The notes beneath the pieces were generated by a model. It did no database searches and was not told where the DNA came from. It saw only the letters and a program-made list of their open reading frames with translations. A program made the translations under genes and the position numbers. From assembly GCA_965655095.1 (NCBI GenBank), contig OZ296652.1:79918001-79982000 (forward strand): a stretch of 64,000 nucleotides of DNA, written 5' to 3'. Of this stretch, positions 1 to 64,000 are shown piece by piece; position 1 is the first letter of the stretch; each line of letters begins with the position of its first letter. Source of the DNA: Haplodiscus bocki (taxonomy: Eukaryota).

Positions 1-22
1 AACGTAAACTCTCTTATTTTAA

Positions 23-1050
23 CTTCGAACACGTAGTTTAAATGTTTTGGAGCTTTTAGAAAGCATTTTTGTTCCTGTCTCTATTGATTCTGTCAATATT
101 GAACCTTCCATTATTAATGAAAACTGGCCCCGTTTTAATAAAATTTCCGATAATAATTTTACTGTGAACTCTCCCCTCGTCCTGTGTATCTTATCTAGTG
201 TTAATGTAAAGCCTACGGTTGTATTGAAACCGTTTTATGACCGTCCTAATTTAACTTGGGAGCATGTAAGTAATATCCCTTCACGTCCCCTAACCAATAT
301 TACCAAAGGTCCCCAGTATGCCGTTACACGTAACTTTGCAAATTCCATCCAAGTCGATATGGACTTCCGCTTCTGTTCATCCCCCTATTGCTTCAATGAT
401 CAAGTAGTTAGCATTTGTATGGGATTATTAATAGAAGGACCGTGGTTCACTTTCGCTCACACGGAAATTGGTGGCGGCGCTTCTTTTGCTTTACTAAACA
501 AAGGAATCAAAATTCGGTGCGCTTCTACTTCATCTACCGGTACTCGCTTCTTCGAACGTTGTTGTCGCTCCCCCGAGGGCTTTAAAGAATTGATGCAGCG
601 CGGCCCGCGGGAACGTGAGGCACGTTATTTACGATTTACTATTCAGTGTCCCTGAAATTTGGTTTAGATTCCAGATCTTCCAATTCACGCCGTTTTAACA
701 GTGGAGACGGGCTCACCAACTTTTTTATCCGGATGGGACGCCGCTACTACATCAAATCAACAAATTATTCTTCAGACGCTGGATGAGTATACTTTTGGTG
801 TGCGTCGTGGTAAGTGGCGCGAAATTTTCCGTAAAATGGTTTATCAGCATTACGCGAGTGGGTGTTCTCTCCTTCAACCGGCCTCCAGGAAGGTAAATTT
901 AAGCTACAAAAGCACTGGAAATATTGAGAACAGCATTGTCTTTATTTAGTCCAGTCATGACACATCGAAAAAGAGGTTCCCAGTAAGATTAAAATTAACC
1001 GTGTCCCCTCCCCGTACAGTCATCTGAACTCCGTTATGCGCATAAGGCGC
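23..1050 (+). pseudogene. JmjC-domain (2OG/Fe(II) cupin) pseudogene, intronless
   Basis: ORFs 47-655 and 701-949 are in the same frame. Read through: ...FTFAHTEIGGGASFALLNKGIKIRC...FTIQCP*NLV*IPDLPIHAVLT..., matching the JmjC pattern T-x-x-H-x-[DE]...G-x-K...Q-x-P-G-x-x-V-Y-I-P...H-x-V. Metal triad: H 458-460, E 464-466, H 686-688. In-frame stops TGA 653-655 and TAG 665-667, and a probable frameshift near 835. Confidence 0.75.
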
Positions 1051-1254
1051 TATTGGTCCAGGACATTTCAAATAAGTAATATTTATTAGTCGGTCCTAAT
1101 TTCAGCTGTTCACCCTCTTCGAGTTAGTATTTATTTCACTTGATTATTAATATATTAATCCATATTATGGATGAGCCTTAAATAGTAATAACCAAAAAAA
1201 ACAAAATAGCAAAAGAAAAAATAACATTTAGTGTATTTTCCAGAACAATTAAGG

Positions 1255-1690
1255 TTGAATAAACGTCTCCAAGAAATAAAATCATTTGATACGCATTCGA
1301 AAGCAAAAATGCCACCTTAACCAATTTTGAAAGAAAAAAACTTTCAAAAACAAACCAAAAAAAATTCGGCAGAGTTGTTAAAACTAGATTCTACGTGTCC
1401 AGACAATCTTTTTGGGAGAAAATATATGTTTTTGAAAAAATTATAGTTTCAGAAATGTTTTCGGACTTTGAGCAAAAAATTGTCGGACTTTTGTGGGAAA
1501 GTTTTCGGCACGGTTGTCAAAACTGCTTTGTACGTGTTTTGACAAACATTTTAAGGTTTTCAAAAATATTTTCCTGATATGAGCGAAACCAACATCGTTT
1601 AACGTGGACGCAATTAGCAAACATCGAGTAAAAAGCGCACTATTTGAGTGCATGATTTTCCATCGATATTTTAAATATGGTCGGAAAATA
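1255..1690 (-). mobile_element. Copy of Helentron/HINE-like interspersed repeat
   Basis: Shares blocks (tttgatacgcattc...gcaaaaatgcaccttaaccaattttg; aaacatcgagtaaaaagcgcac) with 52830-53225 and 30744-31224. Confidence 0.6.
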
Positions 1691-2269
1691 AATATAGAGA
1701 GAAACTTCTGTCATTGTAATATGTACGATCTGCAATCTTATGTCAAGTACCTATTATCTTAATTTGATATCTTTAAGAGTAATTTTAAAGGCTTTGACTC
1801 ATTTTTCAACGACGTACACTACTCAAATCATCTCAGAAACTATGGGTTCCTTGAATAATTCGAAACTTTTGCTACGGGTTCTTTCCTATGTATCCTAAAA
1901 GAAAGAGAGAGACCTTTATAAGAATTTATCAGGGACAAGGAGGTGTAACGGTGTTCTGATTTGGAGATATTACAATGAGAGTCGTTGTTTCTTTGTAGTT
2001 GTTCCCCATCAAGGTTTCCTCTATGGAGTAAGATAGTGATAAAAATAGACAAATCAAAGCACAAATCTCGATTTCGAATATCACCAAAACTATTAGGTTT
2101 TTCCAAAATTGTTCTTAATGAAAGTTTTTTTTCAGAATTTTACCTAGTTTTTGTTTCTATTTAGAGCTTCTTTGGCCAGTATTGCAAAAGTTACCAGACA
2201 TTTTGGACAATTTTGGTTTAAATTGTTTTTTTTTTCAATTTTTCCGCCATTTGGTTTTTCCCAAGATTC

Positions 2270-4280
2270 ATGCGCGTTGGCAAGCCCAGTTGGTGCAATT
2301 TCGATTGGCGCACTTTCGAGGCAAAGCCAATTTTTAAATTGTTTTTGGAAACCATAGTTTTTCTTTGAATATAGCAAAAGAGATGTTCAGTAAACCCTCG
2401 ATTGTCTGCCAGTTGATTCTCCACCAAAATGTGCGCTTTGGGAGACCGTATTTCCGGAAATTACAGTGGTGTGTATCCGAGGGAAAACCGAGTGCTACAA
2501 ATGTTTTTTGGAAAGCATAGTTTTTGTTTTTGCACTTGGGCAAGCACTTTTTGTCACAATATTTTCTTTTCCGATTCGTTGACAACTTACATTTGTGCCT
2601 ACATTCGAATGCTGCCTAGACTTTGTTCATTCGCTCTCGCTTTCTTGCAAAAAATTGTTCCTTCACTCTCGCTCAATTGCAGAAGTTTTTTTACGTGGCC
2701 CATTTCAAGCGTGTGCCCTTGTTGTAATTGAATATAAACCGAATTAACTGCTTTAGTCATTCCTACTTGTTACATTACTATAAAAATGCATGAGAATTAA
2801 CCGCGAACTTTTGTTTCGTTGTTTATGCAAAAGTTTTAGTAGTATCGTGGTCCCTTTCAAAGTCAGTTATAACTGGCCGATTTGTTTGAAAGTTTTCCGT
2901 TGCCCTAAGTGTTGCCAGGCACAATTTGGCCTCTGTGGTTATAGCAAAAGAAACTTCAGTAAACCGTCAGTTATCCGCCAAGAGTTGCGCGCGTTGGCAG
3001 GCCTATATGGCGGAAGTTCGAGTGGCGTATATTCGATAGAAAACCAGGTATTACAGTTTTTGTCGAAACCATAGATTTTGCTTCAAATATACCAAAAGAG
3101 AAGTTCAGTAAACATTGGATTATCGGCCGCTCAATTTTCCGCCAACATCCCCGCGTTTGCAGACCTAACTGGTGGAGTTTCTAGCGGCGTATATTCAAGG
3201 AATATCCAGCCACTACAATTACTTCGAAATCTATAGATTTCGATTTGGAAGAAAACATCAGTATAGCGAAAGAGAAGTACAATAATCCCTCGATTTTCCG
3301 CCACGATTTGAACAGTTTTTTTGGCTGATAAACGAGTGCGTTGGTAGCATTTAGTTCCTAATTTATTTTAATTTTATGAGATAGAGAGATAGAAGTTTTC
3401 ACTGAAAAGTGGGTCGTTTCGAAGTGAGAATAGCGCTTGTGAAAAAAACAAGCCAAGATTGACCAGCGTTGGCTCCACCTGTTTGGCTCAAAATTCTCAT
3501 AGTATAGATACTTTTTCATGTTTGAAAAAGTTTGTATTTTGGTAATTTTGTTTGTATAAAATGCTATAAAACGTGGCTTATGATGGGATTCTAAGTTTCA
3601 AAAAGGGGGTATCATGAAAAAAAATTGTACCGGAGGTTCAACATTTTTTGGACAATAGTTAAGTTTTCGTTATTTTTTTTTGGTATAACATTAAAAATTA
3701 TATAGCGTACACTGGGGCTCTAACGCACGACCTGTGGCTTCGAAACCGTTTCTTCTTACCGTCTGGGCCATATAAAATAAAAGAAGTCTAGCCTATGCCA
3801 GGGTTTAAACCAGCAACCTATGCCTTCGAAACATTGTTGTCTCACCCACTGAATCATAAAAATTGTAAACGAGAAAATTTTGTGTACCATAGAGAAAAAT
3901 AATTGCTCCAGTTTCCACCAGCATTCGCTCCGCCTCCGCATAATAGATGGCGTTCGCTGATTTTTGTTTTGGATATACCAAAAGAGAAATTCAGTAAACC
4001 TTTGATTATCGTGCTCTCGATTTTTTGCCAACACTGGCACACCTAATTGGTGGAAACTCGAGTGGTGGATATTCGAGAGAAAACCAGTTACTGCAATTAG
4101 TTTTTCAATTGCATAGTTTTTGTTCTGGAAGAAACTTACTCAAACCAAAAGAGAAAATCAGTAATCCGTCGATTTTCCGCCATTGGTTGCGCAGTTTTGT
4201 TGTCGATTGCGTTGTTAGCATTTTGTAATTTATGAAATAGAAATTTATACTGAATAGTGGGTCGATTCAATGAGAAAAAA
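2270..4280. repeat. Degenerate ~160-bp tandem/dispersed repeat cluster
   Basis: Recurring unit (gcgttggca...ggcgtatattcga..gaaaacca...aaccatag...atataccaaaagagaagttcagtaaacc) near 2272, 2430, 2990, 3150 and 4035; related flanking blocks at ~3370-3440 and ~4228-4285. Confidence 0.7.
3795..3856 (-). repeat. tRNA-derived (SINE-like) degenerate segment
   Basis: The minus strand reads tgattcagtgggtgagac...ggttgctggtttaaaccctggc, with A-box/B-box-like motifs. Degenerate, with no intact cloverleaf. Confidence 0.35.
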
Positions 4281-7072
4281 GCGTCTAACGAAAAAAAATA
4301 GTCACTGTAGTAGTCGGCTCTTTTTCAAAACTTTTTTTCAAGTTATCAATGGGGGCCCTTTGTTTCTTGACAAAATGTTGTTTTTCTGATAAAATGATGG
4401 CATAATCACTTTTTTTGTCGTTATCACTTTGTCACAAAGTGCGAGAAATAAAACACGGGATTCTTTGTTGTAAATTATACTGCTTGAGAAAACAGATGAC
4501 ATATTTTTGGTATATGCCTTTGCAAAAATATGGTATATGTGACGGGGGTATCATGAAAGTACCAAACGCTGGAACCTCTTCGTATCACCGGGGAGCTAAC
4601 AGTTTGATGAAAATTTAAAAGTTTGTTTATGTATTGTTAATATGAACATTTTGAACAATTCGTACTGTAGACGTAGTTTTCTTGAAAAATTCGAATATCT
4701 GAGAACCCTTGTTTCTTGAAGATCTTTTCAAGGTGTCTTAAAAATTCAGGAATGTATTTTTGTTGGATTTAAAACGTCTGTAGCTCGTACCTCTGGCTTA
4801 AAAGTCTGTCCTACACCACAAAGACACATTTTGGTTTCGTGATCTTAACTTGAACTTCTAGCAATGGAGAATTCATTTAATAATCAGCAGCTTTAACTGG
4901 AGTAAAGCGCCAACTAAAATTCAATAATGAGAACAGTCCTTACATTCTTCCATGTGTGTTGCTTTTTGAATCCAGTGAAGTTTTATTAGGGTTGACAACC
5001 ATTCTAGGGGTCATTCATTTTTTCTACAGAGAACTCGCAACCACCTTTTATTTGCAGCCGCTGCAAGATGTGATGCCGGAGCAATTTTAGCTCAAACAAA
5101 CGACATGTCGAAATGTTTCTGTCGCATTTTTCATGTTAGAATAGCTGTGTTCTACGTGAACGCGTGGGAGAGAGCGCGATCCATGTGGGATGTCCACATG
5201 GGAATTGAATGGATGAAAAATTTGTTATTTATGAACAGGTGCGCTTGTAAATTTGATACAGTCTATTGCGATCATCAAATTTGATAAACTGTTCTCTATT
5301 TCAAAACACTTTGTTCTGACTTTTTCCTTGCTTTTTTTGTTCAAACGGCCGCGAAATTATTTCCTTCACCAATTTCCCCAATCGTTTGATGTTCAGCTAG
5401 AAGTCTAAGTGGACATAAGGTTGTTGCTATCGGGCTTAATTGTCGTTCCAGTTATTTTATATATATCATTGTTCCTGGCTACTCTTTTGTACAGGTAAAT
5501 ACAAACGCCTTGCCACAAATATATGGATGATTAGATTGGACTGAACTTAGAGGAAGATAGAAAAAAAATCAGTGATTGTTGAACCGAATTCGATTTCCTT
5601 ATCCTAGTGTTTTCCTGGGGGATGTACCGGCTGTATACTTTATTCAGTTTGTTTGTAATACCACGCTCACTATTTTAGTTCAGTTTATAACCAGTACACT
5701 ACAGTAACATTAAAGCAAAGCCGAGCCAACGGTGACTCTGTTTCTTCTCTTTCTGCTTCTGTTGCTTCTGGCTATGATGGTGGTGTAATGGTTGGGTGTA
5801 GCTAACACTATTTTGTATTTTATACCATCCAGCAGCACCGTCCAACAGCGTCCGAATCACCCGCTGCCACCACGGTTGCCCTGAGAACATCAATCAAGAT
5901 GAAGCTTCCGAAGTAAAGGTGCCTCCAAGTTTAGATTTGATCTGTATATACATTGATTTCTTTTCCTCGTCACAAAAAGAAAGTAAAAGTACTATGGCGC
6001 CGCTGTGGTTCTGACTTCTGTTTCTGTTTGTGGGTAACGATTTTTATTACTCTTCCAAATTCACATCCTCTTCTTGTTAACCTCTTAGAGGTAAAGTGTT
6101 ACTATAAATTACAACATGTCACAATTAATCTCAAATACAGTGTTTTAAAAGCCAAATCAATGCCCAATTCTTATTGGCTCCTGTAGGTACACTAATGGGC
6201 TCCGTACTGCGTAAGCATTCTGTTGCTTCTTGTTCCCGTAGAGTTTTATGAGAAATGTTGGCGGTTGCTACTTTTATTTCCACCGTATTTAACTGTTTCC
6301 TTTTTAGCTATTGAATTTTCTCTCATCACTTATTAAATTAGGCCGTGATAATTTCGTGACAATTTCAACCAACACGTTAGTACTAGCTTTTTCTGAACCG
6401 AATTGTAAAATTTTCTTTACTCAAATGCAATATTATTGTATTATTTTTCCAAATTAAAATGTTCTTCAACTAAATTTCTACACAGATATGAAGAATCATA
6501 ATTATTTCTTGTCAAAAAATACAAACATTTATTGTTCCATGGAATTCTTAGGTTGTAGTTTCACGCCCATCGCGATGTAATTTGAAACTGCGTATTTTTG
6601 AGAAACTTTGAATCTGAATCAACAAGTTAGTCGAGAAGAGCTTGGTTGAAATTTTACTGCTTGACTGGTAACGAGAAGATATTGGGTAGGTACTTGGAAT
6701 GCCGAGGTCCATTTTGGTCAATCGGCGAAACATTTTGGTCACAAAATTTCAGTAGTTCCCTCTTTGGAGATTTAGGTTTTACAACTTTCATGTGTTGTTC
6801 GCAATTCCTTTTCGTTGCCAGTTTATGCTGAATAAGAATTTTTATAAAATACCTCCAATTTCAGAGTACGCCTATGAAACTCGAAAATTGGAAAACAATT
6901 AATAGTGATCACTTTTATTTTGAAAACTAAAACTACATTGTACTGATATCGTTCAATTTATGCTTCATCTTTTTGCTCAAAATGTCATCTCTTTGTGCGC
7001 TCCTGTGTTTCTTTTATCCCATTAAAAATTGATCTGTTTTGATTTATTTGTAGAAATTTGTTTAAAATTCGT

Positions 7073-7627
7073 TGTTGCCACGAATTCCGCCCAACTATAG
7101 ATGAAGATCTTAGAGATTCTCTGTCCAAAGCAATTTAACGTGGTGGGAAGAAAAATAATTACTGTCATTACTGTCGCGCGAACAGGGGATGTTGTTTATT
7201 GAGCAACCTGTGAAGTATATTTGCTATTGTTCGCTTTAGGTAATATTGCTAAGCGGCGTGTGCGGCCATACGTCTGCGTTATCGTGTAAGAAAGTCTCAA
7301 AAGCTTTGTTATTAGCTTTGTAAATTTGCCTTGCTAATCCGCGCGGACAAAGTTGCGTGAGTTCTACTAGCAAGGACTTGGTGAGCAAAGAAAGAGTACA
7401 AAATAAGAGATGAATTATTTGGTGAAGATACGGAAATGGCAGTCAATCTTATAAATGTAAATGTGCATGAGATAGGATAAATTTTCGGAAGGGTGAGATT
7501 ATTAGGGGCGAGATTTGACCAATTCAAATTATTTAGATACAGTAGCAACTTTTATAATAACTTCGAAATTTTAAACTTTTGATAAATTCCTTTAACGATT
7601 TAAAATGGCAAACAGAAACTTGCCACA
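7073..7627 (-). mobile_element. 3' LTR of a truncated LTR retrotransposon
   Basis: Minus strand: polypurine tract TAGGGGTGGAGAA (7628-7640) directly followed by TGTGGCAAG...GTGGCAACA (TG...CA termini). AATAAA on the minus strand at 7195-7200. Confidence 0.65.
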
Positions 7628-8494
7628 TTCTCCACCCCTACAAGATCAGATCCCAAATCAAATGAGGATTGGGAATGAAATTCCTCTTGCCCCGATATGC
7701 CAGAGCCCGAGCTGACTGTTTCACCGGTAGCCGGTGATGATGGGTCCGATATATTTTTGGGAATTTTTCTTACCGCGTGGATGTAGAGGCCAAGGTGACC
7801 AATTTTATGATGGGCGGTCTTGGTTTCTCCCTTGAAGAACCAGAAATTACTGCAGATTTCCGTGTTTTCCTGCTGATTACGTATGGGAAAAACTAGGAAA
7901 AGCGAGTTCTCCGCTACATCACAATGTAATCGAGCAGTTAAAAGCTCTAATAGCAGGCTTTTGTAAATTAACTAATTATCAAAACACACAGTGGGCGGAG
8001 CGATTCGACAGTTGGCCTCCTTCGACACTCCGATTCCAGTTAAAGGAACTAGCGGAGTCCGGGGAGCTCCTGGAAATAGAGTAGGCCCTGGGTCTTCTTC
8101 GTAGGTGGTGTGGAAGTAACCCATATCACACTTCTATTCGGCTTTAGTGTTTGCTCCGCCATATAGTAAAACATTTAAATTGCATAAAGCACAAGTGTAA
8201 TACTTTGCAATTTAATAATAACTTCATAAGGACTAAATTCATCCAAAATAAAGATCGATTTCATAAAAGAAAATAGTCATCAACATAAATTTACAAATCC
8301 TTCCAAAGAAAACGGAAGTATGTACCCAATTTAAAGACTAAGTTGAGATAATATTTTATTGGCTTTTTGGCTAGAACGAATGACTACATTCGTCTTTTCT
8401 AGCCCAGGTTTTTGCCTTTTGTTATTTTTCAAGTTTTTTTAGTTTTATTGGTCTTATTTGGTTCGATTTTATCTGAGACTAAAAGCTTTTATCT

Positions 8495-8711
8495 AAAAGC
8501 TAAAAAACTATTTATTCCTAAAAGTAAAATGCATGTAAATTCTTCGTCAGCGGTTCACGCTTGACAAAAAGAGGACCTCAGAGACGTAACATGCCATAAA
8601 AGCAGTCGACCTAGTCAAGCCTCTGAGGTCCTCTTTTTGTCAAGCGTGAACCGCTGACGAAGAATTTACATGCATTTTACTTTTAGGATTAAATAGTTTT
8701 TTTTAGCTTTT
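8495..8711. repeat. Near-perfect hairpin (~89-bp arms, 37-nt loop)
   Basis: 8495-8583 is the reverse complement of 8621-8711. The inner 68 bp are perfect; one mismatch and a poly-A length difference lie further out. Confidence 0.95.
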
Positions 8712-8859
8712 TGTTTAAACCCCAAAAACCTGCCTTAGCATAGCAACTGGGCAATAGATCTTAAATTCCCCGTCTTTCCAACAGTGAAAAAATCTTCCGG
8801 ATTTATTGGAGGGGTTGAAGTATTTTAGGTTTTATCTACTCAGGTATAGCTCGCTGTAA

Positions 8860-9063
8860 GCGGCAACCTGGTGATTTTCTCTTAGTTCCTTTTTCAACTC
8901 GAATGCGGCAGTTCTTTCGCGATTTATGGAGAGGGATTACATTTTCCTTTTAGCTTTTAGCTACTACTGAGTTAAAGTTTGCGATAAGTGGCACCTGATG
9001 ATTTTCCCTTAATTCTTTAATTCGAACGCGGCTGTTCCTTCGCGATTTATCGAATGCGATTAC
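8860..9063. repeat. Diverged tandem duplication (~128-bp period)
   Basis: gcggcaacctggtgattttc...ttcgcgatttat..gattac at ~8860-8941, repeated at ~8988-9063. Confidence 0.75.
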
Positions 9064-9769
9064 TTTGGAGGAAATGACAATTGAGATTAACTTTACTAGA
9101 TCAAAGCAAGATTGTAACTTACGAATACCGGAGCTGAGTCGGGTTATTTGTATGTTAGCTGCAGGGTCAATCTTCCTTGGGTAGTCCAGGAAGGATAATG
9201 CTGATGATTGAATTTCGGCTGAGACATAATTCGGAATTGCTATAGAAAATTTGCAAAAGGGGACAGTTTCCGCGTATTTTGTCCGTATCTTGGAATTTAG
9301 AATGAATTCTAAATTACCACGGCAGCAGACGAGGTGAGACTTGGTCTATGTAGCGCCAATCTCTTTCGAGAACCTCGTGAGGGTCGTGCAGTATAAGATT
9401 CACTCTTGCTTCAGAACCGAAGTTCTTCCACGGAGTCCGCACAGGCTTCTGTATTACAGAAGCTAGCGTCAATGGACACTGTTTAGACTCCAGTGGCAAG
9501 AGTATGGAATAAGTCAGCAAAGGAAAAGGAATTTTGGCTAAGACACAATTTAGATTTGTCTTTGAATAATTTCGATGAGATGTAATTAGAATTTGGCAAA
9601 GACATAATTTGAAAAGGTCCTAGAATATTTTCGCTCGCTCCAAAAGAAGAGAAGAATTAGTAAGGTAAGAAGAGAAGTGAAGAGAAGTTCGAAGTTAAGA
9701 GTAAAAGAGTTTCGCCACGAGTAATGAGGCAAGTGAGCGGGAGCGAGCAATTGAAAATTGTGGCTGAGC

Positions 9770-9843
9770 GCTGGGTATTTGTACCCTGTTTGGTCACGTG
9801 ACCAGGTCACGTGATCGAGCTTGTTGGTCATGTAGCCAATTGG
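9770..9843 (-). promoter_or_regulatory. Putative internal Pol II promoter (CCAAT, two CACGTG E-boxes, TATA-like)
   Basis: Minus-strand order: CCAATTGG (~9836-9843), TCACGTGA twice including the palindrome GGTCACGTGACC, then TACAAATA, upstream of ORF relic 9314-9520. Confidence 0.35.
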
Positions 9844-12800
9844 AAAATTCCGCTAGGCTGGGCGAATTAGAATTTTTGTTTCTGTAGAATTAAGTCTTGA
9901 AATTGTGCAATTTCAACCGAATAATTCAAGCTGTCAGTCAATTTGTATCCTGTCGCCATCGAGGCGGCCAATTTTTATTCGCAAACTTTCGTATCGATTT
10001 TATAGCCAATTTGTTCAACTTGTCTTTCCTTCGCTTCCTGCCTGCCGGGACCCTTTGTTTGTTTCGCGCAAACGTGTTTCGCAAAATCAACCAGCCAACT
10101 GGGTAAGTCAAATAATACTTCCTTGATAATCTCTTAAATTTCGCAAGTCAAATTTAAATAGCAAATAAACTGCCCTAATCACTTGGGGTATTTATCTGAG
10201 AATTGCAATTTCTCGAGTTCTTCATTCATCACCAAAAGTTATCGATGTTAGTCTTAGTTTTACGTTAGTTTTGGATTATAAAATAGCGCCTTTTCTAAAG
10301 TTTGAGCGTTCTCTGTAACGCGATATTACCTCTTGGTAAAAGTATAATAACTATTAAATAACTATAATTTATCAACTTTATGGCGAATTACAAATTGATT
10401 GGGTAAATATTTCAAATTGGAAGTTATAAAACGACCTGGAGTTAGTAAAGTTTACGGCAGGTCGGGTGTGATCTTCTTTGGAAAGGAAACTAGCATCCGA
10501 CACATTGTTAAAGTGAAGAATTAAAAATCTGTTTGTGGAATCATTAATATCTAAAACGGCTCGGTTATCGACGATAGAGGCCAATGGACGCTACCTTTTC
10601 TTCCATAATTGAAACTTGCTGCCACGAGACTTTGATAGATAAACTAAATTTGCATCAGGTTTTGACTTTCAAGGTTTAGGGAAAAATATCAGGAAAATTT
10701 TTCAGGATTTAGAAAATTTTGGTGATTGAGATTGCTCCTCGTCGTTTTTTCAGTTCCTTTCGAAAGATGAAGATTCAGTTTCTGCACCTTGGGGCTTTTT
10801 CCAGTTATATAAGGAAGTCCATCGAATTAGATAGGATCAAAAAACACGTAATTGGAGACCAAAATATGTTTTTTAGCAGCGACTAACTTTCGAAACAAAC
10901 AGTATTGGAATTTCATGTCTATCCTAATTGAACGGCAGAACTTCAGAACTGAATAATTTCCTCCAGATTCTTCTCTAATTTGAGAATTCAACGTCATGAT
11001 TAACTTCTTGTGGACTTGTAGAAATTTGTACAAATCCTTCTCATTATATTTTCATAAAATCCGCGCAACATCTAATCCAGTCACTTTTGCACAGTGTTAC
11101 ATTTTATTCACAAGCATATGTGATTGATTACATCAATCTTGCAACATTTGTCTCAAATCACTCTCTATAAGTTTCATACAATAGTCTGTAATTTTATTGC
11201 TTCAAATCAATTCCATCGCACACTGGACTGGACGATTGGACTGGATTGGAATGCTGTGGTAGGAACAGCGCTGGAGTTCATGGATTCCGTAATTTTACAC
11301 TCTGCAATTTTAAGGTCTTACTTCCCTCGCTCCAGACGCCTGCTGTGATATGTCATGTCATGCGGATCCAAGTGCTGCAGACCCTCAAACCCAAACCCTT
11401 CACATTCAAAAGCGCCGAGTTTGACAAGTTGGGGGGGGGGGGTGTTTCTGCACTGATTTCAAGACTAACACGTCACTGTACATTTCTATGTTTATTATAC
11501 TGTTACAGTTTACTGGTAGTGAAAATAACTAGTACCAATTAAATAAACAACTTCTTTGCTGGTTGGAAACTGTGTTTTATTTATTAGCGCTCTTGGGAAT
11601 CGATCAATATTTGTTTCAGATAGATCCGATGGCTATTTATAATTGAATTTCGGCAGTTGTGAAATTAGCTCTTTCGTTAAGTCTTCCTCTTAGACCTGGA
11701 GGTTATGTTCCACTAACCATTACTTAGCTTCCCTTTTGTGTAAGTTGAGTTATTTTTCCCTTCAAGAATTGCTCTGTGTCTTAAACAATTCAAAGCCTGA
11801 GATGTTCAAGAATAAACGCAAATTCATGGTCTCGGTAACGTACAGAAATAGGGTTACAAGTTCTGTATAACAGCTAGGCTTCAAGCCGACAGTATACATA
11901 TATTACAAGCTTTTGTAAGCATTAATTTCTCCGTAGAAAATTGGAAAAATATATACTTGCGAAGACACTTGCACCAGTTTTATGAGAGTTGGAAATGTCA
12001 AGAAAAACCTAACAAATCTAGGAGTGAAAAAAACTTCAAACTTCTAATCAAAATGTTTTGTACTTTTGTAATTGAACTCGTGCGTGTACTCAATGATTAG
12101 AGTGTTGGGGTGTCAATTCCATGGGAGAAAATATTCCTCGATTGTGCGCAGAAGGATCTTTGCATCTTTTTTGAAAGCACTGTTTGAAATTCCGCTTGTT
12201 TTTATAGTGGTTTTTGTAGTCGTTTTTCCTCACCAGCTTCTTAACCTGCGGTCGAAATACTTTTCCAGCTCGACCTGAATTAAATTTTGTTCAGTGCGCC
12301 AAATCTTTGTTGTGATCTCCGAATTCAATTAGATTTTTCATTTCTATAAAGCGTTTCATATTTTGTGAAACGCGTGAAAGTTGAAAGACATTTTCATTTT
12401 TGCAGATTCCGAGTAGCCAAAAACAGTCTTGGTCTCAGTGACACTCATAAATTTTTGATTATTTTGCTAAGCATTCGTTGCAAAATCAAATTAGAAATAA
12501 TTTGAGCATGCTTATCTTAGTAGGATGAAGTCAACATGTACACAGTTAAGTTTTTCTGAGTTTTCAGCTGATATAAATAGCTTTTTCATTGGAAGTTAAT
12601 TTTGAAAGAAGTTGGCAAAAGTGATGCCACAGGTAATGCTCACCTTCTTAAATTCAAAATTTGATCGTTCTAAGAATGGCAACGTAGGATTTTCGTCTCA
12701 TTCTTTCGCATCGTATCTCACGATGATGAGTCATATTACGTTTTTGAAGAACCAAGTCATTTGGATACTTACAGTTAATGCAAAGGGAGTTGTATTAGAA

Positions 12801-15291
12801 AAATTCGCTGCATTGTGCTTATGATTTTTGCACCGCTTATGAGTTTGACCTTTTTGTCTCTTTCCTGGAAAAGAAACTATTGAAAGTGTTTTTGCTATGG
12901 CCGAGCTCTTCTTCGGTTAGCTGAGGCTAAAATTTTCTGTTGTCTCAAAGACTATTTAGTGGATAATGTTCGATTGTAGGATTTTCTGTCTGAAAAAAAA
13001 AACGGCCATATCCATCGAATAAATTTTGTTAAATATTTTAAAATATGGGGCGCAAATTAAGACGACCGTCTAGGCTCGGCATATTTTTTGCCGGACTACA
13101 GTGTTCTATATTCAGCTTTATCGATTGTATAAGAGAAGTGTTTCGAATCCAGTTTTCAAAGTATTTCCTCAGATATAATCACTATCGGTTTATGCATTTC
13201 TTGGCTTTATCGAATTATCAGGGCTTCAAAACTGCGTACAAAACCCGCGATATCTTTCTGAAAAAACCTTCGCAAAGCATAAAACTGTCTAGTGAGACCT
13301 TGATATCGGAAATCCAGCCGGTAGCTTTGGAGAAACGTTAGTTTGAGTATCGAGATTACTAATATACTAATAAAAAAACGCTAATAAAATGGCATTTTTG
13401 CCATTTCCGCCCACGAGTCTTTTCAATGCAATTTTTACCGAAAAACCTTCTACATATAGAAATTTTCAGATTGAGTTCTTGATAAAAGTAGTTCAGCCTG
13501 TTAGTTTTGAAGAGAAATGAGTTTGAACATAAAGATACGTATATGCACCTTTTGTCATTTTCGGCCCACAGATTTCCAGTGCAAGGCACAAACGCAATAT
13601 TTTGAATGTTTACAAATAGAAAAGTGTCGATTCTTTCCTACGCGAACATCATCTTTTGAAGACGCCCATACCAAAAATTTTCATGACACCCCCTCATTTC
13701 GAGAATATCCCGAAAAGTTTCAATGACGCGGTTATCAAGTATTGTCGTACATGCCAAAAATTCTGGTGATAACCCTTTGCAAAATCCAAAATTTCCATAA
13801 GCAAATGCCAATTTTCTTCTACTACACTTACCAGTTTGTGTTTGAAGTCCCAAGAGTCCTGTGCGAAATTAGTGGGCGCTGAAAAAAAATCTGTAAAAAA
13901 TCATAATACTGCATTTGATTGGATACTGCCTTGAACTTAAACATTTTAAATTTTAGGTGTCACGTCTCTTTTAGTTAGCCAACGGCCAAAACTAATCGGC
14001 GGAAAATAATTAAAACGACGATCCTGTCTATTGAATAATTTTTCTTCCATATTTAAAATAAGCAGCAAAGTCTAATAAGTACATCCAGTCCTCTCCCTTT
14101 AAATATTTTCAAAATTTTTCTCAAATTTTGAAATCGAAAACTTAATTTTTGAAAGTTGGAAATTTTTTCCAAACACTGAATATTAAAATTCTTGTTAAAA
14201 AAGTGAGTTCATCTCGTTTGACAGAAATTCCTGTTCAGTGTCAGCACCAGGCGGAAGGAACAGTACATATAACTGTTTTAGTCACTTTTTTCTGACGGGG
14301 GGGGGGGGGGTAGTGAGCAATTCATTTTTTTACGGTACTTGTTCAAGAAATGTTTTTGAGCTTCAACAGAATTTTTCAATCATTTTTTAAATAGTGAAAT
14401 TTAAATTTGCAGTTTCCGAACGAATTGTTCGCTTGAAAAAATTAAAACTTGTTCAAAATAGTTATCTCGATGAACAACGCTGAGCATGGGACAAGTTCCA
14501 TTTTTGTTTTTTTTTCGAAATTTTTTGCGTCTGCTTCCAAAAATTTCCACACTTGGTCCAATTTATTTTGCATATTTTGTTTGATGTTTTCAATTTTTGA
14601 GCAACTGATTTCAAGAAAAAAACTGGGCTTGAAACATCTTTCAAAAGTTCACAAGAAAATAATTTATAGTATTGTTCATTTTGCCTCAGATTATATCTTT
14701 CCCACAGGAGCCTACTTTTCTAGAGGACATTAACTGAATGAAACAAAGTAAAAGTTCTCATAAGTCCTAATTTGTTATCATCAAATTGCTGAATTATTAT
14801 TTATCACAAGATGGTTTTAATTTGTTCCAAAAAAGTATAGAATTGGAGGAAAAGTCATATGAAACGTCATGACCGGGAAAGGTGTTTAAAAATCAATATA
14901 TTCTGAACCTCATTAAAACTGTTGAAAGCGTAGAAAGAAGAAATCACTTTGTAACAAGATGATAACCGCCAAACTGACGCCAGCTAACCGTTTTGGTTTC
15001 CACCTAAAGAAAAACTTTGTTTTGTATGTATTAACGGGTCTTTTCCCAAAAAGAAACAGAAAAGTTGAACTTTAACATGTAAAACTCGTCATCCGTTCTG
15101 AACAAAATTATCATGAATAAAACAATATCATTCTGTTTCGATGTCTAATGGTACCAAGTGTTTCTGGTTACCCAAAACTGGACACTCCGTTGAACTTCAA
15201 TAGTTTTGAATCGAATAGGGGCCAACTTGTGGAAGATATTCCCAGCTAGAAATTTTGCAAATTTCTCTTTTTATATCCTTTGGGTATCGAG

Positions 15292-15806
15292 CAGTGAATT
15301 GAACACGATATACGAACTACCTAACGTTTATACGAAAAATGAAATATAGTTCCGAAATACGTATACGAAAAAAATAATGATGCGATTTATTCGATTTTCA
15401 TTGCGAACTTATATTATGAAAGGTCGTTTTTGTGAAATCCTGCAGTGTTGCGGTCAATCGAACGAATTGATTTCGAAAAAAAGCATTTCTGCGACACATC
15501 CATTTAGCTGAAAAAAAGTCATTATTTTCCGCCTTTATTTAATAAATATGGAAGAAAAATTATCATCCACTCAACGCGTGTATTTTTTACGTTTACTTGT
15601 GATGTTTTACGTTTAATTAGCGACGGAAATTGTGCCGGAGCTAGTCAGGTGCCTAGTTTTGCGAATCCTGCAAATTTTTGAGGCCTGTTTTGTTATATGT
15701 TATACGAGTACATGTACGATTCAAAAATAGGACATAAATACGAAATGAATGTTATAAAATATAGGTTTATACGATATACGAAATTCAAAATATAGTCAGT
15801 TCACTG
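15292..15806. mobile_element. hAT-type MITE
   Basis: TIRs CAGTGAATTGA / TCAGTTCACTG. 8-bp TSD gtatcgag (15284-15291) vs gtattgag (15807-15814), 7/8 identical. Subterminal TATACGA repeats; a Helentron-like fragment is nested at ~15525-15625. Confidence 0.75.
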
Positions 15807-17067
15807 GTATTGAGGCTTTCAAAATTGTCAAAACCTTTAATAACATCCTATGTAAAATTCAGAAAACTTTTGCGGTTTTCCTCGTGAAAAAATCCTTTGA
15901 GAAATGGGACTCCAAATTTGCTTTGTTTAGAATGTCACAATATTTGTTCAGAAAGTCATCTACCTAACATTACAAAATTTTCTATCTCCGTTCATCTAAT
16001 GCATTTTTATCGTTAAATGTAATATTTGCAACGACAAACTCAAATTTACTTTCTAGAAAATCGTAGTACCATCGATGCTATGTGCAACCCTATGTATGTA
16101 ATACTAAAATATCATAATAACAATGGTCCAAATAGATGCTGTTAAAGATTCCATGCGTGTTAAAACTGGATAATTTCCCTCTTTTTTGACTTTTTTGAGC
16201 TCTGCATATTTTTAGTGGGCACATTTTTGTGATACCCCGGCTTATATATCTTGACCCCCACGGCAGCGCCGACTGGAGTGTTCCGGGCTTCTTATTAGCC
16301 GGCGCTTTTGTAATTCTACTGAAAAATCGCGATTATTATAATACTTAGTTTTTTGACGGAAGAGAACTCACACGACGTTTCTTTTTCAAGAAAACACAAA
16401 TTTTACAGCTTGACTGGTGGTATCCCATAGAAAGGTAGAAACTACCAAAAAACCTCCCTCAATATTTAGAAATGGAGTGTTTCGAGATACTTTGTCAAGT
16501 GTTGATCCTATATCCTGGAACATAGGTCTCAAAATGGCTAATATTTTCCATAGGAATAGCAGAGACCTCTAATGTTTTCCACACTAGATTTTGGTTGCGG
16601 CCACGAAATTTTTCTATTGGTTTTCTATAAAAACAAAACTTGAAAATCGAGCCACTTGAAAATATTTTGTCATCTTTCAATCCTATATCGTAAAAAATAG
16701 GCCTGAAAATCACCACCATTTTGCTGCAAAAGAAATATACACCAACGTACTGTCTACTACATTTTGGTTGCCGTTAGAAATTTTTTCAGTAGACTTGTGG
16801 GCGAAAAAAATACATGAAAATCGATGGATTTTTGACTATTTGAGGAATATTTGTCGAAGTTCGATATTATAGTTTGGCAGAGAAATTCTAAAATTACCAA
16901 TATTTGGCGGATGAATTGGAAGAAGAAACCAATGTGTTGCATACTACCTTTTGACTGAAGTCAGATTTTAGAATTTTTTCAGAAGGTTTTTCGAGGAAGG
17001 AAGAGTTAAACTCGATGAATTTTTGGAATGTTTGAAAACATTCAGGCAAATTTCACTCGTATACACT

Positions 17068-18834
17068 TGTCGCAGCACGTCTGCGAAGCCTGCGGACAGA
17101 CGATCCCAGCAGTAAAGGACATCCCAGGTCCATCAAGCAGGAATTAGAAACTTGAAAACATTTCAAACTTATCCACGAACTTTTAGACTCATCATTTATC
17201 CATTTGAACACTCAACGCATTATGTAATCATTAATTCATATTTAAGGATACGTAGTAGATACGTATCCACCTAGTACGTACACATGTAATTTATGTGGAC
17301 GATACGTAGTAGTTACGTATCGTCCCATAATATTTATTCCATGTAAAAAGCACGTATCCGATACGTGTAATTCTGGTGAACTGATCCTTATTGGGACGGA
17401 ATAGATGCGGAGCAAACGAATATTCACTGTATTTTTTTTATTAATTTTAGGTGCTATTTTATATAATTAATCTAACTAATTGTTATATAAATCCACCTTT
17501 TTGATTGTGCAGTAATCTATTTAGATTGACAGCTTTAACAAGTTTCAATAGCTTGACTATTGAGAACAGAGCTTGACTTTAAAATTGAATATGTGTTCCG
17601 GATGTGTTCCGTCGTAACTAATCTGGTGACGTCACTAGAATTTCAGCCAATCCGTTGAGCTACTACGCCGTTTCACTTTGGATGGACACGGAACGTCTAC
17701 GTAACCACCAGAATCATTCTCCTCAGTAGTACTGCGGAAGGCAGTGCTACAAGCGGCTACGTAGCCGCCACGGAACGCTCCGGCCAAAGTGAGGCCTGAG
17801 CTAGTAGAAACGTGGAACGGGCTACGAAATACGCCTAGTTTGTTCCAAACGGTGGTTTTAATTGATGCAGCATGTAATCATGAATCTTTTATATTATAAA
17901 CCTCATTTTTCCGTACTTTAGATTATTTTCGATTGTATTATGGTTTTTAATCCTTGTATGGAAATACCTTTGATCTTTTGTTTTTGTTTTATTTATTATG
18001 TCGGCGCGGGAATAACCACTTTGATGTCCATTTCCGACGGATCGGACCGTACTTTTTCCTGTCGAAAGATGGGAAAGACGCGGTCCGTGAGGGAAGAAAT
18101 GGACGGAAGGGTGTTTATTTCCCGCCAGAGTCGGCATCCTTCCCTTTGATAAATAATATGATTAAAGTACTTTTCCCTATTTGTACCTTGATCTGGCGTC
18201 CAAACAATTATGTTTCCCGCCAAGGAAAGGTATAAATAGGAGAAATAAAAGTACAATTATTATTATATAAGTTGTAGCCTTTCGGTATTGTACCATTCTT
18301 TAAAAATCATTTGACTGTTTGTATTCATCAAAACCTTCTCCCTCGTACTAAGAGGACATCGTTACTGATAATAAAGATAAAATTAAATTCAGTCTTCATC
18401 ACTGACAAGATTTTCCCTCAAGAAATATGGCAACATTGAGAAACAGGAAGAAATTAGCGGCAGTTTCAAGAGAACCACCTGAAGGCAGTAGAAGCAGTAA
18501 AGGACAGACTGTACTTGACCCTGAGTTAACCCCAGATTACATCTCCCAAGTCTCCGAGGAGATTGAGGGGAGGGTAACCAAGAAACTCTCTAAGGAATTT
18601 AGCAGAACGGAGTCACGTATCTTGGGTGCATTGTCGAAACTTGACGAGTTCCTTCTGAACCCACAAGTTCGGACTTGTTCCGTAGCTGTTCAAGGAACGT
18701 CCGGAAACGCTAATTCAGAAAACCGGGAAACTCATGGGGATCGCTCCTCAAACGATCCCTACCCCGAAGTGGGGTATTTTCCTCATCACTCTGGTCAACT
18801 CAATAGCCCATGGTGACCGAAAACTACCCTCACA
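17068..18834 (+). mobile_element. Solo LTR (1767 bp) of a Ty3/Gypsy-like retrotransposon
   Basis: TGTCG...TCACA termini with a perfect 5-bp TSD ACACT (17063-17067, 18835-18839). TATAAATAG at ~18231 and AATAAA at ~18370. Confidence 0.8.
18427..18816 (+). pseudogene. N-terminal fragment of a gag-like ORF lying inside the solo LTR
   Basis: 129-aa ATG ORF (MATLRNRKKLAAVSRE...ISQVSEEIEGRVTKKLSKEFSRTESRILGALSKLDEFL) with a coiled-coil-like segment, downstream of the TATA box. It terminates ~18 bp before the LTR end. Confidence 0.6.
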
Positions 18835-19399
18835 ACACTGGAATATCATTGTATAAAACCAAGACTTTTTACAGGAACACCGATGACACCAATTTTTCTC
18901 ATACTACTTTTTGTTTGTGGTCAGAAAGTTTTTCGCTCGTTTTTTTTGCGACTACTTACTTGAAAACCGAGCTACTAGAGGATGTTTTGAAGTTTGAGTG
19001 CTTATCCTGAAGTGTAGGTCTAAAAACGGCGAGACTCAAGTGCTTTACATACTAAATTTTCGTTCCGGCCAGATTTTTTTCGATTAGTTTTTTTTGGAAA
19101 AAAAGGATTTCAAAATCAGTGTAATATGAAGACACTTTTTTTTCAAATACAGCTCCTAGCTTTATATCAAGTCCTTGAGTCACCGCAGTTTCAAGTAGAA
19201 AATAACAGTTGTTTTTTTTCTGGAAGTCTTACCACGAATCTAGTATTAGGCTCCTCAGTGCCTCTGTTATCATTTTTCAAGCTCAATAATTTTTCTTACA
19301 ATGCAACCACTTGAACAAGAGTCGCAGTCGCACTGCGACATTTTCCGTCACTGTGGCGCATGAAAGATTAATCGAACATACAAAAAAATCATTTATATA

Positions 19400-21830
19400 T
19401 AAAACAACCTAATTTTGACAAAACACATCTCAATGTAGACTTTGTCGAAGAATTCGGGTTGATAGCTTTAGAGAAATATAAGTTTGAAAATCGACAAAAT
19501 AACTATAGGAATTGGAACTTGTCTTATGTTCAGCCTATCAGCATTACAATTTAAGAGACACAATCTGAGCTTGTTCCATCTAAGAGTCTTCTAAAAACAT
19601 ATCACCGTCAATTCAGACCTTGCTAGAAGAACTGAAATCTGTAGTTTTCGAAAAGAACGAAATGGAATATCGAGATATCTCAATACCATAAAATTTTTGC
19701 CTTTCTTGGTCCTTCACGGCTCCCATTCCGATTCAGATGAAAAAACTCTTGTTGCGCAGAAACGAATAATCTGCCTCAAGTAAAAAATTCTCAATCAACA
19801 GTTTGATGGAAAAGTGGACCAGGTAGAGCAGAAGAATTTTGAGTTTGAGCAACGCGGCATGTTAAGAATACTAGCACCTTGTGGCATATCTCGTACATCA
19901 AAATTCCACTGCATGGATAAAATTTGTCGAAAATGATGATTTTCAGTTGAAAAATCCAATGGAAGTAGAAAGAAAGTATTAGATTGAGACCTTTCTGAAA
20001 GAAAACAAGTCAATAATTTTGGAGAAATACGAGTTTGAATAGCGAGATGAGTCAATATTAAAAACGTTTCTGACATTTTTGACACCAAGATTCTAATACA
20101 GGAAGAGAATCTATTGTTTTTAACCCAAATTTCCTCAAAAAAGAAAAATCTTTTGAATAACACCGTTGTGGAATAGTTCAATCCTGTAGTTGTGGAAAAA
20201 TAATTTCGATTATGGAGATTAATCAATTTTAATAGCAGTTCGGCATTCTTGGACTATCTGGATTCCGACGCAGTTAACAAAATCAAATATTTTCAAATCA
20301 GGTTTTCGACCAGAAACAGAAAGTTTTAAATTAGGACTTTGGAGCTAGAAATCAAGTCAGTGGTTATGGAGAACAATGCGTTGGGGGTATAGAAGAAATG
20401 TCGAAAATAATACCGGTGGCATTTTTGAACTATCAAATTTCTAACGCAATGAAAAAAAACAATGCTTTTCCAATCCAAAATTCATCTACGATTAAAGGAC
20501 TGTTCAATGAAATCTGATTGTTAAAAAAAGCCGGTAGTGACGGAGAGAAAAAGAGTTTTCTATCTCCTGTTGAAGTAGAAATTAGCACGATTTGGAAACT
20601 TCGGACGAAGAGAATTCTGATCCAAATAACAAAATGAACGACTTTTAGTTTTAATTCTCCTCCAAAAGTGTAAAAAATTTGACAGAGACGTTGAAGGACG
20701 AAATCAAACATGTAGTTACGGAGAAATATGAGTTCCATTATGGAGACGAATTGAAAATGTTAGCAAATTTAAAATATGCGGACTATTAGAATTCTGAGGC
20801 AAGGAGTAAATTGAATGAGTTTTTTTTCAATACTTCGGCACAAATTCAAGGCTTTCTTTTGAGACCTTTCTGGAGGGAATCAAGCCTGTGGTTACCGAGA
20901 AGAAAGAGTTTGAACGGCGAGATGAATCAATGTAAATAGGGTTTTTTGATGTTTGAGGCTGTCAGAATTCTGATCCATGGATGAAAATGAGTAAATTTTC
21001 AACCAAACCCGACTCTCCAAGTGTTAGTTTTTCGATTTAGATTTTGATGAAAGAAATCAAACTTGCTGTAACAGAGAAACATGCGTTCAATAATCAGTAT
21101 GAATCATTAAAAATGGCTATTTTTAGTATTTTCGGACTATCAGGATTTTCATGGAAGGATTTTTAAAAACTATTGTTTGATCGAATACTGTTCTACAAGC
21201 TGAAAGTTTTCGATTTAGACCTTGCTAGAATTCAAACCTGTAGTTACATTGAAATATGAATTTGAATACAGAGATATATCAATATCAAAAACACTTTTTG
21301 AAATTTTTGGACTATCAGGATTTTGAGGCAATGATCAAAAGAAATGACTTTTCAATCGATTGCTCCTCTGCAATTGTAAGCTTTTTGATTGAAATCAAAC
21401 CTGTAGTTAGTGAGAAATATGAGGTCGAATATCGATTGGAGTCATTAACAATTGCACTTATTATAGTCTTTGGACTATCAGGGTTCCGATGCAGGGAACT
21501 AAATTGACAACTTCTCATTGGAATGGATTGCCACAAGTTGAAATTTTTCGATCGATACCTTGGTGGAAGAAATCAAGCCATTAGTTGTGGAGAGGTGAAT
21601 CGTTTGAAAATCGAGTTTTTTTCCATAAACTAATTGCACTTTTTTGCTTTACCGGTCTATCAGGATTCTCACGCAAGTAACAAAATCATTCATTTTTCAA
21701 AAGATTACTGTTGTCTAAGTGGAAAGCTTCCGATTGATACCTAGATGAAAGAATTTCGCCTTTTATATTCAGAGAAAAGTGAGTTGCAACGTCAACAAAA
21801 CTCAAAACTAATTGCGCTTTTTTGTATTCC
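19400..21830. repeat. Degenerate ~176-bp satellite-like tandem array (~13-14 units)
   Basis: Unit gaaatcaaacctgtagtta..gagaaatatgagtttgaatatcgagat...ttggactatcaggattctga recurs at ~20700, 20877, 21052, 21228, 21391, 21569 and upstream. Confidence 0.85.
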
Positions 21831-22065
21831 CTCAATGTGGGGATCACGGAACGATGTGTTCCAGTAGAAGTACCTTCGAATTAAAAGTATTCTTTGACCC
21901 TGAAAAAAGTGGGATAGTGAAGAAACTGATCCCCAAAATTTGAAAATTTTGTTCATGTTTTTACATCTATAGTTACTTAGAATTTTGTCGGGAAAACCCT
22001 GTTTTTTGTTATTAAAAATTAAAATTGTGTTAACGAGAATCTGAAAATCGGTTAAAAAAATATGG

Positions 22066-22118
22066 CCGATGGTGGGATTCGAACCAACAGTGTCTGAATT
22101 CCTAACCACGGTGACACC
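22066..22118 (-). repeat. tRNA-derived fragment (B-box)
   Basis: Minus strand ...gacactgttGGTTCGAATCCcaccatcgg; incomplete cloverleaf. Confidence 0.4.
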
Positions 22119-23662
22119 TGACACATATGTATTATACAAAACACCAACGTTTCTGCAGACACTTTTGCCCGTCATGGGCAAAATCACAAAAAGGAAAAAA
22201 AACTCCGACTACTGAATTGAATATTTTCCTTTCGATTTTTTTGCGACGGAAAATAACTAAATATTTTTTAAAATAATAATAAATAAAAGAAAATACAAAA
22301 CCGCAAACCCCTGCTTAAGAGTATTAGCCTGTGCCATTCAACTCGACTGTTTTTAGTCCGTGCTTTAGTTGTTACTAAGAAACCCGACTGTAGGAGCATT
22401 TTTATTTTTTCTAAAGACGGCAGACCTCACTCTGTATACGACGTTTCTACTTACCTCAGCGACGTTTCTACTTACGCTTTCATATGCACCAATTCTGGCA
22501 GTTTTCCTGAAGAGTTTCAGCACTTTGTAAAAACAAGGATGAAATCCACCAGGGCAAATAGTTTTTATCATGTCTTCGAAAAACCAAAACGGTACTTATA
22601 AAAACATATAAGACGTCAACCAAAGTGATATTACTTGTATTATTTACGAGTTGCGTATTAGTATATATTTTATACTAGTGGAAATATGAAAAACCCAAAT
22701 AGTACTAAAGTGGTTTTACCGAATGTCATAGCTGCAGGGATTGATTATCGCCACTGGAAGATAAGAGAACAGCTGCCGCTGTTTCCGCAACTTTCGCTGT
22801 TTCCGCAACTTTCCCAAGAAGAAATCAAATCTTTCCGCTTCAACTTGAGTTCGTCTCCCATGGCAGAAAAAGTACGTTCTACAGAACACCTGCGCCTTGT
22901 CTAATTATCTGGTATTTTAAAAGCATCGCATTTATCCAACTGGTTTCCATGTGAAAGTGCACCTTCACAAAATCTATTCTGAATAATCAAATGCAGTATG
23001 ATTGCATGTTACAGACAAGAGTATCAAACTTCAAGTCACTAGTTGCTGAGTAGTTAATTTCAAACCCGCTAAATTACTACAGTGCTTTTCAGAATTAAAA
23101 TAAGTGGGTATGCTAAAAATTGTCACTATGATATGCTCATTCCAAAAACTTTTCAACTTTTTCAGAAACAAGATAATTTTTCCAAAATCTGCATCTGAAT
23201 AGGTCAAGGTCAAACACAGTCGTTTTGAGATATCAAAACATAATTATAAATTTCTTATTTGATGTCATATTATGGCAATTCTGTTGTCCATAAAAATATC
23301 GCCCTTCCAAATTTGCACACACAGGCTGTGCAACAACAAAAGTGGAGACGGCTAAATCGAACTGCTAAATTAGGAACCACTGGACCCTGATTAACGGTGC
23401 TGCAATCCTTTCAGCGTGATGCCAAGTGAAGACTTTTCTTCTGTATTGCGCATTTCGCTAGAAAATTTCTTTACCTCTTATCCTTCTCTGGGAATACTCT
23501 CTCTCGTATCTTGTACAATTTATTTTTTTAAAATGAGTATATTTTTGTATGAAATATAACCTGGATTGATCACCCCAGAGTTAACTTACTAAGGTCCTGG
23601 TAAAAACTCTGTCAGGGAAGGATAAAACCCACTATAAGACCTTGCCAAAACTGCTCTTGTAC

Positions 23663-23666
<4 letters not shown>

Positions 23667-23735
<69 letters not shown>

Positions 23736-23749
23736 GAGAGAGAGAGAGA
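23667..23749. repeat. (GA)n microsatellite
   Basis: ~40 GA units with two interruptions, seen directly. Confidence 0.98.
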
Positions 23750-25159
23750 ACTTAGTAGTTATCGCTGGCTCTTACTAAATCCTAGTAAGTTTTTCCTGGC
23801 CTGTAGTATGGTCTTAGTTATCTGTAGTCCCAAAGATGTAAATTTGAAGTTTTGTTGCCATTTTTTCAGTTCAACTATTTAGGAACGTCAAACGCAGTTG
23901 ATGATCCTGTTTCTGAGTATCGTGTGACAAACCGGGAAAGGACCAAGTTGCTGGGGCGCGACCCTTAATGCTCGAAATATTGGTGGGGGAGCTATTTGAG
24001 ATTTAGGTAAAATCCGGTTTCCAGAAAAAAATCAGAATTTCAAAAAATTCCCTGAATTTTTCAGAAAAAACAATGTTGCACACTGCTTTACCTACAGTAT
24101 TCTCACAAGATGAGCGTGAATGAACCAAGCAAGCAGAAAAGTGGCAACAGTAGTGCAGAAGATGGAAACTTCAATAAGGTGTTGAAAAATACAAAAAGTC
24201 ACGGCAATAGTAGTGCTCGTTAACACGCGCCGACTAAAAAAGTGCTTTGGTGAAACATATATCATCTTGCCCAAAGAGACCAGATGAAGTAAGTCAAAAT
24301 AAAAATGGTGATTTTTAGTCGGCGCTTGTCCTAAAAAAAGTGCCTAACAAATAGTGGTTTTAGTTTTTTTCCCTGTGACACGAAGTGTTCGGGGAGACAT
24401 GAAAATTTTCAGCATACCCATTAACTTCAGAACCAGATTTACTGGCCAGGATCGCAAAAAGAATGTTTACAGAATCTTTTTCCGGTCCAAAATTTTTCCA
24501 GCGTGCCCCCCCCCCCCTCTTACATATAAGTTTTTTTACAAAGGCATATATCGAAAATCCTGAAATAGTGACTTGCTTGTATCAAATATCGTGCCAAAAA
24601 GTCCCTCTACGAGATTTTCAATTTTTCAAAGAAAATTTGGATTGATTTTGACTCAAATTCTGACGATTTCATTACCAGAATGAACATTATATTGAATTTC
24701 TTCTCCAAAAAAGATACTATTTTTTAAAAGCACGGGATCCCCATTGATTTTTTGAGCCTTCCAGGCGGCGCCGGCTTGGGCCGTTCCGGGCTTGTTAAGT
24801 TATTGTCAGACGAAGTGAATGGAATAATCTTCATAGAAAGTCTCAGTTTTGCGTAGAATGCTAAATTTCACCTCTGGGAGGGCAACCCGGCGAAAAGTCT
24901 TTTACGCAAACAATTTTTTTGTAAACGGTTTACATTGGTTGAAGAGAGTTTCTGTGTGAGTTTAGTTCGTTATTATAAAACGAGAAATAATTTTCTTCCT
25001 TCTCGAGAATTTTGAATTCCCGTTATTTTGTAACTAACACTTTATTGTTGCAAGCCCCTAATTATATCGCTTCAATTCCTTAGTAGCATTAGGTAACTCT
25101 GAACTCGACCACACAGCTTAAAGATCCTTATCGTAGACTTTTATGCTTATTTATCATCA

Positions 25160-25505
25160 TTTTCCGCCTATATTTAAATATGGAAGCAAAATCATCCACT
25201 CAACGCGTGCGTTTTTTTATGTTTACTTGCCAATTGAAAATGTCGGACGGTTCTGAATTTGAAAATTTTTCATCACCAAATTATAGCAAATTTGCCGTAG
25301 AATGTTTATCACATGATATTGTTTTTTTAAATGTCTTTTTTCTACGTAAATTGAGGTTTTGCAACAAAAATCATGAAATTTTTCAAATTTCGAAAAATTA
25401 GAAAATTTGATTGAGTTTTTTGTCCAAAAATAACGCTTTCATCCTTCTAAAAAGTATCTTTAACAAAGTTGGAGGGCAAAAAATATCCCAGCGGTAGCCG
25501 GGTAT
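25160..25505 (+). mobile_element. Helentron/HINE-like repeat copy
   Basis: Same family as 37905-38390: ttttccgcc.atatttaaatatggaag.aaaatcatcc ... ggagggc.aaaa ... ggtagccgg. Confidence 0.6.
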
Positions 25506-28500
25506 CCGGTGTTTTAAGCTAAGGCAAGGTACTTGAACTTCAAGCAACTTTTTATTGAGCAGTTTTTAAATGCTCAAATTTAAATAAATCAGGAGTAATG
25601 TGACGAAGATTGTTCAGTTTGGTAATTAGTTTTGAAATAATTCAGGGAGGACGTCAGAAATAAAATTGTAAGACACTGCACCACGCGTGCCTAAGTTTCC
25701 ACATCCATGATGCCCACTGACTAAACTTTAGCAGGCTTCGATGCGATTCGATTAAACGCTTGTAGTAGACTTCCACTTCTTAAAACGTTCGCCGACATTG
25801 GTAACAGTAATTATGCGTTAACACAGGGTAGCAACGTGTGAACACAGCACTATCATTTTTGGTTTTAAAAAACTGATTGCTGTTTGTAGAAATATTAGTG
25901 TGTCAGTAAAACGATTCGTTTTGATATATGCTTTTCTAGTATAACTTTCACATTTGAATTACTTCCTAAATTATTACTTTTCAAATATTTTTTCTCGCCT
26001 CAATTTTCATACGCATCAGTTGCATTTTGCGTTGAGCTTTTTCTCAATCATTTTCAGAAGGTAATTTTGCTCAATTCAGAGCCCATTAGAAGGTTTACAT
26101 GTTGGTGTTTGCATTTTGGCAGCTAGAATTAGCGTTAATTGATTTTTTTTCTTTTGATTGCAATCAGCAGAATGATTTTTTTATTTATTCCACTAGTTTT
26201 CCCCGTGATATTCCAGGTGGTTGCTAGGAGTTGCAACAAGATTAAATGCATCTCTATGTGCACATTGTCTTTCAATTATTCCGCATGACTGACATCACAT
26301 TGCAGAAGACGGCTTAGCAGTAGAGGCCACCCTGCAAAGGGTTGCTAGGGGACAGCATCAACCGTATGCTTGGCTGGTTATCTTTTTCCGCAATTCCTCT
26401 TCTCTCTCCTCTCCGTCTTCTTCCTCACCTTCTCTCGCCTTCCCTTTTCTTTCCTCTCCTTACTTATTGAAGTATTCAAATAAAATAAGCAAATTTATTC
26501 CATAATTCTTATAATTCCATCTTGAAACATCTTCTTTTGCGAACGCATATACACAAGTACATGTATACATTTTTATATTTACATATTTCTATATAACTCC
26601 ACAAATCTCACCTGTTCATGTAGTTTTGTTGTTGGTTTGTTGGTTGGTTTGGCAAGTTATTCGTCTTGTTTTCACCCCTCTTGTTCGATTCAGCGCCTAC
26701 TTTAATCTACTGCCGCATTTCCCCCGTTGTTTGCATTCCATTGATTTATTGGTCATTTTTCTTTGAATTCCAGTATAATTACGCATTTTCAAGCGGATTT
26801 TCACATTCAAAGCGGCAGAAAAGAAAAATTTGTCAGTTCTGAAGCTCCTCTTGCTTTAGATGCTTACTCCTCCTCCGAGCGGCGGTTTTCACAGTTGCTT
26901 ATGCTTATCGTACAATGGGAATTATTGCAGCAATATTAGTAACCCCGCCGCCGCTAATGTTGTCCAGGCGACAAGTAGGCACAAATTAATCTTCCACCTC
27001 CTACTAAAGAACACGCTGAGCTGAGCTTTAACACCCTCGAGTTCTAAATATCCATTTATGCTCTTAAAATACATCTATGCCCTAATTTCTCTCTCTTTTT
27101 CCCATTATGGTAGCTGCACAATTCAAGCTGACTGTATTTGCCATTGGCGCAACAGAGACCCGCGTTCTGGGGTAGCTGCCGCCTTCCAAACTCGTAAATA
27201 TGCGGGGTCTTTTGTTCAATTCCCTTTTCTATACTTAAGTCCTTCTATACTTACTCTGAATGCATCTTACGAACTGAGGTAAGTCTACCTGCTACATTAA
27301 ATATGCATTTTTATACCTGTTTGCCAAAGAAAGACAGTATTGTTGTCTATGGCTTCATGTTAATTCTTATCGTCGGTCAATAGATGCCAAAAAAAACAAA
27401 AATACTGCTTTTTTGCGCAAATTGGGTTTTTTTAAGAATTGACAATTGCTTGCAAACTGTTACTTTTCTGTATTCCATACATGTTTGTTTAATTTGCAGC
27501 TTTTTGAATTTTTGGCTGCTACTGTTAGAGTTCTAAAATACGAGGTCACGTTTCTTTCAGTGGGCAGACGGAACTTGGAATTAATCAAATTAATTTACAA
27601 ATATTATTCCGATAATTTCGGAATCTGGCGCATACAAAACTGGATTCAATGTGGTAACTTAATGAAAGTAACTTATTTCCAGTCCCATCATATAAATTTT
27701 GAGCCACGTCACTAGTTTTTTTTGAAAAATTATGAAAAATTATCAGTACAAAATAGGTTCAAAAAAAGATAATAACGATTATTTGATTTCCCCAATCATA
27801 AACTGTCTCCCTGTTGAATAACTTATCATCATGACTGTTCACATGTACCTTGAGTACATAATAGTCTTTAAGTGGTTGACCCTGATGATGATCTTCTGTT
27901 CTTCAAAGGTTCTTCCATATTCTGTTCAAAATCGATGCGTGCAAATAATGATTGATTGCTAGAGGTTGGGATGAACAAGCAGTTGTTGTGTGGATACAAG
28001 TAAGAAAGAAACATGATTTGTGTTCATACACGGCAGGGAGCGCAGGTGTACAATTTTACCTGCTCATTTCATAAACAATCCAGTGTGACGGCGGTGGCGG
28101 AGACTTCAACTACTGAGGATGTGTCCGCTGTTCCACAAAAAAATTGTAGAAGCTCCATAACAGCTTATCTTTACATTCTTCTCCTTCTCTCAACCCCCAA
28201 ATACCAACCAACCCCCCTCCCCCTCTAACCTGAACTTCAGTTTTCTTCCCACTCCATCCACTCCTCCTCGTTAATCCTTTTTGTCCATGTGAAGCATTTG
28301 ATTTAGTCACCGCTGTAATTTAACACATGCGTCCTTTATTCCCCAGTTTTCTCGCTCTCCACTCGTTTCTTCTTCTCGTTACTCTTCTTGCCTTCTCATT
28401 CGATGGTTCACTTTTCGCTTGCTTTATTTCTCCTCCGCCACTATCTCTACTGCTGTCACCGCCACCGTCCTGTCAGCTCGGCGGCTTTGTTGTGCTCGCC

Positions 28501-29090
28501 TGTGCAAGTTCTCTCTTCTAGCCTGAAAAAGCGCTTTCCATCATCACGTCACTCTTGTTGTTTTTCCACATAAATGCCCTTTGTGTTTCCACGTTTTTTC
28601 TACTACTGCTGAACATCATGCTGGTGCTCTGGTATGGAAATACAACCAATAGGGAGACCACTGAGTGAGCTCAGCACTGCTATCGAAGCCCACTTTTATG
28701 TTTTCTAAAGAATAAAAAACAGACTTATTATTATTTCAACTACTTTTTGCTCTTTCATCCGAACAGCATGCGTACTACGGAGAATTCCAACACTCCCTTA
28801 GCCTTCAGCTGTGAAAGTTTTCGGTTACGTGTTCGTTGGATGTTAGTTAAGTTAGCGTTCCGTAGTTTTAGTCTCCAGATACTTGAACAGTTAGTATTTT
28901 GTGTTTTCAGTTTAACTGAAAAGATCAAGTTTTCAAAATATTCCATCCTCTGTAGGGCTAGTTGGATTTTTCAAATCAGTGACAATTGCTGCTATAATTT
29001 ACTTCTTTGCTGTATTTTGCGTCAGTCATTGAATTGTTTAAAACTTACCATTCGTTCAACATTCACTACTAACACGATGACAAGATGCGA

Positions 29091-30050
29091 AAATGTTAAA
29101 TTAATGAAAAATTAATGTTAAATCCTAAAAAAAAAACAAGTTTAGCTCTCATTGATATTAATCGATGGAGAATCAACTCCCCATTGATCTCAATCTATGG
29201 AAAATCAATTTGAGATCAATTTTCATTGCTTTCTCATTTGAGGTCGATGGACAATCGAGTTAAATCGATTTCTGATAACTACTTTTCCCCAAATTTTTAC
29301 GCTCGCGGAAGCACTCTCTTTTTAACTTGGGGAACATTGGGGAATAGTCAGCAACACCGAAAAGCTTCATTAAAAAGATGAAGCCGAAAAACCTCACTGA
29401 CATTGTAAAAATCTATAAACAGAAGCGAAGCGGATATTCACAATACATCCTGATTTGTCAGTTGAAATCACCGATCTCAAAAGACATTTGAAACCATGAA
29501 CGGAGATGTGATACACTTTGGGGAATATTAAACCAGCTGTCAATCAAGAGCTTGTTCGAAAAATTGAGACAAGTACCTGTCGTAGGGTCTCATACTCGAA
29601 AATTTGATACGTCAATCATGCGTTTTCAGGCTACGCCATTTTGCTGCCCAATGTTTAAGAAGTTTGCACAGTAAGCAATGCTAAAATGAACGAGTACCTA
29701 ACAAAAGGAGACCGTTTTGACCGTTTAAATTAGAGACTCGACTCTCTGATGACGTCAAAAATGCAAGTTTCGGACAGTATAAAAACTAAGCTTGAGCTGG
29801 CTTCTTATGCACATTCTTTCAGTCAGAATGTGTACAAACAATTGATTTCCGTCGATGGATCATTGAGTTTCATAAATGTTAAATTAATGTAAAGTAATGT
29901 TCAATCCAAAAATCGAGTTTAGCTCTCATTGATAGTAATTGATGGCGAATCGACTCCCCATTCATCTCAATCGACGGAGAATCGATTTCCATAGCACTTT
30001 TTTCAATTGAGATCGATGGTCAATTGATTTAAGAGAATTATATTTTCCCA
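29091..30050. repeat. Pair of ~190-bp diverged direct repeats (~29091-29290, ~29874-30050)
   Basis: aatgttaaattaatg...gtttagctctcattgat..taat.gatgg.gaatc.actccccatt.atctcaatc is present twice. Confidence 0.8.
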
Positions 30051-30743
30051 TATTTTTGCGGATGGAATCCCTGCGACATGTTTCACTGCAAAAGGTCGCA
30101 CTTTTGGAACGACGCGTTGCTATTTGGCGATTAGGGCGCAAATTTTGAATATCGCTGTATTATAAAGGTGCGTTTTCGCAAGGCTTTGCGATAAGTACTA
30201 GTTAAACTTTCGGATGCAACCGAGCTGTAAATATTATAAAGGTCTATCTGAATAATGCTGCTCTTCAAGAGGCTACGAAAATGCGTGTTCACTTTTTATT
30301 TGGCGTAACATTCAAACGAGCGTAATGTTAGTCAACAGTTTCAGCCAAAAAATTTCAATTTTTCTGTGATTTTGTTTCGGGAACTAAGTTATTAAAAACT
30401 GAAGATTTAAGGAAATGTAGAAGAAAGCTGTAGTCGGATTGTTTGTGAGGCAGATGTGAATACCATCGTTTGTAATCGATGGAAATCTTTTTCATCAATG
30501 TGAGATCCATGGAAGTCGTTTCGTCAATGGGAAATCTATGGAAATTATTTTTATCATTTGACGCTCAACCGAGAAAATCAGTGTAGGTTCAGACACACAG
30601 GTTTGTTTCAGACATACACTTTTGAGATTTTCATTTTCAATTATTTGCCCTCTTAGCATTGAATTTTTGTATAGCCCATGGGCAAAATTACACAACAGCA
30701 ACGAACTCATTGAAAAGCTCGCGTAGTTTTTTAGAGGCTGCTC

Positions 30744-31224
30744 AAACAAGACGACTGGCTACCACCGGCATATTTTGCGCCTTCCCATTTTTGTAAAGCA
30801 GGCTTTTAAAAAGATGGAAACGTTTTTTTTTTCGTTGAAAGACTCCTTCTTCATTATATTTTCTTATTTTTCCAACTTGAAAAATTTTTTGATTTTTTGA
30901 GAAAAAAACCATAATTACAGCGAAAAAGACATATTCAAGAAATGATACCATTTGATACGCATTCTTCAGCAAGTTTGCCGCCTTTAGCGATTTCGAAAAA
31001 ATTTCAGATTTTTTCAGATACCCATCTATTTTTTTAAGAAAACCCAAGTTTTTGAACGTTTTGAGAAATCTTATTACTTCAGTCGCATTCTACGGTAAAT
31101 TTGCTACAATTTGGTGAAAAAAATGACGTTCAGAAAGGTGAACGCAATTGGCAAACATCGGGTAAAAAAGCGTTCTCGTTGATTGGAAGATTTTGATCCC
31201 ATATCACATTAAATGGCGCAAAAT
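30744..31224 (-). mobile_element. Helentron/HINE (DINE-1-like) non-autonomous element, best-preserved copy
   Basis: Terminus AAACAAG (CTTGTTT on the minus strand), an adjacent GC-rich hairpin, and subterminal inverted repeats attttgcgcc (30772-30781) / ggcgcaaaat (31215-31224). Confidence 0.6.
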
Positions 31225-34200
31225 GATAAATCAAGACTTAAAACAAAAAATTATCGATGCCGGTCTAGTATGCGATCTACATTTCATTTCCCGTTCCAGT
31301 ATGCGTTCTATATTTTGTGAGGGTACGGAATTTATCTGAAAACTCTTCAAGTGATCTCTACTATGTTTCGTTAAGAAGATAGAGCTACTGGTGATGAGCA
31401 GTAGGGAGCTGCCAATTTTTGAGTGCAATCAGTAGGTAAGGGGCATCTTGACAGTATTTAAAATGTTAACAAAAATTCTGTCTAAAGCACTTAAAACAGC
31501 GGAAGTTGCATAACCAAATTTCTATCTCAAAACATGTAGATTGAAAAATCTCAAAACTACTGTAATAAATATCCTAGAAGTTTCGAACAAAAACCATTGT
31601 AAGCTTGATAAATTTGTGAAACTTTTACTTGGACCATAACTTATGATTTCCTGTTGTTTTTGAGTAATGCGCGAATATATTTATCTCTCCAATATTTATT
31701 ACCAAATGAAGGTTCCTTCTTTAATCAAACTTCTATATACTTTTACTACAGAAGCCTCTTAATTCAGCGGACGGTAAATGTTCTTTGTATGCTTTTATCG
31801 TGGTTTTATCAAAACGCGAGCACCGAGTTCAAATTCTAGCCCACTCGATCATGTTTCATGTTATTTCCTATGCAAAAACTATTAATTTGATAGTTTCTGG
31901 GAAAGTTCCATTTTTGGTTTTGCTTCCCCATCCCTTCGCGTTGCAAATTTCAATTTTTTCTTAAACAAATTTCAAAAAGTGCAAAATTGAGTTGACAAAA
32001 ATGTGGAAGCAAATTTTCAAGTTAAATTTCAGGATGTTTATTCTTCAAGACTCAGTTTGTGAATCTTCTCTGTAAAACCTCCTTCCATATTAACCATTTT
32101 CAGTCAATTTTCAATTGTGCATGATGTCAGCGTAATAGTCGCCAGTAAAGCACCGACTTGCCGCTACCTTCACTTGCGTTCAGCCAAAAAGTCTTGCTGT
32201 CTTAAAATTCTAAAGAAAGCTTAACCTAATGTACTCTAATATGTACATCTGTTATAAAAGATCATCGAAAGGAAAGAAGATAGTTGGAAAGTGAGCTATG
32301 ATCAAAAAAGATTTCCTCATCGCATTTTGCTGCCCGAAGGCCTTAAAATTGCTTGCTTTCCACATTTGCACCATTGACGATGACCAATTTCTTTCATGTG
32401 GTCAGCTCAAGTCAATCACACACATGGCATCATACCTACCGATGATTATCACCTCGAATAACAAAGTACGTCAAACGTTGAAGGCCTCAATCCTAAATTT
32501 TTGTGATCATAAGAAGCAGAAGGGTCCCAGATAGTGTCTAAGCGTTAAAATGCCCCCTAATAAGAGTTGGGCCGCTTCAAAACGGTCCCATGCAGAGGAA
32601 CGGAATAAATTCTTGTCAAATAGTCATCTTCCGCATTTGTAAATACAAAATTGTCTATACAGCAGCTCTTTAGCAACAAAACACTGTCCGTTAAAACGTA
32701 TAATCATAGTTTGAGGTGTTATTACGCGGTGGCACAAAGTTCACTTTTGGCCCACCCTCTAATTTAGACCCCACTTATTATTGTAATAGGAATATCTATT
32801 GCACTCCCCTGCTATTTGTACCCCCACCCCTATAATTCGGTTTACCAGAGGAGGAGGTAAAGTTGGAAGAGACACTAAAAAACGAATTATTATGACGTCT
32901 ATCTGACTGACGCTTATTGCTTTTGATGTTGCTCCGCTTCAAAGACAAGTGTCTTCCGTGTGATGCGAACGGCGTCTGAGAGGAAACCTTCAATCCCATC
33001 ACTAGGCATGTTGCCCCTACTTCGATTTGACAATCTCAAAATTGCTCTTAGAATTACTTTTGAAATTGTTCCATACGCTGATGTCTTTGATTTCGAAGCA
33101 AAGTCTTTACTGAAGCTTGATTTCGGAAAACAAAATTACAAACTTTTGTAATTTGAAGCTGTGACTGATCTGAAAATTAAATTCGGCCTAAAATCAAAGT
33201 TTTAATAAATTTATTAATGACATGTGTATGTATATTCTCAATTTTAGTCTTAACGCTTTCGGCCTGAGGGTTTTGTGCTGTATGGTTTTGAGACACAAGA
33301 ATTTTATATAAAATACTCTGTCTAAACAGTCGATTTTCTTGAGAATGACTGATTTTTCTGGGTTAAAATGCACTTTCTGCCTTTCGGAAGTTGAGAGATG
33401 TTAGGCTGATAAAAGAAAAATTTTGCCAAATGGGTTAAAATGCATTAAATTTGTCATGATTCGTAAAAAATGATGGCGCCAGGAGTAAAACTGCGAGTCC
33501 CTATCTCGTACATTGATCTAATTTTTTCAAACAAAAACCATTGTATTCTACGTAAAAATCTAAGAAACTTTTGTTCCTGACATTTCCTTGTAATTTGGCT
33601 AGATTTTTAGTTATTCAGCTGTCCCTTTTCTTTTTCTCAGCCTTTTGTTCCATTTTATCACAGCACTGTAATCATTGATTGGTGAACTACACCGACCCAA
33701 AGCACTGGTGGCATTTCGGCAGTGTTGAGCTTCAGTTTTATTAAATACAGACAAAAGTTTTCTCTGATGCACAGCAGCCGATTAAATTCAGTGATTCAGC
33801 AATTAAATTAAATAAATTATTTAGTTGTCAATAATTGGAACAATAAGCCAGAACGAATAAGTTTACTTAGATTGACCTGCATTTACGTTTAGCGATGACC
33901 CAAAGTTACTGAGACTCGCCAACTCAACAAACCTTGGTTAGTTTTGTCATTTTCGGGGATGAGAAACCTTGTTACGGCTTTTACTTCCTCTAGTCATTTA
34001 AGCTCGACACTTTTAGCATATCAGAGACCACCGAAGCGATCAGCTGGCAACCTCCAAGTTACTCGCTTAAGCAACCAATCAGTAGTAGCGACGGGCTGTG
34101 TGTATAAGAATATGCGTTGCGAAACAAAATATTTTCCTGTATGGAACTAGGATTCAACTTCAGTCGGCGCTTTCAATATAAAAGTTTCATACTATAACAA

Positions 34201-34730
34201 TGGCTTCTTTTTTTGTAAGGCTAAGAGGTCCACTTTTTAGTTCCAGTAAATTGTTTAAAAATTGTTCAAAAGATATCGATCAATACAAAAACCCAAAATG
34301 CACGAAAGGCTTCAAGCAGGGATATATTGGGCTGAGTTTTAACAAAAATTTACATTTACGAAAATTTTTCATGATAACCCTCTTTCGCCGAATTCAAAAT
34401 TTCTTATATTACAAACAACCCAATAATTTCGTGATACACCCCTTTAGCATTTATCAGAATTTTTGGGAAAAAAACGATAAATTTTGTGATACCTCCCTTG
34501 TTTCGACAAACACAACAGCTACTTACCCATTTTTCGAAAAACGGTCAAAATTGCGTAAAAGGGGATCATATCTTATCAAAAAACTACACGAATCTCAAAC
34601 GAAACACAAAAATAACAGCTACTACTTCAAATTCCAAGAATATTTTTTTTCGATAAGATTTGAAGTGGGTGTTCCAAAGTTTAGATCGTTTAAGATATCT
34701 TAGTAAAAACCACGCAAGTTTGATTATTTC

Positions 34731-35368
34731 CATAGAATGTTGAGCTACAAAAATTTTCTACAGACAAAACTTCATGAAATTTTACGGCGAATATCTGGAT
34801 GTTTTTATTTTTGAAATCCTTTTCGTTTTGCCTGATTTTCTGGCCGTCTCGTTTTTTCCATTTTGGTTAAGTTTTGAATTTCGACAAATGAAAACTCAAT
34901 CAATTTTAATCATATAGGGCAACAAATAAACTAATTTCGAAGATTCAAGTCTCCTCTTCCTTTTTTTTATTGTAGCACTCTTGTGGAAAAGCATCGGTAA
35001 CATGCGGTTCGGCAGAAACGTTGTTCACTCACGGCGTCAACATTTTCCCTGTGAAAATTCGATCATTTTGATCTACCCAATTTTTATCTCGTTCATGGCT
35101 CAATGAACCAGTTCCGCAAAACTTGTTAAAGATGAAGAAAAGTTGAGGAGGCTTGACTCTTCAAAATTAGTTTATTTGTTGCCCGATATGGTTAGTATTT
35201 ATTGAGTTTTCTTTTGTCGAAATTCAAAATTTAGCCAAAATGGAAAAAGAAGGCCAAAAAATTAATAAGCAAAAAGATTTCAAAAATAAAAACATGCTGA
35301 TATTCGTCGTAAAATTTCATGAAAGTTTTGTACTTACAAAATTCTTGTACCTTAATTTCCAATTCTAT
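34731..35368. mobile_element. Fold-back/MITE-like element with ~225-bp diverged inverted arms
   Basis: ~34731-34957 vs ~35146-35368 (e.g. gggcaacaaataaactaattt / aaattagtttatttgttgccc); ~190-bp spacer. Confidence 0.8.
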
Positions 35369-36177
35369 CCGTAAAAGGCAATTCTTCTGATGTTCACTAT
35401 TAACATACGTGAATTTTGAAGCAGTCATTACTCTAGACGCTTGGGCGGAGATGAAAACATTGATTTTGGCTGGCTGTTTTATCTAGGAAGTAAAGCAAGC
35501 ATTTCATGTTGAAAAACTAGATTCTTGAAAGTTTATTTTCTCCTGGAAATTTAGCCCAAGTTTGATATTAATTATAGATTTTTCAATGCATTTTTCAAAA
35601 CCTCACACAATTTTTCGTCGCAGTGTTTGACCTTATATTTATTGTGCCTTTTTAATAAATTACGTGAATGAAGTTTGAATTTTGCTTAATCGCTATTTTC
35701 AGCCCGATATCATCCTTCATTTTTTGTTTATTGCTACAAAATCAGATAGAAGTCTTAATGGCATTAAAAATGACGTCAAATTCACTAATGCATTTGATTC
35801 ACTTTCTCACTTTGGCTGCAAGGCACCAAGCAAAGCTCTTCAATATTTCAAGGTCATATTTCTACCAGTGCGAGATGCAACAAATTCAATATTGGATTTT
35901 ACCATTTTGTGTACGCGGTTATGCTTTCTTTCTGTAAGCTCCTTATGTTTTAATTGTATTACAGGAGCAAGCGTGGAAAATGTTTTTCGCTTGACTTTTG
36001 AAGCAAAGTCCACTTGGTTTGACTTATTGAGCCGGAGCGTTGGCACCGTTCTATTCCAGACGACAACGAACAACAACTATTGTTGTGGTTTTGAAAGCGA
36101 CTGGCGGCGTTTGGTTTTGACCGGTTTCGAGAACTGGCTGTGCAGTGCAGTATAGCGTAGCACAAAAGGACGGGGGC

Positions 36178-36424
36178 ATGGGAGCGACCAATTTTTTGAG
36201 CGCGATCATCCATGCGTTTGTAGTGTCTCTTTACGTGTACACGTGGTACTGGACTGGCTTCAACACTTGGCAGCGGTTCCATCTGAAGGAGAGACGCAAG
36301 TGCTACCACTTCATCTCTTGGTGGATCTTCCTCAACCAGACTTTCTACTTCATTGTCATCTTCTGCTGCGATCTGCTCAAAGTCTTCTTCGAACCCTCCT
36401 GTATCCAATCATATCACGTCATTG
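36178..36424 (+). CDS. AIG1: FAR-17a/AIG1/ADTRP-family membrane protein, coding exon 1 of 3
   Basis: MGATNFLSAIIHAF...YHFISWWIFLNQTFYFIVIFCCDL aligns without gaps to AIG1 [24 protein letters not shown] (recalled). Donor G|GTAAGT, phase 1. The symbol is family-level, not proven orthology. Confidence 0.85.
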
Positions 36425-36924
36425 GTAAGTCACGGAACTGCAAACTCTCATATCCTCTTTGTGATACTGAACTTTCCAAAAGCTGTTGATGGTTAAATTC
36501 TGTTGAAGTTTCATCTAATTTCTCCGAGTTCGATGATTTCAGAAAGAACTCATAGAATTAAGAGCTCCAACAAATATACATCAGTCAGAAATTAACCGTC
36601 GATGCATTTTTAGTCGGGGCCAAATTATTTTAATGACTCACGTTTACTTCTGAGAAATGCCATAAACTAATAATTTTGAATGAATTTTTATGGGTGCTAT
36701 TGTTTGAAATTTGGACCATATTTGAAAAAAGGGATGATACACTAGTTTTTGAGCATTTTTCTACCATTTTTGGAAGATTTCGTTAAATTTTATGCTACTC
36801 AACATATTATTTCTCGAAAGAGAGCTAAAATTTAAGGGCAGATCCATAGCTACAGAAAAGTACCTGAAAATTTACAATACTCCACGCCTGTCTCGACGTT
36901 TACCTATGAGATAGTAAGTATATG

Positions 36925-37029
36925 TTTGTGCCTGGCTGAAAACGGGCCGAGGTGATTTGTGTCCGGACTCGAAGGCACGAAGTGCCAAAGGTCTGCATAT
37001 CTCGGGGGCCGTTTTCAGCCAGGCACAAA
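36925..37029. repeat. Small hairpin/MITE-like element with perfect 21-bp TIRs
   Basis: tttgtgcctggctgaaaacgg ... ccgttttcagccaggcacaaa, with internal ggcacgaagtgcc mini-hairpin. Confidence 0.85.
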
Positions 37030-37904
37030 GATTTTGTTACCTAGCGATCTGTTTCTTCCTCGTCCAATTTGCGCCGTCCAATCTTCAAAACTCGAAAAAT
37101 TCTCCCATGTGATTGTTCAAAAACTAACAAAAAATTCCAAAAATGATGAAAAAATACTTTGACGACTAGCTGGGAATGCTAATCCGCGTTTTCAATAATT
37201 GCTTTCCTGAGGTTTTACTGAGTTTTGCTTCGTGATTTCTCAATTTTTTTTGTCCATTTTGCTTCATTTTTATATATCTGCATTTTTTTTGAAGACAAAT
37301 GATTCATCCTTATATTTAATCTATCGTGCAGAAATAGCTGGAAGAAATGCCAAAATGGTCAGCCTGGCCGATTTTCTGACTTTTCAAAACGGACCGCTAG
37401 ATAGCAAATGTTTTTTAGGTTACCGCTTTTCGCAAAATGTTTCGAATCTGAAATATGATTTTTGAATGTATTGTGTTCACTTTTTAATCAAATAAAACTC
37501 AGATTGTTTGCCGAGTGTTTTTGAATTCCAAATCCTGCATAAAGTGGAGCTAGTGAACTATGTCTCGGTTTTTCGGAACTATGAATTTTTCTCTGACCTC
37601 ATTGCCGAAGGAATGAAGCAAGCAAGTGGAAATAGCAACCCAATCAAAAGCGCGAATGAACCCCGCAATTGCGTTTCGGCTATGATGTCATGATGATCAT
37701 GCCGAATGAATAGAGCTAATGAGTTTATCAAGTCGTCCGCTACATTCACACCGCTTTATTTGTACAACGCGATTATAGTGAGTCCGAAGCCGTAAAGTAA
37801 CTTTTTTGATTCCACGGAAACAGGATGAAATAAGAAGGTTTTGTGAAAAAAACAACCGAAGTCAGCTCAAAATTCGCATGTTTATTAAATCATCAGCTTG
37901 TTAT

Positions 37905-38390
37905 TTTTCGCCCATATTTATAAACTCGAAGGAAAATCATCCAGTCAAAGCGGTGCGTTTTTAACGTTTTCTTACCAGTTGGCTGGGAAGAATGCCCAGA
38001 TTGTGAATTTGACTGTTTTTTATTGCTAAATTATAGCAAATTTGCCGTAGAATGCGATTGAAATATTAAGATTTTTCAAAACGTACGAAATTTTAGAATT
38101 TTTTGAAAAAAATAGATGTTTTTTTGAGAGACATTTGAACTTTTTCAAAATCGTTAAAGGGAGCAAATTTGTTGTAGAATGCGTATCAAATGATATTATT
38201 TCTTGAAAATGTATCTTGCAACTTAATTGTGAAATTTTCTTTGCAAAAAAGTCCGGAATTTTTTTAAATTTGGAAAAATTAGAAAATATATGAAGAAAAA
38301 GTGTTTTTGAAAAAAAGGCTTCCTTTTGAAAGGCATATTCAACAAAATTGGAGGGCAGAAAAGATTCCTGTGGTAGCCGGCCGTCTTGTT
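37905..38390 (+). mobile_element. Helentron/HINE-like repeat copy
   Basis: Starts tttttcgccc and ends ggagggcag...ggtagccggccgtcttgtt (subTIR, hairpin, CTTGTT). Confidence 0.6.
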
Positions 38391-39394
38391 GTGATTTAAA
38401 TCCTCAAATTAGGCTCTGTTCATTAGTGTTCTGTTTTTTTTCGCTCACAAAATCATTACCGCCAAGAGACCGCCGGAGCGAAAGAACCTTTCATCTTCAG
38501 TTCTTTTTGAGCGGAATGGTCTAAAATCTTTTTCGAGACCTCGCGGATGTCGAAATCATTTTGACTTCTAAATTTGCTCATCAATAATGTTGAAAAACTT
38601 GGATACAAATTTTCGAGAAGACAGATCCTGGAAAATACTTGAACGGATCCTTACAATGAATTGGACAGATTAAAAACTTAATCTGCCATCTAGCAGAAAG
38701 AAGGGTTTGCTAGTAGTTGAAATGGTACAATCACGTCATTCAACATTTGATTCATCAAACTCAAGCCAACATACGTAAGTAGTATTGTAAGGGGGGGCTT
38801 AGTGCTATTTTGGCTCCTTTGCAGCTTTTGCTCCAATAAGAAAGTTTGGCAGTATATTGACCAAGAAAACTTTTTTGATAGCTTAATGACAAGTGAAACC
38901 ACAGAAGCGAACCTAAATTAGATTTGATAGCTAAATGCAATTTTTGACTCCCAAACCGAAAATTTTCTAAGTCAAAAAGTTCAAAGTACAAACTCAACCG
39001 AAACTGAATTTTGTTGACTATGTACACACTAAGTAAACCAGCTGTCAAATATCGTTGACAACGCGAATTTTCCACGTATTATTGACAGTTTTACAAATTT
39101 TCCCTTGAATAACTTTGACATCTGTTTGCGAGCTATCCACTATATGACAAAAATTTCTACATTGACAGAAATCAGACAAGTTTTCGGAAAAACCCATCTT
39201 TTTTTCAAAAAACCACATTTTGGTACGTTTTGAGAAATCTTACTATTTCAGTCGCATTCTACGGACAAAAAACTTTCAAACTCAGAACCGGATACTAGCT
39301 TCAAGTTAGACATTATCAATTGGGAAAACGTTCAATTCCAGCTTTTTGAGTGTATGATTTTCCTTCCATATTTAAATTTGGGCGGAAAATAAAA

Positions 39395-41300
39395 GTCTGA
39401 ATGAGTCCAAAAACGGCGATGGGCAACACTTGAACGTTAGTCTTACAATACCAAAAAGCAACCGACTTTCTGAAAAGCCGTGGTTTAGCAAACATATAGC
39501 CGAAGAGATAGTTCTGGATCCCGAACTTAGTTAAACATTTGATGCATAACTGGGCGAGTCCAAAACCATGCTGCAAAACAATTAAAGGACAGTCTGAAAA
39601 TATTCAAAACCCAAAGATTTTGAACAACTAGAACCGAAATTAAGGTAACCCAACCAAACCAACTGTTTCATGAACAATTTTGGGTGAGTCCAAAAGCATA
39701 TTGGAAAAACAATTAAACGTTACTGTCACAACGTCTCAATCAAAAACACTCTGAAAAGACGGTTCTTTCCGAAACTTACCAAAAAACTGCTCTTACAACT
39801 CCGAACTTAGGTGTTTGTGGGCGAGTCGAAAAACTGCAAAACGATTCAAATTCCAACTGAACTAAACTTAAATTGTGTTGACTTGGGAAATCCCAAATTC
39901 AATTGGGAGCGATTAAACGTTACTATTATGAAGCGCGAAAATTAAAAGTCTTTGAAAACGTGTTGCTTTGCAAAATCATGTCAAAAAGGTTGTTTCGGAC
40001 CTATAAGCAGACATCTGATATAAAAGCCTTGTGGAGCAAAAAAAGCCATCTTCTGAGAAATGGAACGCAACCCTCAATGCCGATGACCAAAAGGGTTGTT
40101 GGAAAGCTCAATCTTTTTTCCGCTTCAAATCAAAAATGCGATTTTAGACCTTTAAATTATTCAAGAAGATTTTTCATGCGTTAGACATAACGAGCCCAAA
40201 GCTATATTGAAAAACAACCAAGCGTTGGCATCACATTACTTAAAACTAAAACGTTTTCTGAAAATGCCGTGCTTTTGCAAACCGACTGAAAAATTGTGGC
40301 TTCAATCCCCGGATATGCTGTGAACAATTAGATAGCCTTGTGCAAACCCAAAAGCAATTTGGAAGCAATTAAACTTTACTACTTCACTACGGAAAGCAGA
40401 AAAGTTGTCTGAAACTGTCGTGCTTTTGATATTTTATCTCAAAAAGGTATTTTACACCTTCGGCCTCAAGTAAACAAGTACGTACAAGCTAAAAAAGAAC
40501 AGGTAACCCCATAGCCATGTTGGAAAAAAATGACCGTTAGCCTCAAGCTTTCTAAAAATCACAACCAGGAAGGTGCTTCTAGTCGTCTGAACTAAACTAA
40601 ACTTATGATCTGCAGCCTTGCAAAACACAAAAATTCATAATTAAAGCAATAAATGGCTTTTTTTGAATTACGGAAACAAATCTGCCTGAAAATGCCCTTC
40701 TTTTGCAAACTGACATCAAAAGGTTTTTCTAGAGCTCTGAACTTACGTAAAAAATTGACCTGCAGGTCTGAATGAGCCCAAAAACCATCTGGGAAAAAAT
40801 TTTGAGCGCAAGTCTACCATCTCCGGAAAATAAAGTCCTGGAAATGGTGCATTTGTAAACTCACATCAAACAATGCAATTTATAATAAATCAAACGTTTG
40901 TTGTGCAAGTCCTGGTGAGCTCATGTTCTGAAACACTAAAGTTAGTCGCACGCTACTATAAACCCAAAGTCTATCTCAAAATGCCACACTTCACGCAGTT
41001 TCCAGCAAAAATGGTTATAGTCATGCGAGTGCAACTTAGGATTTACGGAAGAGTCTTGGGCGAGTCGGAAAACCACGTTGGGAAAACCATTGGAGGTAAT
41101 TTATGCATAAACTTGAACAAAAGGACTTTCTGAAGAAAAGAGCGATTTCAGGAAGTTGACATAAAAAATTTCGAATGAAACATACAAATATTATTGAAAT
41201 AAGGTACTGCATTCTCGATCGAGTCCGAACAGTGCAGTGACAGCAATTCAAAGTCAGTTTGACATAGGCTAAAAGCAAGATTTCTTAGAAAATCCATTCT
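39395..41300. repeat. Degenerate ~150-bp tandem array within the left arm (mirrored at ~47080-48985)
   Basis: Recurring gggcgagtccaaaa...aaacaattaaacgtt...ctgaaaatgccgtgcttttgcaaac at ~39401, 39552, 39682, 39819, 40190, 40340, 40771 and 41058. Confidence 0.75.
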
Positions 41301-41880
41301 GTTGCAAACTCACATCAAAAATGTGTTTGAACTTTCTTAACTGTAATAACGTGTATTGTGCAAATGTTCAGCAGTACAGCAACAAGTTTGAGAACAGTGA
41401 AAGGTTTAATGCAAACTGATGAATCATTTAGGAAGTGCTTTTGTTTTTAAGACGACATCAGAAATGTTGGTTGTAGACACCGGTTATTAACTGAAAAGTT
41501 GATGTGCAAAACAGTGCGAGCTCCAAGACAAAACTCCAAACGGCAAAATGAAATCTTTACTGAACCAACTCTCGTTCGGAAGTCTGTTCTCGCAAAAGTT
41601 TTAACCACCGAACGATAAAAGTTAGGGAGTGATGTTTGCGTCCAAAAACACAATAGTAGAAATCCGATCCGAGGCGATCACAACTTTCCGCTAATACATG
41701 AGTTTTTCGGCAATATCTCATTGTAATCATGACTACAATCACAGCAAAGTAGCAGAAAATTGGGAGGAGGCCTAGAAAACGTTTTTATTCAGCTTTTAAA
41801 ACGAAAAAAAAAATGGACAGAATTTCTTTTTACGAGGTAATTTTTTCAAGCATTTATGAACAATCAATGTTCCAACACCA

Positions 41881-42506
41881 TTCGAGTGTGAAAATTAGGT
41901 GCGTGAAGATAGTCTTCAATACTGTTGCCACAAAGTTTAGCTCTTGTTTCGTTCTGATTAGTGGAGTAATTGATGAAACTCCAATGTATTATACTAACAA
42001 GAAACGTTAACATGACCTGAATGAGTACAAGAAACAGCGCTGTTTGAACTTTCAAAAGTTCAGCCACACTGTTTCAAGTTTTATATCAAACGAGTCAATC
42101 ATTCAATTCAATTCACGGATCCACAAATGTCAGTTCAAAACATGAGACTGATGCAAAACACTTGAGTAATATTTTTCAGCAATTGACAACAATCAATACC
42201 CAAAGAACGGTTTTCTGGAAATTTAGCTTTCGCATTCCCAAGACTTTTCGAGTGTGAAATTTAGGTGCGTGAAAATAGCATCCAATGCTGTTGCCACAAA
42301 AGCAAGGTGCTGTTTTATTTGATCAGTAAAGCAATTGATGAATATAAAATGTATGATACCAACCAGAAACGTTCACTTGATCTGAGTGGAAACAAGAAAC
42401 AGCGCTGCCTGAACATTTAAAAGTTCACTCCAACTATTTCTAGTTTCCTATCAAAATACTCATTTATTCAGTTCAAGTCAAGGGTCCACAAATGTCAGTT
42501 CAAAAT
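41881..42506. repeat. ~260-bp diverged direct duplication within the left arm (mirrored at ~45878-46502)
   Basis: ttcgagtgtgaaa.ttaggtgcgtgaa...tccacaaatgtcagttcaaaa at 41881-42141 and 42248-42506. Confidence 0.85.
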
Positions 42507-45500
42507 TTGGAACTGTTGGTGGGTTGATACAAAATACTGAAACTACTTCTGCAGAGTTATCGTCAGCATATCAGTTTTCACGCATCAAAGTGTTTTTAGG
42601 CCTGTCTCTAAATTCAACTCTAATCTTCCACATCAAAGCTCATCAAAAGAAAGAGCAGACTTGAAGTTCTTGGTGCTGAATAGCGACTAAAGACAAGAAA
42701 ATTAAAGAAACTTGACTTGGACAAACCATAAATAATGAATGATGAAAGTTTCCGCTCCATTTAAAATGCTGCATATTGATATTTTGCGTTAAAAACTTGT
42801 CTGATGCTTCATTCAGCAAAAATTTAAGCCTCACTTGGGACCTTGAACACCCTCCATTTTCCCGTTTGCTTTCTGCCTTCCATTACCAAGGGAAGTGAGG
42901 CTTCCTGGTTCTGTTTATGGGTTGAAGTCCGCAGTGCTTTCTAAACTGAGAAGCTCCTCAAATTTTCAAAAGGTTGTGTTCTTCAGAGGGTAACAAAGGG
43001 CGATGCAAACTTTGGGCAAGGCAGCGAATGGACCTTGTTTGCGACGCTTTTTGCCAACCTCTCAATTATAGTACCTTAGAGAAAAGAATGAGCAATGTTC
43101 CACAAGCAAAGATCCACTTAGCCGAGTTCTGCTGTGTTAACTTCTTCATATTAGGTGTGTTCTATGAAACAATAGCATTTGCTCTAACGCAGCTGGGAAA
43201 TTTGTTTTTTTTTTCGAAATACGATTCCGGGCAACATCTGGTACCTTTTTACATTAAGCATCATAAATTCTACTTTATAAAAAAACCCAGCTTCACTTTG
43301 AACTTAGTGGGTAAAATAAAGCCTGAATAATGGAGTTTCTCACTGCGGACGCTAGTTGTGTTTCTCAGTAACTTTCAATTCATGTCTGCAGGTTTTACAA
43401 CTGGGCAGAAACAACATGAGCAGATATTGTGTGAACCTCACCGATCCAAATTTCAAGACTCTGGCCATGAGGGATCTTCTCATGCCAGCCATCTAAAAAG
43501 CTTTACTGAGTTTGAATCACTGCTCCTTGCTTTTAGTCCGAGGCGATTTCGCTGCTTTGAAACTAATTAGATAGTAAAGCATCTGTGGGAAAAATTTGGC
43601 AGGAAACCAAAGTTGAAAAGAGCGATTGCTCGTTTCCAGTTTTTTCGTCATGCACATATGCCACACTCCTTTAGAGTACCCTTACAAGATGAGTCAGATT
43701 GAGGATCGCTTGTGTGCCATGTTTGTTGCTCAACATTACAAAGCTAACACCAAAGCGCCCGCAGAAGGCTCAAGTTGAAAATTCAGGAAAGGATTTTCAC
43801 GAAATCAGGTAAAAGCTCGAGCAATAACTCAAGTGGAGGCATGGGCACAAAGTTATTCAACCGCTCGACTGACGTAATTTTTGACTGGATCATAGTATTG
43901 GAATGAAGATTCGCTCATTTGATGTCTTTTTGAAACCTTCACTACTTTATGGCAAGTGGAAAACTGCAAAATGCGCCCAAATGTGAAAACAAAATCTTCA
44001 AAACTAATTCCTCTGGAATATTTCGAACTGAAGAAGAACCTTCTACATAAAGCACAAACTTTTCTTTGTCTACTTTTTATATTATATTCAAAAGTAGATC
44101 TTTGTTCCTGCGTTTGTTGACGGTTTCATATTGAGCCAGACAAAAGACACACAGCATTCAGCAGTTCTAATCTCTCCGGTTTCGACGGAAGGCTCAGCAT
44201 CTACTTGAGGCCATTCAATTGGAGGTCCTTTTAGAGTGCTGCTGTCAAAACTATGCCATTTTGACTGGCCATATTTTCACAAAAGAAGCAAAGTAATCAA
44301 AAAGCTGACCTTCGTGAACGGCGGCTGCAAATACTTTTTGAAAAAGCTTCGATCAATGTTTTGTCGAATCAAAATCGTATTCTTTTGTCTCACTAGTAAC
44401 CACCAACTTGTTTCTCGCAGTCACAATTGCGTCTTTTCACTTCCAGATAGTGCAGGTTTCTCGTTTTGTTGACTGGAGGCATTACCCATCATGTTCAGCT
44501 ACTGAGTCAGCATTGTATCGAGTATCGGACAAGTGCTCGATCAGAAAAAGTGGACAAAGTGGCTCTTTTTGAAGTTACTGAAGAATCGAAGTCAGTCTCG
44601 TTGTTTTCCCGCTGAACTTGGGTCCTGCAAAATTTCAACTCTACCGAATGTCATCTTGTAATGTCCTAAGACCTATCCGCTCACTTTCGGGCTTTGCTGT
44701 GGCAATATGAACCAACTGATAGTGAATCTAGAATGCATCCAAGGTATTTGGTTCCATGAGACTACACTTAACAACGCTGTCAGAAAGTTATCGATTTTTA
44801 TTGGATAGCTTGGGGAAATTTCTCACCTAATTCGTGTTGTGGCAAAATCGTCGAGACAATGCTTTTCTTTACTCCGTCTAACCTAGTTGTTTTTGATTTT
44901 TAAGAAGCTGGTGTACATTCCTGAAGTCGTAGAATTGTTAACATAGTCCACGTGTGTCCAAAAGCTCGTGGTTTCATTCGAATCTCTCAAAATAAAACAA
45001 ACTTGAGGCTCCACCCAAAGCTTCACTCGCGTCTTTGTTCGATTTTGGGAGCATCATGCAACTGAAAGTGAATTACCGTAGTGACTCATAGTATGGCCGT
45101 GAACTCAAAGTAGAATTTATGATGCTTAATGTAAAAAGGTACCAGATGTCGCCTGGAATCGTATTTCGAAAAAAAAACAAATTTCCCAGCTGCGTTAGAG
45201 CAAATGCTATTGTTTCATAGAACACACCTAATATGAAGAAGTTAACACAGCAGAACTTGGCTAAGTGGATTTTTGCTTGTGGAACATTGCTCATTCTTTT
45301 CCCTAAGGTACTATAATTGAGAGGTTGGCAAAAAGCGTCGCAAACAAGGGCCATTCGCTGCCTTGCCCAAAGTTTGCATCGCCCTTTGTTACCCTCTGAA
45401 GAACACAACCTTTTGAAAGTTTGAGGAGCTTCTCAGTTTGGAAAGCACTGCGGACTTCAACCCATAAACAGAACCAGGAAGCCTCACTTACCTTGGTAAT

Positions 45501-48500
45501 GGAAGGCAGAAAGCAAACGGGAAAATTGAGGGTGTTCAAGGTCCCAAGTGAGGCTTAAATTTTTGCTGAATGAAGCATCGGACAAATTTTCAACGCATAA
45601 TATCAATATGCAGCATTTTAAATGGAGCGGAAACTTTCATCATTCATTATTTATGGTTTGTCCAAGTCAAGTTTCTTTAATTTTCTTGTCTTTAGTCGCT
45701 ATTCAGCACCAAGAACTTCAAGTCTGCTCTTTCTTTTGATGAGCTTTGATGTGGAAGATTAGAGTTGATTTTAGAGACAGGCCTAAAAACACTTTGATGC
45801 GTGAAAACTGATATGCTGACGATAACTCTGCAGAAGTAATTTCAGTATTTTGTATCAACCCACCAACAGTTCCAAATTTTGAACTGACATTTGTGGACCC
45901 TTGACTTGAACTGAATAAATGAGTATTTTGATAGGAAACTAGAAATAGTTGGAGTGAACTTTTAAATGTTCAGACAGCGCTGTTTCTTGTTTTAACTCAG
46001 ATCAAGTGAACGTTTCTAGTTGGTATCATACATTTTAGTTTCATCAATTGATTTACTGATCAAAATAAAACAGCAGCTTGCTTTTGTGGCAACAGCATTG
46101 GATACTTTTTTCACGCACCTAAATTTCACACTCGAAAGGTCTAGGGAATGCGAAAGGTAAATTTCCTGAAAACCGTTCTTTGGGTATTGATTGTTGTCAA
46201 CTGCTGAAAAATATTGCTGAAGTGTTTTGCGTCAGTCTCATGTTTTGAACTGACATTTGTGGATCCGTGTATTAAATTGAATGACTGATTCGTTTGATCT
46301 AAAACTTGAAACAGTGTGGGTGAACTTTCGAAAGTTCAAACAGCGCTGTTTCTTGTATTCATTCAGGTCATATGGACGTTTCTTATTAGTATAATACATT
46401 GGAGTTTCATCAGTTAATCCACTAATCAGAACGAAACAAGAGCTAGACTTTGTGGCAACAGTATTGAATACTATCGTCACGCACCTAATTTTCACACTCG
46501 AATAGTGTTGGAACATTGATTGTTCATAAATGCTTGAAAAAAATTCCTCGTATAAAGATATTCTGTCCATGTTATTTTTTCCTTTTAAAAGCTGAAAAAA
46601 AACGTTTTCGAGGCTTCTTTCCACTTGTATGCTACTTAGCTGTGATTGTGGTCATGACTACAATGAGATATTGCCGAAAAACTCATGTATTAGCGGGAAG
46701 TTGGGATCGACTCGGATCTGATTTTACTATTGTGTTTTTGGACGCAAACATCACTCCCTAACTTTTATCGTTCGGTGTTTAAAACTTTTGCGAGAACAGA
46801 CTTCCGAACGAGAGTTGGTTCAGTAAAGATTTCATTTTGCCGTTTGGAGTTTTGTCTTGGAGCTCGCACTGTTTTGCACATCAACTTTTCAGTTAATAAC
46901 CGGTGTCTACAACCAACATTTCTGATGTCGTCTTAAAAACAAAAGCACTTCCTAAATGATTCATCAGTTTGCATTAAACCTTTCACTGTTCTCAAACTTG
47001 TTGCTGTACTGCTGAACATTTGCACAATACACGTTATTACAGTTAAGAAAGTTCAAACACATTTTTGATGTGAGTTTGCAACAGAATGGATTTTCTAAGA
47101 AATCTTGCTTTTAGCCTATGTCAAACTGACTTTGAATTGCTGTCACTGCACTGTTCGGACTCGATCGAGAATGCAGTACCTTATTTCAATAATATTTGTA
47201 TGTTTCATTCGAAATTTTTTATGTCAACTTCCTGAAATCGCTCTTTTCTTCAGAAAGTCCTTTTGTTCAAGTTTATGCATAAATTACCTCCAATGGTTTT
47301 CCCAACGTGGTTTTCCGACTCGCCCAAGACTCTTCCGTAAATCCTAAGTTGCACTCGCATGACTATAACCATTTTTGCTGGAAACTGCGTGAAGTGTGGC
47401 ATTTTGAGATAGACTTTGGGTTTATAGTAGCGTGCGACTAACTTTAGTGTTTCAGAACATGAGCTCACCAGGACTTTCACAACAAACGTTTGATTTATTA
47501 TAAATTGCATTGTTTGATGTGAGTTTACAAATGCACCATTTCCAGGACTTTATTTTCCGGAGATGGTAGACTTGCGCTCAAAATTTTTTCCCAGATGGTT
47601 TTTGGGCTCATTCAGACCTGCAGGTCAATTTTTTACGTAAGTTCACAGAGCTCTAGAAAAACCTTTTGATGTCAGTTTGCAAAAGAAAGGCATTTTCAGG
47701 CAGATTTCTTTCCGTAATTCAAGAAAAGTCATTTATTGCTTTAATTATAATTTTTTGCGTTTTGCAAGGCTGCAGATCATAAGTTTAGTTTAGTTCATAC
47801 GACTAGAAACACTTTCCTGCTTGTGATTTTTAGAAAGCTTGAGGCTAACGGTCATTTTTTTCCAACATGGCTATGGGGTTACCTGTTCTTTTTTAGCTTG
47901 TACGTACTTGTTTACTCGAGGCCGAAGGTGTAGAATAACTTTTTGAGATGAATTATCAAGAAGCACGACAGTTTCAGACAACTTTTTTGCTTTCCGTAAT
48001 AAAGTAGTAATGTTTAATTGCTTCCAAATCGCTTTTGGGTTTGCACAAGGCTCTCTAATTGTTCACTACATTTCCGGGGATTGAAGTCAAAAATTTTTCA
48101 GTCAGTTTGCAAAAGCACGGCATTTTCAGAAAATGTTTTGGTTTTATGTAATGTGATGCCAACGCTTGGTTGTTTTTCAATATAGTTTTGGGCTCGTTAT
48201 GTCTAACGCATGAAAAATCTTGTTGATTAATTTAAGTGTCTAATGTCGCATTTTTGATTTGAAGTGGAAAAAACATTGAGCTTTCCAACAACCCTTTTGG
48301 TCATCGGCATTGAGGGTTGCGTTCCATTTCTCAGAAGATGGCTTTTTTTGCTCCACAAGGCTTTTATATCAAATGTCTGGTTATAGGTCCGAAACAACCT
48401 TTTTGACAAAGCAACACGTTTTGAGAGACTTTCAATTTTCGCGCTTTATAATAGTAACGTTTAATCGCTCCCAATTGACTTTGGGATTTCCCAAGTCAAT

Positions 48501-49666
48501 ACAATTTAAGTTTAATTCAAATGGAATTTGAATCGTTTTGCAGTTTTTGGAGTCGCCCACAAACATCTAAGTTCGGAGTTGTAAGAGCATTTTTTTATGT
48601 AAGTTTCGGAAAGAACGGCTTTTTCAGAGTGTTTTTGATTGAGACGTTGTGACACTAACGTTTAATTGTTTTTCCAATATGCTTTTGGACTCACCCAAAC
48701 TTGTTCATGAAACAGTTGGTTTGGTTGGGTTACCTTAATTTCGGTTCTAGTTGTTCAAAATCTTTGGGTTTTGAATATTTTCAGACTGTCCTTTAATTGT
48801 TTTGCAGCATGGTTTTGGACTCGCCCAGTTATGCATCAAATGTTTAACTAAGTTCGGGATCCAGAACTATCTCTTCGGCTATATGTTTGCTAAACCACGG
48901 CTTTTCAGAAAGTCGGTTGCTTTTTGGTATTGTAAGACTAACGTTCAAGTGTTGCCCATCGCCGTTTTTGGACTCATTCAGACTTTTATTTTCCGCCCAA
49001 ATTTAAATATGGAAGGAAAATCATACACTCAAAAAGCTGGAATTGAACGTTTTCCCAATTGATAATGTCTAACTTGAAGCTAGTATCCGGTTCTGAGTTT
49101 GAAAGTTTTTTGTCCGTAGAATGCGACTGAAATAGTAAGATTTCTCAAAACGTACCAAAATGTGGTTTTTTGAAAAAAAGATGGGTTTTTCCGAAAACTT
49201 GTCTGATTTCTGTCAATGTAGAAATTTTTGTCATATAGTGGATAGCTCGCAAACAGATGTCAAAATTATTCAAGGGAAAATTTGTAGAACTGTCAAATAT
49301 ACGTGGAAAATTCGCGTTGTCAACGAATTTTGACAGCTGGTTTACTTAGTGTGTACTTAGTCAACAAAATTCAGTTTCGGTTGAGTTTGTACTTTGAACT
49401 TTTTGACCTAGAAAATTTTCGGTTTGGGAGTCAAAAATTGCATTTAGCTGTCAAATCTAATTTAGGTTCGCTTCTGTGGTTTCACTTGTCATTAAGCTGT
49501 CAAAGAAGTTTTCTTGGTCAATATACTGCCAAACTTTCTTATTTGAGCAAAAGCAGCAAAGGAGCCAAAATAGCACTAACCCCCCCTTACAATATTACTT
49601 ACGTAGTTCGCACGTTTGAATCAATAATACTATCCTGCTCCTAATTTGATTTCGTTTTTTTCGCAG

Positions 49667-50376
49667 ACTACTATTTCTGTGGAGTTGTGCTCCCTTCGGC
49701 ACTGCACTCCTTCATAGTGTTCTGGGGCTCCAGGTTGCTTTTCCATTTCCCGGTGCCCTTCTTCGAGTCATTCGGTAAAATGTGGCATCTAGGATCAAGC
49801 AAAGAGAAATCCCCTGAAGATTCTCCCTCCCACAGAAACAGAGCACTGCCTGCAATCGCCAAAGACAGTGAAGATGAAGCTAGAGAAAGAGAAGCCGCCG
49901 CTACTGACAATGCTGCTGCAGATTTATCATCGAAAGCTCTCCAGGAAATTCAAATCGAACATGACGAGAATCTTCGAGTGCATTGCAACGAGTTCAATTC
50001 AGAAGTGCTTAACATTAATACAAACGTCTCAACAAATGGGCTTCTATCCCCTGTAAACAATCAAAACACAGCTCCCTCTCAAAGGGACATTTCCAAATTA
50101 GGAATCAGTAACTTCCTCTCTATCAACAGTACCTTTGAGGACGTCAGATCTTCAAATACTACCTCAAGGAATGTATCATTTGATGGGCGTAGTGAACACT
50201 TTGAATTAGCCACACCCCGAATAGAGGTGCCCAAAGAAGGGTACGATAGAAGACTAAGCAATAACCCTTTACCATCTCCAAATAACTCTTCTATCAACAA
50301 TCTTCCGCCTCAGAACACCGATCTGAGTGTTATACTGCCTGACTTTCACTACGGAATACCAAAATGGGTGCTTCAG
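49667..50376 (+). CDS. AIG1: FAR-17a/AIG1/ADTRP-family membrane protein, coding exon 2 of 3
   Basis: Acceptor tttttttcgcAG|AC; the phase-1 join gives GAC(D). DYYFCGVVLPSALHSFIVFW matches AIG1 DWMLAVLAFPVGVFVVAVFW. The exon ends IPKWVLQ|GTATTG (phase 0) and its 710 nt are fully open. Confidence 0.85.
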
Positions 50377-50849
50377 GTATTGTTTTTCTTTGGTTACTTT
50401 CAGTTCACCTCCTCATCAAACTTTAATTTATACTGAAAGATTAAGGGCTGAAAGGTAGTTTTTATCGGAACAAAGTAGAAATTTTTCAATTGAAAAAAGT
50501 TGAGCGCTGCATGCCGATCGTGTGACGCAATGTATCTAACTGTTCTTATCAACTTTAGAAACATGTCACAATATTGAAATTCAGGAATTTGAAACATAAT
50601 AGACCTGAGCTTGATTTGCAAAAAAATCCAAGACTTTCGAGCTTTTGGTTTATTATTTTTCCCCAGTATATATTAGTACATGGGTAGAAAAATTTTCAAA
50701 GGGTTGATCATTTGCCTTTTTTCCTGTCAACTTTGGCAAATGAGAAAATGTAGAAAGTGTCGCCATAGAGGTTCCGAAAAATATTTTTCAGTTTGAGAAG
50801 AAACCATCAAAAAGCCACAGAACAGAAAATTTCCGGACTTTCATCGCTT

Positions 50850-52030
50850 TTCAAAACAGTTTCAATGCCTACTCGTTCATTTTTGGTCATGAAGCCCTGT
50901 CTCATAGACCAGAAACTAGCCAAAAATCAAAGTAAACAGAAGTCTAAACTTGATAATTGATTCCCTGGAAAATGTGAAAAAAACACATCCCAAAGTAAAT
51001 GAACTGTCGTCGACTTTCGTAGCATTTTTGTCAAAGCCTTTCTCTTGAATTGTGATCATCAATGATGATTCAAGGAGCAAAAAGTAACCAGAAGTAGAAT
51101 GCCTCTATGTGAAAAGGTATCCAGATTTGAATTTTTTCCACTTTCTGCGTTAGACTTTGATTCAAAAACCAGAATCTAACCCGAAACAGAATGGATCTTA
51201 GTAACCACAATTCTCGTTTTCGAAAATGCAATTCCCAGGAACATGTTGTCAGGAAACACAACACTCATCAAAAAACAATTATGTTATCGTCGATTTTCGA
51301 AACAGATTTTGTTAATGTCTTCTGTTTCAATTTTTTATCGAGACATCAATCAAAAACTCAAAAAACAAAAAAGGATTTATGTGAAAAGGCCTGTTTTTAT
51401 CATCCTCACTTCCGAAACAATTGTTGTATTGTTGTCATAACAACAAAAACAGAAAACGCCGATTTTTGAAACTGTCAAGTAATGGTTGAAAATTGTTCAT
51501 CGAGCCCTCTTTCAAAAACTAACAGAACTGCGGATTTAGTTATCAGCTGTGAGATAAAAGCCAAAAAGGACGGAATACGAAACAAATGGATTTTGACGAT
51601 TTTCGTGGAACTTTTTTCATGTCTGTGTGTTAAAAACTGTTCATCGAGCTCTCATTCAAAACTTCAAAATTTAAAGAAAAGTAAAATGGATTCAAGTGTA
51701 CAAAACTCCAGATTTTATAGTCAATCTTTGGGGGAAAAATATGTCAGAAAGGCCTTAAAAAATTTGGTTGTAGTCGATTTTTGAAAGTTTCTCAAAATGT
51801 CTACTTATTGAATATTGTTCATGGAGCCTTCGTTGAAAATGAACCAAAAATAGAATGGATCTTAGTGAACAGAACTCGACTTGAAAATCAGTTCTGCGAA
51901 AATTTTTGTCCAAAAGCCAAAAATTACAATGTTTATGGACCCTCGTCGGTTTTTGAAACAGTTTTTCTCAATGCCTACTTCTTCAATGATGTTTATCGAG
52001 CTCTCATTTGAAAACTAACCAGAACTGGCA
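50850..52030. repeat. Degenerate ~170-bp tandem array
   Basis: cgattttt.gaaac...aatg.ct...tgttcatcgagc.ctc.tt.aaaact recurs at ~51290, 51460, 51595, 51775 and 51947. Confidence 0.7.
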
Positions 52031-52829
52031 TAAATATGAGTAAACGTAACTCTAATCCTAATTATCACTTTCGGAAAAAATATTGAACCAGAAAAGCATA
52101 GGCAATATTGTATACTTCCTTCGACTTTCTGAACCGGTATCTTAATGACTACTCGATTGATGTTGCTCAACCTAGCTTCAAATGATTCATTGAAATAGTG
52201 TTTCATCTTTCACTTTCAATGTTGGGAACATATTTAAGGTAAATTAAAAAGTGCAAACAAGCATATCGAAGCATATAATACTTTTCAAAATCGTAATTAT
52301 AGAACTGTAAAATTTGAATTATTCGGAAAACGGCAGTATGTGAAAGCTGCTAGGTTGAGCTGAGCAGGCTAAAAATACTATACACGATCTCAATCAAAAA
52401 TTACGTGAACTTTATGATAAGGCAAGCAAAAATAACGATTCGAAAATTGATTGCTACTGAGTAAAGACGGGTGCGGACTCCCATGGTGTCTATTACTAAA
52501 GCAGCTCAATAACTTGTGACTTTGTCGCACCTTTTTAGTCGGCGCTTTTAATTCACATAGAAGACAACGTTATCTCATCGGACACAAGGAATGGAATGAA
52601 CAATGTTTATAAAATGTTCGTTTGTTTCATCTAGATCAACATTTAGTCTACAATTTTTCAGCCAAGCCGACATTGAATTGCTGAATGAACCAAGTCAAAC
52701 GAATCAATTGAATTTCAAAACCAAGAGTGCAAACCTAGAAGCAGCAAAGCGAAAACCTTTTTACGTACGACGAATTCTTGAAGTTTTCGATGGAAAAGCC
52801 ACAGTTTTTTAAAAAAAGACCCTGCCTGG

Positions 52830-53225
52830 AATATTTTGGGCCTTACAATCGCCGCCAAATTCTGCTTGTGTCAAATTTTGTAATTTTTCCAAATTTAAAC
52901 ATTCTCTGATTTTTTGCAAAAATTCACAAAGTGGAACAGACATTTTCAAGAAATAAAATCTTTTGATACGCATTCTACAGCAAAATTGCACCTTAACCAA
53001 TTTTGAAAAAAAAAACAGATTTTTTTCAAAAAACCCAACTTTTTAAAAAGAAACCGCAAAAAATTTTCGGCAGGGTTGTCAAAAATGCATTCGACGTGTC
53101 CAGAGGAACATTTTAGGGTTTTAAAATTTTTTTCCCAAACGTGAACGAAATTGGCAAATATCGGGTAAAAAACGCACTATTTGTCGGATGCTTTTCCTCC
53201 CATATTATAAATATGGCGCAAAATA
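52830..53225 (-). mobile_element. Helentron/HINE-like repeat copy
   Basis: Collinear with 1255-1690 and 30744-31224; ends atggcgcaaaat. Confidence 0.6.
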
Positions 53226-53229
53226 TTTA

Positions 53230-53760
53230 TATAAATGAAGCATAACTAAAGTATTAAGAAGTATAATATCAACTTTATCTGCCAAAAAACTTCTAATTGT
53301 GTAAATTGTTGCAATCCCATATGATATTTTGTTAAGTATATTTTTGACTTGACATTGGTATGTTTAATTTCGATCCAGAGAAGCTGCCAAATATTTTACC
53401 GATTGTTGTGTATCACTATCGTATTTCAACACATAGTGTTAGATTATGCTACGCTCAATGGTGTGCTGAAAACATTGAATTCGGTTTCTCAGCATTTACA
53501 TTCAACTTATGAATGGTAAAAGGATTCAAGTTTTCAATGGTTTCATTGAGGATTTTCTCAGCATTTTTAATTGATTTGTTTGTAATAAAGGTAAAATTTT
53601 CATCAGCGTATTTTACTGGTTTAGGTGGTGGGTTGATTTCAATGTGCATAGCGTTTACATAGATGTTGAAGAGTATAGGAGCTATTATGCTTCGTTTTGC
53701 AAAACGCTGAAATAATTCAATCCAATCTCCAATCACGATTGTTATCGTCTTTTTTTCTGA
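53230..53760 (-). pseudogene. Non-LTR retrotransposon (CR1/L2-like LINE) reverse transcriptase relic
   Basis: SIIAPILFNIYVN...KYADE...KLNVNAEK (QGS..P.LFNIY, YADD and L.lN..K motifs), then QSVKYLAASLDRN*...KISYGIATIYTIRSFL (VKYLG..LD thumb) in another frame. Confidence 0.85.
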
Positions 53761-55883
53761 TGCATTCGGATGTCTTAGATTTAAAAACCTGAAGCACACA
53801 ATCTGATACACATTGCAATGTTTGAAAAATAGTTTGGTTTACGAAGTGTGGACATCTAAATGGTGCCTCTTTTCCTTCCGGGTGTGTATTAGCACGCATG
53901 ATACTGTGATTCAATTAGCCGCAGTAGCGAAATCTTTGACGTCAAACATACCAATATTTATTTTAGAAAGCCAGGACGGTTAGAATTGATTCAGCTAGTT
54001 TATCCGGTGCATATTTTCTCTCAAATGCCAACAAACTGAACTGAATAACACCCTGCTTTTTAAGTTACATGATGAATATTTGACAATGTTTGCAAAACTG
54101 GCCGAAGTTTTGTTGTTGTTTTTCTAGTTGCAATTTGTTTCAACTAGAATTTGGTAATATGTCAATATGGATTCAAAATTCAATAAAATGGGGAGTTATG
54201 CTGCAAAATTACACAGATTATAACATCCGGATTATGTTTAAAAAAATGTCACGCCACGCTTCTGACTTCTGAACGGTTTCATGACAACTTCAAAGCTTGT
54301 TTCACGCATTTGGTGGAAAGGAAGTAAAACCACATGCGGTTTTTCTAAAATTCCCACTTTATTATTGTTACTCCCGAAAAAAGGTTGTTTTTGCCAAGAC
54401 GAAAGCAGTAAGTTTTATGCTAGCACATGTTTCGATGCTCTGTAAAATGTTACGGATAATTGAACAATCATATAATTTAATTCTATCAAAATTTTTGACG
54501 TATGTTTTTAATAATGCTGTTGAAAGCAGATAAAAATTCTGACTGGAAAGAAATAACTAAGGTTTTCCCCCTTGTGCTTCTGTCAAAGGAGGCTCGTTCT
54601 ATCCTTGATCGAGTCTCAGGGAACCTTGATAACACTAAATTATTTAATGAAGAAAAAAGTTGCATATAAAATGTGACGCATAAGATGTCCTAAAACGGCT
54701 GCCATTCTTTCCTAGACTGTTTTGATTTGAAGTCTGAAGTCTTTAGAATGAGGACTCAGAATTTGGAGGCGTAAAAGTAATTTTATAGCCATTTCAACTA
54801 TTTAGACTAAATGTAGCGAGAAAACTAACGATTGATACATGTAATCAAATTTTTTAAGGGCTTTTTCAATATTCCCATCATTTTTGTATCCAAGTCGAAT
54901 TTCAAAGTCTTCTAGGTGTATGATGGATAGAATTAACGCAGTTTTTTGTCTTCGCTTGGATTTGTATGGGAATGGTGATGAAAAAGATCAGTATTTCGTG
55001 ATTCGGCGATTTCCGAAAACTTTTCTCAATGGCTACTTGTCTATTTTGTTCGTCACAAAGCTATCATAAGATCGCTCCTAATCAAAATTAGCCTTCGTAA
55101 AGGTCAGTTCCCTGAAATGAGAAGGTCCCTCAGCTATCAGCAGCTAGTTTGCACTCTTCCAAATTTTTACGGGCACTTGTATAACGTACGATCTTTGTTT
55201 CGTTGCATTCGTATGTTATGCTCGTAAGTTCAATGCTATCGCCATTAGGAAATGGCTATCGAGTTCACTCCTACACGAAGCTTGAATGTTCTCTTGAAAA
55301 CTTTAGGTATAGAAGCAGGTAAAAATGTCTCTCGGCGACCTCCGGGATCTTTTCCGCTTCCCAAATTTGCTTATTAAAACTGAAATGAATGAAATGAAAC
55401 AAAAATGATTTTTCCAAAGAAACTGAAATTGTTATAAAATCTCATTTTTAGATTTATAATCATCATTTTGTGCGGCAAGTTTTCCCATTGGAATACGTGC
55501 AATAATGCCTTGGCTCTTCAATTTTCAAAAGCGTATATACTCGACTCGTTCGCAGAGAAAGCGACTCTTGAAGGTAATTATTTGTACTTTTAAGATCACA
55601 ACGAAATGTCCTCTTTTTTTTCTATATCGACTTTTCTTTGAAGTTTTGATTTTAAGTTTAATATTATAGATTTCCATTGCAGTGAAAAATGAAAAAAAGT
55701 TCTCGAAAGCACCGTATTGCCCCATGCGAAATTTTTCGGTGCTGAGATTAATGACAATGATCAATGAAATCTTTGATGTTGGAAAATTTTCTATTGCAGA
55801 GTCACCAAAGCCCCACTCCGCGATAATTTTTGTCAATGAGACAAAAGATTCGTCACATTTGCGCGCCCGTTGATGTGCAGAGC

Positions 55884-56840
55884 GGTTTCATGTCATACCC
55901 AAAGTCATAATACGCAATGCCATAATACCCAATGCCAAAATACCCAATAAGACATAATAGCCAATTCCATTATACTCAATGTAACATAATACTCAACGCC
56001 CCAATACCCATGCTATACAAGCGAAAATAAAGTATAATTGCTCGTTAAATAATACTTGACTAATTAGCGTTATAATTAACTTCTCAAAGACAGTGATTTG
56101 AATTAGGTCCGAATGATATCGATAAACTGAACATGGTTTTACAAAATGCCGCTTTTTCTGAACAGAAATGGGTATAGTAACATTTTCCATTGGTCTCGCA
56201 GTGCCGAAAGTTTTTCATTGGGGAGTCTTTACTACATTCCATAAACCAACCAAACCACCTCCTCAAGACCTTTGGTTTCAGCCTTTTTGAAAAGTTTACT
56301 TATAGGGAAAGGAGATCATACACAAAGAATTTTGAACCGATGATTCCATTTTTCTCGAGAACACAAAGGTAGATACAATTCATAGTGTTTAATATCGATT
56401 TAATATCTCAAAAATATCGAAAACAGGAAACCGCCTGACAGAAATAGTTTATACTAAATTTCGTATTTCCCGTCCAAAAATTTTTGGAAAGCAATACCAA
56501 ATTTCGTATTTTTAGTCGAAAAATTTTCAGAAACTTTTCCAAATTTCTTTTTTCTCGTTCATAAATTTTCGCAATTAATACCAAATTTCGTAATTCTTGC
56601 CCAAAGTTTTTCAGAAACAATCAAAACTCACTCAAAAGTGATTTTGTGACTTTGAAACTGTGGTATTTTTGACTGGTAATCAAATCTTTAAAAATGAGAG
56701 AAAATACAAGACACTGGTAATTACTTAATTATGCAAGACGCTGGTAATTAGCTATTTAATAAATAAGCAAAAATGTTTCTTTAAATTTGGGTATTATGTC
56801 ACATTGGGTATTATGACTTTGGGTAATATGTCCTGACACC
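55884..56840. mobile_element. ~950-bp MITE with 15-bp subterminal tandem repeats, copy 1
   Basis: TIR-like ggtttcatgtcata / tatgtcctgacacc, with arrays of ataatacccaatgcc inverted at the two ends. Confidence 0.75.
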
Positions 56841-57061
56841 ATCCGGTTCACTTCAGCGCTCAGCATCGCTAAGTTGGTCAATCAGCGTTTCCGAAGTGTG
56901 CAGAAATTAAACGAAAAAAGTAAAATTTATAAGAATTAAGACAAGCTTAACTGCCTAAAAACAAAAGAATTTTTGATACCCTTAAGAATATAGCCCAGAT
57001 GAAAAAAGAGAAAATAATCATTTACAAAAAGCTGAGCACAGCTCAAAGTCGGCTCTGCACC

Positions 57062-57990
57062 TTGTCAGGACATAATGCCCAATGCCAAAATACGCAATGC
57101 CATAATACCCAATGTGACAATACCCAAAATTAAACAATAATTTCTGCTTTTTTATTAAATATGTAATTACCAACGTCTTGCATAATTGAGTAATTACCAG
57201 TGTCTTGTATTTTCTCTCATTTTTTAAATATTTGATTACAAGTCAAAATACTGCAGTGTCAAAATCATAGAAGGGAAAATTTCTCGGATTTTCCATTGGG
57301 TTTTAATTGTTTCTGAAAATTTTTGGACAAGAATTACGAAATTTGATATTAATTGCGAAAATTCATGGACGAGATATAAGAAATTTGTATTTCTTTTGAA
57401 ATTTTTTAGACGGGAAATACGAAATTTAGTAGAAACTATTTCTGTCAGGCGGTTTCCTGTTTTCGATATTTTTGAGATTTTAAATCGATATTAAACACTA
57501 TGACTTGTATCTACCTCTGTGTTCTCGAGAAAAATGGAATGATCGCTTCAAAATTCTCTGTGTATTGTCTCCTTTCCGTATACGGAAATTTTTCAAAAAG
57601 GCTGAGACCAAATGTCTTAAGCACGTGGTTCACTCGGTATATGGAATGTAGTAAAGACTCCCCAATGAAAAATTTTCGGCACTGCGAGACGAATGAAAAT
57701 TGCTATTTTACCCATTTCTCTTCAGGAAATCCAGCATTTTTAGAAAGTTGTTTATTGATATCATGTTTATTTTAGTGATATCTTTCAGACCCAATTCAAA
57801 TCACATTCTTTGAGAAAATATTTAAGACGCCGGTAATTACTCAAGTACTAGTCAACGAGCAATTATACTATAATTTTCGCTAATTTAGCATGGGGTATTT
57901 GGGCATTGGCCATTATGTCACATTGGGTATTTTGGCATTGGATGTTATGACATGTCACCGAGCCCAATGCCAAAATACCCAATGTGACAT
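57062..57990. mobile_element. Same MITE family, copy 2 in opposite orientation
   Basis: Interior ~57160-57870 is the diverged reverse complement of ~56040-56760 (e.g. tatggaatgtagtaaagactccccaatgaaaaa). Confidence 0.8.
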
Positions 57991-58391
57991 AATAAATCCT
58001 ACTTATTTACGTTTGTTCTTTTGTATTTACTTTCTTTTGATTCCCCAAGCTATAGCGAACGTCCCTGTTTACTCTTTGATATCAAGCACTTGATTCGATT
58101 GTTCTCAAATTTCTCAATTTAATTCGCATCTTATTTTCCGCTTTCTGAAAATGGTGACTGTTCATCGCGTCAAAAAAGTGTTGATTCACAAAGCAGCGAA
58201 CAATTGAAAACTATTCACAACGGCAAAATTGACATGTAGACCATGAATAGTGAAATTTTCGTTTGTTTTAATGGTGAGCATTTTTTCCATGTGATTGGAA
58301 TTTTTGCTGATTTCGCGTAATCCCAAGTTTCTTCATTTCAAATTCTTAGCGCTGAACTCTTAGCATTCTTGATGCCGTTGTTTTTTTGCAG

Positions 58392-58739
58392 GTGACTCAC
58401 TCAGTGGTGGGACTGTCGGTTGTGGTAGAAACTCTTCTCTCGCAGCCGAGGGTGTCTGCTTCCTGCTGGCGCAACATCCACCTATCTCTTGTGCTGCCTT
58501 CCACTTACGCGATCTTCATCATCAGCCTGCGGTTGTGTCACATCAACTCACCCTCCCACTCGCCAATCAAGTTATCCTTCCTCCCAATCGTACTCGCTCT
58601 CTTGTGCAATTGTTGCGTAACTGCCCTCTGCGCACTGCTCTCTGTCTACTTCAACCGCTGTTCACTCTTTCTGCATGGGTACATCGACACCGGCTTCGAA
58701 AGTGCAGTCGTCATGGAGGGCCAATCGACTAGGAATTAA
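58392..58739 (+). CDS. AIG1: FAR-17a/AIG1/ADTRP-family membrane protein, coding exon 3 of 3
   Basis: Acceptor tttttttgcAG|GTG, phase 0. Joined IPKWVLQVTHSVVGLSVVVE matches AIG1 [20 protein letters not shown] (catalytic His codon 58398-58400). Two further hydrophobic helices follow; stop TAA ends at 58739. Total CDS 1305 nt. Confidence 0.85.
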   Translation: MTHSVVGLSVVVETLLSQPRVSASCWRNIHLSLVLPSTYAIFIISLRLCHINSPSHSPIKLSFLPIVLALLCNCCVTALCALLSVYFNRCSLFLHGYIDTGFESAVVMEGQSTRN

Positions 58740-58817
58740 TAATGCCAATTCAGCACATTGAGAAAAGGATACAAAGTAATCCAAATGTAACAAAAGGGGG
58801 TCTGCTGAGTCTTGTAA

Positions 58818-59120
58818 TCACCGGCGGCGGGAATGTACCAACCTTGAGAAACCACTGCATAGCGTGGTGCGAAAATAATTTGAAACATCGAAGCCAAAAT
58901 TGACGGTGGGCCAAAATATTACATCGATAACAGAATCAATACTATTTCGGAGACTTAGTTTTACTTTTGTCCACCTGGTCTGGTCTTGTAGGTCGTTTGG
59001 CTCGAAGTCTTCTTTTGTGGATAAAAGTTTACCGCAGTGAGCGTGATCACGTTCAAAATATTCATCTTCTTGAGTTTCTTCCTCATTACATGCCACCCTT
59101 TTATTCAGACCACAAAGCAT
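58818..59120 (-). CDS. Possible small convergent gene or terminal exon (100 aa), unknown product
   Basis: ATG in ccaaaATG context, protein-like composition and non-repetitive DNA; no recognised domain. Confidence 0.25.
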   Translation of the reverse strand: MLCGLNKRVACNEEETQEDEYFERDHAHCGKLLSTKEDFEPNDLQDQTRWTKVKLSLRNSIDSVIDVIFWPTVNFGFDVSNYFRTTLCSGFSRLVHSRRR

Positions 59121-59989
59121 TTTGGACCATGTTACTTATATCCCTTCAAAGCGTGTTCGAAGGATATAAATAATAACGTCAAAATAACGTTGCAATTATG
59201 TCGACATTCAAACAGAATGCCATTTTACGCCATATTATGTCATGAATCGTAATTTTTACTGTCAGTGTTAGGTTAGGTTTTGCAAGCCAACTGCTGTATT
59301 TGAAACAAAGTGGATATTGATTCAAACACTTGAATTTACTGGTTTTTCAACCCCTTCGCGAACTGTCATATCTGAAACAATTTTTATTGTAATAAAGCCA
59401 CTGCTTTTGGCAAAATTGGGATTTAAAGATTTATAAAGCATAATGCTGAAGGTTTCCACAGTTATTGCTAGTATAGCGTCGTCCCTTAGCGTGGGGAGCT
59501 ATTCGTTTTGGTTAATTTGGCTAAGCCTTGAATTTTCTACTTTTCTAAGTGAAAAAGATTTGTTTTTGCAGGTTTAAAGAGTTAAAAGTTGGAGATATTG
59601 ACGACTAACATTTCTTCAGATGGTTAACAACGGAATGAATTCAATCTTTGTGCTCAAAAATCGTTTACAAAATTATATTAAAAAGAACTTCCAGTTGTAT
59701 TAATTTTATTCGGAATGGTAAATACGTTAAATCTAAGCCAATAACAATTGCCGATTAGCGGCGTTTTCTAAACATTCGGTCAAACGAACGCAATTTTTCA
59801 CTGCATGCTAGGCCAATGGAAAGAATTTTAGACAGTCGCGGTTAAACAAAATGACCTTTGATAATTTAAATAAATAAGTTGTTGAAGAAATTGAATAAAT
59901 ACTGTCAGTTAACAAAATAAAGTGTTGTTGTTTTGATTATTGCAATCCACCCATCTAACGAGAATACGTCCGCGCATTTGTTAAAGATA

Positions 59990-62900
59990 AACGAGAACAA
60001 GGTGAAGTTTCAATTCCACAAGTCGTCCAAAGAATCATAGAAGGGGCGGGGGTTACAGAGGCGGCAGAAATGGCTCAAACTTTTGCGCATGACAGCGCGA
60101 ACGCCACAACAATCGTATATTTACCGGTTAGCTGGATCGAATAAAATGATGTGGATAGCCACCAGCTGCTGGGAGATATGGCGATCAACACGGGTGGCAA
60201 TCCGGATGGCGAACGCGTAATAATTTGTGGTAATTCTTCATATCGGGGCCCGATGTCGAACGCTCGGAAGCCAATACTTCATACTGGAGGTTAGTGGGGG
60301 TAACGGTAAGCATGTAAACCACATCAGGGGTGGTCAAAGTAGACAGAAGCTGATGTAGCGTAGGGAGGGCGTGTTGATCAGCCTCTAGAAGAGCAATTTG
60401 TTTGCATAAGTCAGACCGTGTTTTTGAGCTCACGAAGCTTGCGGTCATCAATACGTTTCTGCCGGGTGTGTTCACTGAGTGATTTGAGTGTCTGATCATA
60501 ATGCGGCTTCTGTTTGTCGAAAGCACGTTCCAATCGGGCAAACGTTGGCTTCTGTGAGCTTAATTCTGCGCGGTTGTCTTCTAAGGCGTTTTCAAGTGAT
60601 TCAACGGCATCATTTTTTTAAAAGAGCTACAAATTTAAAATCGGCAAAGCTGTCAGTGTAGCAAGAGACTGAACATGTAGGAACCGGAGATGTTTACATG
60701 CCAGAGTCAACGATGTCGGCAAGAACAGGGGGGCGGCACTGGAGACGGTGAGCGATAGGCGTCGCATTCCATAGCTTCAGTATTAACTGCCTGTGGTTGA
60801 AGAAGTTTAGGAGGAATCCAAACGTTAGACTTGGGAGCCAAGAAGCCGGACTTTTTGATGCCCATTGCGGGAAAAACCGTTAGAGAGTCGGAAGCAGGGT
60901 TGCAGTGGGGGATTCGGTAAGGGGTAGGGTCAATTAAGAAAATGAACGATCCAGGTTGAGCGTCAGCACCAGAACAAGCACCAGACAGAGGAGAGGAAAA
61001 CCTGAAACAACAAATATGTAAAAACCGTTTGAGAAAATAGAAAAAAAAACAAAAAACGGCGGGCGACAAAAAACTCGTGTCAAGCATGGAACTTCAACAA
61101 AGCTGTGAAATGCCTAATCTCGTGAAGAAAACAGGAACTGCAGCGGAGCTGAGGGACTCGTTGTCTCGTGGGGAAACCCACGGGAAGAAAACGTTTTGCG
61201 AATTGGATGTCTCGTGAGTGAGTAACGGAACGCGCGGAGGGGCTACGCAACCTAGCTCCTGGTAGCACCTGGGAGAAAAACGCGTGGAAGACCACGGAGA
61301 AGCACAAAAATGTCTTTAGGAAACGTTTTCGTTGAAAAGAACAACGGTGGGGAAACGAAAACAAGAAAAAAGGTCTCGATACTGAAGTCTCGGAAAAGAA
61401 AAAATCTCGGTGACTGAACACCGGTGGATGGTATGAACATAAGCTTGAAATTAAGTCGCCAATGTGTAAACGTGAGTTTTATCAGGATACAAAGGGTTCG
61501 GAGGAGGAATGCAATAAGTAGTTTCTGTGTCACTTCGAGCAAGGACTTCGCGGGCCAATCCTTTAATAGCCAAGAATTCAGGACCCGTCCTATACAGCAA
61601 AGCTGTTGTTACGTCGTTATCGTCGTCTTTCAGAGTAGGAATAATGTAAAGGAATCGGCCGTGCGTGCCGCGGAAGAATCGTTGTGGATTTTTAAAGAAA
61701 CATTGCCACTGACGCCAGAAGAGCGTGAAACTGATGCTGAAAGACAAGAGAAATAGTCATGGATACACATGCTTTTGGGAAAGCTGTCCGCATAGGCATG
61801 TAATTAGCTAAAGCACGGCTGGTGGAATGAGAATAGTAATAGGTAATAGTGTGAAATTGGTTGGGCTTCTGTGGAAGATCCTCACCGGTCATTGTTTTGA
61901 CGTGGGGGAAAGCTGCAAGTTCCAACTGTACGCTAGAAAGAATTTCTCTGCGAGCCTAGCTAAAGGAATTCACGTTCAGATCGGCGCTGGCGGAAGGTAA
62001 AGTGTTGAAGACTGCAGCCAAAGAAGGTGTGATTTTGAGAAATCCAACAAATGGCTCTGGATGGGTTTCACAGAGGTCCATATGGGGGGTATGAACAAGA
62101 TCTTCATGGTTCAAAGTGAATGTTGACGAACTGATGGGTCGAATAAGAAAGGCTTGACACTGCAGGGTGGATACCGATACAGCTAATCCATCGGTGTCGT
62201 CTTTCACCTGTAGACTTGCAGTACGAGATCTGACGTGGTAAAGACCATCCGCTAAATAGAAAGCTTGCGGGGCCTCAGGCAACAGGACAGAGTCCTCTAA
62301 ACAGTTGCTAAGAGGTGGCATGCTGTACTCGTAAAAAAGAGACGTCAAACAGAGAAGTTTTTCATCCATAGTGGTGCAAAAACCTTTTCGATAAAACCTG
62401 ATGCGAGTTGTTCCGGAACATTGATTGAGGGTAGTAGCACTTAATTTAGCATACTGCGAGTTATCAGTAGCAATCGCCACGAACTCATGGGAAAAATGAT
62501 AAACTGAAGCTGTTGTGCCATCCTCATTGAGTTGATGCAAAGGAATGGCGCGATAGACATCGAAAGTGGACGATTTTGAATTTATCAGTGTACCTAAGGC
62601 TATGGAGAGACCTTCCTCCAAAAGTGACTTCGAGTACAATTTTGATTTCATAGTAAATTGTGCCCAGAAACTGACTTGAATGACTGGGGTCAGTTCTGTA
62701 CCTCGTCGGATCTCTTCGGTGGTAAGGTCCTGGACAATTGCAGCGAGCTCGTCGGGTGTGAGGAAACTAGGTGGGATAAATCCAGAAGAGAGCGATGACA
62801 CCGCGGACTACATGGAGGTCTAATACGACACAAATGAAACACGATAGTGTTTCAAGTGAATATGACCAAGATCTAGGTAGGACGTGTAATTGTGGATGAG

Positions 62901-64000
62901 CTTGAATTGACGCTAGACGCTCATGCAATCACCTATAGTATTCAACCGGGAATCGAGCTGACGGACGGTTTCTCCTCTAGCATTTAAACGGGCATCGATA
63001 ACGTCTCATGAGACTTCAACGCTCTTCTGGGTATCAGCGATTTCTGTGCTCAGAAGGAAGAATTTCTAGTTATTGGTTTCTTGGGCACGACGGAGACTCT
63101 GCTCGAAGGTATCCTGAAGCTGGAGTAGATTGCGGACATAATTCTTCAAAACGGAGTTATCATTGCATAAACTAAAGATGGAAAGAGCTTTGCAGGCAGC
63201 ATTTCGTATCGGGTTGCCTAATACAAGACTGGCAACACCGGAGGCTGCCGTATGTGCGGGACAAATCGTTGTTGTCGATGATGAGTGGCGCGAAGAGAAG
63301 GAGGCTCCATTGGGCTGTCGCAAAAGAAGAAGCAACATGCAATTGTTCAGCATAATCTTGTGCAACAGCAGAACGTTCACCCGCAAGTAGTTGTACCTGA
63401 TTTTCAAGACTTTCTTTGAGGCCTTCGGCACGACCCTTGGCGGTGAACATAGCGATTGAGTTAGGCTCGTTAGACGCAACTGTTCTTCTAAAGTACAAGG
63501 AAAGCAATTTCTTCCGAACATTACTGACGAGATCAATATGTGACTCGATTGCGTATAAATCAACTGGCGGTGGCTGTGGGAAAGGAGAAAAAAACGCGAA
63601 ATTTGCTTTCACTTTCTGAGGTGACAGCTTGATAGTTGTAAATGAATGCAGCGCCTTTTTTGATGATTAGAGTGCCATATGATGGAGGACCATCAGAAAC
63701 AAACTGTCTCAGAGGGACATTGGATACGACAAGGAAACAAAACAGGTGGACGTGAGCATAAAGTTGTTACCTCTGAACAACAAAAACGGCGATATGTAAG
63801 AACAAAAATACCAGAAGACGGTTATGGTACTATCAATATAAATGCATGAATTGATTAGTTAGATTATAAAGGTCTAAGAAATTCCTTTCGTGATGAACCG
63901 TGTTTTAACGATGCTAATGACATGGAAGACATTTGTGTGTGTGTGGACTGCCGGCTACTTGCGGCCGGTTTTGGACTTTTGTATTTTCCAAATGAGCGGA
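59990..64000 (-). mobile_element. Degraded env-bearing LTR retroelement, 3' internal region (continues beyond window)
   Basis: GC-richer block of decayed minus-strand ORFs including an env-like gene and downstream ORF relics (60185-60541, 60707-61087). No LTR or PPT identified in the window; the left boundary is approximate. Confidence 0.6.
61451..63770 (-). pseudogene. Envelope/fusion glycoprotein-like pseudogene (errantivirus env / baculovirus-F-like class I)
   Basis: Frameshifted series: hydrophobic N-terminus; RQPNGA (decayed cleavage-site position); heptad region (NSVLKNYVRNLLQLQDTFEQSLRRAQETN); SSGFIPPSFLTPDEL and TFDVYRAIPL motifs; Cys-containing ectodomain; hydrophobic anchor and tail (61451-61770). 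Confidence 0.65.

What the first reader, a model, noticed from the sequence alone, without database searches (positions are those of the whole stretch)
36301..36378. AIG1/ADTRP-family hydrolase with Ser at the catalytic Thr position
Known: AIG1 and ADTRP are transmembrane Thr/His hydrolases of FAHFA lipids (AIG1 T43 in WKFLT, H134). Seen: the gapless-aligned motif here is YHFIS (TCT 36316-36318, S47), while the His is retained (H322) and the GGxW motif is lost. Inference: a natural serine-nucleophile variant, or a pseudoenzyme with a new role.
Basis: partly seen in the sequence, partly recalled or inferred. Interest (0 to 1): 0.7.

Follow-up and report, generated by a model that had tools for sequence, protein, structure and literature searches.

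The report
Divergent AIG1-like membrane protein with serine
This is a real, conserved three-exon animal gene for a six-helix membrane protein, a distant relative of the AIG1/ADTRP lipid hydrolases, with serine where they have the catalytic threonine; a few ordinary family members (snake ADTRP, a lancelet paralogue) also have serine there, so the find is modest.

Summary
A three-exon gene (36178-36424, 49667-50376, 58392-58739, + strand) encodes a 434-aa protein with six hydrophobic segments. TCT 36316-36318 is Ser47 in Y-H-F-I-S at the start of TM2, and CAC 58398-58400 is His322 in TM4. The GG of the GGxW motif is absent.

An orthologue in a second assembly keeps both residues through synonymous codon changes. 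dN/dS is 0.03-0.09, so the gene is real and constrained.

Family assignment is only partly supported:
- Pfam gives no hit on any exon.
- An exhaustive HMMER search with exon 1 finds no relative.
- The spliced protein could not be handed to Pfam or AlphaFold, because it has no reference.
- In favour, language-model features of exons 1 and 3 both point to PF04750.
- Also in favour, my hand alignment to AIG-family sequences printed in a paper supplement gives four collinear blocks (TM1-TM4). These place Ser47 on the catalytic Thr and His322 on the catalytic His.

Serine here is not unprecedented. Four snake ADTRPs and an amphioxus paralogue in two species carry it, and the wider superfamily is already described as nucleophile-variable.

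The unusual features are the extreme divergence and a 188-residue insert between TM3 and TM4. Whether it is an enzyme or a pseudoenzyme is unresolved.

The parts
36178..36424 (+). Coding exon 1: residues 1-82 plus the first base of codon 83. Holds TM1, which includes His12 (36211-36213), a basic loop, and TM2.
   Evidence: ATG and G|GTAAG donor. 90% identical to the L001 orthologue, dN/dS 0.027. Atlas features: best cluster PF04750, score 0.93.
36316..36318 (+). TCT, Ser47. This position aligns with the catalytic Thr of AIG1/ADTRP (Thr43 / Thr47).
   Evidence: TCC in the orthologue. No variant in 4 DNA runs. Hand alignment to the sequences.
36425..49666 (+). Intron 1 (13.2 kb). It holds a fold-back of about 10.8 kb, with arms at roughly 38792-43213 and 45169-49586, which ends 80 nt before the acceptor.
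   Evidence: Inverted repeats 93-99% complementary. Splice sites.
49667..50376 (+). Coding exon 2: residues 83-319. Holds TM3, the long loop and the start of TM4 (I-P-K-W-V-L-Q).
   Evidence: Acceptor and donor. The phase fits exons 1 and 3. Orthologous blocks found in L001.
49771..50334 (+). Residues 118-305: a 188-residue Ser/Asn/Glu-rich insert between TM3 and TM4. It contains conserved islands, including R-N-V-S and R-R-L-S.
   Evidence: 64% identity to the orthologue overall, with fully conserved islands. The family members printed have only about 15-20 residues here.
58392..58739 (+). Coding exon 3: residues 320-434 plus the stop. Holds the rest of TM4, TM5, TM6 and the tail.
   Evidence: Acceptor tttttgcag|GTG and TAA stop. 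79% identical to the orthologue, dN/dS 0.092. Atlas features: best clusters PF04750/Rost, score 0.85.
58398..58400 (+). CAC, His322. This position aligns with the catalytic His of AIG1/ADTRP.
   Evidence: CAT in the orthologue. W316+6 spacing and H-S-V as in the crinoid AIG1-like protein.

Best explanation
The locus is a functional gene under purifying selection. It encodes a 434-residue, six-helix integral membrane protein that is a highly diverged homologue of the AIG1/ADTRP lipid hydrolases (Pfam Far-17a_AIG1; the 'ATGY' superfamily). The two dyad positions are filled by Ser47, at the loop-1 end of TM2, and His322, at the loop-3 end of TM4.

The mechanism I think most likely is inferred, not shown. 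Ser47 is activated by His322 and attacks a lipid ester inside the membrane, forming an acyl-enzyme. That intermediate is then hydrolysed or passed to an acceptor, as proposed for AIG1 (Thr/His) and TMEM164 (Cys/His). A 188-residue insert between TM3 and TM4, probably cytosolic, carries conserved basophilic-kinase-like motifs and would regulate the enzyme or tether it. The substrate is unknown, and FAHFA hydrolysis is only one possibility.
For: The gene is real:
- Canonical, phase-compatible splice sites.
- An orthologue in an independent assembly with the same exon borders.
- dN/dS of 0.027 and 0.092 at dS of about 1.4-1.9.

Topology:
- Six hydrophobic segments.
- Loop 1 has 5 K/R against 1 D/E, so loops 1 and 3 lie on the same side, probably cytosolic. 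Ser47 and His322 both sit near that face (this step is inference).

Homology:
- Two non-overlapping pieces, exon 1 and exon 3, each have PF04750-bearing clusters as their best language-model match. Scores are 0.93 with 213 shared features, and 0.85 with 189.
- Hand alignment to Anneissia japonica XP_033099702.1 gives four ungapped collinear blocks:
  - TM1, L-S-x3-H-x4-S-x-Y-x-Y-x-W-Y: 8 of 19 identical.
  - TM2, [T/S]-x-W-x2-L-x-Q-T-x-Y-F-x6-D-L: 8 of 23 identical.
  - TM3, D-x8-P-x-A-x5-V-F-W.
  - TM4, P-x-W-x5-H-S-V-x4-V-x-E.
- The hand-computed BLOSUM62 raw scores of these blocks are 56, 38, 30 and 41.
- Saccoglossus XP_006814627.1 even shares W-L-N-Q-V-I-H, against W-V-L-Q-V-T-H here.

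Dyad:
- Both residues are kept through synonymous codon changes.
- Serine is tolerated at this site in otherwise canonical family members.
- The superfamily uses Thr, Ser or Cys opposite an invariant His.
Against: - No Pfam hit for any exon of the gene or its orthologue at E up to 10.
- No solved-structure relative by sequence.
- No HMMER relative for exon 1 at E<=0.001 in 1.84 billion representatives. The single hit is a spurious subtilase/FG-GAP protein.
- The word searches were blank.
- The block alignment is mine, made by eye after looking at about 20 sequences. Transmembrane composition inflates such scores.
- Family motifs after TM4 (Y-P-S, W-V-Y-P, L-G-E) and the GG and N-H motifs are not kept, which could mean the activity is lost.
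- With only two sequences, conservation of Ser47 and His322 cannot be told apart from the near-total conservation of TM2 and TM4.
- No RNA run exists for this organism, so expression and splicing are not shown.
- The fold was not tested. AlphaFold on exon 3 alone gave pLDDT 49.9.
Confidence: 0.55

Rival explanations
1. It is a pseudoenzyme. The protein is a true AIG1/ADTRP homologue that has lost catalysis and now acts as a scaffold, a lipid-binding protein or a regulatory membrane protein. The long loop would be its functional part, and Ser47 and His322 would be kept for structural reasons.
For: Several family motifs are lost: GG before the nucleophile, N-H before the catalytic His, and Y-P-S, W-V-Y-P and L-G-E in the C-terminal half (compare). 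The protein is too diverged for Pfam or HMMER. A large loop has been gained, with conserved linear motifs.
Against: The two dyad residues are exactly the ones retained, along with TM1 His12, Q54-T55, D65 and E332, which are also family-conserved. TM2 is 100% identical between two species at saturated dS, which points to more than a structural helix. GG and N-H are not universal in bona fide members either: starfish proteins lack GG, and one Saccoglossus protein has N-Q.
Confidence: 0.3
2. It is not an AIG1/ADTRP relative at all. On this reading it is an unrelated or orphan six-helix membrane protein whose aromatic-rich helices resemble the family by chance, or a member of the neighbouring Rost (rolling stone, PF21534) family.
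For: There is no statistically supported sequence hit from any search tool. The Atlas scores are in the 'lead' range, and Rost clusters also appear.
Against: Four motif blocks fall in the right order, each in the matching helix. Rare residues (W, H, P, Q, D, E, Y) are matched at family-conserved columns, and the W+6 His spacing is identical. Two independent exons point to the same Pfam family. For exon 1, Rost ranks only 36th, at 0.76.
Confidence: 0.12

Closest known systems
AIG1 and ADTRP (Pfam PF04750 Far-17a_AIG1), the Thr/His transmembrane FAHFA hydrolases
   Same: Six transmembrane helices. The nucleophile position is at the start of TM2, followed by W, Q, aromatic residues and D-L. There is a TM1 His and a TM3 D...P...F-W. 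TM4 has P-x-W followed six residues later by H-[ST], then a Glu. The dyad residues lie at the same spacing from the N-terminus (Ser47 against Thr43/47/49).
   Different: Ser instead of Thr. The G-G, N-H, Y-P-S, W-V-Y-P and L-G-E motifs are absent. A 188-residue insert lies between TM3 and TM4, giving 434 aa against about 230-250. The protein falls below every Pfam/HMMER threshold when tested exon by exon. No activity data exist.
Snake ADTRP (e.g. Notechis scutatus, Pantherophis guttatus) and the amphioxus AIG1-like paralogue (XP_019632838.1, XP_035659014.1)
   Same: Natural serine at the catalytic-Thr column (W-K-Y-L-S) with the His retained.
   Different: These are otherwise canonical family members of normal length with all the other motifs. 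The protein here is far more diverged and carries the loop insert.
TMEM164 (PF14808), a Cys/His acyltransferase of the ATGY superfamily
   Same: The same proposed architecture: a nucleophile on TM2 opposite an invariant His on TM4 of a six-helix core. It shows that the nucleophile can change and that the chemistry can be acyl transfer rather than hydrolysis.
   Different: The nucleophile is Cys. TMEM164 is only 10-15% identical to AIG1, and I found no specific sequence resemblance to it here.
Rolling stone (Rost, PF21534)
   Same: A multi-pass arthropod membrane family that appears among the Atlas neighbours and co-occurs with PF04750 in one cluster.
   Different: It ranks well below PF04750 for exon 1 (0.76, rank 36). 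There is no HMM hit, and no motif comparison was possible.

Membership tests
Pfam PF04750 Far-17a_AIG1 (AIG1/ADTRP family) | A match to the family HMM at or above the gathering score | tested here: not met
   All three exons of the gene and of its orthologue, which together cover the whole protein, gave no PF04750 match at E up to 10. The spliced whole protein could not be submitted, because it has no reference and was not typed. A summed multi-segment score therefore remains untested.
Pfam PF04750 Far-17a_AIG1 (AIG1/ADTRP family) | Six transmembrane helices | tested here: met
   Kyte-Doolittle windows give six segments: 1-24, 44-70, 84-108, 313-336, 347-370 and 375-413.
Pfam PF04750 Far-17a_AIG1 (AIG1/ADTRP family) | Catalytic Thr at the start of TM2 (AIG1 Thr43, ADTRP Thr47) | tested here: not met
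   The aligned residue is Ser47 (hand alignment). Ser also occurs in 6 of about 751 family sequences in one data set.
Pfam PF04750 Far-17a_AIG1 (AIG1/ADTRP family) | Catalytic His in TM4, six residues after the conserved Trp of P-x-W | tested here: met
   I313-P314-K315-W316 ... H322-S323. The same spacing is seen in the sequences, and the His is conserved in the orthologue.
Pfam PF04750 Far-17a_AIG1 (AIG1/ADTRP family) | Collinear conserved blocks shared with bona fide members | tested here: inconclusive
   Four blocks (TM1-TM4) align by hand to echinoderm and hemichordate members, with BLOSUM62 raw scores of 56, 38, 30 and 41. No tool computed this alignment. The C-terminal motifs are not shared.
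Pfam PF04750 Far-17a_AIG1 (AIG1/ADTRP family) | FAHFA hydrolase activity and fluorophosphonate labelling that depend on the dyad | not testable with these tools
   Needs bench work.
ATGY superfamily (AIG1/TMEM164/GPC1/YwaF/YpjA) | A variable nucleophile (Thr/Ser/Cys) on TM2 facing an invariant His on TM4 of a shared six-helix fold | tested here: inconclusive
   At sequence level Ser47 is in TM2, His322 is in TM4, and both lie near the same membrane face. The fold itself was not testable: AlphaFold on exon 3 alone gave pLDDT 49.9.
Pfam PF21534 Rost | A match to the family HMM | tested here: not met
   No hit. Rost appears only as a lower Atlas neighbour.

The most novel reading that the evidence does not exclude
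The gene founds a lineage-restricted, previously unrecognised subfamily of AIG1-type membrane enzymes. On this reading the subfamily works with a Ser/His dyad and has acquired a regulated cytosolic domain of about 190 residues between TM3 and TM4. It would act on a different lipid, or as an acyltransferase, rather than as a FAHFA hydrolase. It is invisible to Pfam and to HMMER searches of 1.8 billion proteins.
Probability: 0.2. Interest if true: 0.5.

Novelty: new variant of a known kind. Interest (0 to 1): 0.3.

Why it matters
AIG1 and ADTRP are the only known threonine-nucleophile transmembrane lipid hydrolases, and how their nucleophile is chosen is not understood. Natural serine versions offer ready-made tests of whether Thr is needed. 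They include this very diverged one, and also the canonical snake and amphioxus proteins noted here. The long conserved loop hints at a regulated form of the enzyme. Even so, serine at this site is already present in public sequences, and nucleophile swapping is an accepted trait of the superfamily. The finding extends known biology rather than overturning it.

Tried and rejected
Searches and models that gave nothing:
- Pfam on every exon of the gene and of its orthologue, at E up to 10: nothing relevant. The only hit was a chance SPATA24 match in the loop.
- PDB sequence search with exons 1 and 3: only chance LRP2 matches.
- Exhaustive phmmer with exon 1: one hit, P0003, shown to be a subtilase/LRR/FG-GAP protein. 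I rejected it as spurious.
- Word-index searches with the exon 2, exon 1 and exon 3 ORFs: only the window's own ORF and one orthologous ORF.
- A scan of JGI metagenome contigs with the exon 1 alignment: none.
- A search for a paralogue inside the window: none.
- Atlas features for the 42-residue TM3 piece: no usable hit.
- AlphaFold on exon 3 alone: pLDDT 49.9. The model was too poor to compare, so I ran no fold search.
- RNA runs: none exist, so expression and splicing could not be checked.
- Rfam on the window: nothing.
- The sandbox holds no local Pfam or HH-suite database.

- Handing the spliced 434-aa protein, or AIG-family sequences read from the paper supplement, to Pfam, HMMER, hhalign or AlphaFold. 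These long strings have no reference and were not typed.
- A degenerate-motif DNA scan of metagenomes for AIG1 motifs. It would mainly have pulled vertebrate or human contigs.

An in-frame cryptic intron that would remove the loop was considered but not pursued, because there is no RNA evidence.

Full report
**The observation**

The stretch 36301-36378 lies in the first coding exon of a + strand gene.
- The ATG is at 36178.
- TAC CAC TTC ATC TCT at 36304-36318 reads Y-H-F-I-S, and TCT 36316-36318 is residue 47.
- Exon 1 ends at 36424 with G|GTAAG, in phase 1.
- About 13 kb downstream, tttttcgcag|AC at 49666/49667 completes codon 83.
- That second exon runs to CAG|GTATTG at 50376.
- A third exon starts after tttttgcag at 58392 with GTG ACT CAC (V320-T321-H322) and ends at TAA 58737-58739.
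- The spliced product is 434 residues.

**Is it a real gene?**

One other assembly, an ENA contig fetched as L001, carries the same gene.
- Exon 1 is 90% identical in protein, exon 3 is 79% identical, and the splice borders are the same.
- Nei-Gojobori dN/dS is 0.027 for exon 1 and 0.092 for exon 3, at dS of about 1.4-1.9. That is strong purifying selection.
- Ser47 is TCT here and TCC there. His322 is CAC here and CAT there.
- Contigs of four DNA runs from two samples show no other letter across 36100-36500.

The serine is therefore genuine and selected. No RNA run exists for the organism, so expression and splicing are inferred only.

**Anatomy**

Hydropathy gives six segments: 1-24, 44-70, 84-108, 313-336, 347-370 and 375-413. 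Ser47 lies three to four residues into TM2, and His322 lies six residues after W316 in TM4.

Loop 1 has five K/R against one D/E. By the positive-inside rule, loops 1 and 3 are probably cytosolic, and both candidate catalytic residues sit near that face. This step is inference.

Residues 118-305 form a Ser/Asn/Glu-rich insert. It is 64% conserved overall but has fully conserved islands, among them E-D-S-P-S-H-R-N-R-A-L-P-A-I-A-K-D-S, S-R-N-V-S-F-D-G-R-S-E-H-F-E and R-R-L-S-N-N-P-L-P-S-P. TM1-3 are 85.5% identical and TM4-6 are 79.6% identical.

**Family assignment: negative results**

- Pfam gives no Far-17a_AIG1 match, and no Rost match, for any exon of the gene or of its orthologue at E up to 10.
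- The PDB sequence search is blank.
- An exhaustive phmmer run with exon 1 against 1.84 billion representatives gives one hit. It is a subtilase/LRR/FG-GAP protein and is spurious.
- Word-index searches with the exon 1 and exon 3 ORFs, and a metagenome scan, are blank.
- The exon 2 ORF found only the window's own ORF and the L001 ORF.
- AlphaFold on exon 3 alone was useless, with pLDDT 49.9.

The whole spliced protein has no reference, so I did not submit it to Pfam, HMMER or AlphaFold. That step is left out and is the main gap in this report.

**Family assignment: positive results**

The protein-language-model search was run separately on two non-overlapping pieces, and both gave PF04750-bearing clusters as the best hits:
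- Exon 1: score 0.93, 213 shared features, an arthropod cluster.
- Exon 3: score 0.85, 189 shared features.

Supplementary Data 1 of PMC8394805 prints real AIG-family sequences. I aligned the protein by hand to the crinoid Anneissia japonica XP_033099702.1. This gives four ungapped collinear blocks, each in the matching helix:

| Helix | Pattern | Identical residues |
|---|---|---|
| TM1 | L-S-x3-H-x4-S-x-Y-x-Y-x-W-Y | 8 of 19 |
| TM2 | [T/S]-x-W-x2-L-x-Q-T-x-Y-F-x6-D-L | 8 of 23 |
| TM3 | D-x8-P-x-A-x5-V-F-W | not counted |
| TM4 | P-x-W-x5-H-S-V-x4-V-x-E | not counted |

- My hand-computed BLOSUM62 raw scores for these blocks are 56, 38, 30 and 41.
- I estimate the joint probability at about 1e-5. 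That is before correcting for membrane composition and for having looked at about 20 sequences.
- In this alignment Ser47 falls on the catalytic Thr, and His322 falls on the catalytic His. The catalytic residues are identified: ADTRP Thr47/His131, and AIG1 Thr43 with its His.
- A Saccoglossus member even has W-L-N-Q-V-I-H, like W-V-L-Q-V-T-H here.
- The C-terminal family motifs (Y-P-S, W-V-Y-P, L-G-E) are not kept.

I put homology with the AIG family at about 0.85. Formal Pfam membership was not demonstrated.

**How new is the serine?**

In the same supplement the counts are:

| Motif | Count |
|---|---|
| W-K-F-L-T | 347 |
| W-K-Y-L-T | 381 |
| W-K-Y-M-T | 17 |
| W-K-Y-L-S | 6 |

The six serine cases are four snake ADTRPs (K-Y-L-S-F; Notechis scutatus and Pantherophis guttatus are shown) and one amphioxus paralogue present in both Branchiostoma belcheri and B. 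floridae. Serine at this column is therefore rare, under 1%, but recurrent, and it is conserved within lineages.

Reed et al. (bioRxiv 10.1101/2022.07.06.498872) already describe the AIG1/TMEM164/GPC1/YwaF/YpjA superfamily as nucleophile-variable and His-invariant. They report Cys in TMEM164 and Ser, Thr or Cys in the bacterial branches. I found no paper on insect members or on a Ser variant of AIG1/ADTRP itself.

**Mechanism and rivals**

- Best reading (0.55): an active Ser47/His322 membrane lipid esterase or acyltransferase with a regulatory cytosolic loop.
- Pseudoenzyme (0.3): supported by the loss of GG, N-H and the C-terminal motifs. Against it, exactly the dyad is retained, together with other family-conserved polar residues, and TM2 is 100% conserved.
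- Chance resemblance or another family such as Rost (about 0.12): supported by the lack of any tool-computed significant hit. Against it stand the collinear blocks and the two independent Atlas results.

**Verdict**

This is a new, very diverged variant of a known kind of enzyme. Its headline feature, Ser for Thr, already exists in public family members. The extreme divergence, the absence of detectable relatives and the 188-residue insert are the more unusual aspects. Interest is about 0.3.

Noticed in passing
window 38792-49586 (inside intron 1): A near-perfect fold-back of about 10.8 kb. The nested inverted-repeat arms are 93-99% complementary (for example 38792-39786 with 48592-49586, and 42313-43213 with 45169-46069). 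It ends 80 nt before the exon 2 acceptor at 49666/49667. The orthologous intron in L001 is 6.8 kb and holds Copia-like ORFs instead, so the fold-back is a species-specific insertion. Its effect on splicing is unknown.
   Followed up: partly
L001 about 9606-10006: The orthologue has an extra intron or insertion of about 400 nt inside the loop-coding exon. Candidate sites are AAG|GTACTA and tgaatgaag|GAGAAA. The window's exon 2 is uninterrupted there, so the loop region differs between the two species in gene structure as well as in sequence.
   Followed up: partly
PMC8394805 Supplementary Data 1: Four snake ADTRP entries (K-Y-L-S-F; Notechis scutatus and Pantherophis guttatus shown) and an amphioxus AIG1-like paralogue (XP_019632838.1, XP_035659014.1) carry Ser at the catalytic Thr column while keeping all other motifs. 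The paper itself says only that the residue is conserved 'across most vertebrate species'.
   Followed up: partly
window 49771-50334 (residues 118-305): Fully conserved islands in an otherwise variable, Ser/Asn-rich loop. They include R-N-V-S and R-R-L-S, which resemble basophilic-kinase sites, and a 20-residue block E-D-S-P-S-H-R-N-R-A-L-P-A-I-A-K-D-S.
   Followed up: no
window 49781-50479 (database protein P0001): The public protein collection represents this locus only by a 232-aa ORF-caller product. It starts at an internal Met of exon 2 and reads through the TGA at 50434-50436 as Trp, into the intron. It is an artefact of prokaryote-style gene calling on eukaryotic DNA.
   Followed up: partly
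window about 55840-55950, 56950-57130 and 57880-58090 (intron 2): Translations repeat a Q-C-x-N-T-Q-like unit (for example H-N-T-Q-C-H-N-T-Q-C-Q-N-T-Q) at three places. This suggests copies of a short tandem repeat or of a repeat-bearing element in intron 2.
   Followed up: no
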